64,000 nucleotides of DNA from an uncultured Chloroflexia bacterium (GTDB lineage Bacteria; Chloroflexota; Limnocylindria; Limnocylindrales; CSP1-4), in the NCBI GenBank assembly GCA_963781845.1, contig CAWAHN010000004.1, forward strand, positions 256,050 through 320,049. Direction: 5' to 3'. The translations under genes and the position numbers were made by a program. The notes below the pieces were generated by a model that saw only the letters and a program-made list of their open reading frames with translations, had not been told where the DNA came from and did no database searches. This document shows positions 1 to 64,000 of this stretch, piece by piece (within the stretch, counting starts at the first letter, position 1; every line of letters starts with the position of its first letter).

Positions 1-2470
1 CAACCAGCTCGGGATCAAGCTCGATGAGGCGCTGGTGATCGCGCCCCAGTTCCGCGAGATGGTCGACGTCGACCCGCAGGTCGGCAAGCTGGTGGACCTG
101 GCGCGCCAGCTCGAGGGCGTGACCCGCAACGCGAGCACCCACGCCGCCGGCGTCGTCATCAGCCGTGAGCCACTGACCGAGCTCATGCCCCTCCAGCGAG
201 CCACGAACTCCGACGGCCTGATGACCCAGTTCGAGATGCACGCCGTCGAGGCGCTCGGGCTGCTCAAGTTCGACTTCCTCGGCTTGTCGAACCTGACGAT
301 CCTGCGCCAGGCGGTCGAGCTGGTGAAGGCGGAGCGGGGCGTCGACATCGACCTCGATGCGATCCCGCTCGACGACGCCACCACGTTCGAGCTGCTGGCG
401 AGCGGCGAGACCACCGGCATCTTCCAGCTCGAGTCGGCCGGCATGCGCCGCTACATCCGGGAGCTCCGGCCGACCTCGGTCTACGACCTGGCCGCGATGG
501 TCGCCCTCTACCGTCCGGGCCCGATGGACAACATCCCGGCGTACATCCGGCGCAAGCACGGCCAGGAGCCGGTGACCTACCTCCACCCGCTGCTCGAGCC
601 GTACCTCGAGAAGACGTACGGGATCTTCGTCTACCAGGAAGACATCATGGCCGCGGCGATGGGTCTCGGCGGGTTCACCGGACCGGAGGCCGACACGCTC
701 GGCTATGCGATCCGGAAGAAGAAGTCGTCGGTCCTGCGCGCCCAGAAGGAGAAGTTCGTCACCCAGGCCGCCGAGCGGGGCGTGCCGGCGCAGACGATCG
801 ACGCCGTGTTCAAGGCGTTCGAACCGTTCGAGCGCTACGGGTTCAACAAGGCCCACGCGACCTGCTACGGGCTGGTCGCCTACCAGACCGCCTATCTCAA
901 GGCGAACTACACGGTCGAGTACATGACGGCCGTGCTGACCGCCGTCCGGGACACATCCGAGAAGGTCGCGGCGGCCGTCGCCGAGTGCCGTCGCATCGGG
1001 ATCGCGGTGCTCCCACCGGACGTCCACCGGTCGGATGTCGAGTTCACCGTCGAGGGCGACGCCATCCGGTTCGGCCTGCTGGCGGTCAAGAACGTCGGCC
1101 AGGGGGCGATCGAGTCGATCATCGCCGCCCGGCGCGAGGGCGGCGAGTTCCGGTCGCTGAGCGACCTGTGCTCGCGGATCGACCTCCGACTGGCCAACCG
1201 CAAGGTGCTCGAGGCGCTCGCCCGGGTCGGGGCGCTCAACGCGTTCGGTCACCCGGCCCAGATCATCGACGGACTCGACGATGCGCTGGCGACGGGCGGC
1301 GCCGCCCAGCGCGACCGGCTGACCGGCCAGACCTCGCTGTTCGAGCTGGCCGCGGAACCCGCCGCGCTCGATGCGCCGCTCCGGGCCCTGCCCGAGACCC
1401 CGACGCGGATCCGCCTCGGCTGGGAGAAGGAGCTCCTGGGGCTGTACCTCTCGGATCACCCGCTGGGCGAGATCGCCGAGGCCATCGGCCCGTTCGTGAC
1501 GGCGTACTCGGGCGACCTGCGCGACGAGTCGCTCGACCAGCAGCGGGTCGTCGTCGGCGGGATCGTGACCGGCGTGCGGATCGTCGTGACCAAGGCCAAG
1601 GCGACGATGGCGATCGTCAGCCTCGAGGACCTCCAGGGCACGGTCGAGGTCGTCGTCTTCCCACGGATGTACGAGGAGACCCGCCCGACCTGGACCGACG
1701 GTCGGATCCTGCTGGTCGCCGGTCGGCTCGACCACAAGGGCGAGGACGTGTCGCTGCTGGCCGACCTCGCGGTCGACTGGGACGAGGCGGCCGGTCGTGG
1801 CCCCGATGCGTTCGCCCGCGATGTCGCCGCGGCCGACCGGTCGCGTGGGCGCGGGGGCCGTGCCGGCTTCAACGGCAACGGCGGTGCGAACGGGAACGGG
1901 CACGGCAACGGGCAGAACGGGTACGGCCGGCCGGCCGGCGGACCCCGGCCGGCGGACGGCGAGCGGGCTCCGGTGGCGGTCGGTCCGGGACCCGATCCGG
2001 GCTCGTCGGTCGGCGTCCCGGTCGTAGCCGACCGCGTCGCGGTGGCTGCGGTCAGCCCGCTCCGGGCGGGGGCTCGCGGGATGGACGCGTCACCGGCCCG
2101 GATGCCGGACCTCGTCCCGGCGGCGGAACTACGCGAGGACGACGACGACGAGCCGGCCTTCCCGGACGAGGTCAGCGCGCAGGTCGCCCGCGCCGCGAGT
2201 GCCCCGACGCTGCCGGTGGAGGCCGGGGCCGACCAGGTCCTCCACGTCCGATTCACGAGTGGCAGCGGGACCGAGGACGCGATGGAGGCGTTCCAGCGAC
2301 TGCTCCGGGCGCATCCGGGGGCCACCCGGGTCGTGATCCACGTCCCATCCGGTCGGAGCGGCGGCGAGCTCCCGATGGAGCTTCGCTCGGGGGTCGCCTA
2401 CGACGCCGAGTTGCTCGCCGAGGTCCAGCGGCGGCTCGGATCCGGCGCGGCGTCGCTCAGCCTGGAGTAG
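1..2470 (+). CDS. dnaE: DNA polymerase III alpha subunit DnaE, C-terminal ~820 aa (5' end lies upstream of the window)
   Basis: The reading frame is open from nt 2, in frame with ORF 35..2470. DnaE blocks are present: NASTHAAGVVIS, LKFDFLGLSNLT, FERYGFNKAHATCYG, and the OB-fold VVGGIVTGVRIVVTKAKATMAIVSLEDLQGTVEVVVF. It ends in an atypical low-complexity tail. Confidence 0.93.
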   Translation, partial: NQLGIKLDEALVIAPQFREMVDVDPQVGKLVDLARQLEGVTRNASTHAAGVVISREPLTELMPLQRATNSDGLMTQFEMHAVEALGLLKFDFLGLSNLTILRQAVELVKAERGVDIDLDAIPLDDATTFELLASGETTGIFQLESAGMRRYIRELRPTSVYDLAAMVALYRPGPMDNIPAYIRRKHGQEPVTYLHPLLEPYLEKTYGIFVYQEDIMAAAMGLGGFTGPEADTLGYAIRKKKSSVLRAQKEKFVTQAAERGVPAQTIDAVFKAFEPFERYGFNKAHATCYGLVAYQTAYLKANYTVEYMTAVLTAVRDTSEKVAAAVAECRRIGIAVLPPDVHRSDVEFTVEGDAIRFGLLAVKNVGQGAIESIIAARREGGEFRSLSDLCSRIDLRLANRKVLEALARVGALNAFGHPAQIIDGLDDALATGGAAQRDRLTGQTSLFELAAEPAALDAPLRALPETPTRIRLGWEKELLGLYLSDHPLGEIAEAIGPFVTAYSGDLRDESLDQQRVVVGGIVTGVRIVVTKAKATMAIVSLEDLQGTVEVVVFPRMYEETRPTWTDGRILLVAGRLDHKGEDVSLLADLAVDWDEAAGRGPDAFARDVAAADRSRGRGGRAGFNGNGGANGNGHGNGQNGYGRPAGGPRPADGERAPVAVGPGPDPGSSVGVPVVADRVAVAAVSPLRAGARGMDASPARMPDLVPAAELREDDDDEPAFPDEVSAQVARAASAPTLPVEAGADQVLHVRFTSGSGTEDAMEAFQRLLRAHPGATRVVIHVPSGRSGGELPMELRSGVAYDAELLAEVQRRLGSGAASLSLE

Positions 2471-2481
2471 GCGATCCCCGA

Positions 2482-3051
2482 TCAGCTCTTGGCGTTCCCC
2501 GCGCGCATCGCCTGGACCACCGCGTAGCGGTCGGTGAACTCGCCCCGGACCGAGGCGATCGTGGCGGAGTCCAGGAGCAGCTCGTTGGCGATCTCGTTGA
2601 TGACGGCGCTCTCCTCGGCGGAAATGGAGCCGTCGACGGCGTCGATGAGGAAGCAGCAGCGGAAGAGGTCCATCCGCTCCTCGAGGCTCGTGCCTTCGAC
2701 CCACTCGCGGGTCACGAGGTAGTCCTCGGTCCCGCCGAGAAGCCGCTCCTGTTGCTTGGCGATCTCGACGACCAGGACGGCCTGCGCCTCCGGGATCTTC
2801 CCGTGCTCGACGACGATCTTCTCCATCAACGCCGTCTCCTCGTCGGTCGTGACACCGTCGGAGTTGGCGGCTCGCCCCAGGATGTACGCGAACCCGGCCA
2901 GGTGCCGGGCCCGGTCCGGCGGCAGCGCCTCCAGCTCGCTCACGATCCGGCGGACCGTGGCGGTCTCCTCCGACGGGGCCACCGGACGGGGAACGAGCTC
3001 GGGCTCGGGTTCGGGCTTGGGCGCCCCGCTGAAGAAGCGTCGAATGGCCAT
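2482..3051 (-). CDS. TerB-like (tellurite-resistance TerB / DjlA N-terminal type) helical protein
   Basis: Only the distal 189 codons of the 317-aa ORF look coding; the ATG is at 3049-3051 (MAIRRFF). There are two DxDGxxxxEE-type repeats (NSDGVTTDEETALMEKI and AVDGSISAEESAVINEI), as in TerB-family proteins. The upstream part of the ORF is Arg/Glu-rich noise. Confidence 0.5.
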   Translation of the reverse strand: MAIRRFFSGAPKPEPEPELVPRPVAPSEETATVRRIVSELEALPPDRARHLAGFAYILGRAANSDGVTTDEETALMEKIVVEHGKIPEAQAVLVVEIAKQQERLLGGTEDYLVTREWVEGTSLEERMDLFRCCFLIDAVDGSISAEESAVINEIANELLLDSATIASVRGEFTDRYAVVQAMRAGNAKS

Positions 3052-3150
3052 CGGATGCGTCTCCTCGATGTCGTGCGTCGGCGCGAGTCTACCCGGGGTC
3101 GGCTCGACGGGTCCGACGACGCGATCGCCGGGTGTGGTTGACTGCCCCCG

Positions 3151-5436
3151 ATGGTCCTCCTGACGGCGGCGACGGCGACCCTGGCCGCGCTGCTCGCGTT
3201 CCTCGTCGAACCGCTCATCGGCAAGCTGCTGCTGCCGTGGTACGGCGGGGCGGCGGCGGTCTGGATTACCGCCCTCGTCTTCTTCCAGGCAGCGCTGCTG
3301 CTCGGCTATGCGCTGGCCCACGTCGCCATCCGCTGGCTCGGCCTCCGGCGGGCGGCCATCGTCGAGCTCGTCGTCGTGTGCGTCCCGCTGCTCGCGTTGC
3401 CGGTCGGGCTCCCGGCCGGCGCGTCGTCCGCCCACGGGGCGACACCCGTTCTCGGGCTGGCGGGGCTGCTCGCCCTCGCCGTGGGCGCGCCGTTCGTCGC
3501 CCTGGCGACGGCGACGCCGACCCTCCAGCGCTGGCTCGCCGCGACCGGTGGGCCGACCGCCGGGCAGGGCGCCGTCAGGTTGTTCGCCGGAAGCAACGCC
3601 GGGAGCCTGGTCGCCCTGCTCATCTATCCGACGCTCGTCGAGCCGAACCTCGATCTGGACGCCCAGGCCCGCCTCTGGGCGATCGGCTACGTGGTGTTCG
3701 CCGCGCTGGTCGGCGTCGGCGTCGGCGTCGTGCTCCGGCGGACGGCACGGACGGAGCGGGCCGGTCGGATCCAGGCGGCCGGCGCGGTCGTGCCGGAACC
3801 GATCGCCGCCGGCGCATCACCGGGTGGCGCGCCACCTTCGGCCAGGACCCGGCTCGCCTGGGTGGGACTGTCCGCCGTCCCGGCTGCCCTCGTCATCGGC
3901 ACGACCGCGCGCCTGTCGATCGACGTCGCGGCCGTCCCGATGCTGTGGATCCTCCCGTTGGCCGTCTACCTCGCGACGTTCATCCTGGCGTTCGCCGGTC
4001 CGCGTCCGATCGGCCTGCGCGTCGCCGACGTCGCCCTGCCACCGCTGGCGATCGGGGTCGTCCTGACCTTCATCGGTGGCGCGGCCCTGCCTCTCTGGGC
4101 GACCTTCTCGATCCAGCTCGGCGCGCTGGGCTGCGCGGGTCTGGTCTGCCACGGCCGGCTGTCGCTGGCGCGACCCGTCCCCGAGCGGTTGACCGAGTAC
4201 GACCTCGCGATCGCCGCCGGCGGTGCGCTCGGCGGGCTCCTCGCGGGAATCGTCGCGCCGCTGGTCCTGGTGATCCCGCTCGAAGGGGAGATCGCCCTGG
4301 TGGTCGCGCTCGCGGTCCGCTGGGGCGGGAGCTGGACCGACGAACCGGCGGGACCGCCGGCGCCCGACGACAAGGGAGGCTCCGGACCGCTGGACCGGAT
4401 CCGACGGATCGCGCTCGCCGCGTGGCGGACGCCGTTCCTGGCGCGGTATGCCGTGACGGCGCTGGCGATCGTGCTGGGCTTCGGCTGGGCGGGGATCGAG
4501 GTCGATCCGGGCGTGATGGTCGGCGCCCTGGTCCTCGGGCTGCTGCTCGGCCTAGCCCGCTGGCCGATCGTGTTCGCCGCGTCGATGGGCGCCGTCTTCG
4601 GCCTGTCCCTGCTGGCGCTCCAACCGGCGATCGAGACGACCCGGACCTTCTACGGGGAGCGTCGCGTCGTCGAGGACTCGCGCGGGCGCCATGCCCTGGT
4701 GGCGGGTACGACCACCCAGGGCATCCAGCACTACTCGCCGATGGACCAGCGACGCGACCCGGTCGGCTACTACTACCCGGGCAGCCCGCTCGCCGATGTC
4801 GTCGGCATGGTCGGCGCGCGCCATCCGACGTCCCGCACCGGGCTGATCGGTCTCGGCGTGGGCGGCCTCGCCGCGTTCGGCCGGCCGGGCGACACGATGA
4901 CGTTCTACGAGATCGACCCGGCGATCGTGGAGATCGCCCGCGATCCCCGGCTGTTCACCTACCTGGCCGACACGAGGGCCCGGGTCGACGTGGTCGTCGG
5001 AGACGGTCGCCTCGGCCTCCAGGAGGCGGCTCCAGGTGCATTCGATCTCGTCGTCGTCGATGCCTTCGCCTCCGACGCCATCCCGGTCCACCTGCTGACA
5101 CGCGAGGCGATCCAGGGCTACATCGAGCGGCTCGGGCCCGACGGCGTCGTCGCGTTCAACATCTCCAACCGGTTCGTCGCGCTCGAGCCGGTGATCGCGG
5201 CGGCGGCGCGCGATCTCGGCTTGGCGGGCCTGGCCCGGGTCGACGACCCGGGGCCGAGCGTCGCGAGCGACGCCGATGCCTCACATGTCGTGGTCCTCGC
5301 CCGGTCCCAGGCCGATCTCGATCCCATCGCGACGAAGCCCGGCTGGCGCCCGCTGGCGGCGCCGATCGCCTCGCTGCCTGGACCGACCGCTACAGCGACC
5401 TGTTCGGCTCGCTCGGGACGCCCTGAGGCCGGCTAG
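3151..5436 (+). CDS. Fused polytopic membrane / spermidine-synthase-like (class I methyltransferase fold) protein
   Basis: The 761-aa ORF has about 10 hydrophobic helices in its N-terminal two thirds. The C-terminal domain is GLIGLGVGGLAAF...MTFYEIDPAIVEIA...VVVGDGR...FDLVVVDAFASDAIPVHLLTREA, typical of spermidine-synthase-like fusions. Confidence 0.75.
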   Translation: MVLLTAATATLAALLAFLVEPLIGKLLLPWYGGAAAVWITALVFFQAALLLGYALAHVAIRWLGLRRAAIVELVVVCVPLLALPVGLPAGASSAHGATPVLGLAGLLALAVGAPFVALATATPTLQRWLAATGGPTAGQGAVRLFAGSNAGSLVALLIYPTLVEPNLDLDAQARLWAIGYVVFAALVGVGVGVVLRRTARTERAGRIQAAGAVVPEPIAAGASPGGAPPSARTRLAWVGLSAVPAALVIGTTARLSIDVAAVPMLWILPLAVYLATFILAFAGPRPIGLRVADVALPPLAIGVVLTFIGGAALPLWATFSIQLGALGCAGLVCHGRLSLARPVPERLTEYDLAIAAGGALGGLLAGIVAPLVLVIPLEGEIALVVALAVRWGGSWTDEPAGPPAPDDKGGSGPLDRIRRIALAAWRTPFLARYAVTALAIVLGFGWAGIEVDPGVMVGALVLGLLLGLARWPIVFAASMGAVFGLSLLALQPAIETTRTFYGERRVVEDSRGRHALVAGTTTQGIQHYSPMDQRRDPVGYYYPGSPLADVVGMVGARHPTSRTGLIGLGVGGLAAFGRPGDTMTFYEIDPAIVEIARDPRLFTYLADTRARVDVVVGDGRLGLQEAAPGAFDLVVVDAFASDAIPVHLLTREAIQGYIERLGPDGVVAFNISNRFVALEPVIAAAARDLGLAGLARVDDPGPSVASDADASHVVVLARSQADLDPIATKPGWRPLAAPIASLPGPTATATCSARSGRPEAG

Positions 5437-5618
5437 CGCGTCCCGCCGTGACCGCCCTTGGCCTTCGACTCGACCTTGATCGCGGTCAGGTCCTCGGCCG
5501 CACCGGCGTCGTGACGACCGTCGATATCGGGCGGAGGCGGATCGGCCGGCGGCGGGCTCGGCAGGAGGTCGCCGATGCTGGTAGCGATGCGACGGAGCAG
5601 GTTCGTCAACGCGTTCAT
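5433..5618 (-). CDS. Small hypothetical protein (61 aa, Pro-rich centre)
   Basis: Its ATG overlaps the stop of the upstream VOC gene (ATGA at 5615-5618). GC3 is high in this frame. There is no recognisable family. Confidence 0.35.
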   Translation of the reverse strand: MNALTNLLRRIATSIGDLLPSPPPADPPPPDIDGRHDAGAAEDLTAIKVESKAKGGHGGTR

Positions 5619-6019
5619 CCAGGCGCCGCCGCGGCCGGCTTCTTCGGCTCGATGATCGCCAGTGCGTTCCCGCTCGGGTCGACGATCCAGGCCGCCCAGG
5701 CGAAGCCCATGTCGGCGATCCCTTCGGCGTCCGTCTTCGGGTCGGGGACGTCGTACGACTCGATGCGGACCCCGCGAGCCCGGAGGTCGGCCAGCTCCGC
5801 CCGGAGATCCGGCACACGCCAGGCGAGCTGGGTCTGCATGTCCGAGGTCCCGGTCGTGCTCAGCGTGACCGACAGCTGCGAGCCCTGCCCGCAGCGGAAG
5901 ATGATCCGCTCGTCGTCCTCCCGGAGGATGTCGAGGCCGAGCGTGTCGTGGTAGAACGCGCGGCTCAGTGCGAGGTCCTTCGACAACAGGATCGGGAAGA
6001 CGAGGTGTTCTCCGAGCAT
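5615..6019 (-). CDS. VOC (glyoxalase/bleomycin-resistance/dioxygenase) family protein
   Basis: The internal ATG at 6017-6019 gives a 134-aa protein, MLGEHLVFPILLSKDLALSRAFYHDTLGLDIL...WIVDPSGNALAIIE, with the typical paired beta-alpha-beta-beta-beta VOC pattern. The longer ORF version would run through the tRNA gene. Confidence 0.8.
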   Translation of the reverse strand: MLGEHLVFPILLSKDLALSRAFYHDTLGLDILREDDERIIFRCGQGSQLSVTLSTTGTSDMQTQLAWRVPDLRAELADLRARGVRIESYDVPDPKTDAEGIADMGFAWAAWIVDPSGNALAIIEPKKPAAAAPG

Positions 6020-6067
6020 GGCGTCCGCTCCGCGTTCGCAGGCCGTCCGGCCTTCATTCGGTCTGGT

Positions 6068-6154
6068 TGGTGCCGAAGCCGGGATTTGAACCCGGACGCC
6101 CTTGCGGGCAAGGGTGTTTGAGACCCTCGCGTCTGCCAGTTCCGCCACTTCGGC
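6068..6154 (-). tRNA. tRNA-Leu (anticodon CAA), type II with long variable arm, CCA encoded
   Basis: The reverse complement GCCGAAGTGGCGGAACTGGCAGACGCGAGGGTCTCAAACACCCTTGCCCGCAAGGGCGTCCGGGTTCAAATCCCGGCTTCGGCACCA folds as a cloverleaf. The anticodon loop is CTCAAAC. Confidence 0.92.
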
Positions 6155-6262
6155 TCGTGGGACCGTGATGGTAGCGGGTCGGGCGGGGGGAACCGGTCCG
6201 GGCCATCCACGTGCGAGGCCGGGGAACCGCGGCACCGACCCGGACGTCTCCGCCGACGACGA

Positions 6263-6271
6263 TGCTAGACT
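6263..6271 (+). promoter_or_regulatory. Candidate extended -10 promoter element (TGcTAGACT) for the ECF sigma/anti-sigma operon
   Basis: A TGnTANNNT match lies between the divergent tRNA-Leu and the sigma gene. GGAGG at 6296-6300 precedes GTG 6313. Confidence 0.3.
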
Positions 6272-6312
6272 CGCCGCGCCTCACCCAGCCCGTCCGGAGG
6301 TGGCCCCCGATC

Positions 6313-6921
6313 GTGGAGGACCGTCGCCCGACCGCGGCCGTCGACGACCCCGTCCAGCGGCGCGATCTCATCCTGATCGAGCGTGCGCGCGATGGCGACC
6401 TCAGCGCGTTCAACGACCTCGTCGAGCTGTACCAGGATCAGCTCTTCGCGCTCGTCGCGCGGATGGTCCCGGATCGAGACCAGGCATCGGACGCGGTCCA
6501 GGAGGCGTTCTTCTCGGCGTATCGGAACCTTGCCGGGTTCCGAGGCGGCAGCGTCAAGTCGTGGCTCAACCGCATCTGCGTCAATGCCGCGATGGATGCG
6601 CAACGGGCGCGGAAACGGCGGCCGGTCCAGCCGTACCCAGAGTTCGAGGACGACAGCTGGCAGCCGCCGACGGGGGAGGAGGCGGACCCGGAGCGCATCG
6701 TCCTGACCGCCGAGCGGTCGCACGTCCTGAGCGCCGCGCTCGCCAGGATCACCGACGATCAGCGCGCTGCCATCGTCCTGTTCGACGTCCAGGGATACGA
6801 CTATGCCGAGATCGCCGAGATGACGGGCGTGTCGCTGGGGACGGTCAAGTCCCGGATCCATCGGGGGAGGCTCGCGCTGCGCGGACTGCTCGAGGACCGG
6901 ATGGAACTGTTCCGTGGTTGA
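6313..6921 (+). CDS. ECF-type RNA polymerase sigma-70 family factor
   Basis: Region 2 is ERARDGDLSAFNDLVELYQDQLFALVARMV...DAVQEAFFSAYRNLAGFRG...WLNRICVNAAMD. Region 4 is AIVLFDVQGYDYAEIAEMTGVSLGTVKSRIHRGR. The start is uncertain: in-frame alternatives are 6211, 6262 and 6313, and 6313 was chosen because of the upstream GGAGG and -10-like box. Confidence 0.85.
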   Translation: MEDRRPTAAVDDPVQRRDLILIERARDGDLSAFNDLVELYQDQLFALVARMVPDRDQASDAVQEAFFSAYRNLAGFRGGSVKSWLNRICVNAAMDAQRARKRRPVQPYPEFEDDSWQPPTGEEADPERIVLTAERSHVLSAALARITDDQRAAIVLFDVQGYDYAEIAEMTGVSLGTVKSRIHRGRLALRGLLEDRMELFRG

Positions 6922-6936
6922 GGTCGTCTGAAGGCC

Positions 6937-7716
6937 GTGCCGTACCTGCCCCACACCCGCCCCGATCACGACGAGTCGCTCATCGCCCGGCTCGCCGTCG
7001 ACGACGTCGACCCACGCGAGGCCGGCGCCGCCCAGCAGCTCGTCGCCGAGTGTCCGGCCTGCGCCGAGCTCCTGTCCGATCTCAGGGCGATCGCGGCGGC
7101 GACCGCGGCGCTTCCGGCTCCGAGCCGGACCCGCGACTTCCGGCTGACCGAGGCCGACGCGGCGCGGTTGCGCCCGGGCGGCTGGCGCGGCCTGGTCGCC
7201 CGATTCGGCACCCCGGGGTTCGCCTTCACCAAGCCGCTGGCGACCGGGCTGGCGACCCTCGGGATCGCCGGGTTGATCCTGGCCTCCCTGCCGGCGAGCC
7301 TCGGCGGGTCGGCTGCGTCCGCGCCCGAGGGAGCCTTCAGCACCGTCGGCGGGCCCGTCCAGGCGCAGGACGCCGGACCGGGTCCCGCGATGGGAGTGGC
7401 ACCGCCGATGGCGGGGCCCGAGGTCCTGTCGAGCGCCAAGGCCGCCCCGAGCCCGGTTCCGGCGAACGGGGGCGCCGCCGTGAGCGGCGCTGGGAGCGGG
7501 TCGCGAGACGGCTCCCCGAGCCCCGCCGTCGCCGGCCCGGTCGCCGCCGCACCCGGCAGCCCCGCCACCTCGACGAACGTCGATCGTGCGTCGGTGACAT
7601 CGGGACCGACCGGCTCGACCTCCGCCATCACCCCGCTGACCGCCCTGTCGGTGACCCTGCTCATCGTCGGGATCGCCCTGTTCGGACTCCGCCTGGTCGC
7701 AGCGCGCATCGTCTGA
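6937..7716 (+). CDS. Putative anti-sigma factor (CxxC zinc-finger-like N-terminus, one TM helix, low-complexity outer tail)
   Basis: It lies 16 nt downstream of the ECF sigma gene. The N-terminus contains LVAECPACAELLSDL. The TM helix is LATLGIAGLILASL, followed by an A/G/P/S-rich region and a second C-terminal hydrophobic helix. Confidence 0.6.
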   Translation: MPYLPHTRPDHDESLIARLAVDDVDPREAGAAQQLVAECPACAELLSDLRAIAAATAALPAPSRTRDFRLTEADAARLRPGGWRGLVARFGTPGFAFTKPLATGLATLGIAGLILASLPASLGGSAASAPEGAFSTVGGPVQAQDAGPGPAMGVAPPMAGPEVLSSAKAAPSPVPANGGAAVSGAGSGSRDGSPSPAVAGPVAAAPGSPATSTNVDRASVTSGPTGSTSAITPLTALSVTLLIVGIALFGLRLVAARIV

Positions 7717-7744
7717 CGGGCCGTCGGGCCCGGGTACACTCACG

Positions 7745-10700
7745 GTGTCCACTCCGACCGCGTCCCGAGGCCTGCCGATGGAACGCCTGATGCTGCTCGA
7801 CGGCAACGGGCTCATCTACCGCGGATACTTCGCGCTCCCGCCCCTGACCACCTCGAAGGGCGAGCTCGTCAACGCGGTCTTCGGCTTCTGCAGCATCGTC
7901 CTGCGTGGGTTCCAGGACATCGATCCGACCTACGTCGCGGTCGCCTTCGACCTGTCCGGGCCGACCTTCCGCCACGAGCGTTTCGCCGACTACAAGGCCA
8001 CCCGGCAGCGGATGCCCGACGACCTCCGGGACCAGTTCCCCAAGGTCCGCGAGGTCGTCAAGGCCCTTCGGATCCCCGTCTACGAGCTCGCCGGCTACGA
8101 GGCGGACGACGTCATCGGGACGCTCACCGTCCAGGCCGAGCGTGAGGGCCTGGACACGACGATCGTGACCGGCGACCTCGACATGCTCCAGCTGGTGACC
8201 GACCGGACCAGGCTGATGACCACCCGCTCGGGTGTCCAGAACACGATCATCTACGACCCGCCACGGGTCCTCGAGCGCTACGGCCTGGTCCCATCGCAGA
8301 TGATCGACTTCAAGGCGCTCAAGGGCGACTCGACCGACAACATCCCGGGCGTCGCGGGGGTGGGCGACAAGACCGCCGCCCAGCTGATCCAGACGTTCGG
8401 CAGCCTCGAGGGCCTGTTCGAGCGGATCGACGAGGTGCCGCGCGAGAAGCTCCGCTCGGCGCTGATCGAGGCCAGGGACCGTGTCCTGGAATCCCGCGAG
8501 CTGATGACGATCGTCCGCGACCTCCCCGTCGAGCTCGACCGGGACGCCGCCCGTCTCGGCGACTACGATCGCGAAGGCGTCATCCGCCTGTTCCGCGAAT
8601 ACGAGTTCCGGACGCTCATCGAGCGTCTGCCGGCGCTCACCGGGGAGCGCGCTGACGAGACCGTCGAGGCGCTCCGGACCGCCGATGCGGGCGAACCGAT
8701 CCGGGCCGCCCAGGTCGCCGGTCGGCCGACCGGCTGGGGCCCGGCGCCCGCCGGCGGGTCGCGCGTCGGGCAGGCGCCCGCGCCGGGGTCGCTGGTGGGC
8801 CAGGGGAGTGGCCTGCAGCTGTCGCTGGACTTCGCCGCGATGGATCCCGCGTCCGTCGGCAGCGGCGGTCCCGGCTGGGCACCGGTGTCGCGCGGCGCGA
8901 GCGGCCCGGTCGAGCCGGCCGCGGATCTGCCGAGCGCACTGGCTGCGGCCATCGTCGATCCGGCGGGCCGGATCGAGCTCGTCACGGGCGACGCCATCGG
9001 CGCCATCGAGCCGTGGCTGGCGACCCATCCGGCGGTCGGCGCCGCTCTCGTCAGCGACGATCCGCGGCCGCTCGCTGGCACAGCGATCGCGATGGCGGTC
9101 GCCGGACCCGATGGCCGGACCATCGCCGTCGAAGGACCCGCGGATTCGGCACGTCTGCGCGACCTCCTCGCGCGGCTCGGGGTCGGCCTCGTCGCCCACG
9201 AGGCGAAGCCGTTGCTCGTCGAGCAGTTCGCCGCCGGTGGCGACGGCCCGGGCCTCCGGGTGGCGTTCGACACCCAGATCGCGGCCTACATCCTGAACGC
9301 CAGTCTCCGCAGCCAGACGATCGCCGACGTCGTGGCCGAGCAGCTCGACCTCATCCTGCCGCCGGCCGTCGAGCTGCCGCCGTTCGCGAGGGCCGGCCTC
9401 GAGGCCCTGTCCGCGATCACCGCCCGCGATCCACTGGCGGCCGCCCTCGAGCGCGAGAAGCTCGACCGTCTGTTCACCGAGATCGAGCTGCCGCTCATCC
9501 GCGTCCTGGCCCGGATGGAGGCCGTCGGGGTCGCCCTCGACCGCGACGCCCTGAGCGCACTCGACATCGAGTTCCGGGCCGAGATCGAGCGGCTCGAGGC
9601 CGAGATCTACGCCAGCGTCGGACACGAGTTCAACCTCGGGAGCCCGAAGCAGCTCGAGCAGGTCCTGTTCACCGAGCTCGACCTGCCGAAGGGCAAGCGG
9701 ACGAAGACCGGGTACTCGACCGACGCCTCCGTCCTCGAAGAGCTGCGCTCCGCCCACCCGATGGTCGAGGGGCTGCTCGAGTGGCGGACCTACACCAAGC
9801 TCCGTTCGACGTACGTCGAGGCCCTGCCGATGCTGATCGCGTCGGACGGGCGGCTGCACACCACGTTCCACCAGGCCGTCGCCGCCACCGGGCGTCTGTC
9901 GTCGTCGGATCCGAACCTCCAGAACATCCCGATCCGGACGCCGCTGGGTCGCCGGATCCGCCGGGCGTTCGTGGCCGGGGCCCCCGACGTGACGCTGGTC
10001 GCCGCCGACTACTCGCAGATCGAGCTGCGGATCCTCGCCCATGTCTCGGGCGACGAGCACCTCCGCGACGCCTTCGCCCGCGGCGCCGACATCCATCGGG
10101 AGACGGCCGCTCGGGTGCTCCACAAGGCGCCTGCTGAGGTCACGTCGGACGAGCGCTCGATGGCCAAGATGGTCAACTTCGGGATCGCCTACGGGATGAG
10201 CGACTTCGGCCTGTCGACGCGCGCGGGGATCCCGCGCAAGGAGGCGCAGGAGTTCATCAACACCTACTTCGCGACCTACTCCGGGATCAGCTACTACATG
10301 CTCCACATCAAGGAGCAGGCCCGCCAGCAGGGCTTCGTCACGACGCTCCTGGGCCGCAAGCGACAGATCCCCGAGCTCGAGGCCCGCAACCCGAGCCTCC
10401 GGGCGGCCGGGGAGCGGATGGCGATCAACATGCCCATCCAGGGCACGGCGGCCGACATCATCAAGATCGCGATGATCCGCCTCGCCGAGCGGCTCGAAGA
10501 GGGCGGCTTCCGGGCGCGCCCGCTGCTCCAGGTCCACGACGAGCTCCTCCTCGAGGTGCCGCGCGACGAGGTCGAGCGGCTGGTGCCCGTCCTCCGCTCG
10601 ACGATGGAGTCGGCGCTCGCGCTCGACGTGCCGCTGACCGTCGACGTCAAGGCCGGCGACGACTGGGAATCGATGATCCCGTTGAGCCGCGCCGACGCCG

Positions 10701-10750
10701 TCGCGGCCGAGGCGGACGAGCCCGTCGAGGCGCCGATCGCCGGTGCCTGA
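7745..10750 (+). CDS. polA: DNA polymerase I
   Basis: The 5' nuclease block is LLDGNGLIYRGYFAL...GYEADDVIGT...TGDLDMLQL...LKGDSTDNIPGVAGVGDKTA. Pol motifs are DYSQIELRILAH, RSMAKMVNFGIAYG and QVHDELLLE. The GTG at 7745 is preceded by TACACT at 7735-7740; an alternative ATG is at 7778. Confidence 0.95.
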   Translation: MSTPTASRGLPMERLMLLDGNGLIYRGYFALPPLTTSKGELVNAVFGFCSIVLRGFQDIDPTYVAVAFDLSGPTFRHERFADYKATRQRMPDDLRDQFPKVREVVKALRIPVYELAGYEADDVIGTLTVQAEREGLDTTIVTGDLDMLQLVTDRTRLMTTRSGVQNTIIYDPPRVLERYGLVPSQMIDFKALKGDSTDNIPGVAGVGDKTAAQLIQTFGSLEGLFERIDEVPREKLRSALIEARDRVLESRELMTIVRDLPVELDRDAARLGDYDREGVIRLFREYEFRTLIERLPALTGERADETVEALRTADAGEPIRAAQVAGRPTGWGPAPAGGSRVGQAPAPGSLVGQGSGLQLSLDFAAMDPASVGSGGPGWAPVSRGASGPVEPAADLPSALAAAIVDPAGRIELVTGDAIGAIEPWLATHPAVGAALVSDDPRPLAGTAIAMAVAGPDGRTIAVEGPADSARLRDLLARLGVGLVAHEAKPLLVEQFAAGGDGPGLRVAFDTQIAAYILNASLRSQTIADVVAEQLDLILPPAVELPPFARAGLEALSAITARDPLAAALEREKLDRLFTEIELPLIRVLARMEAVGVALDRDALSALDIEFRAEIERLEAEIYASVGHEFNLGSPKQLEQVLFTELDLPKGKRTKTGYSTDASVLEELRSAHPMVEGLLEWRTYTKLRSTYVEALPMLIASDGRLHTTFHQAVAATGRLSSSDPNLQNIPIRTPLGRRIRRAFVAGAPDVTLVAADYSQIELRILAHVSGDEHLRDAFARGADIHRETAARVLHKAPAEVTSDERSMAKMVNFGIAYGMSDFGLSTRAGIPRKEAQEFINTYFATYSGISYYMLHIKEQARQQGFVTTLLGRKRQIPELEARNPSLRAAGERMAINMPIQGTAADIIKIAMIRLAERLEEGGFRARPLLQVHDELLLEVPRDEVERLVPVLRSTMESALALDVPLTVDVKAGDDWESMIPLSRADAVAAEADEPVEAPIAGA

Positions 10751-11855
10751 GCTCCCGGAGGTCGAGACCGTCGCGCGGGACCTCCGGCCGCGCCTCGTCG
10801 GGGCGACGATCGTCGGTGCCCGGACGACCTGGGCGCGGACGCTCCGGACCCATACCCCCGAGGCATTCGCGGCGGGCGTGGTCGGCCGGCGCGTGGAGGC
10901 CGTCGGCCGGCGGGCGAAGCTCCTCGTCGTCGACCTGTCCGGCGACGCCGCCCTGACGATCCACCTCAAGATGACCGGTCAGCTGTTCATCGTCCCCGGC
11001 GACCTCCCGGTCGATCCCTACGTCCGACTCGTCCTCGAGCTCGACGACGGCCGCGAGCTCCGGTTCCGCGATATCCGCAAGTTCGGCAAGGTCGGCCTGT
11101 ACCCACGCGATCCGGCGACCGGCGCGCTCGTCACCGAGCCGGGCGGGGCCCTGGTCTTCGCCGGGCACGGACCGGAACCGCTCGATGAGGCGTTCACGCT
11201 CCGCGCGTTCCGGGCCAGGCTCCGCCGCCGCACCGGCCGGCTGAAGCCGCTCCTGCTCGACCAGGCGTTCGTGGCCGGCATCGGCAACATCTACGCCGAC
11301 GAAGCGCTGTGGGCCGCCCGCCTCCACCCGCTCCGGTCCGCGCCGTCGCTGCATCCGGCCGATGAACGGCGGCTGTACGAGGCGATCCGATCGATCCTGG
11401 CCGAGGCCGTCGAACGGCGAGGCTCGTCGATCGACGACTACACCGCTCCCGACGGCGACGGCCAGATGCAGGACCGTCTCGAGGTCTACCAGCGGACCGG
11501 CGAGCCCTGTCCGCGCTGCGGTCGGCCGATCCGGCGGATCGTCATCGGGGCACGTGCGACCCACTTCTGTTCGTGGTGCCAGCGGCTGTCGGCGGCCGAT
11601 CGCAAGCGGTCGAGCGCGATCCTGCGGACGATCGCCGGTGAAGCGGACGGGCCGACGGTCCGCGCCGGCGGGCGCTGGACCGAGCTGGCGGGCGACGGCG
11701 TCATCGGTCGGACGCCGGCCGAGGCGCCAGCGCGCCGAGCAGCGGGCCCGGACGGAGCGGACGAAGCGAGCCGCCGCCGGGCGCCGGGCGGCAGCTCGCG
11801 CGGCGATGTCGCCGGAGCCGGCCTCCCAGCAGCTCGACCCCGACGGGGCTCGGCG

Positions 11856-11859
<4 letters not shown>
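10743..11859 (+). CDS. mutM: Formamidopyrimidine-DNA glycosylase (MutM/Fpg) with a ~90-aa tail; as assembled the frame runs on into the ABC-F gene with no stop codon
   Basis: The N-terminus is the catalytic MPELPEVETVARDL. The H2TH block is IGNIYADEALWAARLHP. The zinc finger is CPRCGRPIRRIVIGARATHFCSWCQ, ending near 11585. A stop exists only in the +1 frame (TGA 11857-11859), overlapping the GTG of the next gene. The 3' boundary is therefore provisional. Confidence 0.8.
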
Positions 11860-13942
<2,083 letters not shown>

Positions 13943-13946
<4 letters not shown>

Positions 13947-14581
13947 CCCGCGCCCCGAGCGTCGGCCCGGTCCGGATCGGCCTGACCGGCCCGATCGGAT
14001 GCGGCAAGTCGACGGTCGCCGAGCGGCTGGTCGTCCGCGGCGCGCGGCTGATCGACGGCGACCGGCTGGCCCGCCAGGTGACCGAGCCCGGCGGGCCGGC
14101 GCTGACGCCGATCGTCGACCGGTTCGGGCCCGGCGTCCTCGGCGCGGACGGGTCGCTCGACCGGGCCGCGCTCGGCCGTCTCGTCTTCGCCGACCCGGCG
14201 GACCTGCGGGATCTCGAGGCCATCACCCATCCGCTCATCCGGCCCCTGGTCGTCGCGGCCCTCGAGGCGGCTGAGGGCTCGTCCGCCCCGGCCGTCGTCT
14301 TCGAGGCGATCCGCCTGGTCGAAGGCGGCTACGTCGACCTGCTCGACGAGGTCTGGCTCGTCACGTGCGCACCCGAGGTCCAGCGCGAGCGACTCGCCGG
14401 CCGCGGCCTCGACCCGGCCGAGTCGGACCGCCGGATCGCCGTCCAGGTCGGGCTCGTCGACCGGGTCAGGCCTCTGGCCGATCGGATCCTTGACACCGAT
14501 GGTCCCCTCGGCGAGACCCTCGCCGAGGTCGACCGGGCCTTCGACGCGGCCCTGCGTTCCGCAAGTCCGCCCAGCGAGTAG
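13943..14581 (+). CDS. coaE: Dephospho-CoA kinase
   Basis: The GTG start overlaps the ABC-F stop (GTGA at 13943-13946). The P-loop is IGLTGPIGCGKSTVA, followed by ...ITHPLIRP.... Confidence 0.88.
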
Positions 14582-14611
14582 GCCGCGTTCGGCGGCCCTC
14601 GGCGGCACGAT

Positions 14612-14660
14612 CGCGCCGAGCGGGCAGTCTCCCGCGCCGAGCGGGCAGTCTCCCGCGCGA
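14612..14660. repeat. Tandem repeat, 21-nt unit cgcgccgagcgggcagtctcc x2.3
   Basis: Two exact adjacent copies (14612-14632 and 14633-14653) plus a partial third, read directly from the sequence. It lies in the convergent intergenic region. Confidence 0.9.
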
Positions 14661-14788
14661 TACCGCCGACGGCGATCCTAAACGCGCGACTTCGGTCCCC
14701 AGGGCCCGTTCCGGACGAGATCCACGCTCACCGGGCCCGTGCGACGAGCCGGATCCCAGTCCATCGGCGCGATACCACCGTCCCCGGC

Positions 14789-14920
14789 GGCACGGCACAG
14801 CGGCTCGGCCGGCACGGCACAGGGGCTCGGCCCGCACGGCACAGCGGCTCGGCCGCCTCGGCCGCCTCGAGCGCCGACCGACCGCCTCGGCCGCGTCGGA
14901 CGCCGACCGACCGCCTCGGC
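14789..14920. repeat. Compound tandem repeats: 22-nt unit ggcacggcacagcggctcggcc x3, then a 29-nt-period unit containing cgccgaccgaccgcctcggc x2
   Basis: The 22-mer copies are at 14789-14810, 14811-14832 and 14833-14854, with 1-2 mismatches each. The 20-mer cores are at 14872-14891 and 14901-14920. Confidence 0.88.
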
Positions 14921-14970
14921 TGACGGCCGACCAGGACCGCGGCGGTGCGTCTCCCGGCGCCCGACGAGAC

Positions 14971-15837
14971 TCAGGGCGTCGGCGACTTGGATGGGCTCGG
15001 TGTCGGGGCGGGGGATGGGGACGGGGTCGATGCCGTCACCCGACCGCCGGTCGGCAGGGTCTGGGGGATCGGGAGGCCGTAGCGCTGGATGAGGAGGTTG
15101 GTCGTCTCACCCAATCGAGAGGCGTCGACAGATCGGGTGTCGTCGGGCGGTCGCAGCGCGAAGCTGAACGCCGCCGCGCCGCTGGCTTGGAGATGGCTGA
15201 TCTCCTCGGCGACCCCGGCCGGGACCTTGATGACGTAGAACGTCCCGGCCTTGGCCAGCACGACCAGGTCCTGGTAGGTCAGCTTGGTCGACTTGTCGGT
15301 GTAGTACTTGCCGGCCGCGGCGACGTCGTCCGGGATGGTGATCGTCGTCGTCACGAACACGTCGACCGTGTCACCGGCTCGGACGAGCCCGCCGACCGAG
15401 CGATCGTCTGGCACGGTCAGCGACACGGCGCGCCAGGCCTCGCTGTCGGGGCCGATCGTCTCGCCCGGCTGGAGGATCGAGAACTGCCCGCCCTGGGACT
15501 GCGAGGCGAGGAAGTTGGCGTAGACCGGCTGGCCCTCGAGAATGGTGACCCCGGGGATGAGCCCGATGACCTTGGTCGGGTCGGTGAACACGCCCTCCGC
15601 GTTGGTCGGGTCGATCGGCACGTCCCGGACGGTCACGTCGCTCGCCTCGATCGGCTTGCGGGCGGGGATCTGCTTGGTCGCTACCACGATCGCCGCGGTG
15701 GCACCCGAGCTGGCGGCCTGCTGCTGGGCCTGGCTGATCAGGTAGAACGCCGCGCCGCCCGCGACGACCGCCAGGATGAGGCCGACCACGATGACGAACT
15801 TGCCGCGCCCACGGCCGTCGTTGTACTCCATCTCCAT
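14971..15837 (-). CDS. cpaB: Flp/Tad pilus assembly protein CpaB (RcpC-like, SAF domain)
   Basis: The N-terminal TM helix is FVIVVGLILAVVAGGAAFYL. The SAF-like block is VVATKQIPARKPIEASDVTVRDVP...VIGLIPGVTILEGQPV, then RAVSLTV...GLVRAGDTVDVF. The tail is P/S/T-rich. Confidence 0.8.
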   Translation of the reverse strand: MEMEYNDGRGRGKFVIVVGLILAVVAGGAAFYLISQAQQQAASSGATAAIVVATKQIPARKPIEASDVTVRDVPIDPTNAEGVFTDPTKVIGLIPGVTILEGQPVYANFLASQSQGGQFSILQPGETIGPDSEAWRAVSLTVPDDRSVGGLVRAGDTVDVFVTTTITIPDDVAAAGKYYTDKSTKLTYQDLVVLAKAGTFYVIKVPAGVAEEISHLQASGAAAFSFALRPPDDTRSVDASRLGETTNLLIQRYGLPIPQTLPTGGRVTASTPSPSPAPTPSPSKSPTP

Positions 15838-15970
15838 TCGGTCGAGGATCCTCCGCGGTCGTCAGCGCTGGGGTCGGGTGGGCCGCTCGATCATCGCGAC
15901 CCGCGCGGGCCGATCCCACGCCTCGGAAGTACGGGTCGAGCCCTCCGTTGGGTCGGGGGCGCGCCTACGG

Positions 15971-17560
15971 TCACGGCAGGACGAGGTGGACCGGGTTGCC
16001 CCGGATCGACACCTGCCAGGTGGTCGTGTCGGTCGTCGTGCTGTCGAACGAGTAGCGGATCTTCCACCAGCCGCCGAGCGTCCCGGCCGGCTCACCCGGC
16101 GGCAGGGGGGCGGTGTAGGTCTTGGGCAGCGGGATGGTCAGGGTGACCCACGAGTTGTTGTATTGGCCCACGCCGGCGATGGTCGTCTTGAGCGACGTGA
16201 CATTCGAGCCGCTCTTGGAGCCGGTCGCATTGGAATCGGCGGTGTAGCTGAAGGTGGCCGGGGTGTAGCCCGTCGCGGTCGGCTTGAGCACCTCGATGCT
16301 CGAGTTCCCCGACGCGTCGCCGGGGTCGAACAGCTGGACGACCATCGTCTTGCCGGCGTGGACGGCCTCGATCCGGCCGAGATAGAACAGCGTCGTCCCG
16401 TTGGCCACGTTGGCGTAGATCACCATCTTGCCCAGGCCGTAGACGTAGGCCTTGTAGACGGGATCCGAGCTGACGGCGCGGAGCGCCCACATGTTCTCGG
16501 CACTCGTGCCCTTCTGGTCGTTGACGTTGACGGGGTTCGTGGTCGTGACCTGGAGGCGGTAGGTCCCGGGCGTCGTGACGGTCGTCAGCGTCCACCATTG
16601 GTTGTGATACGGGTCGCTGGTGCAGTCCGGCAGGGCGAAGAAGCTCGCCCCGGGCCAGCTGGCGTTGGTGTCCCGGAGCGCGGCGCTCTTGTCGACCTGG
16701 CGGTCGCCCTCGAATAGCGTCCCGCTCGACGCGACGACAACATCGTCCGAGTAGTCGAGCGGCGTCGAGGCAGGGTCCGACCAGAGCGTGTAATAGGTCG
16801 ACACGGCGGGCCAGCCGCCGAGGTTCCAGGGGATCCAGTGGTCGCCGGTGCCCTTCTTGTCGTCCACGGCGCAGAAGGTCGGGTCGTACAGGTCGATGTT
16901 CGTCGAGCCCGCGCCGGCCGGGACGTCGATGGCGTACTGGTAGCCGTTCGGGTCGTACTGGTTGTTCTGGGTCGGGCTCGGGTTGTAGTACGTGCCGTAG
17001 GCGTCGCCCGCCGACCGGTTCGTGCCCTGCGCTTCGGCGGCCGCCCAGAAGAAGCCCGAGTTGTCGCCGTAGATCGACAGCGGGCTGCCCATCGGGACCG
17101 GCAGGGTGTACTCGGCGGTGGCGACCCGGGTGACGCGGACGGTCGACACGCCGATGATCCGGAGGAAGTAGGTCTGGGCATTGACCGACACGGTCACGTC
17201 CAGCCGCCGGTTCGACTCGAGGTTGATCGCCGGGGTGACGGTCGCCCCGGTCGCCACCGCGTAGCCGTTCTTGGCCGCCTCGGCCTGGGCCTTGCTCGAC
17301 GCGGTCGGGAAGTCGCCGGGCATGTACGGCACGCCGGCCAGCGCCGCGGCTTCGGCGGCGTGTTGAGCGTGGAGCGACGAGTTCCACAGGTTGCCGACGT
17401 CGACGACGATGGCCAGGACTCCGAAGAGCAGACCGGTCGACAGGGCGAACATCACGAGGATCTGGCCGCCCCGGACGGCCGACCGACGGTCGATCGGCGG
17501 CTCCGGATCGGAGGGGCCGGCCGATGGTCGTCCGTCTCGCGCCGGATGCCGGCCGGTCAC
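15971..17560 (-). CDS. TadG-like (TadE/G-like N-terminal domain) large pilus-associated protein
   Basis: The N-terminus GGQILVMFALSTGLLFGVLAIVVDVGNLW matches the TadE/G-like membrane anchor. It is followed by ~480 aa of beta-rich extracellular sequence. The GTG start overlaps the upstream tadE stop (GTGA at 17557-17560). Confidence 0.7.
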   Translation of the reverse strand: MTGRHPARDGRPSAGPSDPEPPIDRRSAVRGGQILVMFALSTGLLFGVLAIVVDVGNLWNSSLHAQHAAEAAALAGVPYMPGDFPTASSKAQAEAAKNGYAVATGATVTPAINLESNRRLDVTVSVNAQTYFLRIIGVSTVRVTRVATAEYTLPVPMGSPLSIYGDNSGFFWAAAEAQGTNRSAGDAYGTYYNPSPTQNNQYDPNGYQYAIDVPAGAGSTNIDLYDPTFCAVDDKKGTGDHWIPWNLGGWPAVSTYYTLWSDPASTPLDYSDDVVVASSGTLFEGDRQVDKSAALRDTNASWPGASFFALPDCTSDPYHNQWWTLTTVTTPGTYRLQVTTTNPVNVNDQKGTSAENMWALRAVSSDPVYKAYVYGLGKMVIYANVANGTTLFYLGRIEAVHAGKTMVVQLFDPGDASGNSSIEVLKPTATGYTPATFSYTADSNATGSKSGSNVTSLKTTIAGVGQYNNSWVTLTIPLPKTYTAPLPPGEPAGTLGGWWKIRYSFDSTTTDTTTWQVSIRGNPVHLVLP

Positions 17561-18138
17561 GGCGTCGGCTCGAGGTGCATGACCGTCGTGTCGGTCATCG
17601 GGATCGTGGTGTAGGGCGGCATCCCGCCGAAGAACAGGCCGAGCAGGTTGCCGAGCGGGGTGGTCGGGTGGAAGTCGTAGCGGACGCGGACGCCGATCGA
17701 GTCCCCGTTGAGGCCGACGACCCGGCTGGTCGCCGGCCAGCCGGCGACCCCGATGAGGGTCCCGAACCGGTCGTAGCGGTCGATGGCTCCGCCGACCGGC
17801 TTGCCGTCGGCGCCAGCCTTGAAGATCTCGATGTAGTTGATGTTCTCGACGAGGATCGGATCGGTCAGCCCACGCTGGACCGCCGCCAGGATGATCGGGT
17901 CCACCGTGTCCGGGTACGAGCCGCCGTTGCCCAGGGTCGCCCCGACGCGAGCGCCCTCGCGGACGGCGTACGCCATCGCCGTCCGATGGTCGTAGGCGGA
18001 GCCGAACTCGAGCATGCCCATCAGGATCATCAGGAAGACGGGCAGGATGAGGGTGAACTCGACGAGCGCCTGGCCGCGCGAGCGCGCCCGGTCGGGTCGG
18101 CGTCGGCGGACCGACGGTCGGCCGTGCGCCAGCGTCAT
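17557..18138 (-). CDS. tadE: TadE-like pseudopilin/pilus assembly protein
   Basis: The internal ATG at 18136-18138 gives MTLAHGR...GQALVEFTLILPVFLMILMGMLEFG, the TadE N-terminal signature. It overlaps the upstream gene by ATGA. The long 434-aa ORF version is Arg-rich noise upstream of this start. Confidence 0.8.
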   Translation of the reverse strand: MTLAHGRPSVRRRRPDRARSRGQALVEFTLILPVFLMILMGMLEFGSAYDHRTAMAYAVREGARVGATLGNGGSYPDTVDPIILAAVQRGLTDPILVENINYIEIFKAGADGKPVGGAIDRYDRFGTLIGVAGWPATSRVVGLNGDSIGVRVRYDFHPTTPLGNLLGLFFGGMPPYTTIPMTDTTVMHLEPTP

Positions 18139-18722
18139 TGCTTGGGCTCCATCCGGAGGGTCGCCCCGTCCGAGACCCCCCACGTTCGCCCGGATCCGAT
18201 CGGGGTGATGCCGGCGTACAGGTACGCGATCCGGACGCCGACGACGTCGAGACCTTCGGCCAGCGAGTCGTGTCGATCGGCCTGCGGGTAACCCTCGGTG
18301 CCGACCAGCGAGTACGGCTCGTCCTCGGAGCCGGGGCAGTCGAGGGTGCCGGCCCGGACGTACACGTTCGAGATCCCGGGGATGGGGTCGCCGTTCGCGT
18401 CGGACTTGTAGATCAGGACCGAGGTGACCCTGGACTTGTCGATCGGGGCCGTCAGCGCGCGCTCGACCGCCTTGAGGATGGAGCAGTCGGCGCCGTCGAC
18501 GCCACCGGCCTGGGCGGCAGCGCTGACGCCCTGCCGGGAGGCGTACTGGACGGTCAGGATGTTGTTGTAGAGGAAGCCGAACTCGAGCACGCCCATCATC
18601 AGCAGGACGAAGATCGGCAGCGTCAGGGCGAACTCGACCAGGCCCTGCCCGGCCTCTGCCGGACGCCCGCTGAGCCGGCGGCGGCGAACGTCGCGCACCA
18701 TCCCTGACCCGTTCCTCTCCAC
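18135..18722 (-). CDS. tadE: TadE-like pseudopilin/pilus assembly protein (second copy)
   Basis: It carries the [26 protein letters not shown]-terminal signature. It is the first gene of the tadE-tadE-tadG string. Confidence 0.8.
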
Positions 18723-18925
18723 CTCGACCGACGGGGAGTCTCAAGTCCGCGCGCACTCCGACCGGGCCGTCGTCCGAGGATGACAGGGAGCCCTCCGCAG
18801 CCCGAGAGGGCAATTCGTCCCGAGCGTGTCGCGCGTTCGTACGGGAGTGGCGCGGACGCACCGCTCCGACCTCCCCGACCGAGGCCGGTCGAACCCAGAA
18901 CGCCCGTTCGGTTTGCCTGCCTCCG

Positions 18926-18934
18926 TGCTATCCT
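18926..18934 (+). promoter_or_regulatory. Candidate extended -10 (TGcTATCCT) placed 6 nt upstream of the uvrB ATG (possible leaderless transcript)
   Basis: A TGnTANNNT match lies in the divergent tadE/uvrB intergenic region. There is no Shine-Dalgarno sequence between it and ATG 18941. Confidence 0.35.
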
Positions 18935-18940
18935 TCGGCG

Positions 18941-21313
18941 ATGCCCGAGTTCAAGATGGTCGCCGACTTCCAGCCGACCGGGGACCAACCCGCGGCGATC
19001 GAGCGCCTCGTCGATGGCCTGGCCAAGGGCCTCCGTCACCAGACCCTCCTCGGAGCGACCGGCACGGGCAAGACGGCGACGATCGCCTGGACCATCGCCC
19101 AGCACCAGCGGCCGACGCTCGTTCTGGCCCACAACAAGACCCTGGCGGCGCAGCTCTATGCCGAGTTCCGGGAGTTCTTCCCGGACAACGCGGTCGAGTA
19201 CTTCGTGAGCTACTTCGACTACTACCAGCCCGAGGCCTACCTGCCGCGCTCCGACACGTACATCGAGAAGGACTCGAGCCGGAACGACGAGATCGACAAG
19301 CTTCGCCACGCCGCGACGCATGCGCTGTTCGAGCGTCGGGACGTCATCATCGTGGCCAGCGTCAGCTGCATCTACGGGCTCGGCGCGCCGGTCGACTACG
19401 GGGCGACCGTGCTCCGCCTGCGCAAGGGCGGCCAATACCGGCGTGACGCGGTCCTCCGCCATCTGGTCGATCTGCAGTACCAGCGCAACGACCAGGCGCT
19501 CCAGCGCGCGCGCTTCCGCGTCCGCGGCGACACGCTCGAGATCGGGCCCGCATCGGACGACCGGATCGTCCGGGTCGAGTTCTTCGGCGACGAGGTCGAG
19601 CGCATCACCGAGGTCGATCCGCTCACGGGCGAGCTCCTGGCCGAGCGGAACGACCTCAACGTCTACCCCGCGACCCACTTCGTCACGCCGGCCGACAAGC
19701 TCGGCGAGGCGCTCGTCGATATCGAAGCGGAGATGGAGCTCCGGGTCGGTGAGATGGAGGCGCAGGGCCGCATCCTCGAGGCCGCCCGGCTCCGCCAGCG
19801 GACGACCTTCGACCTCGAGATGATGCGCGAGCTGGGCTACTGCTCCGGCGTCGAGAACTACAGCCGGCACCTCGCCCGGCGGGCGCCGGGATCACGCCCG
19901 TGGACCCTCCTCGACTACTTCCCGCCGGACTGGCTGCTCGTCGTCGACGAGAGCCACATGTCGATCCCGCAGGTGGTCGGCATGTACAAGAACGATCGGA
20001 CCCGCAAGGAGATCCTGGTCGACTTCGGGTTCCGTCTGCCGTCGGCCCTCGACAACCGACCGCTGACCTTCGAGGAGTTCGAAGCGACGGTCCGCCAGGC
20101 GATCTACCTGAGCGCCACGCCCGGACCGTACGAGCTCGAACGGAGCGAACGGATCGTCGAGCAGCTCATCCGGCCGACCGGCGTCGTCGACCCACAGATC
20201 TCGGTCCGCCCGACCGAGGGCCAGATCGACGACCTCCTCGAGGAGATCCGGGGACGGGTCGAGCGAGGCGAGCGATCGATCGTCACGACGCTGACCAAGA
20301 AGATGGCCGAGGACCTGGCCGACTACCTGCACGAGCTCGGGGTCAAGGTCCAGTACCTCCACAGCGAGGTCGACACCCTGGAGCGCGTCTCGATCCTGCG
20401 CGACCTGCGCCTCGGCGTGTTCGACGTCCTGGTCGGGATCAACCTGCTCCGCGAGGGGATCGACCTGCCCGAGGTCACCCTCGTCGCGATCATCGATGCC
20501 GACAAGGAAGGGTTCCTGCGGAGCGCCTGGTCGCTCATCCAGATGATCGGACGGGCCGCTCGCAACATCGGTGGGGAAGTGGTCATGTACGCCGACCGCG
20601 TGACCGAGTCGATGCAGGCGGCGATCGACGAGACCAACCGTCGCCGGGAGATCCAGACCCGCTACAACGTCGAGCATGGGATCGAGCCGACGACGATCGT
20701 CAAGGAGATCCACGACATCAACGAGCGACTGCGGGCGGTGGCCGAGACCAGCGAGGTCTACGTCGCCGGTGCTCCGGCCGGCCGCTACGGGCCGCGCGAT
20801 CTCGGTGCCCAGAGCGTCGCCCAGATCGAGACGCTGATCGCCCGGATGGAAGCGGACATGCGCAACGCGGCGAAGAACCTCGAGTTCGAGCGCGCGGCGG
20901 CGCTCCGTGACGAGGTCCAGCAGATCCGGCTCCGGGTCCTCGAGCAGGATGCCTCGGCGGACGTGGCGAGGGCGGCCGAGCTCGCCGGGCGCACCGAGCC
21001 GTCGCCGGCCGGCGCGAGCGGCTCGCGGGCCACATCGACGCGTCGACCCGGTCAGCGGGCGAAGGAGCCGGCCGCGGTCGCCCTGGAGGTCACCACCGTC
21101 ACGGTCCTGCCGGCGCTCGCCGAGGAACCGGCCGAGACGCTCGAGGAGACGGCCGCGGCCACGGCCTCCGACTGGCTGCCGGGGATCCGCGACGAGCACG
21201 ACGACGATGGCGGCTGGCAGGCCCGCTGGCTCGATCGCCCGACCTGGGATCGGACGGTCACCCCGAACGTCGTGAAACGGACGGGGGGTCGTCCGCCGCG
21301 CCGACGACGATAG
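18941..21313 (+). CDS. uvrB: Excinuclease ABC subunit B, with ~120-aa C-terminal extension
   Basis: Blocks present: [10 protein letters not shown]...[20 protein letters not shown], the helicase C block, and the UVR motif [17 protein letters not shown]. Then comes an A/E/P/T-rich tail ending in Arg-rich residues. Confidence 0.95.
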
Positions 21314-21382
21314 GCCGTCGTGGGCCGTGGCCGTCGCGGGCGTCCCCGTCGTCGCTCGCGGGAGCAGGACCGACGCCCACCA

Positions 21383-21895
21383 TCACGTGAGGATCGGCTC
21401 GAGCCGAGCGCGAAGCCGACCGCGCGCGCGGCACAGCAGGGCTCGCGTCGCGAGCTCGGTGCGGCCGAGCTCCGTCGCGATCTCCCGACCGTGGTACCCG
21501 TTGGCGGCCAGCACGACCGCCTGACGGTCGGCCGGTGACGCCTCGCGGAGCGCTCCGACGAGCGCCGCGTCGCGTTCCCGTTCGAGGGCGGTCTGCTCGG
21601 GTGACGGCATCTCGGTCGGCTGCGTGAGTCGATCCAGCGACCGCTGGGCGGTCTGGCGACGCCGCGCCCGGCTGATCGCCAGGTTCCGCCCGACCGTCAT
21701 GGCCCAGGCGGCCGGCCGATCGGGCACACGTCCCTGGCGAGCCTCGACGAGGAGTCGGAGGGCGACCTCCTGGACGAGGTCGGCGGCCTCGTCGGGGTCC
21801 CGGGTGAAGGCCGTCAACGCCCGTTGCAGGGCGGCTCCGTGTTCATCGAGATAGGCCACGACGATCGCGTCGCCGTCGACCGATGCTGGGTCCAT
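21383..21895 (-). CDS. ECF-type sigma-70 family factor (no adjacent anti-sigma gene)
   Basis: Region 2 is DEAADLVQEVALRLL...PAAWAMTVGRNLAISRAR. Region 4 is RQAVVLAANGYHGREIATELGRTELATRALLCRARGRL. Confidence 0.8.
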   Translation of the reverse strand: MDPASVDGDAIVVAYLDEHGAALQRALTAFTRDPDEAADLVQEVALRLLVEARQGRVPDRPAAWAMTVGRNLAISRARRRQTAQRSLDRLTQPTEMPSPEQTALERERDAALVGALREASPADRQAVVLAANGYHGREIATELGRTELATRALLCRARGRLRARLEPILT

Positions 21896-22006
21896 CGAAA
21901 CCTCCCGTACCGGCCGTGCGGCCGATAGGGCAGGTATGGGTGGGCCCCGTATCCCGAGTCATGAGGCAGCGGTCCCGCACGGCCGGGAACCCGACCGGGA
22001 ACCGAT

Positions 22007-22674
22007 TCAGGCGGGTTCGGACCGATCGACCCCGAGACCGGCCTCGCGGGCCCGGACGATCGCACTCGCGCGATCGACGACCTGGAGCTTGTTGAGGATC
22101 GATGAGACGTGATTGCGGACCGTCTTCAGGCTCAGCCCGAGTCGTCGGCGATGTCGGGGTTGGACGTACCCCGGGCGATCAGCTCGAGGATCTCGAGCTC
22201 GCGTTCGGTCAGCTCGGGGAAGGCGTCCGCCCCGGGACCGCGCATCCGGGGGGCGGTGAACAGGGCCATCAGCCGTCGCGCGACCTCCGGGCCGAAGATC
22301 GCCTCGCCGGCGGCTGCCGCGACGATGGCCCGGTGGATCTCCTCGTGATCGGCGCCCTTGAGGACATAGCCCCGGGCTCCGGCCCGCATCGCCGCGAAGA
22401 CCGACTCGTCGTCGTCGGACATCGACAGGACGAGGACCGCGACCGCCGGTCGTGCCGCCACGATCCGGCGGGTCGCCTCGATCCCGTTCATGACCGGGAG
22501 ATGGAGGTCCATCAGGACGACGTCCGGCTCGAGCGTCGCCGCGAGCTCCACGGCGATCCGACCGTCGGCGGCCTCGCCGACCGGTTCGGCATCCGGCAGC
22601 GTCTCGAGCAGGGACCGGATCCCATCCCGGAACAGCGGGTGGTCGTCGACGATCAGCACCCGGATGGCCGTCAT
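22007..22674 (-). pseudogene. NarL/LuxR-family response regulator with a 1-nt frame break inside the HTH domain (pseudogene or assembly indel)
   Basis: The receiver domain is intact (VLIVDDHPLFRDG...VVLMDLHLPVMNG...SMSDDD). The frame ends at TGA 22132-22134 right after ...GTSNPDIAD. The rest of the HTH (RLGLSLKTVRNHVSSILNKLQVVDRASAIVRAREAGL) continues in another frame to TGA 22007-22009. The total span is 668 nt, which is 3n-1. Confidence 0.85.
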
Positions 22675-22678
22675 GGGG

Positions 22679-24403
22679 TCATCCTGCGCCCAACGGCAGG
22701 TGGGCGTCGACCCGCGTCCCGCCGCCGGAGCGGGGTTCGATCGTGCACGAGCCCCCGAGCTCGGCGGCGCGCTCGCGCATCGACGCGGTGCCGACCCCCA
22801 TCCGCCAGCCCGGCGGGAGCCCGCTGCCGTCGTCGACGATCTCGAGGTCGAGGGTCTGGCCGATGCCGATCGTCACGCGACAGCTCGTCGCGCCGGCGTG
22901 ACGCACCGCGTTCGTCATCGCCTCGACCGCGATCCGGTACGCCGCGACCTCGGTGGCAGCGCCGAGCGTGGGGAGCTGGCCCGGTCCTACGACGTCGATC
23001 CGCGGCGGCGCCCCCGTCAGGCCCGGCTCGACCGCGAAGCCGTCCGCGCGACGTCGGATCGCCTCGACCAGGCCCACCTCGTCGAGTGCCGGCGGTCGCA
23101 GCCCGCTGGCCAGCCGGCGGACCTCGGCGATGGCGGCCTGCGTCTCGACCGTCACCTGGTCGAGCAGGGACTCGGCGGCCGACGGGTCGGACCGGACCTG
23201 GAGGCGGGCCACGCCGAGCTTGACCGTCATCGCGGCCAGCGACGGGCCGAGACCGTCGTGGAGGTCGCGCCGCAACCGTCGTCGCTCGTCCTCGCGGGCG
23301 ACCACGAGCGCTTCGCGCGACTGGCGCAGGACGTCGATCTCGAACAGCCGGTCACGGACCACGGCGAGCGCCAGCGCGATCGGGATCGGGATGGCGATGA
23401 GGGCCAGCGCCGGCCGGCTGGCGAGCGGCTCGCCGGTCAGGACGACGGGGACGATCACGAAGACCAGCGTCGCGACCCCGGCGACCCCGAACGCGAGCGC
23501 GATCCAGCGGACGTCGTGCCGGAGCGCAGGGTGCGCCCGACGGTACGCCATCACGGTCCCGATCAGGGCGAGGCCGAGGACGACGCCGACGACGGCCGAC
23601 TGGACGCTCGCCCAGCTGTCGATCCAGGCCAGCGTCGACGCGCTCGTGACCCGGGTCGCGAGGACCCCGAGCCCGAGCGCCACGGGCGGGACGACCCAGG
23701 CCGCCCGAACGGCCCAACGGCGGCGCCGATCGTCGGGCTGGACCTGGAAGACGAGGACGATGTGGAGGGCCGCCGACCAGAACAGGAGGTTGATCGGCCC
23801 GGTCAACGCGAACGAGGCCAGGCCCGGTCCGCCGCGAACGAGATCGGTCGGCTCGAGACCGAGCTGCCACGGGATGGCGCTGGCCAGGTTCCCGACCGAG
23901 CCGACGATGAGGACGCGCGCGATCGTCAGGTCGGGCCGGCGCAGGACGATGAACCCCGATACGAGGACGAGCAGGCCGGCGAACAGCCCCAGCGGCCAAC
24001 CGGCCGCCAGGACCGGCACGATCGGGAACGGAGCGGGGGCGATCTCGAGCGCGGTCGGGACGTCGTCGCGGAGGACGTCGAAGCGGAGCACGGCCGCAGG
24101 GTCCGGGACGAACGGCGCGGCGAGCCTGGGATCGACCGCGGCCTGCGCCCACCGTTCGAGCGGGACGCCGTCGACGACAACGACGGCGTCCCCGTCGCGG
24201 AGGTGTCGGTCGGGCGGCACGGTCTCCGTGGATACCGAGCGGACGGCCGTTCCGTCGACCGACCAGTCCCACTGGTCGATCGAGACGTACGCCTGCTCGG
24301 CCGGGGTGGTCGCCCGGACCGCGATGAAGACGAGCAGGACGCCGAGCGACAGGCCGAGGATGGCGAGGGTCGCCACCCCCCACGGCGAGCGCGCTCGATC
24401 CAT
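22679..24403 (-). CDS. Sensor histidine kinase, HisKA_3 (NarX/LiaS/DesK-like) class, polytopic N-terminus
   Basis: The H-box is [15 protein letters not shown]. The HATPase blocks are [23 protein letters not shown] and [16 protein letters not shown]. The first 350 aa contain at least 7 hydrophobic helices. It ends 4 nt before the response-regulator start. Confidence 0.88.
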
Positions 24404-24536
24404 GCACCCTCCCGACGCGATCGACGACCGGCCCGATGAGGATAGACCGCGGCCGTCGGCGGCCGACTCGGCCCGTCGATCCGACGTGGCTGAACGCCTG
24501 TTCTGTTTGTGGCGGTTCGGCTACACTGCGCGTGAG

Positions 24537-27602
<3,066 letters not shown>

Positions 27603-27604
27603 CG

Positions 27605-27952
27605 GTGGCCGACGCAGCACGCGCCCATCGTCCGGCACGCCACGAGATCCCGCTGATCGATGAGCGGGCGCTGGTCGCCGCTCGGGCGGGCGACCGGCTG
27701 CTGGCCGTGGCCCAAGAACGCGGGGATCGTGCCTCGAAGCGCTGGGCGAACGAGCTGGCCGCCGTCCCGGATGCGCTCCGGGACGGCGATCTCGCCGATG
27801 TCCGTCGGGCCGCGGTCCGGGCCCGCTCGGCGTACGGACCGAAGGATTCGATCCGCGACGCCCTCCCCGCGGATGTCACCGAGCCGTTCCTCGACGCGGT
27901 CGACCGGCTGCTCCGCGAGCTGGCGCGTTACGAGCGCAACCGGACCGACTGA
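27605..27952 (+). CDS. Hypothetical helical protein (115 aa) coupled to uvrA
   Basis: Its GTG lies 2 nt after the uvrA stop. GC3 is high in frame. No family was recognised. Confidence 0.45.
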   Translation: MADAARAHRPARHEIPLIDERALVAARAGDRLLAVAQERGDRASKRWANELAAVPDALRDGDLADVRRAAVRARSAYGPKDSIRDALPADVTEPFLDAVDRLLRELARYERNRTD

Positions 27953-28033
27953 CCGGTCCGAGGTCAGGACGGCGGCACGGCCATGGGGTCGGGCGAGGGG
28001 TCGCCCCGCGACCGTCCGGTGGCTCCATCTGCG

Positions 28034-29704
28034 TCACGTGGGGCGGGTCGGCTCGACCTCGAGCCCGAGCTCGTCCGGGTCGAACCCCTCGAGCAGGAAC
28101 CGCGACGGGGCGGCCGGGTCGTACACGAGCGTCAGGGTGCGTCGCGCCCGGGTCCACGCGACGTAGGCGAGGCGCCGCTCCTCCTCGAGCGCCCGCATCG
28201 GGTCGTCGGCCTCGTCGAGCGTCCGCTGGCTCGGGAACCGACCGTCGTCCATGTCGACGATCGCCACGTCGTCGAACTCGAGTCCCTTGGTCGAGTGGAC
28301 GGTCGCGAGGATGAGCCGTGCATCGTCCTGGCGAAGGCGGGCCAGCTCGGCCTGTCGCTCGCGTACGGCGGCGACGAACCGCCCCGCGTCCGGGTACGGC
28401 GCCGCCCAGGCGAGGACGGCCGCCAGCAGGTCGTCGAACGAGCCTTCGTCCTCCCCGAGACCCGCCTCCGCGCTCCGGGTGCCGGCCGCCCGGATCCGGG
28501 CCAGCCGAACGAGCAACGGGTCGGGGGCTTCGTCGCCGGCCAGCCGGGCCAGGACGGGCTCGAGCCGCGCATCCTCCAGCGGCAGGATGAGCCGATCGGC
28601 CCGGAACGGACGCCCGAGCTCGAGCGCGACCGCCGCGGCCGGCAGGAGCTCGCGGTTGGTCCTGGCGAGGATCGCCCGGGTGGCGTCGCCGGTCGTGCCG
28701 GACTCGTCCGGCCAGGTCGACAGGACGTGCCGCGCCCGGTCGTCGTCGTCGGCGGCATCGGGCGCGAGGATCAGCCGCCCCGGAGCGTCCGTTCGCGCCG
28801 CGACCTCCTTGTCGAACCGCTCCACGTTGTGCTCGACCAAACGGACGGCACGCTCGACCACCGGGGCAGGGCAGCGGAAGTTCGTGACCAGGTCGTGACG
28901 TCGCAGCCCGGGCAGTCGATCGGCCAGCGCCAGCACCCGCCGGACGTCGGCGAGCCGCCAGCCGTAGATCGACTGGTCGTCGTCGCCGACGAGGAAGATC
29001 CGGTTCGCCGGCGCGGCGATCAGGAGGGCCAGTTCGAGCTGCGACCGATCCACGTCCTGGACCTCGTCGACGAGCAGCTCGACACACGCGGAGCGCCAGC
29101 CGGCGAGGGTCGCGGGGTCGTCCTCCAGCAGCGACAGGGAACGGGCCACGAGGTCGTCGAAGTCGAGGCCGCCGGTCGCGCGAACGGCCGCCTCGTAGGC
29201 GACGAATGCCCGCGCGCGCGGACCGGCGTCGGGGTCGACCGCGATCGATGCCGGGTCGACTCGGCTCTCGAGCTTGAGCGTCGAGAAGACCGTGTCGAGC
29301 CGACGGCGTTCGGCGGGATCGGCGTCGGGCAGGATGGCCCGGATCGTCAGGTCACGATCGACCAGCGGTTCGACGGGCTGGCCGGCCGCGCGCAGGACCT
29401 CCCTCCCGAACGCGTGGAAGGTGCGGACGCGGACGGTCCCGACCGGGACGTCCAGGGGCGCCAGGGCGACGCCGACGCGCTCGACGAGCTCGTCGGCGGC
29501 TCGCTTGTTGAACGCGATCGCCGCGATCCGGTCCGCCGGAGTCCCGGTCGCCACGAGCCAGGCGATCCGCGCGACGAGGGTCGTCGTCTTGCCGCTGCCG
29601 GCAGGCGCCAGGCACAGGACCGGGCCGGACTGGGCGGTCGCTGCCGTCCGCTGGTCCGGCGTCAGCCGATCGAGGCGGGCCAGGACGTCGGGATGGAGCT
29701 CCAT
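28034..29704 (-). CDS. UvrD/Rep/PcrA-family ATP-dependent DNA helicase (short form, 556 aa)
   Basis: Walker A is LCLAPAGSGKTTTLVARI. Other blocks are FHAFGREVL, LLVDEVQDV, FLVGDDDQSIYGWR, ATVHSTKGLEFD and LAYVAWTRARRTL. Confidence 0.88.
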   Translation of the reverse strand: MELHPDVLARLDRLTPDQRTAATAQSGPVLCLAPAGSGKTTTLVARIAWLVATGTPADRIAAIAFNKRAADELVERVGVALAPLDVPVGTVRVRTFHAFGREVLRAAGQPVEPLVDRDLTIRAILPDADPAERRRLDTVFSTLKLESRVDPASIAVDPDAGPRARAFVAYEAAVRATGGLDFDDLVARSLSLLEDDPATLAGWRSACVELLVDEVQDVDRSQLELALLIAAPANRIFLVGDDDQSIYGWRLADVRRVLALADRLPGLRRHDLVTNFRCPAPVVERAVRLVEHNVERFDKEVAARTDAPGRLILAPDAADDDDRARHVLSTWPDESGTTGDATRAILARTNRELLPAAAVALELGRPFRADRLILPLEDARLEPVLARLAGDEAPDPLLVRLARIRAAGTRSAEAGLGEDEGSFDDLLAAVLAWAAPYPDAGRFVAAVRERQAELARLRQDDARLILATVHSTKGLEFDDVAIVDMDDGRFPSQRTLDEADDPMRALEEERRLAYVAWTRARRTLTLVYDPAAPSRFLLEGFDPDELGLEVEPTRPT

Positions 29705-29825
29705 GGCCGCGATGGTCGCGCGCAGCTCTCACCGGCGGCTGCTCGAAGATCGAACCATCCGGCGCATCTCACCCCCATCACGGGTGTAGCGTCCGTGATG
29801 GGCGGCTGCCGAAGGGAGCGGGCGG

Positions 29826-30377
29826 TTGGACCGAAGCCTGGTCGAAGAGGCGATGCACGGCGATGAGGCGGCGTTCGCCGGCCTGATGACCGTGGTCGGC
29901 GACCGTCTGCTCGCGACGGCGTTCCGGATCCTGCGCGACCTCGACCTCGCCGAGGATGCGGTCCAGGTCGCCCTCATCGGCGCCTGGCGGGATCTGCCCG
30001 GTTTGCGCGAGCCGGACCGGTTCGAGCCATGGCTCATGCGTCTCCTCGTCCGCGCGTGCTATGCGGAGGCGGAGCGCCATCGACGCTGGACCGGCCGGAT
30101 CCAGGTGATCCCGGTCGACGGCCCGGCGACGCCCGACACCACCGGTGCGGTGGCCGATCGCGACCAGCTCGACCGGGGCTTCCGGCGACTCCCGGTGGAC
30201 CAGCGGGCGGTGTTCATCCTCCACCACTACCTCGGCTGGTCCCAGCCCGAGATCGCCGAGAACCTCGAGATCCCGCTCGGGACGGTGAAGTCCCGGCTCC
30301 ACTACGCCACGCAGACGCTCCGGGCGGCCCTCGAGGCCGATGCCCGGACCGCCGCCAGCACGGGACGGCCAGCATGA
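29826..30377 (+). CDS. ECF-type sigma-70 family factor
   Basis: The start is TTG at 29826, or alternatively ATG at 29853. Region 2 is DEAAFAGLM...AEDAVQVALIGAWRDLPGLREPDRFEPWLMRLLVRACY. Region 4 is RAVFILHHYLGWSQPEIAENLEIPLGTVKSRLHYA. Confidence 0.88.
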   Translation: MDRSLVEEAMHGDEAAFAGLMTVVGDRLLATAFRILRDLDLAEDAVQVALIGAWRDLPGLREPDRFEPWLMRLLVRACYAEAERHRRWTGRIQVIPVDGPATPDTTGAVADRDQLDRGFRRLPVDQRAVFILHHYLGWSQPEIAENLEIPLGTVKSRLHYATQTLRAALEADARTAASTGRPA

Positions 30378-31339
30378 GCACCGGAGAGGACTTCGATCGG
30401 ATCGTCCGCGACTGGCTGGAGGTCGGCCCCACCCAGCTGTCCGAACGCGCGACCGAGGCCGCCCGGAACGGCATCCACCGGACGCAGCAGCGCCACGGGC
30501 TCCGCCTGGTCCTGCGCCGGCCGGCCGGTCGGGCGGTCCGCATCGTCGCCATCACCGGAATCGCGGCGGCCATCGTCATCGCGACCGCGGTCGGCCTTCG
30601 GCTCTCCCAGGGTCGTGACGCGATCGGGGGGCCACAACCCACATCGAGCCCATCGGCCGCGGCTTCCGACCGCGTCCAGCTGTCGTTCCGTGCCCTGCCG
30701 TCCGGATCGGCGATCCCGGACGCGGTCGCCGTCGCCACGATCCGGGACATCGTCCAGCAACGACTGAACGCGGCGGGGTTCGCCGATCCCGTCGTAACGG
30801 CGGACGGTACCGACCGGATCGTCGTGGACCTGCCCCGCGGGACCGACGTCGCCCAGCTCGAGCCGCTCGTCCTGCGTCGCGGCCAGGTCGCGTTCGTGCC
30901 GCTGCCTGCGGATCGCTACGGCACGTCCGTGACCGGGGAACCGACCGGCGTCGTCGACGGGCAGCCGCTGCCCAGCGACCCGAGTCTGACGCCGCTGTTC
31001 ACCGGCGAGCATCTGACTGCGGCGAACCCCGGGACCGACCAGACGACGGGCGAACCGGTCGTGGCATTCACGCTCGATGCCGCGGCCACCAAGCTGTTCT
31101 CGGACTACACCCGGGACCACGTCGGCGACTTCTTCGCCATCGTCCTCGACGACACGGTCGTCTCGGTGCCGAGCATCCGCGAGCAGATCACGGACGGCTC
31201 CGGGCACATCACGCTCGGCACCGGGACCGATGCCGTCGCCTCGATGAACGAGCTGGTCTCGATCCTCCGTTACGGGGCCTTGCCGTTCCCGCTCCAGCTC
31301 GAGAACGCGACCGGACCGTCCGGCTCGCCCGCGCCGTGA
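30374..31339 (+). CDS. Single-pass membrane protein with SecD-periplasmic-head-like extracytoplasmic domain, in anti-sigma position
   Basis: Its ATG overlaps the sigma stop (ATGA at 30374-30377). A ~50-aa cytoplasmic N-terminus is followed by the TM helix AVRIVAITGIAAAIVIATAVGL. The next ~250 aa are collinear with the SecD encoded at 33289: ATIRDIVQQRLNAAGF, FVPLPADRYGTS, LTPLFTGEHLTAANPGTDQTTGEPVVAFTLD, FFAIVLDD..VS.PSIREQI and SMNELVSILRYGALPFP. There is no C-terminal 6-TM SecD core. Confidence 0.8.
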   Translation: MSTGEDFDRIVRDWLEVGPTQLSERATEAARNGIHRTQQRHGLRLVLRRPAGRAVRIVAITGIAAAIVIATAVGLRLSQGRDAIGGPQPTSSPSAAASDRVQLSFRALPSGSAIPDAVAVATIRDIVQQRLNAAGFADPVVTADGTDRIVVDLPRGTDVAQLEPLVLRRGQVAFVPLPADRYGTSVTGEPTGVVDGQPLPSDPSLTPLFTGEHLTAANPGTDQTTGEPVVAFTLDAAATKLFSDYTRDHVGDFFAIVLDDTVVSVPSIREQITDGSGHITLGTGTDAVASMNELVSILRYGALPFPLQLENATGPSGSPAP

Positions 31340-31383
31340 CCCGGTCGCCTGCCGGCACGGGGGACCGGCGGTAGCATCAGCGG

Positions 31384-33240
31384 GTGACCCCCGAGCTCGC
31401 CGCGACCCTCAAGAAGCTGCCCGACCGGCCCGGCGTCTACCTGATGAAGGACGCCCGGGGCGTGGTCGTCTACGTCGGCAAGGCGCAGAGCCTGCGCAGC
31501 CGGGTCCGGAGCTACTGGCAGAAGCAGGCGGTCGGAGGCGAGATCCATCGGATCCGCAGCGTGATCGACCGGGTCGTCGACCTCGACTACACGATGACGG
31601 ACTCGGTCTCCGAGGCGCTCCTCCTCGAGGCGAACCTGATCAAGCGGTACGCGCCCCGGTTCAACATCCGGCTCAAGGACGACAAGAGCTACCCGTACAT
31701 CAAGATCACCCTGGCCGACGACTTCCCGAGGATCGAGCGGACCCGCAAGCTGCCCAACGACGGCAGCCGGTATTTCGGGCCGTATGCGTCGGCGACGAGC
31801 GTCGACGAGTCGATGAACCTGATCCGGCGCTTGTTCCCGTTCCGGACCTGCACGATCGACATCCAGGACGGCAAGCGGGCGCTCCAGCGACCCTGTCTCC
31901 TCTATCACATCAAGCGCTGCCAGGGCCCGTGTATCGAGGCGATCTCGAAGGAGGCGTACCGCGCCGACATCGAGCAGGTCGAGCTGTTCCTCGACGGGCG
32001 CCAGGAGACGCTGGTCAAGGCCCTCGAGAGCGAGATGGGGTCCGCGGCGGAGCGGACCGAGTACGAGCGCGCCGCCGTCCTGCGCGACAAGATCCGGGCG
32101 ATCGAGCGGACGATGGAGAGCCAGAAGATGGCCGCGTTCGCACGGACGGAGCTCGATCTCATCGGGATCGCCCGGCAGGACAATCAGGCGGCCGTCCAGC
32201 TGTTCGTGATCCGTGACGGGAAGATGATCGGCCGCGACGTGTTCCTGCTCGATGCCGCGCGCGAGGCTTCCGACGACGAGGTCCTGGCCGGCTTCCTCGA
32301 GCAGTACTACAGCCGGGCGACCTCGATCCCCGTCCAGGTCCTCGTACCCGGCCTGCCCGGCCCGGAGGACGCGGATGTCCTGACGGCCTTCCTCGCCGAT
32401 CGGCGGGCGGGTCCGGTCCACCTGCGCGTCCCGCAGCGAGGGGAGAAGCGAGCCCTGATGGCGCTCGCCGTGCGGAACGCGACCGAGGCGCTCGCGCGCG
32501 AGCAGGCCCGTTGGCTCGCCGACCAGGGCAAGACCCTCGGCGCGCTGCGCGAGCTCGCCGACGCCCTCGGGTTGGCCGATCCGCCGCTCCGGATCGAGTG
32601 CTACGACATCAGCAACTTCCAGGGCGACCAGTCCGTGGCGAGCATGGTCGTGTTCGAGGACGGCAAGCCCAGGACTGGCGACTACCGACGGTTCCGGATC
32701 AAGGACGTCCAGGGACCGAACGACTTCGCCAGCCACCAGGAGGTCCTCCGCCGTCGCTTCCGGCGGGCCAAGGCCGGCGACGAGGGCAGCGAGGAGGAGC
32801 TCCGCTGGCGACTGCCCGACCTGGTCATCGTCGACGGCGGCAAGGGCCAAGTCAGCGCGGCCGCCGAGGTCCTGGCCGAGATGGGGCTCGACGACCTGCC
32901 GCTCGCCGGGCTCGCCAAGGAGCGTGAGGAGCTCTTCCTTCCGGGCCGGTCGGATCCGGTCCTCCTGCCGGCCACCTCGCAGGCGCTCTACCTGGTCCAG
33001 CGGCTGCGCGACGAAGCCCACCGGTTCGCGATCACCTACCACCGCGACCTTCGGGCGAAGGCGTCGGTGCGGTCCGCCTTCGACGATCTCCCCGGTGTCG
33101 GTCCGAAGCGGCGCCGGGCCCTGCTCCGCGTGTTCGGCTCGGCCAAGCGCGTGCGCGAAGCGCCGGTCGAACAGATCGCCGCGGTGCCGGGGATCGGGCC
33201 CGCCCTCGCCGCCCGGATCAAGGCGACGATGGAGGCCTGA
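31384..33240 (+). CDS. uvrC: Excinuclease ABC subunit C
   Basis: The GIY-YIG block is PGVYLMKDARGVVVYVGKAQSLRSRVRSY. The UVR motif is EYERAAVLRDKIRAI. It also has the endonuclease V-like block and C-terminal (HhH)2, LPGVGPKRRRALL...IAAVPGIGPALA. TAGCAT lies 6 nt upstream of the GTG. Confidence 0.95.
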   Translation: MTPELAATLKKLPDRPGVYLMKDARGVVVYVGKAQSLRSRVRSYWQKQAVGGEIHRIRSVIDRVVDLDYTMTDSVSEALLLEANLIKRYAPRFNIRLKDDKSYPYIKITLADDFPRIERTRKLPNDGSRYFGPYASATSVDESMNLIRRLFPFRTCTIDIQDGKRALQRPCLLYHIKRCQGPCIEAISKEAYRADIEQVELFLDGRQETLVKALESEMGSAAERTEYERAAVLRDKIRAIERTMESQKMAAFARTELDLIGIARQDNQAAVQLFVIRDGKMIGRDVFLLDAAREASDDEVLAGFLEQYYSRATSIPVQVLVPGLPGPEDADVLTAFLADRRAGPVHLRVPQRGEKRALMALAVRNATEALAREQARWLADQGKTLGALRELADALGLADPPLRIECYDISNFQGDQSVASMVVFEDGKPRTGDYRRFRIKDVQGPNDFASHQEVLRRRFRRAKAGDEGSEEELRWRLPDLVIVDGGKGQVSAAAEVLAEMGLDDLPLAGLAKEREELFLPGRSDPVLLPATSQALYLVQRLRDEAHRFAITYHRDLRAKASVRSAFDDLPGVGPKRRRALLRVFGSAKRVREAPVEQIAAVPGIGPALAARIKATMEA

Positions 33241-33271
33241 GGGAGTCGCTTCCGCCCCCTCCGCCGTCGAC

Positions 33272-33280
33272 TGGTATAGT
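33272..33280 (+). promoter_or_regulatory. Candidate extended -10 (TGgTATAGT) 8 nt upstream of the secD ATG (possible leaderless secDF transcript)
   Basis: This is a near-consensus TGnTATAaT in the 48-nt uvrC-secD spacer. There is no Shine-Dalgarno sequence before ATG 33289. Confidence 0.4.
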
Positions 33281-33288
33281 CCGCCGCG

Positions 33289-34680
33289 ATGCGTCGCTTC
33301 GTCCCCATCCTCATCGTGGTCATCGGCCTGCTCGCGCTCGCCATCGACTTCTGGCCCGGCCTCAAGCTGCCGGCCCTCGGCGACCCCTCGGCGGGGTCGC
33401 GCCTCGTCGAGACGAAGCTCGGGCTCGACCTCCAGGGCGGCCTCCGGGTCGAGTACCAGGCGCTCCCGGTCGGCGACAAGTCGCCCGACGCCGGAGCGAT
33501 GGCGACGATCCGCGACATCATCGAGCGGCGAGTGAACTCGACCGGCGTGTCCGAGCCGATCGTCGTCGTCCAGGGTACGGACCGCGTCGTCGTCGAGCTG
33601 CCGGGGGCCACCGACCGCGAGGCGATCGAGCGGCTCGTCGGCCAGACCGGGCAGCTGACGTTCGTGCCGCTGCCGGCCGACCGCTACGGCACGTCGACGA
33701 CCGGAGGTCCGAACGGCGTGCTCGACGGCCAGCCGCTGCCGGACGATCCGAACCTGACGCCGCTGTTCACCGGCGAGCATCTGACTGCGGCGAACCCCGG
33801 GAACGACCAGACGACGGGCGAACCGGTCGTGGCGTTCACCCTCGACGACACGGCGGCCAAGCTGTTCGCCGAGTACACCAAGGCGCACGTCGGCGAGTTC
33901 TTCGCGATCGTCCTCGACGGGAAGGTCATCTCGGCCCCGAGCATCCGCGAGCAGATCCCCAACGGCTCCGGTCAGATCACGATGGGCTCGGGCAAGGACG
34001 CGGTCGCGTCGATGAACGACCTGGTCGCCGTCCTCCGCTACGGCTCGCTGCCGTTCCCGATCCATGCCGTCCAGGACTCGCAGATCAGCGCCACGCTCGG
34101 GGCGGAGTTCCTCCATTCGAGCCTCGTCGCCGGAGCCATCGGGATCGGGCTGGTCTTCCTGTTCATGCTCGTCTACTACCGGCTGCCGGGGATCGTGGCC
34201 GACCTGGCGCTCCTGTACTACGCGATCGTGGTGCTGGCGATCTTCCGGCTCATCCCGGTGACGCTGACCCTGGCCGGGATCGCCGGCTTCGTCCTGTCGG
34301 TGGGCATGGCGGTCGACGCCAACATCCTCATCTTCGAGCGGACCAAGGAAGAGCTCCGGTTGGGCAAGACCCTCAACTCCGCGGTTGAGGCGGGCTTCGC
34401 CCGGGCCTGGAATTCGATCCTTGACTCGAACGTCTCGAGCCTGATCACCGCCGGGATCCTGTACGCCTTCGGTTCGCCGACGATCAAGGGCTTCGCGCTC
34501 GTCCTGATCATCGGCGTGCTCACCTCGATGTTCACCGCGGTCACCGTGACCCGGACGATCCTGCGGGTCGTCGTCCGTCAGGACTTCGCGCGCAAGGCCA
34601 GGTTGTGGGGGGTCAGCGACGACGATTTCCTGGCGCGGACCCCGGGCCGCGGTCCGCGTCCGGTGCGCGCCCGTGTTTGA
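33289..34680 (+). CDS. secD: Protein translocase subunit SecD
   Basis: It has an N-terminal TM helix, a periplasmic head (LGLDLQGGLRVEY...), then the 5-6 TM core with SVGMAVDANILIFER and LDSNVSSLITAGILY. Confidence 0.93.
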   Translation: MRRFVPILIVVIGLLALAIDFWPGLKLPALGDPSAGSRLVETKLGLDLQGGLRVEYQALPVGDKSPDAGAMATIRDIIERRVNSTGVSEPIVVVQGTDRVVVELPGATDREAIERLVGQTGQLTFVPLPADRYGTSTTGGPNGVLDGQPLPDDPNLTPLFTGEHLTAANPGNDQTTGEPVVAFTLDDTAAKLFAEYTKAHVGEFFAIVLDGKVISAPSIREQIPNGSGQITMGSGKDAVASMNDLVAVLRYGSLPFPIHAVQDSQISATLGAEFLHSSLVAGAIGIGLVFLFMLVYYRLPGIVADLALLYYAIVVLAIFRLIPVTLTLAGIAGFVLSVGMAVDANILIFERTKEELRLGKTLNSAVEAGFARAWNSILDSNVSSLITAGILYAFGSPTIKGFALVLIIGVLTSMFTAVTVTRTILRVVVRQDFARKARLWGVSDDDFLARTPGRGPRPVRARV

Positions 34681-35891
34681 CGTCATCGGCAAACGTCGCT
34701 GGTTCTTCCTGATCTCGGCGATCGCGACGATCCCCGGCTTCATCTTCATCCTTCTCGGTCCGATCACCAACGGTGCGGCCGGGCTGCAGTTCTCGATCGA
34801 CTTCACGGGCGGGACGAACTGGGAGATCCGGTTCGAGGACCCGACCGTCACCGGCAGCCAGATCAAGTCGGCGCTCGCGGACCAGGGCGTGACCGACGCG
34901 TCGGTCATCGCGACCAGCGGCGGCTTCTACGAGATCCGTTCGCGGCAGGTCGCCCTGCCGCCGCCGGCCGCGACCCCGTCGCCGTCGATCGCGCCGAGCG
35001 GCGCCGCGTCACCCGGCGCCTCGGCCTCTGCCGGAGCGTCGACATCGCCGGGGGCGAGCGCCTCGCCGGGCGCTGGCACATCCGCGTCGCCCGGGGCGTC
35101 CGCGTCGGCCGCGTCCGTCGGTTTCGCCCAGCCCGGGATCGTCCGCGTCGGCCGCTCCGTCGGCGTCCGCCGCGCCGTCCGCGTCGCCGGGCATCGGCGT
35201 CGGCAGCACCGAGCCGCAACTGCCGACGACCGGTGCGTTCGGCAAGATCGCGACCGGGCTGCAGAAGGAGCTCGGGCCGATCGCGGCCCAGCGCGCGCTG
35301 TCGACCGTCGGGCCCGTCATCAGCCAGGAGCTGACCCAGCAGGCCGCGCTGCTCATCGTCCTCGGCTCGATCGGGATCCTGATCTGGATGACCATCCGGT
35401 TCCACGACGTCAGGTTCGGTGCGACCGCGCTGGTGGCGCTCGTCCACGACGTGCTCGTGCTCATCGGCACGTTCGCCATCCTCGGGACGTTCTTCCGCGT
35501 CCAGATCGACGCCCTGTTCGTGACCGCGGTCCTGACGGTCATCGGCTTCAGCGTCCACGACACGATCGTCGTCTTCGACCGCGTCCGGGAGAACCGGGCC
35601 CGCCACATCGGCGAGCCGTTCGACCGGATCGTCAACCACTCGATCCTGCAGACGTTCGGGCGCTCGATCAATACCAGCCTGACCGTCATCATCACCCTTA
35701 CGGCGCTGCTCCTGTTCGGCGGCGCCGCGACGAGCTACTTCGTCCTCGCCCTGCTGATCGGCATCGTGTCCGGGACGTACTCCTCGATCTTCAACGCCTC
35801 GCCGCTGCTGGTCGTCTGGCACAACTGGGATGACCGCCGGCGCGGGCGGGTGGCGACCACCGGACGACCAGCCCGCCGCTCCGCGTCCTGA
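34673..35891 (+). CDS. secF: Protein translocase subunit SecF, reading frame broken near 35110-35130 inside a S/A/P/G-rich insertion
   Basis: The N-terminal part is in the frame of ORF 34673 (MFDVIGKRRWFFLISAIATIPGF...GLQFSIDFTGGTNWEIRF). The C-terminal TM core is in the frame of ORF 35388 and is open upstream to about 35100 (...TGAFGKIATGLQKELGPIAAQRALSTVGPVISQELTQQAALLIVLGSIGILIWMTIRFHDVRFG...FSVHDTIVVFDRVREN). The span is 1219 nt, which is 3n+1. The GTG start overlaps secD by 8 nt. Confidence 0.85.
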
Positions 35892-35942
35892 TCCCGGCGT
35901 GCGGGTAAGGCTCGGTGCAGCGGGTCGTGGCATCCTGACATC

Positions 35943-37712
35943 GTGATCGAGCCCCGCTTCCGCTGGAACCTTCCGAAGCGCGCCCGACCGACCGACGAGC
36001 TGATCGCGGCCGCCCTCGCAGCGGGGATCTCGGAGCGCATCGCGCTCCTCCTCGAGTCGCGCGGCGTGCGCGGCACGTCGGAGCTCCAGGCCTTCCTCGC
36101 GCCGAGCGGCCAGGGACTCCACGACCCGAGCCTCCTGCCCGACGCCGGACGGCTCGTGGCGCGACTGGAGCGGGCACGATCCGCCGGCGATCGGGTGCTC
36201 GTGTTCGGCGACTTCGACGCCGACGGCCTGACCGGCCTGGCGATCATGGTCCGGGCGCTACGGGCCTACGGCCTGGACGTCGAACCGTACGTCCCGAGCC
36301 GGCTGGACGAGGGTCACGGACTCAGCGTGCGAGCCGTGGAGACCGCCGAGTCGACCGGACGGTCGCTGATCGTGACGGTGGATACGGGTTCGACGAGCGT
36401 CGACGAGATCGCCGAGGCGGGTCGGCGCGGCATCGACGTCATCGTCACCGACCATCACCGGCTGCCGCCCGTCCTGCCCGCGACCGTGGCCCTGGTCAAT
36501 CCCCACCGCGACGACTCGGTCTACCCCGATCCGCGCCTGGCGGGCAGTGGTGTCGCCTTCAAGGTCGCCCAGCTGATCCTGACCGACCTGCCTGCCGGCT
36601 CGACGATGCTCGACGACATGGCCGCCCTGGCGACGATCGGCACGGTGGCTGACGTCGCCCCGATCGTCGGGGAGAACCGGGCGATCGCGAAGATCGGGCT
36701 CGACCGGCTCCGCAGCGCGCCGCCGGCCGGGATCGCCGCGCTCCTCGTGGGCGCGGGAGCCGGGTCCGGCGCCATGGACCTCGAGACCGTCGCGTTCGTC
36801 ATCGCGCCGCGGATCAACGCCGCCGGACGGATGGGCGATGCGCTCGACGCCGCCCGGCTGCTGCTGACCGACGATCCCGCGGAGGCGACCGACCTCGCGG
36901 CTCGGCTCCACCTGGCGAACATCGCCCGCAGGGACCTCACGAAGACGGCCATGGCGGAGGCCCAGGCGGTCCTCGCGGCCGAGCCGGGCGATCCCGCGGC
37001 CACCGTCGTGCGTGGAGCGTGGCCGGTCGGGGTGATCGGCCTCGTCGCCGGGCGGCTCGCGGAGGAACGCGGCCGACCCGCGGTCGTCGGGACGGACATC
37101 GACGGCCTGATCAGGGCGTCCTGCCGGAGTGCCGGCGGCGTGGACCTGGGTGCCGTCCTCGCCCAGTGCGCAGACCTGTTCATCCGTCACGGCGGTCACC
37201 CGGGCGCCGCCGGGTTCGAGCTCCCGGCCGAGCGCTGGGATGTCTTCCGCGAGCGCTTCCTGGCCATCGTCACGAATGTCTCGCCCCCGTCGTCCGATCG
37301 ACGCCCCGAGTTGAAGGTGGATCTCGTCGTGCCCGGCTCGGAGGTGGACTACCCGTTCATCCGCGAGCTGCATCGGCTCGATCCGACCGGACCGGGCAAT
37401 CCCGATCCGCTCGTCGCCGTCGAGGGCCTCACCGTGACCCGTGTCCGCGCCGCCACCGGCGGCCACTCCCAGCTGACCCTGCGCAAGCGACTCGACGTGG
37501 TCGACGGGATCGCCTTCGGGCGTTCGGATCTCGCCGAGATCGTGCGCGAGGGCGACCGGCTCGACGTCGTCGCGCGGGTCGTCACGCGCCGGTTCGGCGG
37601 CTACGAATCGATCCAGCTCGAGATCCGGGATGTCGCTCCGGCCGGCCATGTCGCCGAGCTCGCGCCCGACGAGGATGGCCGTGAGCCGCTCCTGACCGGT
37701 GTCGCGCGATGA
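35943..37712 (+). CDS. recJ: Single-stranded-DNA-specific exonuclease RecJ
   Basis: DHH motifs are VLVFGDFDADGLTGLAIM, VTVDTGS and IVTDHH. The DHHA1 block is GGHPGAAGF. There is a C-terminal OB-like domain. Confidence 0.93.
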   Translation: MIEPRFRWNLPKRARPTDELIAAALAAGISERIALLLESRGVRGTSELQAFLAPSGQGLHDPSLLPDAGRLVARLERARSAGDRVLVFGDFDADGLTGLAIMVRALRAYGLDVEPYVPSRLDEGHGLSVRAVETAESTGRSLIVTVDTGSTSVDEIAEAGRRGIDVIVTDHHRLPPVLPATVALVNPHRDDSVYPDPRLAGSGVAFKVAQLILTDLPAGSTMLDDMAALATIGTVADVAPIVGENRAIAKIGLDRLRSAPPAGIAALLVGAGAGSGAMDLETVAFVIAPRINAAGRMGDALDAARLLLTDDPAEATDLAARLHLANIARRDLTKTAMAEAQAVLAAEPGDPAATVVRGAWPVGVIGLVAGRLAEERGRPAVVGTDIDGLIRASCRSAGGVDLGAVLAQCADLFIRHGGHPGAAGFELPAERWDVFRERFLAIVTNVSPPSSDRRPELKVDLVVPGSEVDYPFIRELHRLDPTGPGNPDPLVAVEGLTVTRVRAATGGHSQLTLRKRLDVVDGIAFGRSDLAEIVREGDRLDVVARVVTRRFGGYESIQLEIRDVAPAGHVAELAPDEDGREPLLTGVAR

Positions 37713-38985
37713 CGCGTCGAGCAGGCCGTACCCGCGGCGCTGGGGCTCGCCCGACGTCGGATCCCTACGGGATCGGCCCCGCGGGCTCGCTCGTCGCTCC
37801 GGCGATCGCGGTGGTCGGGTTGATCGCCGTCGCCCTCGTCACCGTCGCCCTGTTCACCGGGTCGATCCCGCTGCCGGGGTCCGGCTCGACCGGCGGTGGC
37901 GGTGGGGGCGGTGGCGGAGGAGGAGGCGGTGGGACCGCGCTCGGTCCCGAGCGCACGCCGACGCCGTCGAACGTCGTCGTCGTCGATCCGCGGACGAACA
38001 TCCCCGGGACGCTCGTCTTCGTCAAGCAGGGCAACCTCTGGACGCAGACTGGCAACAAGGCGGTCCAGATCACCACCAGCGGCACGGGCTCGATGCCGAG
38101 CTGGTCGCCCGACGGCCAGTGGATCTACTACATCGAGAGCGTCCACGACACCGGGTACTTCCCGGGAGGCGGCAACGCCGCGACCCGCTACTCGATGGAC
38201 TACCCGGTGCTCACGCGGATCCATCCCGACGGGAGCGGCGCGCAGAAGCTCCAGAGCGGGCGGTTCCGCAAGGGCCAGTACACCTGGTTCTACTGGATCC
38301 GGCAGCCGCGGGTCTCGCCCGACGGCAACACGGTCGCCCTCGTATCGGACGGGCCCGACCCGACGAACAGCGATGTCGTCCTCCAGACGTACAACGTCAA
38401 GGCCGACTCGATGAAGCGGCTGCCCGTCGGTGAGAACCCGCCCCTTGGCCACCAGGACCCGGCCTGGCGACCCGACGGGAAGCTGCTCCTGTATGTCAAG
38501 AACGGCCGGAACGGTACCGCCGGCGCGCCGACGATCTATCGCTATGACCCTGCGACCAAGAAGTCCAGCCCGCTGAGCCCCCCGGGCTACATGCAGCCGT
38601 CGTGGTCCCCGGACGGCCGCTGGATCGCCGTCACCAAGACGAGCTCGCTCGGGACGGATGTCGCGATCCTCGATGCAAAGAGCGGGACCGAGGTCCTGCG
38701 CCTGACCAACGACGGCCGTTCATGGGCTCCGGTCTGGTCGCCGAAGGGCGACTCGATCGTGTACATGAACATCGACGGTCTCATCGTCGACCTCAAGATG
38801 ATCGGGCTGAGCGGCGACGGCCCGACCTGGAAGACGGCCCAGATGCCGGACGTGACCCAGTACAGCGGCCTGGACGGCGGATCCGGCGCCAGCTGGTACA
38901 TCCCGGCGGACCAGCTCCCCCGCCGGCGGCGACGCCGGCGAGCTCCGCGCCCGCCGGCAGCCCGGCAGGCTCGACCGCTCCGTGA
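37709..38985 (+). CDS. Membrane-anchored TolB-like PD40 beta-propeller protein; frame break at a C5 run (38917-38921)
   Basis: Its ATG overlaps the recJ stop (ATGA). After a TM helix and a Gly14 run come PD40 repeats (PSWSPDGQWIYY, PRVSPDGNTVALV, PAWRPDGKLLLY, PSWSPDGRWIAV, PVWSPKGDSIVY). After ...WYIPADQLP the annotated frame becomes Arg-rich and overlaps pyrF. The other frame reads PPPAATPASSAPAGSPAGSTAP and stops at TGA 38983-38985, overlapping the pyrF GTG. Confidence 0.8.
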
Positions 38986-39857
38986 CCCTCGGTTACCTCG
39001 AACGGCTCGCGGCGAGGACCGCCCGGACGGGGACGGTCCTGTGCCTGGGACTCGACCCCGATCCGCGGGCGCTGCCCGAGGGCTTCACACCGGACATCGC
39101 CGGGATCGAGGCGTTCTCCCGGCTGCTCATCGAGGCCTGCCTCCCATCGGCGGCTGCGGTCAAGCCCAACCTCGCGTTCTTCGAGGCATTCGGACCCGAG
39201 GGTCTGGCCGCGCTCGAGCGGATCCGCGCCCTGATCCCCGCCGACGTCCCGTTCGTCGCCGATGCCAAGCGGGGCGACATCGGCTCCACGGCGGCACGCC
39301 AGGCCGCGGCCTTGTTCGACCGACTGGGCGCCGACGCGATCACGGTCAACCCGTATCTCGGCGGCGAGGCGATCGAACCCCTGCTCGAGCGCTCGGATCG
39401 GTTCGCCTACGTCCTGTGCCGGACGTCGAATCCCGGTGCGAGCGAGCTGCAGGACCTGGTGGTCGAGGCCGACGCCGACGGTGCGCCCCGCGAGCGGCTG
39501 TATGAACGCGTCGCCCGCCGAGTGGCGGGTTGGGGGCCGGGCGGGACCGTGGGCCTCGTGGTCGGGGCGACCGCGCCGGACGAGATGGCCCGGATCAGGG
39601 CGACGGCTCCCGGGTCGGCGTTCCTGGTCCCCGGGATCGGCGCCCAGGGCGGGGAGATCGACCCGGTGTTGCTCTATGGCCCGGCCAGCGTGTCACCGGC
39701 CGGCGGCCGCGACGGCGGCGGGCTGCTCGTCAACGTGTCGCGGGGCATCGCGCGCGCCGCGATCGAGGGGCCCGCGGATGGGAGGTCGATCGACCTCGGC
39801 GAGGTCCTCGAGGCGGCCGCCCGCGGATGGGCCGAACGCCTCCCTATGCTAAGGTAG
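38982..39857 (+). CDS. pyrF: Orotidine 5'-phosphate decarboxylase (type 2)
   Basis: Blocks present: LCLGLDPDP, VKPNLAFFEA, FVADAKRGDIGSTA, and ...VNPYLG...PGIGAQGG. Confidence 0.92.
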   Translation: MTLGYLERLAARTARTGTVLCLGLDPDPRALPEGFTPDIAGIEAFSRLLIEACLPSAAAVKPNLAFFEAFGPEGLAALERIRALIPADVPFVADAKRGDIGSTAARQAAALFDRLGADAITVNPYLGGEAIEPLLERSDRFAYVLCRTSNPGASELQDLVVEADADGAPRERLYERVARRVAGWGPGGTVGLVVGATAPDEMARIRATAPGSAFLVPGIGAQGGEIDPVLLYGPASVSPAGGRDGGGLLVNVSRGIARAAIEGPADGRSIDLGEVLEAAARGWAERLPMLR

Positions 39858-39903
39858 GCCCCGCCGCTGGGCGCAACTTGATCGCAAGGAGCAGCGCACA
39901 CCG

Positions 39904-40458
39904 ATGCCCATGCCCGGACCGCTCGAGCTCGTCGTCATCCTGGTGATCGCGCTGCTCATCCTCGGCCCAGGCCGGCTTCCGGACGTCGGCGCGGCCCTCG
40001 GCAAGGGCATCCGCGAGTTCCGGAAGGCGTCGTCGGACATCCAGGATTCGGTCTCCGTCGACACGACGCCACTGCCGGCCGATCCCGCCGCGCCGGCGCC
40101 ACCCGCCTCCGCCCCGCAGGTCGCCGCTCCACCCGCGGCGTCAGCTGCCGCTCCGGCGACGATCGCCCAGGCCGCTGCCGCGCCGGTCGCTGTCGCAGCC
40201 GCCGCCGCGCCGATCGTCGAGGCCGCGGCTCCGCCGGCCGCTCCGTCCGCGGCCCCCATCGCGGTCGAGCCCGTCCCACCGGTGCCGGCCCCGGCCGCGC
40301 CCGAGTCGTTCGCGCTCCCGCCGGAGCCGACGGCGCCGCTGATGGCGGCCGCAGCGTCCGGGGTCCCCCCGGTCGAGGCTCCCCCGACCGCGGAGGTCGC
40401 CAGCCCGGTGTCGAACCCGGTGTCGGCCGAGCAGCCCGGCTCCGACGACGCGTCCTGA
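39904..40458 (+). CDS. tatA: Twin-arginine translocase subunit TatA/E with ~130-aa Ala/Pro-rich tail
   Basis: MPMPGPLELVVILVIALLILGPGRLPDVGAALGKGIREFRKA is the canonical TatA TM helix, hinge and amphipathic helix. AAGGAG lies upstream. Confidence 0.9.
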   Translation: MPMPGPLELVVILVIALLILGPGRLPDVGAALGKGIREFRKASSDIQDSVSVDTTPLPADPAAPAPPASAPQVAAPPAASAAAPATIAQAAAAPVAVAAAAAPIVEAAAPPAAPSAAPIAVEPVPPVPAPAAPESFALPPEPTAPLMAAAASGVPPVEAPPTAEVASPVSNPVSAEQPGSDDAS

Positions 40459-40491
40459 CCCGCGCCCGCGGGGCCGGACCCGGCGATCACC

Positions 40492-41328
40492 ATGACCGAG
40501 AACCCGTCCTCGGCTGAGGCCGCTCCGGTCGGCCCGAGCGCCGCGGCCATCGCTGCGCCGGTCCCGGTGCCGGTCGAGCCGGCGGCCGGCACGACGTCTG
40601 GCGCGGCGCCGGGGACGCCGGCCGATCCGTCCACGATGAGCCTGGTCGACCACCTCGGCGAGCTGCGCGACCGGCTATTCAAGATCATCGCGGCGGTGGC
40701 GATCGGGTCGGTCGTCGGCTACCTGCTGAGCGACCGGGTGATCGTCCTGCTCGAGGCACCGCTGGGAGGGCTCCAGAAGGGGCTGATCGTGCTCGGCCCG
40801 GGCGACGCGTTCTTCATCGTGATGAAGATCTCGATCGTCATCGGGATCATCCTGGCGATGCCCGTGATCCTCTACCAGCTGTGGGCCTTCGTCGGACCCG
40901 GTCTGACCGCACAGGAGCGTCGGACGATCCGGCCGTGGCTGCCGATGGCGATCCTGTTCTTCGCCCTCGGGGTCGCCATCGCCTACGTGATCCTGCCGTA
41001 CGCGGTCGGGTTCCTGCTGGGCTTCACCAACGGGACGACGCTCATCGCGTCGCTGGCCGCTGGACCCTACTTCGACTTCGTGACGACCCTGTTCCTCGCC
41101 TTCGGGCTGGTCATGGAGTTCCCGATCATCCTGTACGCGCTGTCGCGCGTGAACATCCTCAGCTCCCAGCGCCTCCGCGCGTCGCGCCGCTACGTGATCC
41201 TCGGGATCACGATCTTCGCGACGGTCGTGACCCCGGGCGGCGACCTGGTCAGCCCGTTCGTGCTGGGGGTGACGATGTACGTCCTGTACGAGACCACCAC
41301 CTGGTTCATCGCCCGGGGCGGCCGCTGA
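40492..41328 (+). CDS. tatC: Twin-arginine translocase subunit TatC
   Basis: The core is MSLVDHLGELRDRLFKII... with 6 TM helices. The conserved core starts at ATG 40636; the ATG at 40492 would add a 48-aa A/P-rich N-extension. Confidence 0.9.
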   Translation: MTENPSSAEAAPVGPSAAAIAAPVPVPVEPAAGTTSGAAPGTPADPSTMSLVDHLGELRDRLFKIIAAVAIGSVVGYLLSDRVIVLLEAPLGGLQKGLIVLGPGDAFFIVMKISIVIGIILAMPVILYQLWAFVGPGLTAQERRTIRPWLPMAILFFALGVAIAYVILPYAVGFLLGFTNGTTLIASLAAGPYFDFVTTLFLAFGLVMEFPIILYALSRVNILSSQRLRASRRYVILGITIFATVVTPGGDLVSPFVLGVTMYVLYETTTWFIARGGR

Positions 41329-41398
41329 GCGCGGAGCCGGACGCCGTCGGACCGATGCCCGACCGGTCGCCGAGCCATCGCGGCGTAGACTGGACCGG

Positions 41399-42322
41399 AT
41401 GAGCGGCCCCGGTCCCCTCGACCCGTCCGATCCGGCGGCGGCCGCCCGGCCGCCCGCGAACCCCCACGTCGTGATCCTCAGCGGGCTGTCCGGCGCCGGC
41501 AAGACCGCCGCGACGAAGCTCTTCGAGGACCTCGGCTACACCTGCGTCGACAACCTCCCCGGGGAGCTGCTGCCCGAGCTCGCCGAGCTGGTGTCCGGCG
41601 ACCGCGAGCGCTTCGACAAGACGGCCATCGTGCTCGACGTCCGAGCCGGCGACGCGGTCCTCGCCCTGGCGGCGATGCGCGGGGCGCTCGAAGGCCGCGG
41701 GATCAAGCCCCAGGTCTTCTTCCTGGAGGCGCGCGACGAGGTCCTCATCCGGCGCTTCTCCGAGACGCGCCATCGCCACCCGTTGGCCGACCAACGCGGG
41801 ATCGCCGCGTCGATCGCGGAGGAACGTCGTCGCCTGGAACCCATCCGGGACGAGGCCGACGTCGTGCTCGACACGAGCGATCTCGCACTCCGCGAGCTCC
41901 GCGAGCGCGTCTTCACCCACCTGGCCGACTCGCCCGACCCGGATCGCCTGGCGATCCAGCTGATCAGCTTCGGCTTCAAGTACGGGCTGCCGCTCGAGTC
42001 CGACCTCGTGTTCGACGTGCGATTCATGCAGAACCCGTACTACATCGAGGAGCTCCGGACCTCGTCAGGGCTGACCGAGGCGGTCCGGACGTTCGTCCTG
42101 GCGCAGTCGACCACGGTCCGGTTCATGGCCTACCTCGAGGAGTTCCTGACGTTCATCGTGCCGGCCTACGTCGGGGAAGGGAAGACCCGGCTGACGATCG
42201 GGATCGGCTGCACCGGCGGGTTCCATCGCTCGATCGCGATCGCCGAGGAGCTCGCCGCCTGGCTGCGGCAGCAGGACCTCGGGACGGTGGCCGTCTTCCA
42301 TCGCGAGCTCGAGCGCGGGTGA
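41399..42322 (+). CDS. rapZ: RNase adapter / nucleotide-binding protein RapZ (YvcJ)
   Basis: The P-loop is VILSGLSGAGKTAA. The C-terminal block is IGIGCTGGFHRSIAIAEEL. TAGACT lies 7 nt upstream of the ATG. Confidence 0.92.
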   Translation: MSGPGPLDPSDPAAAARPPANPHVVILSGLSGAGKTAATKLFEDLGYTCVDNLPGELLPELAELVSGDRERFDKTAIVLDVRAGDAVLALAAMRGALEGRGIKPQVFFLEARDEVLIRRFSETRHRHPLADQRGIAASIAEERRRLEPIRDEADVVLDTSDLALRELRERVFTHLADSPDPDRLAIQLISFGFKYGLPLESDLVFDVRFMQNPYYIEELRTSSGLTEAVRTFVLAQSTTVRFMAYLEEFLTFIVPAYVGEGKTRLTIGIGCTGGFHRSIAIAEELAAWLRQQDLGTVAVFHRELERG

Positions 42323-42326
42323 GGAC

Positions 42327-43700
42327 ATGAGCGAGCCGCGTCATCGATGGACCGCCGCCCTGGGCCTCCGTCGCTGGCTGACGCCGGGGATCGGGATCAA
42401 GCGCTGGCTGGTCGTCGTCTTCCTCGGCGAGCTCGGCCTGGCGTTCGGCCTGGCATTCGTCCTCCGCCAGGTCTACCGCGACGTGGAGCTGGGCGAGCCC
42501 GCCCAGTCGATCGTGTCGACGGTGACCCTCCAGTTCCTGCCCTACTGGCTGCGCGCCCTGATCCTGGCCTCCGTCGGCGTCGCGATCTTCGCCTTCGCGG
42601 CCTGGAAGGTGGTCCGCGTCCTGACCGGCCCGTATCGTTCGGACGACGAGGACCGGCCGCTCGTCGAGGTCATCTACCAGAAGCGCTTCCTCGCCCGCGG
42701 CCCACGGATCGTGGCGCTCGGCGGTGGGACCGGCCTGTCGACCCTCCTGCGCGGGCTCAAGGAACACACCAGCAACCTCACCGCGGTCGTGACCGTCGCC
42801 GACGACGGCGGCTCGTCGGGCAAGCTCCGCGAGCAGCTCGGCGTCCCGCCGGTCGGCGACATCCGCAACTGCATCGTCGCCCTGGCCGACGCCGAGCCGC
42901 TGATGGGTCGCCTGCTCCAGTACCGCTTCCCCGGCGACGAGGTCCCCGAGAGCCTGGGCGGTCATGCCATCGGCAATCTCCTGATCGCCGCGATGACCGC
43001 CGTCCAGGACGGCGACTTCGAGGAAGGCGTCCGGCAGATGAACCGGGTGCTCGCCGTTCGGGGGCAGGTCGTCCCGGCGTCATCGACCCCGCTCATCCTC
43101 CATGCGGCGTTGAGCGACGGGACCGAGGTCGTCGGCCAGTCGCGGATCGCGGCGACGAGCGGGATCGAGCGGGTCTGGCTGATGCCGGAGCGGGTCGACG
43201 CCTCGTCCGACGCGATCGCTGCGATCGCCGAGGCCGACGTCCTGGTGATCGGTCCCGGCAGCCTGTTCACGAGCGTGCTGCCGGCGCTCCTGCTGCCCGA
43301 GATCCGGGCGGCGGTGCTGGCCTCGGCCGCGCCGCGGATCTACGTCTGCAACGTCGCCACCCAACCCGGGGAGACCAGCGACTTCGACCTGGCCGATCAC
43401 GTCGAGGCGCTCGAACGGCACGTCTCTAGCGGCATCGTGGACATCGTCTTGGCCAACAACCGGGCCGAGCCGCGACGGACCGAGGACGCCGGCGCCGTCG
43501 AGGTCCACGACGGGGACGCGATCCGGCTGCGCTGGCCGCCGAACGTCGAGCGCCCGCCGCGCCTGGTCCTCGACGACCTGGTCGATCCAGCCGACCCCCG
43601 CCATCACGACCCCGTCCGCCTGGCCGCCGCGATCATCCGCATCGCCGAGCGGGACGGCGCCGCCCGCCGGCGTGGCGGGAGCGTCGCTCGGACCGCGTGA
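42327..43700 (+). CDS. yvcK: YvcK/CuvA-family (CofD-like, UPF0052) protein with N-terminal membrane anchor
   Basis: Blocks present: IVALGGGTGLSTLLRGLK, VTVADDGGSSGKLR, GHAIGNLLIAAM and IGPGSLFTSVLP. Confidence 0.9.
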   Translation: MSEPRHRWTAALGLRRWLTPGIGIKRWLVVVFLGELGLAFGLAFVLRQVYRDVELGEPAQSIVSTVTLQFLPYWLRALILASVGVAIFAFAAWKVVRVLTGPYRSDDEDRPLVEVIYQKRFLARGPRIVALGGGTGLSTLLRGLKEHTSNLTAVVTVADDGGSSGKLREQLGVPPVGDIRNCIVALADAEPLMGRLLQYRFPGDEVPESLGGHAIGNLLIAAMTAVQDGDFEEGVRQMNRVLAVRGQVVPASSTPLILHAALSDGTEVVGQSRIAATSGIERVWLMPERVDASSDAIAAIAEADVLVIGPGSLFTSVLPALLLPEIRAAVLASAAPRIYVCNVATQPGETSDFDLADHVEALERHVSSGIVDIVLANNRAEPRRTEDAGAVEVHDGDAIRLRWPPNVERPPRLVLDDLVDPADPRHHDPVRLAAAIIRIAERDGAARRRGGSVARTA

Positions 43701-43742
43701 CCGTCGCCCGTCGCGCCGCCCGGACGGGGCGGCGATGAGCCG

Positions 43743-44594
43743 GTGCCGTCGGGCGTGAGCGGCACGGATCGCGATCTGGTCAGTGCCATCCGGGCCGAGC
43801 TCGCCTCGATCGTCCCCGGTCGAGCCTGCGATCGCGAGGCGGAATCCGCCGGCCTGGGGACGGCGCTGGCCACCCGCGAGGCCGCGGTCGCCCGACTCGC
43901 GGTCCGCCTCGGGCGCGAGCCGACCGAGGCCGGCCGGTTGTTGACGACGCCCCGCCGGACCAAGCACGTGCGGGTCGAGGAGGGCGCCGCCGACGCCCCG
44001 CCGTTCGACTGGGACCACGCGGCCGACCATTGCCGCCTCGCCTGGCTGCGGGGCCGGTTCCTGGCCCGCGGCTCGCTCAGCCTCGCCTCGGGTCGGGCCC
44101 ACCTCGAATTCGTGGTCGCGCCGGACGAGGCGCCGGTCCTCGCCGCTCGCCTCGACGCCCTCGGCATGCCGGCCTCGTGGCGTCTGCGACGCGGGCGCGG
44201 CGTGGTGACCTGGAAGAGCGCCGATACCATCGGGACGTTCCTCCGCCGGATCGGCGCCGGCTCGGCGATCCTCGAGCTGGAGAGCCGGCAGGTGGCGCGC
44301 GCGCTGCGCGGGGACATCAACCGGGTCATCAACGCCGAGTCGGCCAATCTGCAGCGGGCGGTCGTCGCTTCGGCCCGGCAGCTTCGGGCGATCGACCGGC
44401 TCGAGGCCGACGGCCGATTGGCGGACCAGCCGTACGTGGTCCGGATCGTCGCGGCGGCTCGCCGGGACACGCCCGAGGCGACCTTCGCCGAGCTCGCGGC
44501 CAGGCTCGAGCTCCACCGCTCGACCGTCCAGCGGGCGCTCGAGCGGGTCGAGCGGCTGGCCGAGCGCCCGGAAGCCGCCGCCGCTCTGGCATGA
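43743..44594 (+). CDS. whiA: DNA-binding protein WhiA
   Basis: It has a degenerate LAGLIDADG-like core (AWLRGRFLARGSLS...HLEFVV) and a C-terminal HTH (FAELAARLELHRSTVQRALERVERLA). It sits in the conserved position after rapZ-yvcK. Confidence 0.9.
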   Translation: MPSGVSGTDRDLVSAIRAELASIVPGRACDREAESAGLGTALATREAAVARLAVRLGREPTEAGRLLTTPRRTKHVRVEEGAADAPPFDWDHAADHCRLAWLRGRFLARGSLSLASGRAHLEFVVAPDEAPVLAARLDALGMPASWRLRRGRGVVTWKSADTIGTFLRRIGAGSAILELESRQVARALRGDINRVINAESANLQRAVVASARQLRAIDRLEADGRLADQPYVVRIVAAARRDTPEATFAELAARLELHRSTVQRALERVERLAERPEAAAALA

Positions 44595-44601
44595 TTCGCC
44601 G

Positions 44602-45414
44602 ATGAGATCCGTCGTCATCGCCGCCAATTGGAAGATGCATACGACCCCGGCCGATGCCGCCGAGCTGGCGGCCACGATCGCTGGACGGACGCAGGTCGAC
44701 GGCCCGGTCGAGCGGGTCATCTGTCCGCCGTTCGTCTGCCTCGCGGCCGTGCGCGATGCCCTGGCCGGGACGGGGGTGGCGGTCGGCGCCCAGAACGTCC
44801 ATCACGAGCTGACCGGCGCGTTCACCGGCGAGACGAGCGTCCCGATGCTGGTCGGGCTCGCGTCGTGGGTCATCGTCGGGCACTCCGAGCGTCGTCGAGA
44901 CGCCGGTGAGACCGATGCGCTGATCGGTCGGAAGCTGCGCCGGGCGGTCGACGGCGGTCTCCGCCCCATCGTCTGCGTCGGTGAGCAGCTCACCGAGCGC
45001 GAGGACGGCCGCGCGGACGCCGTGGTCAGCGGCCAGATCCGCGGGATCCTCGAGGCCTTCGGCGACGGTGCGCCCGCCGACCTCGCGACCGACCTGTCGT
45101 CGAGCGGGACGGTGATCGCCTACGAGCCGGTGTGGGCCATCGGGACCGGGCGCAACGCGACCGGGGCCGACGCGTCGGCGATGGCCGACACCATCCGCCG
45201 GGCGATGGCCGAGGCAGGACTCGGGTCCGGCGCCGAGGCGATCCCGGTCCTCTACGGCGGGAGTGTCACCGCGGCGAACATCGGCGAGTTCCTCGCCGAA
45301 CCGGCCATCGACGGGGCGCTCGTGGGCGGGGCGTCGCTCAAGCCGGACGAGATGGCCGGCATCGTCGCCCGGGCCGGCCTGACGGCCACGGCCCGGGCCG
45401 GCGGACGCGGGTGA
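44602..45414 (+). CDS. tpiA: Triosephosphate isomerase
   Basis: Blocks present: IAANWKMH, VIVGHSERR, IAYEPVWAIGTG and LYGGSV. Confidence 0.95.
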   Translation: MRSVVIAANWKMHTTPADAAELAATIAGRTQVDGPVERVICPPFVCLAAVRDALAGTGVAVGAQNVHHELTGAFTGETSVPMLVGLASWVIVGHSERRRDAGETDALIGRKLRRAVDGGLRPIVCVGEQLTEREDGRADAVVSGQIRGILEAFGDGAPADLATDLSSSGTVIAYEPVWAIGTGRNATGADASAMADTIRRAMAEAGLGSGAEAIPVLYGGSVTAANIGEFLAEPAIDGALVGGASLKPDEMAGIVARAGLTATARAGGRG

Positions 45415-47039
45415 CGGCCGGACCACCCGACCGGCCTCGACCGATCGTCCTGGTCGTGCTCGACGGGTTCGGGCTGGGCCGCGATCGGGCGTCGGACGCC
45501 GTCGCGGCGGCATCGATGCCGACCTGGCGCGACCTGCTGGGACGCTGGCCGAACGCGGTCCTGCGGGCGTCCGAGGACGCGGTCGGGCTGCCGCCGGGCC
45601 AGATGGGCAACTCCGAGGTCGGACACCTGAACCTGGGGACCGGACAGCCCGTGCTCCAGGACCTGCCGCGGATCGACGCGGCGCTCGCCGACGGGTCCTT
45701 CTTCGACCGTCCGGCGCTGCTCGCCGCGTGCGATCGGGCGGCCCGGCCGGGCGGGCGGCTCCATCTCATCAGCCTGATCGGTCCGGGCGGGGTGCACGCC
45801 AACGACCGCCACCTCGTGGGGCTGGTCGAGCTCGCCGCCCGGCGCGGCGTGCCCGAGGTGCGGATCCACGCGCTCCTCGACGGTCGGGACACGCCACCGA
45901 GCTCGGCGGCGGGGTTCGTCGCCGATCTGGAACGGCGCCTCGCGGCGACCCATCCCGACGCGAGGATCGCGACCGTTGGCGGCCGCTACTACGCGATGGA
46001 TCGCGACAAGCGCTGGGAGCGGGTCGCCCTCGGGTATGGGGCGATCGTCCACGGGGTGGGGGAGCGTGCCCCATCGGCCGCGGCGGCGATCTCGGCCGCG
46101 CTCGCTCGGGGTGAGACGGATGAATTCGTTCGACCGACGGTGGTCGACGGGGTCGATGGACGGGTCCGCGACGGCGATCCGATCGTCCATGCCAACTTCC
46201 GAGCCGATCGGGCCCGCGAGCTGACCCACGCCCTGGCCGATGCGGGGTTCGGCGCGTTCGATCGATCCGGCCCGGACGGATCCCCGCCGCCGCGCGACCT
46301 GCTGGTCGTGACGATGACCGAGTACGAGGGCGATCTGCCGGTCGAGGTCGCGTTCCCGCCGGAGGAGGTGCCCTCGCTGGCCGGGGCGGTATCCGCGGCG
46401 GGTTGGCGTCAGCTCCACGTCGCGGAGACCGAGAAGTACGCCCACGTGACGTACTTCTTCAACGGCGGTCGCGAGGCGGCCTGGCCGGGCGAGGACCGGA
46501 TCCTGGTCCCGAGCGCGAAGGTCGCGACCTACGACCTGCAGCCCGAGATGAGCGCGCCGGGCGTGACCGATGCGCTCGTCGCCGCGATCGGTTCGGGGAC
46601 CTACGACTTCATCGTGGCCAACTACGCCAATCCGGACATGGTCGGCCACACCGGGGTTTGGGATGCCACGCTGCGCGCCCTGGCGACGATCGACGTCTGC
46701 CTCGCCCGGGTCGTGGAGGCCGTCGACGCGGTCGGCCGCGACGATCCGGACGGGACCGGGTCGGTCCTGCTGATCACTGCCGACCACGGCAACGCGGACG
46801 CCATGCGGGACGCGGCCGGAGCCCCGGTCACCGCGCACTCGCTCAACCCGGTCCCGATCGTGGCCGTCGGCCGAGCGGTGGCCGGCCGCCGCCTCCACGA
46901 CGGGGTCCTGGCCGACGTCACCCCGACCATCCTCGAGCTCGCCGGGCTGCCGGCCTGGCCGGGCGTCGTGGGTCACTCGCTGCTCGAGCCTGTGCTACCA
47001 TCCGACGGCCCTTCAAGACTGAGGTCTGCGCGTCCGTGA
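45411..47039 (+). CDS. gpmI: 2,3-bisphosphoglycerate-independent phosphoglycerate mutase
   Basis: The GTG overlaps the tpiA stop (GTGA). Blocks present: LVVLDGFGL, MGNSEVGHLNLGTG, HLISLIGPGGVHAN, GRYYAMDRDKRWER, ANYANPDMVGHTG and ITADHGNAD. Confidence 0.93.
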   Translation: MTAGPPDRPRPIVLVVLDGFGLGRDRASDAVAAASMPTWRDLLGRWPNAVLRASEDAVGLPPGQMGNSEVGHLNLGTGQPVLQDLPRIDAALADGSFFDRPALLAACDRAARPGGRLHLISLIGPGGVHANDRHLVGLVELAARRGVPEVRIHALLDGRDTPPSSAAGFVADLERRLAATHPDARIATVGGRYYAMDRDKRWERVALGYGAIVHGVGERAPSAAAAISAALARGETDEFVRPTVVDGVDGRVRDGDPIVHANFRADRARELTHALADAGFGAFDRSGPDGSPPPRDLLVVTMTEYEGDLPVEVAFPPEEVPSLAGAVSAAGWRQLHVAETEKYAHVTYFFNGGREAAWPGEDRILVPSAKVATYDLQPEMSAPGVTDALVAAIGSGTYDFIVANYANPDMVGHTGVWDATLRALATIDVCLARVVEAVDAVGRDDPDGTGSVLLITADHGNADAMRDAAGAPVTAHSLNPVPIVAVGRAVAGRRLHDGVLADVTPTILELAGLPAWPGVVGHSLLEPVLPSDGPSRLRSARP

Positions 47040-47272
47040 ATCCGCTCTTCGCCGTCGGTCAGATCGTCGTCGGCATCGCCCTGATGATCTCGATCCTGCT
47101 CCAGGCCCGGGGTACCGGCTTGTCCGGCGCCTTCGGCGGCGACAATGCGGTCTACCGGAGCCGACGCGGCGTCGAACGACGACTGTGGCAGTTCACGATC
47201 GTCCTGATGATCCTGTTCGTCACGTTCTCGCTGGCCTCGTTCGCGCTGTACACCACGACGCCGTCGACCTGA
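47036..47272 (+). CDS. secG: Preprotein translocase subunit SecG
   Basis: The GTG overlaps the gpmI stop (GTGA). This 78-aa two-TM protein carries LLQARGTGLSGAFGG. Confidence 0.85.
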   Translation: MNPLFAVGQIVVGIALMISILLQARGTGLSGAFGGDNAVYRSRRGVERRLWQFTIVLMILFVTFSLASFALYTTTPST

Positions 47273-47343
47273 CGAGCACGATCGCCCGCTGATGGGCGAC
47301 CCGTCGGACGACGCGGCGTGAGCGCCCGTCGGAGGCCAACACA

Positions 47344-49245
47344 TTGACCAATCGCGACCGCGGGATCGTCGCTGTCCTCGGTGTCCTGCTCATCGGCCTG
47401 TCGGTCGCCGTCGCGCTGCCGGGATCGTCGAGCGGCACCGCCCAGACCGCGCCGCCGCCGGGTGAGTCCGCCCCGCCGCCGTCGGTCGGTCCGACGCCGG
47501 CCGCGGACGTCGTCTACCGGGAAGGGACGATCGGTCGCCCGAGCTCGATCAACCCGCTGACCGCACGGACCCAGGCGGATCGCGACCTCGCCGCGCTCGT
47601 CTTCAGCGGCCTGGTCGCCCTCGGCCCGGACGGCACCTACCGGCCCGACCTCGCGTCCGGGTGGAGCGTCGACGACAAGGGCAAGACGTGGACGTTCACG
47701 ATCCGGGACGACGCCACCTGGCAGGACGGCGTGCCGGTCACGTCGGCGGACGTCGTCTACACCGTCAACGTCCTCAAGGATCCGAGCTACACGGGGCCGC
47801 TCGGGGCGTCGTGGCGCGAGGTGAACGTGACCGCGATCGACGACAAGACCGTCCGGTTCGAGCTCACCACGCCGATCGGCGGGTTCCTCCAGGCCGCGAC
47901 CGTCGGTCTCCTCCCGGTCCATCTCCTGGACCAGGCCCCGATCGAGACGCTGGCCGACGATCCGTTCAGCCTCCAGCCGGTCGGGTCGGGCCCGTTCGTC
48001 CTGACATCGTGGAACGCGGCATCCGCCAGCCTCGTCCCGGCCAGTGCGGCGAACATCCCGGCGGCGGACCCGAGCGCCGGATCCGACACGCCGATCGGCG
48101 ACGCCAGCCCCAGCCCGGACGCGGCCACGCCCGAGCCGACCGCGACCCCGGAGCCGACGCCGAGCGCGACCCCAGGGCCCGCCGCGACGGCCACGGGTTC
48201 GGCGAAGCCCGGCGGCTCGCCGAAGGCCACGCCGAGGCCCACCCCGGCACCGACGCCGTCGCCGGTCCCGACGACGCGGCCCGAGGCGCAGCTCCCGGGC
48301 ATCGAGATGTCGTTCTACCCGGACGCCGCCGCCCTCGCCGATGCGTACCGCGCGGGACTCCTCGATGCGGCATCGGGGCTCCCGCCCGACGTGGCGGCCC
48401 AGCTCGCGGCGCAACCGGGCAATCGCCTGCTGAGCTACCCGCGGACGACCCTGACCGCGATCGCCCTCAACCTGCGGCCCGGCAACGGCGAGCTCCGATC
48501 GCCGCTCGTCCGACACGGGCTGCTCGCGGCGATCGACCGCGCGACGCTCATCGACGACGTCTTCGGCGGTGCGGCGTCCCGGGCGGACTCGCTCATCCCG
48601 CCGTCGTCGTGGGCGTTCGACGCCAAGACGAGTCGCCCGGTCCGGTTCGACCCGAAGCGAGCGGCGGCCGATCTCAAGGCGGCCGGCTGGAAGCGGCTGG
48701 CAGGTGGCTGGGCCGCGCCCGGATCGAAGAAGCCGTACCAGATGGAGCTGATCTCGCCCGATCACGCCACGAACCCGACCGCGATGGCCGCGGCCGAGGC
48801 GGTGGCCAAGGACTGGCAGCGGTTCGGGCTGCAGACCACGGTCACCGGTCTCCCTCCCACGGAGTTCGTCCAGGACCGGCTGCGGGCCGGCAAGTTCCAG
48901 TCCGCCGCGATCGACGTCACGATCGGACTCGATCCCGATCTGTACCCGCTCCTGGCGTCGACCCAGGTCGCCAAAGGGGGGTCGAACTTCAGCGGGATCC
49001 AGGACGTCGCCCTCGATCGCGACCTGATCCACGCCCGCGCTCCCGGGTCCGAAGCGGCCCGCAAGGCGGCGTACGCCAAGCTCCAGGCTCGGCTGGTGGC
49101 CAAGGACTACATCCTGCCGCTGGCCTTCCGCGACGAGCTCGTGGTGGTCTCGGACCGGGTCAAGGGACAGGCCATCCGCGAGCTCGGGGACGCCAGTGAC
49201 CGCTTCTGGGACGTGCTATCATGGCGCCTCGCTGACGGCGGTTGA
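47344..49245 (+). CDS. ABC transporter substrate-binding protein, family 5 (peptide/nickel, DppA/OppA-like), with a P/T/A-rich internal insertion
   Basis: The start is TTG, followed by an N-terminal signal/anchor. The family-5 block is INPLTARTQADRDLAALVFSGLVALGPDGTYRPDLASGWSVDDKGKTWTFTIRDDATWQDGVPVTSADVVYT. No permease or ATPase genes are adjacent. Confidence 0.85.
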   Translation: MTNRDRGIVAVLGVLLIGLSVAVALPGSSSGTAQTAPPPGESAPPPSVGPTPAADVVYREGTIGRPSSINPLTARTQADRDLAALVFSGLVALGPDGTYRPDLASGWSVDDKGKTWTFTIRDDATWQDGVPVTSADVVYTVNVLKDPSYTGPLGASWREVNVTAIDDKTVRFELTTPIGGFLQAATVGLLPVHLLDQAPIETLADDPFSLQPVGSGPFVLTSWNAASASLVPASAANIPAADPSAGSDTPIGDASPSPDAATPEPTATPEPTPSATPGPAATATGSAKPGGSPKATPRPTPAPTPSPVPTTRPEAQLPGIEMSFYPDAAALADAYRAGLLDAASGLPPDVAAQLAAQPGNRLLSYPRTTLTAIALNLRPGNGELRSPLVRHGLLAAIDRATLIDDVFGGAASRADSLIPPSSWAFDAKTSRPVRFDPKRAAADLKAAGWKRLAGGWAAPGSKKPYQMELISPDHATNPTAMAAAEAVAKDWQRFGLQTTVTGLPPTEFVQDRLRAGKFQSAAIDVTIGLDPDLYPLLASTQVAKGGSNFSGIQDVALDRDLIHARAPGSEAARKAAYAKLQARLVAKDYILPLAFRDELVVVSDRVKGQAIRELGDASDRFWDVLSWRLADGG

Positions 49246-49273
49246 GCCCGCTCTTCCGTCGCCTGGGACTCTC

Positions 49274-49360
49274 GCCGAGGTGGCGGAATCGGTAGACGCG
49301 CTAGCTTCAGGAGCTAGTGTCCGCAAGGGCGTATGGGTTCAAATCCCTTCCTCGGTACCA
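49274..49360 (+). tRNA. tRNA-Leu (anticodon CAG), type II, CCA encoded
   Basis: The cloverleaf has acceptor GCCGAGG/CCTCGGT, anticodon stem-loop CTAGC-TTCAGGA-GCTAG, a long variable arm, and the GGTTCAAATCC T-arm. Confidence 0.9.
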
Positions 49361-49390
49361 CCCTCGACCGAGCCTCAGACAGCGTTCGAT

Positions 49391-49475
49391 GCCCAGGTGG
49401 CGGAATTGGTATACGCGTACGTTTGAGGGGCGTATGAGGCAACTCATCCGGGTTCAAGTCCCGGCCTGGGCACCA
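49391..49475 (+). tRNA. tRNA-Leu (anticodon GAG), type II, CCA encoded
   Basis: The acceptor is GCCCAGG/CCTGGGC and the anticodon stem-loop is TACGT-TTGAGGG-GCGTA. It has a long variable arm and the GGTTCAAGTCC T-arm. Confidence 0.9.
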
Positions 49476-49492
49476 TCCCCGCACTGATCCCG

Positions 49493-49519
49493 ACGGCGGT
49501 CCGACCTCCGGACCGCCGT
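49493..49519 (+). terminator. Hairpin (11-bp stem ACGGCGGTCCG / CGGACCGCCGT, 5-nt loop) directly after the tRNA-Leu pair
   Basis: The perfect inverted repeat was read from the sequence. It is followed by a T-poor tail (gttccaatt), so intrinsic-terminator function is only plausible. Confidence 0.45.
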
Positions 49520-49575
49520 TCCAATTCCGGGTACGGGCCGGTCCTGGCGGTCGACCGCGGTGACCGCCATCGGCA

Positions 49576-49650
49576 CCTCCCCTCGCCCAGTGCCGCGCCC
49601 GCCCCGATCCAGATGCGCCTCCCCTCGCCCAGTGCCGCGCCCGCCCCGAT
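49576..49650. repeat. 33-nt direct repeat cctcccctcgcccagtgccgcgcccgccccgat x2 (period 42 nt)
   Basis: Exact copies lie at 49576-49608 and 49618-49650, in the tRNA-Leu/tRNA-Val spacer. Confidence 0.9.
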
Positions 49651-49906
49651 AGAACGGCCATTGCTACCGGACCGTCCACGCCCGTCCGCTCCGGGCCATC
49701 ACGTGCCCTTGAGCGCGCCCTCATTCACGGCCGTTGTATCTCGGGTCGCAAGTGGTCCAACGTGAACCGATGCCGCCTGCCAGAGTCACACTCGGACGGT
49801 TCCTAGCAATGGTGGTTCTATCCGGCCGGCGGCCGGCGGCCGGCGGGCGGCAGCGGCGAGCGGCGACGGCACCCGCCGCGATCGCGGACGTATCCTGCCC
49901 CTGCCC

Positions 49907-49983
49907 GGGCGGTTAGCTCAGTCGGTCAGAGCGCCTCGCTTACACCGAGGATGTCGGGGGTTCGAGTCCCTCACCGCCCACCA
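49907..49983 (+). tRNA. tRNA-Val (anticodon TAC), CCA encoded
   Basis: The sequence begins GGGCGGTTAGCTCAGTCGGTCAGAGC. The anticodon stem-loop is CCTCG-CTTACAC-CGAGG. It has the GGTTCGAGTCC T-arm and acceptor ACCGCCC-A-CCA. Confidence 0.92.
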
Positions 49984-50169
49984 CGATCGGAGCACGAAAT
50001 GGCTCCTCCGACCGCCTTGAGTGGGATGGGGAGGGCCTTGCTGACAGACTGCGGACGAGCGTCGGCCAGTCGCGGATCGGCGAGTGCCCTGGGAAGATGC
50101 CGATGACCGGGTAGCTGGTCGGCTGCGAGCATACTTGCCTTCCATCCAGTACCCCAAGGAGGGCCCGAC

Positions 50170-50553
50170 GTGTCAACGGAGCAGAACGAGGCTGTCGTCC
50201 GCCGGTTCATGACCGAGGTTCTGCAGGGAGGCAACCTCGACGTGCTCGACGAGGTACTGGCCCCGACCTACGTCAACCCCGCGATGGGCGGTGCCGACCG
50301 GGCGGGCTTCAAGGCGATCCTGACCGGGATGGCGGCTTCCGCGGTCGCCATGCGCTTCACCATCAACGACCTCGTGGCCGACGGAGATGCGGTGGTCGCT
50401 CGCTTCACGAGCGAGGTGACCCGTCCCGATGGGGAGAAGGTCACAGCCCAAGGTCTCACCTTCTACCGTCTCGCCGATGGCAGGATCGTCGAAGACGACC
50501 CGTTCACGAGGCCGGATCTCGCGCAGCTCCTGGGCATGACGCCGCCCGCCTGA
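50170..50553 (+). CDS. SnoaL-like / ester cyclase (NTF2-fold) protein
   Basis: The GTG start is preceded by AAGGAGGG. The sequence NEAVVRRFMTEVLQGGNLDVLDEVLAPTYVN...GDAVVARFT...GLTFYRLADGRIVE is the typical predicted-ester-cyclase pattern. Confidence 0.75.
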   Translation: MSTEQNEAVVRRFMTEVLQGGNLDVLDEVLAPTYVNPAMGGADRAGFKAILTGMAASAVAMRFTINDLVADGDAVVARFTSEVTRPDGEKVTAQGLTFYRLADGRIVEDDPFTRPDLAQLLGMTPPA

Positions 50554-50678
50554 CGGAGGTCGTCCGGCCAGGCCGGGCATCGTTTCCGGGACCCCCCGCG
50601 GTCAGCGCACCGGGACCGACCGGGTCGTCCGACGGACGGGCTATTGCCTCGCCGCGGGTCGACCACCATGCTGGCCGC

Positions 50679-51488
50679 GTGACCGGTCGGACATCTCGGC
50701 GAGTCCCCGCGCTCCTTCTCGGGGGCCTGATGCTGGCTGCCCTGACCTTGCTGCTGCTCACGCTCGCTCCGATGGTGGGTCAGCCGCGGCGGGTCGTCGC
50801 CGTCCTTGTCATCGGGATCGTCTTCGACGCCGGGCTGTATCTCCTTCTCCGCCGAGAGCCGACGTTGAGTCCGAGGTTGCGAGAGGTCGTCGGCTTGGTC
50901 GTGCTCGGCGTCTTCGTCGTCGCGCTGTACGGTCTGATCGTCTGGGCAAGAACCGTCGGCCTCATCCGAGGCACGGGTGTGGTCGTACTCGTCGTCTCGC
51001 CGTGGGTCCTCGTGATCGTCGCCGGCGTCGTTGCGCTGACGGATCGACGCCGCGCGCGTCGGCGGTCGTTCGCCATCGACCCCGTCCGGTTGATCGTCAT
51101 CGCCTCCGTGGCGACTGCGGCGTGGTTCAGTGCAAGCCAATACGACTGGATGACGTTCCGACGTGAGGCCGGCACGGTCGCCGCGAGCGTCCTGACGCTG
51201 GCGATCGCGGCGGTCCTCATCGTGGCGTCTCGACTCCGACCCGGTTGGCTGGTCGGGCGGCCCGGGCTCGCGGTGCCAGGCGCCGAACGCATCGCCGAGT
51301 CTGACGAGGCGCCCACGGCCGGCGTGGCCGAGGCCGTCGCGGCGGGACCGACCTGGCTCGAGTACGTGGTGATGGGTGTCGCGATCATGGTCGTCCTGTT
51401 CTTCTCCATGGCGTTCATGAACAGTGGGCGAGTATCGAAGATCTTGGCGCCCGTCGAGTCGTACCCGCCGGTCGTCCCGTCGTACTAG
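50679..51488 (+). CDS. Hypothetical polytopic membrane protein (~7 hydrophobic helices)
   Basis: The 269-aa ORF has regularly spaced hydrophobic segments separated by Arg-rich loops. GC3 is lower than in the core genes. No family was recognised. Confidence 0.55.
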   Translation: MTGRTSRRVPALLLGGLMLAALTLLLLTLAPMVGQPRRVVAVLVIGIVFDAGLYLLLRREPTLSPRLREVVGLVVLGVFVVALYGLIVWARTVGLIRGTGVVVLVVSPWVLVIVAGVVALTDRRRARRRSFAIDPVRLIVIASVATAAWFSASQYDWMTFRREAGTVAASVLTLAIAAVLIVASRLRPGWLVGRPGLAVPGAERIAESDEAPTAGVAEAVAAGPTWLEYVVMGVAIMVVLFFSMAFMNSGRVSKILAPVESYPPVVPSY

Positions 51489-51695
51489 CGGCGCGGTTCG
51501 AGCTCCGTCTGGATCCAGTCGTCGGTCTGGGCGTGTCTCCACGTCCCGACGATCTCGCCGTCGACCATTGACGGCGCCGGGCCAGACGCGGGGCGACCAC
51601 AGCAGACGACGATGGCCCGGATCCGAGAGCGGGAGCTCCCGATCGGCGTAGGTGAGGACCCGTTCGCGCGTGAGCTCGAGCCGGGCCTTGGTCAC
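51485..51695 (-). pseudogene. Possible C-terminal remnant of a winged-helix HTH_42 (AlkZ/YcaQ-like) protein, frameshifted and 5'-truncated
   Basis: The minus strand reads ...LTRERVLTYADRELPLSDPGHRRLLWSPRVWPGAV. After a 1-nt shift it reads MVDGEIVGTWRHAQTDDWIQTELEPRR-stop. This resembles the conserved C-terminal ...vLvDGrvvGTWr block of that family. Only about 70 codons are present. Confidence 0.3.
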
Positions 51696-51761
51696 GTCGG
51701 GCGTACGTCCTGCGGTGGAGGATCCGGCCGACGGAGGGCCACGGGCGGCGCGGTGGGCACG

Positions 51762-51866
51762 CTAACGGTGATGGCGGACCATCGCGACAACGAGGACGAT
51801 CGGCGCGATGAAGATCCCGACGATCAACAGGATGATCAGAAGCTCGAGTGGACCGACGGTGGGCAT
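51762..51866 (-). CDS. 34-aa hydrophobic peptide with TatA-like N-terminus (below the ORF-track size cutoff)
   Basis: The ATG at 51864-51866 is preceded by AGGAG 10 nt upstream. The product is MPTVGPLELLIILLIVGIFIAPIVLVVAMVRHHR, with TAG at 51762-51764. Confidence 0.4.
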   Translation of the reverse strand: MPTVGPLELLIILLIVGIFIAPIVLVVAMVRHHR

Positions 51867-51993
51867 CTTGGGTCGACTCCTGCGGGCCTGCGTTCACCGT
51901 ACTCCACGTCGTCCCCGAGTCGCTTGGTCAGCGCGCCCCCTTGGGCGTCCGGCGCCGCTCGTCGGCCGTCGCCACTGCGGCCCGCGCGCCCCC

Positions 51994-52002
51994 TGCTAGA
52001 CT
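51994..52002 (+). promoter_or_regulatory. Candidate extended -10 (TGcTAGACT) upstream of lemA
   Basis: A TGnTANNNT match lies 40 nt upstream of ATG 52042. GGAGGAGG serves as the Shine-Dalgarno sequence. Confidence 0.35.
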
Positions 52003-52041
52003 CGCGGGGCGGCGTGCTCTGTCGCGCACCGGAGGAGGACC

Positions 52042-52605
52042 ATGACACCGCTCCTGATCGTCATCATCATCATCGTCATCGCGATCGTCGGCTTCCTGAT
52101 CGTCCTGTACAACGGGCTCGTCGGAAAGCGCAATCGGGTCGACGAGGCGCTCGCCCAGATCGAGGTCCAGCTCAAGCGTCGCCACGACCTCATCCCCAAC
52201 CTGGTGAATGCGGTCAAGGGCTACATGGACTTCGAGCAGGACGTCCTGACCAAGGTCACCGAGGCCCGTTCGGCGGCGATCGCCGCCGGTGCCAAAGGGA
52301 CCGCCGAGCAGGCCCAGGCGGAGAACGTCCTGACCGGGGCCCTGCGCTCCCTGTTCGCGGTCGTCGAGAACTATCCGCAGCTCAAGGCCAACGAGAACGT
52401 CCTCGCGCTTCAGGAGCAGCTGACCACGACCGAGAACCAGATCTCGTTCTCGCGCCAGCACTACAACGCCACGGTCCTCGACTTCAACACCGCGATCCAG
52501 ACCTTCCCGGCGGTCCTCATCGCCGGGATGATGGGCTTCCTCAAGCGCGATTTCTTCGACGCGGAGCCTGAAGCGGACCAGGTCCCGAGCGTCCAGCTCC
52601 GCTAG
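52042..52605 (+). CDS. lemA: LemA family protein
   Basis: The N-terminal TM helix is followed by YNGLVGKRNRVDEALAQIEVQLKRRHDLIPNLV...ENYPQLKANENV..LQEQL..TENQISFSRQHYN, the canonical LemA sequence. Confidence 0.9.
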   Translation: MTPLLIVIIIIVIAIVGFLIVLYNGLVGKRNRVDEALAQIEVQLKRRHDLIPNLVNAVKGYMDFEQDVLTKVTEARSAAIAAGAKGTAEQAQAENVLTGALRSLFAVVENYPQLKANENVLALQEQLTTTENQISFSRQHYNATVLDFNTAIQTFPAVLIAGMMGFLKRDFFDAEPEADQVPSVQLR

Positions 52606-52639
52606 GGTGCGCATCCGGTCCAGGTAGACCGGAGGACCA

Positions 52640-53635
52640 GTGGCTTCGACCTTCTACAGCCAGATCTCTGCCAACAAGCGGGACTCGTTCCTGCTCGGGC
52701 TCGGGCTCGTGGCGATCCTCGGCGTGCTCGGCCTGACGATCGGCTACGCCCTGACGGGGTCGGTCTCGGGCGCGATCGGCGCCACGGTGGTCGCGATCGT
52801 CATCGGTCTGGCGGCCTCGATGGTGTCCTACTACAAGGGCGATGCGATCGTCCTCGCGGCGTCCGGCGCCCGGGAGATCACGGAGGCGGAGGCGCCCCAG
52901 CTGTTCAACGTCATCCGCGAGCTGACGATCGCCGCCGACATCCCGCCGCCGAAGGTCTACGTCATCGACGACACGTCGATGAACGCCTTCGCGACCGGCC
53001 GGGACCCGCAGCACTCGTCGATCGCCGTCACGACCGGACTGCTGACCCGGATGGACCGCGAGGAGGTCCAGGGGGTGATCGGGCACGAGCTGTCGCACGT
53101 GCGCAACTTCGACATCCGGTTCTCGCTGCTGGTCGGGGTGATGGTCGGGAGCATCGCCCTGCTCGCCGACTTCTTCCTCCGCTTCACGTTCTGGGGCGGT
53201 CGCGGCCGATCGAGCAGCAGCGACCGGGGCGGTGGAGGCCTGCAGGCGGTCATCTTCGCGATCGCACTCGTCCTGGCGGTCCTGGCGCCGTTCTTCGCCA
53301 AGCTCGTCCAGCTCGCGGTCAGCCGGCAGCGCGAGTACCTCGCCGACGCCTCCGCGGTCGAGCTGACCCGGAACCCGATCGGCCTGGAGCGCGCCCTGGC
53401 GACGATCGCCGGGGACACCGAGGTGCTCGAGGTCGCCAACCGCGCGACGCAGCACCTGTACTTCACCAACCCGATCATGAAGGCCTCGGACGGCGGCGGC
53501 GAACCGAGCGCGTGGTTCTCGACCCACCCCCCGCTGCTCGATCGGATCAACCGGCTCCGCGAGCTGCGCGGCCAGCCACCCGTCGGCTCGACCGCCGAGG
53601 AGCTTGCCGCCCCGCGGGGGGATGCCGTCGGTTGA
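52640..53635 (+). CDS. htpX: M48-family zinc metalloprotease (HtpX-like)
   Basis: GTG follows GGAGGA. There are two N-terminal TM helices. The protease blocks are MNAFATG, HEXXH (VIGHELSHVRNFD) and SRQREYLADA. There are two further TM helices. Confidence 0.88.
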   Translation: MASTFYSQISANKRDSFLLGLGLVAILGVLGLTIGYALTGSVSGAIGATVVAIVIGLAASMVSYYKGDAIVLAASGAREITEAEAPQLFNVIRELTIAADIPPPKVYVIDDTSMNAFATGRDPQHSSIAVTTGLLTRMDREEVQGVIGHELSHVRNFDIRFSLLVGVMVGSIALLADFFLRFTFWGGRGRSSSSDRGGGGLQAVIFAIALVLAVLAPFFAKLVQLAVSRQREYLADASAVELTRNPIGLERALATIAGDTEVLEVANRATQHLYFTNPIMKASDGGGEPSAWFSTHPPLLDRINRLRELRGQPPVGSTAEELAAPRGDAVG

Positions 53636-53701
53636 AGGCCCTTCGGAGCCCGTGGTATCCTCCGGCACGCCGACGGGCGGCCAGCCTGGTCAGGCCTTCG
53701 G

Positions 53702-53777
53702 GCCGAGATAGCTCAGTTGGTAGAGCACGCGACTGAAAATCGCGGTGTCGCCAGTTCGAATCTGGCTCTCGGCACCA
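53702..53777 (+). tRNA. tRNA-Phe (anticodon GAA), CCA encoded
   Basis: The sequence begins GCCGAGATAGCTCAGTTGGTAGAGC. The anticodon stem-loop is CGCGA-CTGAAAA-TCGCG and the acceptor 3' strand is TCTCGGC-A-CCA. Confidence 0.92.
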
Positions 53778-53793
53778 CATCGGTGGTGCACGG

Positions 53794-53869
53794 GCGGGAG
53801 TAGCTCAGTTGGCAGAGCGCAACCTTGCCAAGGTTGAGGTCGCGGGTTCGAACCCCGTCTCCCGCTCCA
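53794..53869 (+). tRNA. tRNA-Gly (anticodon GCC), CCA encoded
   Basis: The sequence begins GCGGGAGTAGCTCAGTTGGCAGAGC. The anticodon stem-loop is CAACC-TTGCCAA-GGTTG and the discriminator is U. Confidence 0.92.
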
Positions 53870-53924
53870 AGATCTCGTCCGACGCACGGTCGGGCCGGCC
53901 GGCCTTCGCCGACGACTCGCCCGA

Positions 53925-53995
53925 TGCCCCTTCGTCCAGTGGTAGGACAGCGGACTTTGAATCCGCGAACCGAGGTTCGAATCCTCGAGGGGCAA
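53925..53995 (+). tRNA. tRNA-Gln (anticodon TTG), CCA not encoded
   Basis: The acceptor TGCCCCT/AGGGGCA gives the U1-A72 pair typical of bacterial tRNA-Gln. The anticodon stem-loop is GCGGA-CTTTGAA-TCCGC, with the GGTTCGAATCC T-arm. Confidence 0.88.
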
Positions 53996-54050
53996 CGACC
54001 ACGTAGACTGGCCGCACGACCGCCGTACCCCTTGCGGCGGACCGTCCCGG

Positions 54051-54126
54051 GGCGACGTACCCAAGTGGTTAAGGGGGAGGTCTGCAAAACCTCTATTCAG
54101 CGGTTCGAATCCGCTCGTCGCCTCCA
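54051..54126 (+). tRNA. tRNA-Cys (anticodon GCA), CCA encoded
   Basis: The acceptor is GGCGACG/CGTCGCC and the discriminator is U. The anticodon stem-loop is GAGGT-CTGCAAA-ACCTC, with the GGTTCGAATCC T-arm. Confidence 0.88.
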
Positions 54127-54222
54127 TTCACCCCGTTTCTTTCCGGACCTACGGACCATGGCCCATCCGCGCCCGCGGCGCGACACCAGCCAGGTCATCA
54201 TCCCCAATCGAAGGTTCGTCCG

Positions 54223-54426
54223 ATGTTGTTCAGAGCACATGTCTTCCTGTCGAGCCTCGCGTTCCAGCTCAGGGCGTTTCGCATCAATTCCGGGCTCGCC
54301 CGCGGTCAGGGCCTCGCCGAATACGCACTCATCCTCGCGCTCATCGCCATCGTCGCCATCATCGCCCTGCTCTTCCTCGGTGGTCAGGTCAGCAAGATCC
54401 TGAGTACCGTCGGCAAGTCCGTCTGA
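54223..54426 (+). CDS. flp: Flp/Fap family type IVb (Tad) pilin precursor
   Basis: RGQGLAEYALILALIAIVAIIALLFLGG matches the Flp G/xxxxEY processing motif plus the hydrophobic helix. A GAAGG Shine-Dalgarno-like element lies 9 nt upstream of the ATG. Confidence 0.8.
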   Translation: MLFRAHVFLSSLAFQLRAFRINSGLARGQGLAEYALILALIAIVAIIALLFLGGQVSKILSTVGKSV

Positions 54427-54574
54427 GACGACCGCTCCCTGATCCGTCTAGGGCTTCGCTCGACCGGATCCCGGCCCAAGGGTCCGGTGTCGTCTCGTGC
54501 GTCTGCACTAGCGTTTCGGCCTACCCCGATCGCGGCCATTAGGTCGGTCTGAGCAAGGCGCTACCCTTGCGTCG

Positions 54575-54663
54575 GCCGAAGTGGCGGAACCGGCAGACGC
54601 GGCGGACTTAAACTCCGCTGACTCGCAAGGGTCGTGTGGGTTCGAACCCCACCTTCGGCACCA
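54575..54663 (+). tRNA. tRNA-Leu (anticodon TAA), type II, CCA encoded
   Basis: The acceptor is GCCGAAG/CTTCGGC. The anticodon stem-loop is GCGGA-CTTAAAC-TCCGC. It has a long variable arm and the GGTTCGAACCC T-arm. Confidence 0.9.
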
Positions 54664-54762
54664 CGTTCTGAACACGAAACGCGACCGATCCCGGCGCGCG
54701 AACGAATAGGGCCGGGGTGGCGGTCGACGGTCGCCACGCGCTTCGCCGCCACCAAATCGAGT

Positions 54763-54987
54763 TCAGCCTTCGGCCTTACGGTGACGACGCCTGAGGACGG
54801 CTACGCCCACGAGTAGGACGACACCGGCTCCGACCGTCGGGATCAGCCAGTTCGGACCTTCGCGTGAGATCACCGTCGGCGGAGCGCTCGTCGTGGTAGC
54901 CCGATGCACTGAGCCTGCGTTCAGGTAGAACAGTAGAAGGAAGGTCGTTGTCGCTGCCAGAAGCAGGAGCGCGATCCTCATCTTCAT
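54763..54987 (-). CDS. Small secreted/anchored hypothetical protein (74 aa) with signal peptide and C-terminal hydrophobic helix plus basic tail
   Basis: The N-terminal signal is MKMRIALLLLAATTTFLLLF. The C-terminus is ...NWLIPTVGAGVVLLVGVAVLRRRHRK, a tripartite sorting-signal-like layout. It lies in a locally AT-richer patch, and no clear Shine-Dalgarno sequence is present. Confidence 0.4.
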   Translation of the reverse strand: MKMRIALLLLAATTTFLLLFYLNAGSVHRATTTSAPPTVISREGPNWLIPTVGAGVVLLVGVAVLRRRHRKAEG

Positions 54988-55121
54988 GCAGTCGTCAGCG
55001 TAGCGTGGGAACTGCGTGACATGGGTCGCGGGGCGTCTTCACTCTGAGACACCGTGCAACGGACGCCGCGTACGATGGCCAGCGTCACCCCATGCGCGTG
55101 TCTCGACGCTTTGGAGGATCG

Positions 55122-55676
55122 ATGACGGAGGACGAAGGCATCCCGAGCGACGCTGTCGTCCCTTCGACTCCGGCCAAGCTGCCAGCGATGCCGCCGGAAC
55201 CGGAGGCGGCGCCAGTCGTCCCGCCGGCTCCGGTCAACGTCAACGTCACCCACAGCATCGTGATCGACCAGCGATCGAACGGGCCTGGGTTCCTCGTTCG
55301 GGCTCTCTGGTTCATCTTCATCGGCTGGTGGCTCAGCTGGTTCGCGATCGCGTTGGCGTATTTCCTCTGTCTGATCATCGTCGGGCTGCCGCTGGGCTTC
55401 GCGATCTTCAACCGGTTGCCCACGATCCTGACCCTGCGACCGCGAACGGAGATGCAGACGACCGAGGTGATCGACGGCGTCACCTACGTCACCGGTGGGA
55501 ACGTGCCCCAGCGGCCGATGTGGGTCAGGGCGGTCTACTTCATCTTCGTCGGCTGGTGGCTGGGAGCGTTCTATCTCGCCCTGGCCTGGTTCCTGTGCGT
55601 GATCCTGATCACGCTGCCGCTCGGGCTGTACCTGTTCAACCGCGTGGGGGCCGTGATGACGCTGCTGCGGTACTGA
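55122..55676 (+). CDS. YccF-domain inner-membrane protein (two YccF repeats)
   Basis: The repeats are FLVRALWFIFIGWWLSWFAIALAYFLCLIIVGLPLGFAIFNRLP and WVRAVYFIFVGWWLGAFYLALAWFLCVILITLPLGLYLFNRV. The ATG at 55122 has GGAGG 5 nt upstream; the in-frame ATG at 55092 is an alternative. Confidence 0.8.
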   Translation: MTEDEGIPSDAVVPSTPAKLPAMPPEPEAAPVVPPAPVNVNVTHSIVIDQRSNGPGFLVRALWFIFIGWWLSWFAIALAYFLCLIIVGLPLGFAIFNRLPTILTLRPRTEMQTTEVIDGVTYVTGGNVPQRPMWVRAVYFIFVGWWLGAFYLALAWFLCVILITLPLGLYLFNRVGAVMTLLRY

Positions 55677-55688
55677 GGGACTCCGGCG

Positions 55689-56750
55689 ATGAAACTCATC
55701 GTGGTCGCGACGCTGGTCGTCATCCTGGCAGGCTGCGCTGTCACCACGACCGACACGCCACCTGTGCCCGTAACCGCTGGCACCTCAGTGGCACCAGCGC
55801 CAACAGACGCGGTCTCATCCGTCGCGCCCCCAGCCTCCGTTTCTGCCCTACCGGTATTCGCCAAGCAGGCTGGCAAGATCGCCTTCATGAAGGATGACCA
55901 GACGTGGACGGCCTGTGCGGACCTGACCAACGCCAAGCAGCTGACGAACGTGGACGGGCGCACCAGCGGCTGGCCGGTCTGGTCGCCAGATGGTTCGCGG
56001 ATCGCGATCGATACCGACCGCGACGATCCAAACACCGCGGACAGTATCGATGTCAACGACGTCTACACGATGAAGGCCGACGGCACCGACCTCCGCAAGC
56101 TCACCGACTCGAAGGGCGTCAGCGGCGATCCCGGCTACTCGCCCGATGGCAAGCTCATCGCGTTCGAGGCCGACCGAGGCGGCGGTCACGCCAAACAAGG
56201 CATCTACGTGATGAACGCCAGGGACGGGACTGGTGTTCGACGTGTGACCACGGTTCCACCGGAGGCGTCGGACGACCACGCGCCACGCTTCTCGCCGGAC
56301 GGCAAGCGGCTGGTCTTCACCCGCAACGTCGACGACACCACCGCCGCCCTGTTCGTCGTGGACCTGGACGGGTCGAACCTCGTTCGGATCACCCCGGAGA
56401 CGATGAGGCCCGGCGACGCCGTCTGGTCGCCCGACGGGACGCAGATCGCGTTCGAGGCCGACACCCCCGAATACCCGCGTGGTGGCGCCTGGCTCGTCGG
56501 GCCGGACGGGACCGGGCTGCGGAGCCTGGTCCCTCAGAGTACGGTCCCCGGCGTGACAGACGGGTTCGCCGATCCCGTCTGGTCGCCGGACGGCACCGTC
56601 ATCCTCCTCCTGCATGGCCGCTTCCTCGATGACGGCACATCCACGGTCGGGCTCGCGATGATCCGGCCGGACGGCAGCGACTTCGGCAATGTCGCCGATG
56701 GAACCGGGGACGAGCATCAGCCGGACTGGACCGACGCCGCGACCTGCTAG
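55689..56750 (+). CDS. Lipoprotein with TolB-like PD40 beta-propeller repeats
   Basis: The lipobox is VVILAGC. PD40 repeats are PVWSPDGSRIAI, PGYSPDGKLIAF, PRFSPDGKRLVF, AVWSPDGTQIAF and PVWSPDGTVILL. GC3 is noticeably lower than in neighbouring core genes. Confidence 0.82.
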   Translation: MKLIVVATLVVILAGCAVTTTDTPPVPVTAGTSVAPAPTDAVSSVAPPASVSALPVFAKQAGKIAFMKDDQTWTACADLTNAKQLTNVDGRTSGWPVWSPDGSRIAIDTDRDDPNTADSIDVNDVYTMKADGTDLRKLTDSKGVSGDPGYSPDGKLIAFEADRGGGHAKQGIYVMNARDGTGVRRVTTVPPEASDDHAPRFSPDGKRLVFTRNVDDTTAALFVVDLDGSNLVRITPETMRPGDAVWSPDGTQIAFEADTPEYPRGGAWLVGPDGTGLRSLVPQSTVPGVTDGFADPVWSPDGTVILLLHGRFLDDGTSTVGLAMIRPDGSDFGNVADGTGDEHQPDWTDAATC

Positions 56751-56775
56751 GGACCCAGTCGGTAGGCTCGTCTGG

Positions 56776-57999
56776 TCAGGTGCGCTTGAGCAGGCCGCTC
56801 AGGCCGCGCGACTTCTTGTCCTCGACCGGTGCGCCGGGCAGGGCCGGAGTGCTGCCGAAGGCGGCGTTCGAGAGCTTGAGCATGGCGGCGGCCACCGGCG
56901 TCCGGGCCGCCCCGATCACGACCGGATTGCCCTCGTTGACGGCCTTGAGGTAGAGGAACGGGTCGTATGGGAGCGTCAGCGAGACTTTCGCCCCGAGCCC
57001 GCTCTCCACGTCGCGCATCTTGAGCAGCTCCTTGGCGAACACGCTGTTGAGCACGAACGTGGTCTTGGACGCGATCGACCCGGCCTCGTTGACGAAGTCG
57101 AGGAACGAATGGACCGCCTTGAGCGCCGAGATCTCCGGGTAGACCGGCAGCAGGACCACCTCGGCTCCCTCGAGCGCCGCCAGCGATCGCTCGTCGAGGG
57201 TCGAGCCCGCATCGACGACCACCGCCTCGTAGGCCAGGAGCGCGGTCTCGAGGATCCGCTCGACGTGGGTCGCCGAAACGAGGTCCGCCAGCTCGGGTGA
57301 GCCCGGCGCGGCCAGCACGTCCAGGCCCGATGCCTCGTGGCGCGTGGCGTAGGTCCGGAGCAGCTCGGGCTCGCGCTGTGACTGCTCGTCGCGGGCGAGG
57401 TCGGCGACCGTCTGGCGCGGGATCACGTTGAGGTGGGTGGCGACCTGGCCGAACTGGAGATCGAGATCGACGATCAGCACACGCCCGGGCCGCGACGCCG
57501 CGTGGGCGACCGCCACGTTGACCGCGATCGTCGTCGTCCCGGCGCCGCCCTTCGGGCTGTAGACGGCGACCATCCGCCGCGGCTGCTCGAACAGCCCGCC
57601 GCCGATCGCCGAGACCGCTCCACGCGATCGCTGGAACCGGACGAGGAGCGCCTCGACCCGGGCCTCGAGCTCGCGTCGGTCGAACGGCTTGGCCACGACG
57701 TCGTCCGCTCCGGCCTCGAGGAAGCGGATCCGCTCCTCGACGTCGTCGGCTTCCGACATGCACAGGACGGGGACCGCTGCCAGGCTCGGCGTCCCGCGGA
57801 TCTCCCGGCAGACGTCCGCGGCGGTCGTCGTCGGACCGGTGACGTCGATGATGACCATCGTGTGATCGGCCGCGACCCGAAGGGCCTCGCCGACGTCGGT
57901 CACGGTGTCGACCGCGTAGCCGACCCCGGACAGCACGGTCCGGATGGCCTCGCCGGCGATCGCGTCGGTCTCGAGCAGAAGGATGGAGCTGGCGGGCAC
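56776..57999 (-). CDS. cpaE: Response-regulator receiver domain fused to a CpaE/TadZ-like (MinD/ParA-type) ATPase
   Basis: The start is GTG. The REC domain is ILLLETD...MVIIDVTGP...PVLCMS...AKPF. The deviant Walker A is VAVYSPKGGAGTTTIAVNVA, followed by ...VLIVDLDLQFG... and ...VVDAGS.... Confidence 0.8.
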   Translation of the reverse strand: MPASSILLLETDAIAGEAIRTVLSGVGYAVDTVTDVGEALRVAADHTMVIIDVTGPTTTAADVCREIRGTPSLAAVPVLCMSEADDVEERIRFLEAGADDVVAKPFDRRELEARVEALLVRFQRSRGAVSAIGGGLFEQPRRMVAVYSPKGGAGTTTIAVNVAVAHAASRPGRVLIVDLDLQFGQVATHLNVIPRQTVADLARDEQSQREPELLRTYATRHEASGLDVLAAPGSPELADLVSATHVERILETALLAYEAVVVDAGSTLDERSLAALEGAEVVLLPVYPEISALKAVHSFLDFVNEAGSIASKTTFVLNSVFAKELLKMRDVESGLGAKVSLTLPYDPFLYLKAVNEGNPVVIGAARTPVAAAMLKLSNAAFGSTPALPGAPVEDKKSRGLSGLLKRT

Positions 58000-58123
58000 G
58001 TCGTCTCCGAGTGGGCGGCGGATGTCGAACGGACGTCAGGATACATCGGGGCCGACGGCGTCCGGGTCGAGTGACACCGGCGAGCCCCCACCCGTCGCAC
58101 GATCCGGGTCGTCGGGAGCCTCA

Positions 58124-58132
58124 TGGTAGACT
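58124..58132 (+). promoter_or_regulatory. Candidate extended -10 (TGgTAGACT) for the rpsF-ssb-rpsR operon, implying a ~95-nt leader
   Basis: A TGnTANNNT match lies in the divergent cpaE-like/rpsF spacer. AGGAAGGAG serves as the Shine-Dalgarno sequence before ATG 58233. Confidence 0.35.
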
Positions 58133-58232
58133 GGCCGCTGGTTCCTTTCGGCTCCGCACTCGGATCCGGCGGGCGCGTCGCGCCTCGACCGACCGTTCAG
58201 CGGGGCGTCCCCACAGGAAGGAGTGAGCGCGG

Positions 58233-58670
58233 ATGCGCCGCTACGAACTCATGCTCGTCCTCCGGCCGGACATCCCGGACGATCGCAGTCAGGCGATCAT
58301 CGACCGGACCACCCGCCAGATCGCCGCGTCCGGCGGTCAGATCGTCAAGGTCGCCCCGTGGGGCCGCCGACGGCTGGCCTACCCGATCGACCGACATCGC
58401 GAGGGGTCCTACCACATCGTCATCTTCGAGGCCCCGCCCGAGGGGATCCTCGAGCTCGAGCGCGGGCTGCTCATCACCGAGGAGCTGTTGCGCCACCTCG
58501 TGACGAGGGTCGAACGTCCGGCCAAGTCGGCTCGCCGCGATGGCGAGGACGACGTGGACCTGGAGCTCGACGAGGCGGACCTCCCGTCGGCGGTCGACGA
58601 GGAGGACGAGGAGTCCGGCGAACAGATCGACGAGTCCGAGAGCGAAGCCGCTCCGGCCGCGATCGACTGA
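58233..58670 (+). CDS. rpsF: 30S ribosomal protein S6 with acidic C-terminal tail
   Basis: The sequence MRRYELMLVLRPDI...WGRRRLAYPI...EGSYHIVIFEA identifies S6. Confidence 0.95.
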   Translation: MRRYELMLVLRPDIPDDRSQAIIDRTTRQIAASGGQIVKVAPWGRRRLAYPIDRHREGSYHIVIFEAPPEGILELERGLLITEELLRHLVTRVERPAKSARRDGEDDVDLELDEADLPSAVDEEDEESGEQIDESESEAAPAAID

Positions 58671-58701
58671 CGGCCAGCCACACGATCCGGAGGCGAGTGC
58701 C

Positions 58702-59166
58702 ATGTCGCTGAACAAGGCGATGATCATCGGCAATCTCGGGCGGGATCCCGAGATGCGCTACACCCCGAGCGGCCAGGCGGTCACCCAGTTCACGGTCGCC
58801 GTGAACCGGAACTTCAAGGGCCAGAACGGGGAGTGGCAGGAAGAGACCGAGTGGTTCCGGGTCGTCGTGTGGGGCCAGCAGGCCGAGCGCGCGGCCGAGT
58901 ACCTGCGCAAGGGCAACAAGGTCTACATCGAGGGTCGCCTGCAGACCCGTCAGTGGGAAGACCAGACCGGCGCCAAGCGGTACACCACCGAGCTCGTCGC
59001 CAACCAGGTCACGAACCTCGAGCGCCGGACGCGCGACGAGTCCGACGAGGGCGCCCCGGCGGGCGCCGCCCGACCGACGCGCCCGGCACCCGCCCCGGCC
59101 GGCGACGGCGGGGGTTCCACCGGCGAGAAGTTCGACGACGGCAACTTCGACGACCTGCCCTTCTGA
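58702..59166 (+). CDS. ssb: Single-stranded DNA-binding protein
   Basis: The ATG at 58702 follows GGAGG. The OB fold is MSLNKAMIIGNLGRDPEMRYTPSGQAVTQFTVAVNR...WFRVVVWGQQAE...YIEGRLQTRQWED, and the C-terminal tip is DDLPF. Confidence 0.95.
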   Translation: MSLNKAMIIGNLGRDPEMRYTPSGQAVTQFTVAVNRNFKGQNGEWQEETEWFRVVVWGQQAERAAEYLRKGNKVYIEGRLQTRQWEDQTGAKRYTTELVANQVTNLERRTRDESDEGAPAGAARPTRPAPAPAGDGGGSTGEKFDDGNFDDLPF

Positions 59167-59208
59167 TCGCACCACTCACCCGACGACAGCACGGAGACCT
59201 GAACCACG

Positions 59209-59478
59209 ATGCCACCCGTCACCCGAGCCAAGAAGCGAGACGACTACTACCGCGATCGGCGACGACGGAAGGTCTGCGCCTTCTGCGCCGACAAGACCGT
59301 CCAGATCGACTACAAGGAGGTCAACCGCCTCCGCCGCTACCTGTCGGAACGCGCCAAGATCGAGCCGCGTCGCAAGACCGGCACGTGCGCGGGCCATCAA
59401 CGCGAGCTGTCGGTCGCGTTGAAGCGCGCCCGACACGTCGCTCTCCTGCCGTACGCGCCCCAGCACCTGCGGCCGTAG
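59209..59478 (+). CDS. rpsR: 30S ribosomal protein S18
   Basis: The sequence [60 protein letters not shown] identifies S18. Confidence 0.95.
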
Positions 59479-59509
59479 CGGTCGCGCGGGCGGTCAGCGC
59501 GGGTCGCCG

Positions 59510-60343
59510 ATGCCGGATGCCGGGATCGCCCTCCTGATGGTCGCCAGCGGTGCCGCGGCCGGGTTGTTCGGGTCGCTCCTCGGCCTCGGCGGCGGCGTCC
59601 TGATCGTGCCGATCCTGACCCTCGGGTTCGGTCTGCCGCTGCGCGAGGCCGTCGGGGTCAGCCTTGTGGCCGTGATCGTGACGAGCTCGGCGGCCGCCAG
59701 CGTCTATCTCGAACGTCACGTGGCCAACCTTCGCCTCGGGATGAGCCTCGAGCTATTCACCGCCACCGGTGCCCTGATCGGTGGGACCGTGGCGTTCCTG
59801 TTGTCCGAGCAGGTCCTCGCCGGGCTGTTCACGGTCCTCCTGGTCTACACCGCCCTCACCATGGCTCGGCGACGCGAGCCGGCTCCGGGCGACGATCCGA
59901 TCCCCGACGAGCAGCCGCCCGCGCCCGCGTCGGGGTTCACCAGCGCGCCGGCCCACCCCGAGATCCCGCCGTACGCGATCCGCCACCTGGGGTGGGGGAT
60001 CGTCGGGAGCCTGTTCGCCGGCGTGGTATCCGCGTTGCTCGGGATCGGCGGTGGCCTGATCAAGGTCCCGCTGATGAACCTGGCCATGGGGGTGCCGCTG
60101 CGGGTCGCGACGGCGACGAGCAACCTGATGATCGGCATCACTGCCGCGGCGAGCGCGATCATCTATCTCGTGCGCGGCGGCATCGACCCCTACGTCGCCG
60201 GCCCGACCGCGGTCGGGGTCTTCCTCGGGGCGTCGCTCGGCTCGCGCACGGCGCACCGCATCGATGTCCGCCTGCTCCGCATGATGTTCGTCGTCGTTCT
60301 TCTCTTCACCGCCTGGCAGATGGCCGGGCGCGCGCTCCGATGA
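59510..60343 (+). CDS. TauE/SafE (TSUP) family anion/sulfite exporter-like membrane protein
   Basis: It has 8 hydrophobic helices in two repeats, with GSLLGLGGGVLIVPIL and SALLGIGGGLIKVPLM motifs. Confidence 0.82.
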   Translation: MPDAGIALLMVASGAAAGLFGSLLGLGGGVLIVPILTLGFGLPLREAVGVSLVAVIVTSSAAASVYLERHVANLRLGMSLELFTATGALIGGTVAFLLSEQVLAGLFTVLLVYTALTMARRREPAPGDDPIPDEQPPAPASGFTSAPAHPEIPPYAIRHLGWGIVGSLFAGVVSALLGIGGGLIKVPLMNLAMGVPLRVATATSNLMIGITAAASAIIYLVRGGIDPYVAGPTAVGVFLGASLGSRTAHRIDVRLLRMMFVVVLLFTAWQMAGRALR

Positions 60344-60726
60344 CCGGGAAGGCGCTGCCGGCGGCGAACGGCCGGCCGGGTCGCGATCTCGAGCGGTCCG
60401 TCGCCCGTCTCCTGACGGGCGGGACATATCTGAGCATCGGCCTGATGGCGATCGGGGTCGTCCTGATGCTGATCGACGGGGTCTCGCCACTCGCGGTCGC
60501 GCCGCCGTTCGATCCGGCCTCCATCCCGGCCGACATCCTGGCCCTCCGACCGGTCGGGTTCCTGTGGCTCGGGCTCCTGGTCATCCTGGCCACCCCGCTG
60601 GTCCGGGTCGCGGCCTCGGGCATCGGCTTCGCCGCTGCCGGGGAGCGCCGGATGGCGCTCGTGGCGGTCGCGATCCTGGCGGTGATCGCGGTCGGCGTGT
60701 TCCTCGGCGTCGCGGTCGAGCACTGA
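60340..60726 (+). CDS. DUF1634-type small membrane protein (usual partner of TauE/SafE genes)
   Basis: Its ATG overlaps the tauE-like stop (ATGA). The motif is LERSVARLLTGGTYLSIGLMAIGVVL...LGLLVILATPLVRV, with 3-4 TM helices. Confidence 0.65.
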   Translation: MTGKALPAANGRPGRDLERSVARLLTGGTYLSIGLMAIGVVLMLIDGVSPLAVAPPFDPASIPADILALRPVGFLWLGLLVILATPLVRVAASGIGFAAAGERRMALVAVAILAVIAVGVFLGVAVEH

Positions 60727-60728
60727 TC

Positions 60729-61778
60729 GTGGAACTCGGTCTGCTCGTCGTCGCCTTCCTGATCATCCTGCTCGGCGCGGAGCTGTTCACCAACGGGATC
60801 GAATGGTTCGGCCACAAGCTCGGGCTGGCCGAGGGGGCCGTCGGGTCGGTCCTGGCGGCGGTCGGCACGGCGTTGCCCGAGACGATGATCCCGCTCATCG
60901 CGATCCTGGCCGGGACCGGCGTGGCATCGGACGAGGTCGGCATCGGCGCGATCCTGGGTGCGCCGTTCATGCTCGCCACCCTGGCGATGTTCGTGACCGG
61001 GACCGCGATCCTCCTGACCGCCCTTCGACGCAGGACGGGCGCGACCCTCGATGTCGACGGCCCTGTCCTGGTCCACGACATGAAGTTCTTCGCGGTCGCC
61101 TACGCCCTGGCGATCGCGGTCGCCTTCTTGCCCGCCGACCTGACCTGGCCGCGGATCGGGGTCGCGATCGTGCTCCTGTCGATCTACGCCTACTACGTCC
61201 GGGAGCACTTCCAGGCGGAGGCCGGGGAAGGCGACCCCGATCTCGCGCCGCTCCGGCTTCATCGGCTGGACGTGCGCGCTCCCAGTCACCCCGAGCCGCC
61301 CCGCCTGCGGATCGTGACCATCCAGGTGCTCGTCGCGCTCGCCTGCATCGTCGGCGGGGCGTACCTGTTCGTCGGCGCGGTGACCGACCTGTCCAAGTCG
61401 CTCGGGATCGACGAGGTGCTCCTGGCGCTGATCATCGCCCCGATCGCGACCGAGCTGCCGGAAAAGTTCAACAGCGTCATCTGGGTCCGCCAGGGGAAGG
61501 ACACCCTGGCGATGGGGAACATCACCGGCGCGATGGTCTTCCAGAGCGTCATCCCGACGTCCGTCGCCCTGGTCTTCGCGTCGTCGAGCTGGGCCGTGAC
61601 AAGCGACTCGATCCTGGCGTTCGCCTCCGCCGGGATCGCGTTCCTGTCGGCGGGCATCATCTTCCTGCCGCTCGTCCGGGGGCGGCCGCTGGGCGCCCGG
61701 ACGCTGCTCGTCGGCGGGCCGCTCTACCTGCTGTACGTCGGCCTGGTCCTGCTCAAGCTCGCCGGTGTCACCGTCTGA
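60729..61778 (+). CDS. Sodium/calcium exchanger (CaCA, YrbG-like) family membrane protein
   Basis: GTG lies at 60729. Alpha-repeat motifs are GSVLAAVGTALPETMIP and LIIAPIATELPEKFNSVIWV. There are about 10 TM helices. The upstream part of ORF 60564 overlaps the previous gene and is not coding. Confidence 0.8.
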   Translation: MELGLLVVAFLIILLGAELFTNGIEWFGHKLGLAEGAVGSVLAAVGTALPETMIPLIAILAGTGVASDEVGIGAILGAPFMLATLAMFVTGTAILLTALRRRTGATLDVDGPVLVHDMKFFAVAYALAIAVAFLPADLTWPRIGVAIVLLSIYAYYVREHFQAEAGEGDPDLAPLRLHRLDVRAPSHPEPPRLRIVTIQVLVALACIVGGAYLFVGAVTDLSKSLGIDEVLLALIIAPIATELPEKFNSVIWVRQGKDTLAMGNITGAMVFQSVIPTSVALVFASSSWAVTSDSILAFASAGIAFLSAGIIFLPLVRGRPLGARTLLVGGPLYLLYVGLVLLKLAGVTV

Positions 61779-61820
61779 GTCCGAGGAGGACCGCCCCTCA
61801 CCGGGAGCGATCCTGCCCGC

Positions 61821-61829
61821 TGGTATACT
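61821..61829 (+). promoter_or_regulatory. Candidate extended -10 (TGgTATACT) upstream of ilvE
   Basis: A TGnTATAcT match lies 66 nt upstream of ATG 61895, in the 116-nt spacer. Confidence 0.35.
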
Positions 61830-61894
61830 CGGCCGACGCCTCGCAGCCGACCCGCGCCCGTTCGCGGGACCAGCCGGAACCGGAGCCCCCGACC

Positions 61895-62887
61895 ATGCTG
61901 ACCGAGAAGACCACGCCGGACCGTCTCGAACCCGCGCCCGCAGCGACCAGACCGGCCGTCCCGGTCGATGACCTGATCTGCTACTTCGAGGGCGCGTACG
62001 TCCCGATGCGGGACGCCAAGGTCAGCATCATGACCCACGCGTTCATGTACGGGACGGCGGTGTTCGAAGGGATCCGTGCGTACTGGAACCCCGAGCAGCA
62101 CGCGCTCTACGGTCTGAAGATCCGCGAGCACGTCGAGCGGATCCGACGGAACGCCGGGATGCTCCTGATGGACGACCTGCCGTCGGTCGACGCGCTGGTC
62201 GAGCTGATCCTCGAGACGGTGCGGAAGAACGGCTTCAGCGAGGACGTCTACGTCCGTCCGTCGTTCTACAAGTCGTCCCGTCAGATCGGCGTCCGGCTCC
62301 ATCACCTCGAGCACGAGCTGTACATCGTCGCCCTGCCGTTCGGGAACTACATCGACACCGAGGCGGGCGTCCGGGTCATGTCGTCGTCCTGGCGCCGCAA
62401 CATGGACGAGACGATCCCGGCCCGCGGCAAGATCGTCGGCGGCTACGTCAACATGGCCTTCCAGAAGTCCGAAGCCGAGCTGAACGGGTTCGACGAGGCC
62501 CTGGTGATGACCGCCGATGGGCACGCGTCGGAGGGCTCCGCGGCGAACCTGTTCGTCGTCCGCGACGGGGTCCTCCTGACTCCGCCGGTGACCGACGACA
62601 TCCTCGAGGGGGTCACCCGCAAGGCCATCCTCGAGATCGCCGCCAACGAGGGATTCCCGATCGAGATCCGATCGATCGACCGGTCGGAGCTGTACATCGC
62701 CGACGAGATGTTCCTGGTCGGGACCGGCGTCCAGGTCTCCCCGGTGATCGAGATCGATCATCGGGCGGTCGGATCGGGCGAGGTCGGCCCGATCTCGCGC
62801 GTCGTGCGCGAGCGCTACTTCGCGGCGGTCCGCGGACGACTACCCGAGTATCGCCACTGGCTGACCCCGATCGGCGAGGGTGGCTGA
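61895..62887 (+). CDS. ilvE: Branched-chain-amino-acid aminotransferase (class IV PLP enzyme)
   Basis: The ATG is at 61895. Blocks present: THAFMYGTAVFEGIRAY, VYVRP, GKIVGGYVNMAFQKSEA, EGSAANLFVV and ILEGVTR. Confidence 0.9.
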   Translation: MLTEKTTPDRLEPAPAATRPAVPVDDLICYFEGAYVPMRDAKVSIMTHAFMYGTAVFEGIRAYWNPEQHALYGLKIREHVERIRRNAGMLLMDDLPSVDALVELILETVRKNGFSEDVYVRPSFYKSSRQIGVRLHHLEHELYIVALPFGNYIDTEAGVRVMSSSWRRNMDETIPARGKIVGGYVNMAFQKSEAELNGFDEALVMTADGHASEGSAANLFVVRDGVLLTPPVTDDILEGVTRKAILEIAANEGFPIEIRSIDRSELYIADEMFLVGTGVQVSPVIEIDHRAVGSGEVGPISRVVRERYFAAVRGRLPEYRHWLTPIGEGG

Positions 62888-64000
62888 GGATCGGGCGTCG
62901 ACCCTGACCGCGGGTCCGCCGGCGCTCACGGCGCCATCCCTTCCGGACCTCGTCGACGAGGCGCCCGCATCGAGCTCGGAGCGACGGGATTCATCCGCGT
63001 CCGCGGCGGTCGGACCGGTCTCCGACGCCGGCGACCCGACGCGAGCGCGCCTGATCCAGCGCGTCCTCGAGATCGTCCCCGGCCTGGTCAGCTGGCTGCT
63101 CATCCTGAGCCCGCTGATCCTGTCCTTCCGGTTCCCGGCGATCGTCGCCGTGTTCGTCCTGACGTTCGACTTCTACTGGCTGTACAAGGCGATCGTGTTG
63201 ACCGGAAGCGTCTGCGTGACGTTCGGCCGGATGCGTCGGACGATGGCCGCCGACTGGCGAGCACGCGCCCTGGCGCTGGGCGACCCGGCCGGTCGGCTGG
63301 TCGACATCGAGCGGCTCGTCCCGCTCGTTCGGGCGAGGATCGACCGGCTCGAACGCGACGGCTGGGCGCTCGCCGCGGTCGGCGGTCGGCGGGAGCTCCT
63401 TCGCCTCGACGCCGAGCGGCGGGACCTCGCCCGGCTCCTGGCCGCCCGGCCCGACCTGGCGGCCGATCCGCGCCGGCTGTTCCACGTGGCGTTGGTCCCG
63501 ACGTACACGGAGCCGTACGAAAAGCTGTACGAGACGGTCCGGGCGTTGGCCGAGGCCGACTACCCGCGGGAGCAGCTGATGGTCGCGATCATCACCCGCG
63601 ACACGGACCTGGCCGGCCGCCACAACGTCGCCCGGCTGCGCGAGGTCTTCGGTGACCGGTTCCTCCACTTCTTCCACATCCTCGATCCACTCGAACCGGG
63701 CATCGTCGTGGGCAAGAGCTCGGCGATGGCCTACGGCGGTCGCTGGCTGTACCGCGAGCTGGTCGAGCTCGGGTTCGACCCGGCCACGGTCGTCGTGACC
63801 GACCTGGACTCCGACTACCGGGTCCACCCGCAGTATTTCGGCTACCTGACGTACACGTTCCTGACCGACCCGGATCGGTTCCGCCGGCTGTACCAGCCGA
63901 TCCCGATGTTCCACAACAACCTGTGGGACACGCCGCTGGCGGTCCGTCTCGTCGCGGTCGGCGCGACCCACGTCCAGATGTGGCGATCGCTGACGCCGCG
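62880..64000 (+). CDS. Membrane-associated family-2 glycosyltransferase-like protein (3' end beyond the window)
   Basis: It is absent from the ORF track because it has no stop within the window. GTG at 62880 overlaps the ilvE stop by 8 nt. Two TM helices (LVSWLLILSPLILSF, AIVAVFVLTFDFYWLY) are followed by LVPTYTEPYEKLYETVRALAEADYP...VVTDLDSDYRVHPQYF (GT-A fold, DxD-like). Confidence 0.6.
   Translation, partial: MAEDRASTLTAGPPALTAPSLPDLVDEAPASSSERRDSSASAAVGPVSDAGDPTRARLIQRVLEIVPGLVSWLLILSPLILSFRFPAIVAVFVLTFDFYWLYKAIVLTGSVCVTFGRMRRTMAADWRARALALGDPAGRLVDIERLVPLVRARIDRLERDGWALAAVGGRRELLRLDAERRDLARLLAARPDLAADPRRLFHVALVPTYTEPYEKLYETVRALAEADYPREQLMVAIITRDTDLAGRHNVARLREVFGDRFLHFFHILDPLEPGIVVGKSSAMAYGGRWLYRELVELGFDPATVVVTDLDSDYRVHPQYFGYLTYTFLTDPDRFRRLYQPIPMFHNNLWDTPLAVRLVAVGATHVQMWRSLTP

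Follow-up and report, generated by a model that had tools for sequence, protein, structure and literature searches.

An ECF Sigma Factor Gene Overlapping the Gene of a Membrane-Anchored SecD P1 Domain in an Uncultured Chloroflexota Bacterium: A Putative Anti-Sigma Pair

Pairs of ECF sigma factors and anti-sigma factors represent a major mode of bacterial signalling, with signals assigned for a minority of their groups. A locus from an uncultured Chloroflexia bacterium raises the question of what is sensed, and by what kind of regulator, when the gene overlapping an ECF sigma gene encodes a membrane protein resembling a part of the export protein SecD. The locus belongs to a stretch of 64,000 nucleotides (contig CAWAHN010000004.1), called the window below and taken at its full length. 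The sigma gene and its immediate surroundings comprise these elements:

29750..29779, + strand: candidate ECF-type autoregulated promoter (TCGAAC at 29750-29755, an 18-nt spacer and CCCATC at 29774-29779)
29812..29818, + strand: Shine-Dalgarno-like AAGGGAG, 7 nt 5' of the sigma TTG, by direct sequence reading
29826..30377, + strand: gene of an ECF (group 4) sigma factor of the sigma-70 family, 183 aa, by Pfam and TIGR02937
30374..30377, + strand: ATGA stop/start overlap of the sigma and partner genes, by direct sequence reading; translational coupling
30374..31339, + strand: partner ORF with an ATG start, 321 aa

The product of the sigma gene, which is read from the start codon TTG, is a sigma factor of the stress type; it consists of sigma-2 and sigma-4 domains only and belongs to the ECF group (group 4). 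Pfam places Sigma70_r2 at aa 25-87 (44 bits) and Sigma70_r4_2 at aa 113-161 (55 bits), and the NCBIfam model TIGR02937 (sigma70-ECF) gives 66.9 against a cutoff of 42.9; the best ECF subfamily model in NCBIfam, TIGR02983 (SigE-fam_strep), reaches 101 bits and stays below its cutoff of 141.6. This sigma factor is a member of a very large expanded family, with 7431 homologues at E<=1e-10 and Limnocylindrales and Dormibacteraeota among the source names. Natural fusions of sigma and partner were sought among long sigma homologues, and the two candidates, P0129 and P0177, were rejected as having N-terminal or out-of-frame extensions only.

The AAGGGAG element has the counterpart AAAGGAG at the equivalent position of the orthologous locus L001. 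The block TCGAAC-N18-CCCATC is kept upstream of the orthologous sigma genes of L001, L002 and L003, and similar (T/C)GAAC...CCATA or CGTC motifs precede the paralogous sigma genes of L004, L009, L029, L052, L058 and L080. A strict match to the promoter motif occurs once in the 64-kb window, in the upstream region of the sigma gene itself (0.13 expected); a search for regulon members with this motif over the same 64 kb revealed none, loose matches being at chance level. Neither sigma-70 promoters nor intrinsic terminators were found by a scan of positions 29500-33400.

The overlap of the sigma stop codon with the ATG of the next gene, reported in an earlier note on this DNA, is present exactly at 30374-30377. 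It places the partner gene directly against the sigma gene in a co-transcribed arrangement that is kept in all the orthologous and paralogous loci covered. The GCA|TGA form of the overlap requires a C-terminal Ala in the sigma factor, and this residue is found in 119 of its 120 closest homologues.

The partner protein is built from the following parts:

30374..30508, + strand: cytoplasmic N-module, aa 1-45, with helices at aa 4-17 and 23-34 followed by a basic stretch (AlphaFold2); putative sigma-binding domain
30533..30607, + strand: single TM helix, aa 54-78 (AlphaFold2 helix), N-in/C-out by the positive-inside rule
30608..30670, + strand: flexible linker rich in Pro, Ser and Ala, aa 79-99, with pLDDT <50 over aa 82-96
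30671..31312, + strand: complete outward-facing SecD-type P1 domain (base and head), aa 100-313, by Pfam, PDB, AlphaFold2 and Foldseek
31313..31339, + strand: Pro/Ser-rich C-terminal tail, aa 314-321, ending in Pro, and the stop codon

Thus, the partner has the build of type II membrane proteins, with a two-helix module of ~40 aa inside, one TM helix, a linker, and the base and head of P1 outside. Its hydrophobic stretch, VRIVAITGIAAAIVIATAVGLRL, is preceded by six Arg residues within aa 40-55, and the P1 domain lies C-terminal to the helix, as expected of a single-pass, N-in protein with an extracytoplasmic sensor. The cytoplasmic N-terminus of about 50 aa with no zinc-finger motif, followed by one TM helix, had been predicted correctly: the first 50 aa contain no Cys and therefore no HxxxCxxC zinc motif. 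The N-module is modelled with a pLDDT of about 65-73. The linker differs in length and sequence among orthologues, and a terminal Pro was found in 31 of 55 proteins with partner-like architecture versus 1 of 28 SecD proteins.

The identity of the outer domain is well supported. Two P1 models of Pfam are passed with 35.2 (SecD_1st) and 91.7 bits (SecDF_P1_head), the cutoff being 27 for both, and the PDB sequence matches of the partner are the P1 domains of Thermus thermophilus and Deinococcus radiodurans SecDF (3aqo, 5.6e-18 by phmmer). The AlphaFold2 model, with a mean pLDDT of 83.5 and values >90 over aa 100-313, was matched by Foldseek to 3aqo, 5xap and 5yhf at E 1e-17, probability 1.00 and target-normalised TM of 0.73-0.78, so that a check by profiles and structures, suggested earlier, confirmed the SecD likeness. 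Residues R130, P154, F174, G211, D259, P266, G275, G301, L303 and P304, invariant or nearly so in SecD and the paralogues, are kept. The claim that the partner carries a paralogue of the SecD periplasmic head was right as to all the motif strings quoted for it, which are found in the alignment, and has to be corrected in its extent, since the copy is the whole P1, base and head, and not the head alone.

The absence of the SecD transmembrane core, also claimed before, was borne out. Pfam finds no SecD_SecF_C core (PF02355) in the partner, which extends 13 aa beyond P1, and no Sec_GG (PF07549), the alignment with SecD beginning right after LGLDLQGG; TIGR01129 (secD) gives 123, below the cutoff of 244.4.

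The closest SecD relative of this P1 is encoded about 2-2.4 kb downstream of the partner gene, and has also served as the donor of a conversion tract:

33289..34680, + strand: genuine secD, 463 aa, with SecD_1st, SecDF_P1_head and SecD_SecF_C by Pfam
30986..31071, + strand: gene-conversion tract from secD within the partner gene, aa 205-233, differing at 2 of 86 nt from secD 33754-33839

Partner aa 101-308 and aa 52-259 of this SecD align without gaps, with 138 of 208 residues identical (66%), 83% positives and E 1e-99. At the DNA level, the whole P1 region has just 75.6% identity to secD, and a run as long as the 86-nt tract was obtained in none of 5000 codon-position-preserving permutations. 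Within the tract, the window paralogue clusters with SecDs, while its 85%-identical orthologue from L001 keeps a sequence of the paralogue type. In another family member, P0003, about 125 codons were exchanged from secD with the ORF kept. The location near secD reflects the local duplication from which the gene arose and allows gene conversion to continue; this proximity is dispensable for function, because diverged members of the family sit elsewhere.

Such a neighbourhood could also suggest that the partner is a functionless object, either a partial copy of secD in decay or a chimera produced by assembly. The distance of 2.4 kb, the 86 nearly identical nucleotides and the frameshifts met in this and related assemblies (in the sigma gene of L003 and in secF of the window and L001) would agree with it. 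However, assemblies made independently from different samples contain intact ORFs that are 38-85% identical, dN/dS is <0.5 throughout, and the family has thousands of members. By the dN/dS values and the independent assemblies this explanation is effectively refuted, and its probability is practically nil. In comparison with L001, dN/dS is 0.05 for secD, 0.11 for sigma and 0.34 for the partner as a whole, the N-module being the most constrained part of the latter (0.14).

The recurrence of the pair was followed in a metagenome sample drawn with P1 motifs and with no reference to sigma factors, the scan alignment comprising 9 type-1 sequences. An overlapping upstream sigma gene was found in 8 of 9 informative loci of non-SecD P1 proteins versus 0 of 70 secD loci. 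The same synteny with coupling is seen in L001, L002 and L003 (in L003 the sigma gene is present and frameshifted), and coupling outside the uvrC-secDF neighbourhood occurs in L004, L005-7 and L016; the earlier suggestion that SecD-head proteins may recurrently lie beside ECF sigma genes is thereby upheld. P1 proteins with a cytoplasmic N-module, of which there are at least four types, show a stop/start overlap with an ECF sigma gene in every informative locus. The 4-nt ATGA overlap is also found in L001, L002, L004, L005-7, L016, L029, L030, L052 and L083, and the overlap amounts to 14 nt in L058 and L080. It may be concluded that purifying selection acts on the partner architecture, which is conserved and tied specifically to ECF sigma genes.

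The pairing of sigma and P1 recurs in related soil Chloroflexota. A search of 1.84 billion proteins gave about 50 of partner-like architecture among its best 150 representatives.

The similarity of N-modules follows that of the sigma factors and not that of the outer domains. L009a and the window share 63% identity in sigma and 52% in the N-module (E 2e-13), and their outer domains are unrelated; in L009, protein P0072 bears the window-type N-module on an unrelated outer domain and is also sigma-coupled. The reverse is seen in L016 and L005, where sigma is 39% and 33% identical to that of the window, the N-modules are unrelated, and P1 is 38% identical (E 1e-37 and 1e-33). By these comparisons, the N-module follows the sigma clade, and P1 behaves as an interchangeable outer module. 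This pattern is expected if the N-module contacts sigma.

P1 domains are met in other settings as well. Proteins with a lipoprotein signal, a P1 domain and no sigma gene were found in L008, in the same syntenic slot, and in L018, and about 36 lipoprotein- or signal-anchored proteins of this kind occur among the best 150 representatives; therefore, P1 has a role independent of sigma control. In relatives of the partner, P1 is fused to a DsbA-like thioredoxin domain (7 of 51) or to LysM (3 of 51). These anchored proteins, together with the fusions, which suggest an effector function within the envelope, would fit a view of the partner as an extracytoplasmic holdase or foldase, a kind of reduced SecD, that inhibits nothing and is simply co-expressed with sigma or is its target. 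We regard this as improbable, since it leaves unexplained the conserved cytoplasmic module (dN/dS 0.14) present exactly where a sigma gene lies upstream, the tracking of the sigma clade by this module, and the sigma-coupled proteins that carry the window-type module on unrelated outer domains.

The partner is best read as an anti-sigma factor of the membrane whose sensor domain is new, although its N-module has no sequence match among the known domains of such proteins. The class I anti-sigma domain has four helices and ~80-90 aa, and the partner, with ~45 aa, two helices and no Cys, does not possess it. Against Pfam and NCBIfam, the N-module gave no significant match, CU044_5270 alone appearing at a non-significant E of 0.076; its profile had no match in the PDB at E<0.1 (chance matches only, E>=0.14) and, in a word-indexed database search, found only 13 short fragments, none of them named. 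Homology between N-modules of types 1 and 2 is not demonstrable (hhalign probability 17%). Short class II anti-sigma domains of the CnrY/NepR type have a very short two-helix sigma-binding region directly before the membrane anchor, and the N-module is like them in size and secondary structure only, no sequence similarity being shown.

Some ECF partners, such as FecR-type regulators, are needed for the activity of their sigma factors, and, given an N-module not homologous to known anti-sigma domains, the partner might be a positive regulator, that is, a co-activator or membrane recruiter required by sigma. This seems very improbable, because nothing at the locus points specifically to activation and, according to the ECF classification, overlapping genes of a sigma factor and a single-pass membrane partner are overwhelmingly anti-sigma pairs (PMC7826278). 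The pair is probably an ECF sigma factor and the single-pass membrane regulator cognate to it; this regulator is most likely an anti-sigma factor, in which a stand-alone SecD P1 serves as the extracytoplasmic sensor.

The anti-sigma reading is in accord with the RseA-sigmaE and RsiW-sigmaW systems. There, too, the regulator gene lies directly 3' of the ECF sigma gene and overlaps it, and the regulator, N-in/C-out in topology, combines a small domain in the cytoplasm with an outer sensor, outer domains being swapped modularly. Unlike RseA and RsiW, the partner has no class I anti-sigma domain or zinc motif, and its cytoplasmic part has ~40 aa. The SecD P1 type of sensor is absent from the descriptions of single-pass anti-sigma factors found. 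Neither the literature nor database and source names gave an anti-sigma factor with a SecD P1, in agreement with the earlier note, which knew of no such class of sensors. Public names of homologues are limited to 'SecD', 'hypothetical protein', 'protein-disulfide isomerase' and 'LysM repeat protein'.

With the P1 of SecDF (T. thermophilus 3AQO/3AQP/5YHF and D. radiodurans 5XAN/5XAP) the partner shares clear homology, the same fold of base and head, the motifs FAIVLD...P..I and G.LPFP and an outward-facing position after a TM helix. In contrast to SecDF, it lacks the proton-conducting core of six TM helices, the GG motif and a SecF partner gene belonging to it, and it possesses a single signal-anchor helix preceded by a cytoplasmic module. 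In SecDF, movement of P1 depends on the TM core, which the partner lacks, and the base normally pairs with P4 of SecF.

If the partner is an anti-sigma factor, its N-module would hold sigma at the membrane, and P1 outside may engage polypeptides that have just been translocated and are still unfolded, or the translocon itself, as in SecDF, with no proton-driven core. Occupancy of P1 would then change how stable the regulator is or what conformation it takes, for example through site-1/site-2 proteolysis in the linker and TM helix, and the altered regulator would release sigma. The freed sigma factor might transcribe from its own GAAC...CCATC-type promoter and from a further regulon. No protease gene is consistently linked to the family loci, faint M50 matches near L005-7 being the only ones observed. 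Binding of sigma by the N-module is presumed, on the indirect grounds that this module tracks the sigma clade and is the most constrained region, and binding of preproteins by P1 is suggested by the homology and by the DsbA and LysM fusions of relatives. The signal may be secretion or translocation stress, unfolded exported proteins or the state of the translocon.

The 66% identity of P1 to the housekeeping SecD, the conversion by secD with no loss of the ORF and the DsbA/LysM fusions were counted toward a link with export.

A more specific version of the anti-sigma reading makes the partner a dedicated secretion sensor, in which a detached P1 beside the Sec translocon would trap unfolded preproteins as they emerge, or vie with SecD for SecF/SecYEG, so that Sec flux or a jam in export leads directly to the release of the ECF sigma factor. 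In our opinion, this version is tentative and rather doubtful. The same pair could function in another way, with P1 not binding free unfolded proteins but docking on the translocon (for example by its base with P4 of SecF, or on SecYEG in competition with SecD) and reporting SecDF stoichiometry or translocon occupancy. In the SecDF structures 3AQP and 5XAN, the P1 base contributes strands pairing with P4, and it is included in the copy (SecD_1st, 35 bits); high identity to the resident SecD and conversion with it would keep the interface fit for the resident SecF. Such docking is nevertheless unlikely, as L004, L005 and L016 (38% identity) are distant in sequence from their own SecD and yet sigma-coupled, and just 32 of 51 relatives pass the SecD_1st model.

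Sensing of the state of export or insertion with a subsequent adjustment of expression, putative for the partner, is the mode of action of SecM, VemP, MifM, CssRS-HtrA/B and sigmaM-YhdL. VemP controls secD2/F2 (PMC7793623, PMC11470409), HtrA and HtrB are induced by secretion stress (PMC6527527), and sigmaM responds to overproduction of membrane proteins (PMC6827917). Unlike the partner, these monitors work through peptides that arrest translation, through a two-component system or through anti-sigma factors whose domains are unrelated, and in none of them does a copied translocon domain serve as the receptor. The recurrent pairing of sigma and P1 points to a putative, so far undescribed connection of gene regulation with protein secretion.

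Public annotations misname the P1-partner proteins 'SecD' or list them as hypothetical, which a definition of the family would correct. These proteins indicate that SecD P1 can exist and be selected alone, on a one-helix or lipid anchor or in fusion with DsbA or LysM, and a stand-alone P1 bears on the mechanism of this domain without proton-driven movement. If the secretion-sensor reading is true, the pair would do by transcription what the arrest-peptide monitors SecM, VemP and MifM do, and would mark the first recruitment of a translocon domain to serve as a signalling receptor. A sensor with a known structure and a known class of parent ligands (unfolded polypeptides leaving SecYEG) gives a testable hypothesis on the signal, and this hypothesis covers an entire family of regulators that has expanded in uncultivated Chloroflexota of soil (Limnocylindria).

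The genes considered here follow the order uvrA, a divergent UvrD-type helicase gene, sigma, partner, uvrC (31384-33240), secD (33289-34680), secF and recJ, and the related locus L001 has the same order from uvrA through recJ. The pair itself consists of the following reading frames:

29826-30377, + strand: ECF sigma factor ORF, 183 codons, TTG start with AAGGGAG 7 nt upstream
30374-31339, + strand: partner ORF, 321 codons

An ATGA common to both ORFs provides the sigma stop and the partner start, and the sigma product is an ECF sigma factor by its Sigma70_r2 and Sigma70_r4_2 domains and by passing the NCBIfam ECF superfamily model, so the coupling of such a gene to a membrane protein gene, proposed in the earlier note, is confirmed. 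The database gene caller placed the sigma start at an internal ATG (29853; 174 aa, P0094); the TTG at 29826 (183 aa) is to be favoured on account of the full-length homologues and the Shine-Dalgarno-like AAGGGAG. The GCA-TGA overlap with the downstream ATG requires a C-terminal alanine in the sigma, and 119 of its 120 closest homologues have one.

The predicted topology of the partner is that of a single-pass membrane protein with a cytoplasmic N-terminal part (N-module):

N-terminus: some 45 hydrophilic residues with two short helices in the model (aa 4-17 and 23-34) and then an Arg-rich stretch
aa 54-78: single hydrophobic helix
Linker: Pro/Ser/Ala, low model confidence
aa 100-313: compact domain, pLDDT above 90
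C-terminal tail: 8 residues, Pro/Ser, the last residue Pro

Collinearity with the periplasmic domain of the genuine SecD, noticed earlier, proved to be gapless: aa 101-308 of the partner are 66% identical to aa 52-259 of SecD, whose gene lies 2 kb downstream (E 1e-99). Since this part of SecD runs from just past the GG motif to just before TM2, it is the entire outer domain P1; the head is indeed present, although not the head only, as had been claimed, because base and head were copied together. Profile searches and structure comparison gave the same identity. Both Pfam P1 models, SecD_1st (base) and SecDF_P1_head, are passed, the PDB sequence matches are the P1 domains of SecDF from T. thermophilus and D. 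radiodurans, and Foldseek superposition of the AlphaFold model on 3AQO, 5XAP and 5YHF gave E about 1e-17 and TM 0.73-0.78. By Pfam and NCBIfam searches the partner lacks the SecD membrane core, as stated before, as well as the GG motif, and falls below the secD equivalog score. Proline as the last residue after a Pro/Ser/Thr/Ala-rich tail was observed in 31 of 55 proteins composed of N-module, TM segment and P1, in 11 of 37 signal- or lipoprotein-anchored P1 proteins, and in just one of 28 SecD and none of 120 sigma factors. Such a tail (31313-31336 in the window) could give protection against C-terminal proteolysis or be a recognition tag.

In the P1 region the DNA of partner and secD is 75.6% identical (65% at third codon positions), and 30986-31071 shows 2 differences in 86 bases from secD 33754-33839, a run of a length reached in 0 of 5000 permutations. 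Within this tract the window partner has SecD-type sequence, including a one-codon insertion, and the sequence of the L001 orthologue (85% identical) and of the other paralogues is of a different, paralogue type (...PAVQFELD...); the tree of the tract disagrees with that of the whole P1 domain. The homologous protein P0003, from a JGI contig of 1731 bp, is a mosaic: between two paralogue-like parts, the first of which extends to about aa 169, aa 172-297 have the SecD state at 27 of 27 informative sites. The cause is either gene conversion over a long tract or an assembly chimera, the second being less likely, since it takes two switches. By these sequences, exchange between the P1 domains of partner and SecD is still going on, which argues that the partner's head surface is functionally compatible with that of SecD. 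In the slot of the window pair, between the UvrD-type helicase gene and uvrC, the locus L008 (5001-5795) encodes a lipoprotein-anchored P1 protein (P0009, 264 aa) without a sigma gene or a cytoplasmic module, which suggests that a local duplication of the 5' part of secD gave rise to the slot, and that exchange of anchoring and signalling modules followed. A second lipoprotein-type P1 protein without sigma is found in L018.

Independent assemblies contain orthologues of the partner (85%, 81%, 60%, 50% and 49% identical) and more distant relatives (38%). Its dN/dS against L001 is 0.34 overall, 0.14 in the N-module and 0.22 in P1 outside the conversion tract, and against L002 and L003 it is 0.4-0.5; secD (0.05) and sigma (0.11) both evolve more slowly. 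Judged by these values and orthologues, the partner is clearly a real gene under constraint, and selection together with the independent assemblies rules out a pseudogene or artefact.

Linkage to sigma is a property of the architecture and not of the window locus alone. In synteny with the window, the pair and its 4-nt overlap are conserved in the loci L001 and L002, and L003 also has the sigma there, broken by an assembly frameshift. An ECF sigma gene overlaps the start of a P1 protein gene in L004 (38% identity, unrelated neighbours) and, in other neighbourhoods, in L005-L007 (P0058) and L016 (P0055). For a sigma-blind sample, metagenome contigs were scanned for two P1 motifs and the best 80 loci were kept. 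An upstream sigma was found in none of the 70 genuine secD loci of this sample, defined by the GG motif and at least three downstream TM segments. Non-SecD P1 proteins occupied 10 of the 80 loci: the start is overlapped by a complete sigma ORF in six, a sigma C-terminal end lies at the contig edge in two (L017, L089), the contig ends inside the P1 gene in one (L081), and the last is the sigma-less L018. The recurrent adjacency to ECF sigmas that the earlier note proposed to survey is thus seen both in other neighbourhoods and in the sigma-blind sample.

Directly upstream of the sigma/P1-DsbA pair in L005-L007, two adjacent genes (1371-4389) give faint or weak matches to Peptidase_M50 (site-2 protease family), one of them also with TPR repeats; they could encode the intramembrane protease of that system.

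The window N-module, with the consensus DFDR...WL..GP..L..RV........QR, also heads the homologous proteins P0072-P0074, which have unrelated outer domains and overlap with sigma genes of the same family. The locus L009 (714-8573), with four paralogous sigma genes in 9 kb, 54-63% identical to that of the window, is a lineage-specific expansion of the signalling family, and at least two of these paralogues overlap a downstream membrane protein with the same N-module and other outer domains. Compared with the window, L009a has a sigma 63% and an N-module 52% identical and an unrelated outer domain; in L016 and L005, sigma is 39% and 33% identical, the N-module shows no similarity and P1 is 38% identical. 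P1 proteins carry further N-modules:

MSDDLERRL...LPPAP type: L016, L083, L089, sigma-coupled
DEEILAGVRRHM type: L005-L007, sigma-coupled
MDEREFEERL type: L058, L080, sigma-coupled
MTTDNELDRMIRSWIV type: L029, sigma-coupled
Zinc-ribbon type: outside the four types with sigma coupling seen at loci

On this evidence the N-module co-varies with sigma and the outer domain can be exchanged, which points to the N-module as the likely sigma-contacting part. A cytoplasmic module tracking sigma and an exchangeable outer domain are the classic anatomy of membrane anti-sigma factors, which the partner resembles in both respects. As the N-module matches no known anti-sigma domain in Pfam, NCBIfam or PDB, and relatedness among its types is not demonstrable by sequence comparison, we infer its binding to sigma rather than read it from a recognised domain. 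In our opinion, the pair is probably a sigma factor with its cognate membrane anti-sigma factor and P1 as the sensor. The sigma-less lipoprotein forms of P1 would suit a pure effector, an envelope holdase co-expressed with sigma, but this leaves the constrained, sigma-tracking cytoplasmic module unexplained; the partner may, less probably, be a positive regulator of sigma instead.

When 1.84 billion cluster representatives were searched exhaustively with HMMER, 5768 matched at E<=1e-3; the best 150, with six earlier matches, were classified:

SecD-like: 38
Fragments: 12
Cytoplasmic module + TM + P1, with or without C-terminal extension: about 50
Lipobox + P1: 16
N-terminal signal or anchor + P1: 20
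Unclear: 15

Each of the 51 proteins with cytoplasmic module, TM segment and P1 passed SecDF_P1_head, and some had extra domains (DsbA-like thioredoxin in 7, LysM in 3, N-terminal zinc ribbon in 2); a known anti-sigma Pfam domain was found in none of the 51. Organisms, where sources name one, are Candidatus Limnocylindrales or 'uncultured Chloroflexia', and product names are 'SecD', 'hypothetical protein', 'protein-disulfide isomerase', 'LysM repeat protein' and 'SecDF, P1 head subdomain'. ECF sigma factors with a single-pass membrane partner are a well-known kind of system. What appear undescribed are the free-standing copy of a translocon domain as a sensor and a family of this size based on such a sensor: literature searches on SecD, P1 head, anti-sigma and ECF, and a reading of the ECF re-classification paper, brought up no such regulator, in agreement with the earlier note.

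The conserved element TCGAAC-N18-CCCATC, 47 nt 5' of the sigma start, fits a candidate autoregulated ECF promoter, and so do similar GAAC-type motifs that precede paralogous sigma genes; no other targets of it were found within the window. Between the pair and uvrC-secDF the terminator scan found none, so transcriptional read-through into the latter may occur.

Several other features of the window deserve mention. A second pair (+ strand) comprises a sigma-70 family gene (6211-6921), 36% identical to the sigma studied, and, after 15 nt, a gene (6937-7716) for a 259-aa protein that looks like a conventional zinc-type anti-sigma: it has the Cys motif ...ECPACAELL... close to its N-terminus, and its TM segment is C-terminal. 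The window secF (34673-35891) is divided between two reading frames: the first, from 34673, encodes the N-terminal part, equivalent to aa 1-95 of intact homologues, the second, up to 35891, encodes the C-terminal part, equivalent to aa about 194-420, and the break falls within an Ala/Ser/Pro/Gly-rich low-complexity stretch, roughly 34960-35190. The secF of L001 is also split, elsewhere, and those of L002 and L008 are intact (426-433 aa); the window split is probably an indel error of long-read assembly, less likely a real frameshift. SecF of this lineage has, unusually for SecF, an Ala/Ser/Pro/Gly repeat insert of ~100 residues in the outward-facing domain (window, ~34960-35190; L002, 10318-11619; L008, 9115-10395). 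An 86-nt tRNA-Phe called by ARAGORN inside the recJ ORF (36161-36246, - strand) is likely a false positive, as the Rfam tRNA model did not report it at the gathering threshold; genuine tRNA genes are clustered at 49274-49983 and 53702-54663, with a tRNA-Leu at 6068-6154.

If the partner is an anti-sigma factor, its N-module would sequester sigma, and P1 on the outer face would bind the ligand of SecD P1 or dock on the translocon, the latter being a live alternative for the signal of the same system. Occupancy of P1 would control the release of sigma, plausibly via a cut in the flexible linker followed by one inside the membrane. Secretion stress as the specific signal is a tentative and rather doubtful assignment; the DsbA and LysM fusions fit a role where exported proteins fold. 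SecD P1 binds unfolded polypeptides emerging from SecYEG, and this ligand of the parent domain provides an unusually concrete hypothesis for the signal of the partner.
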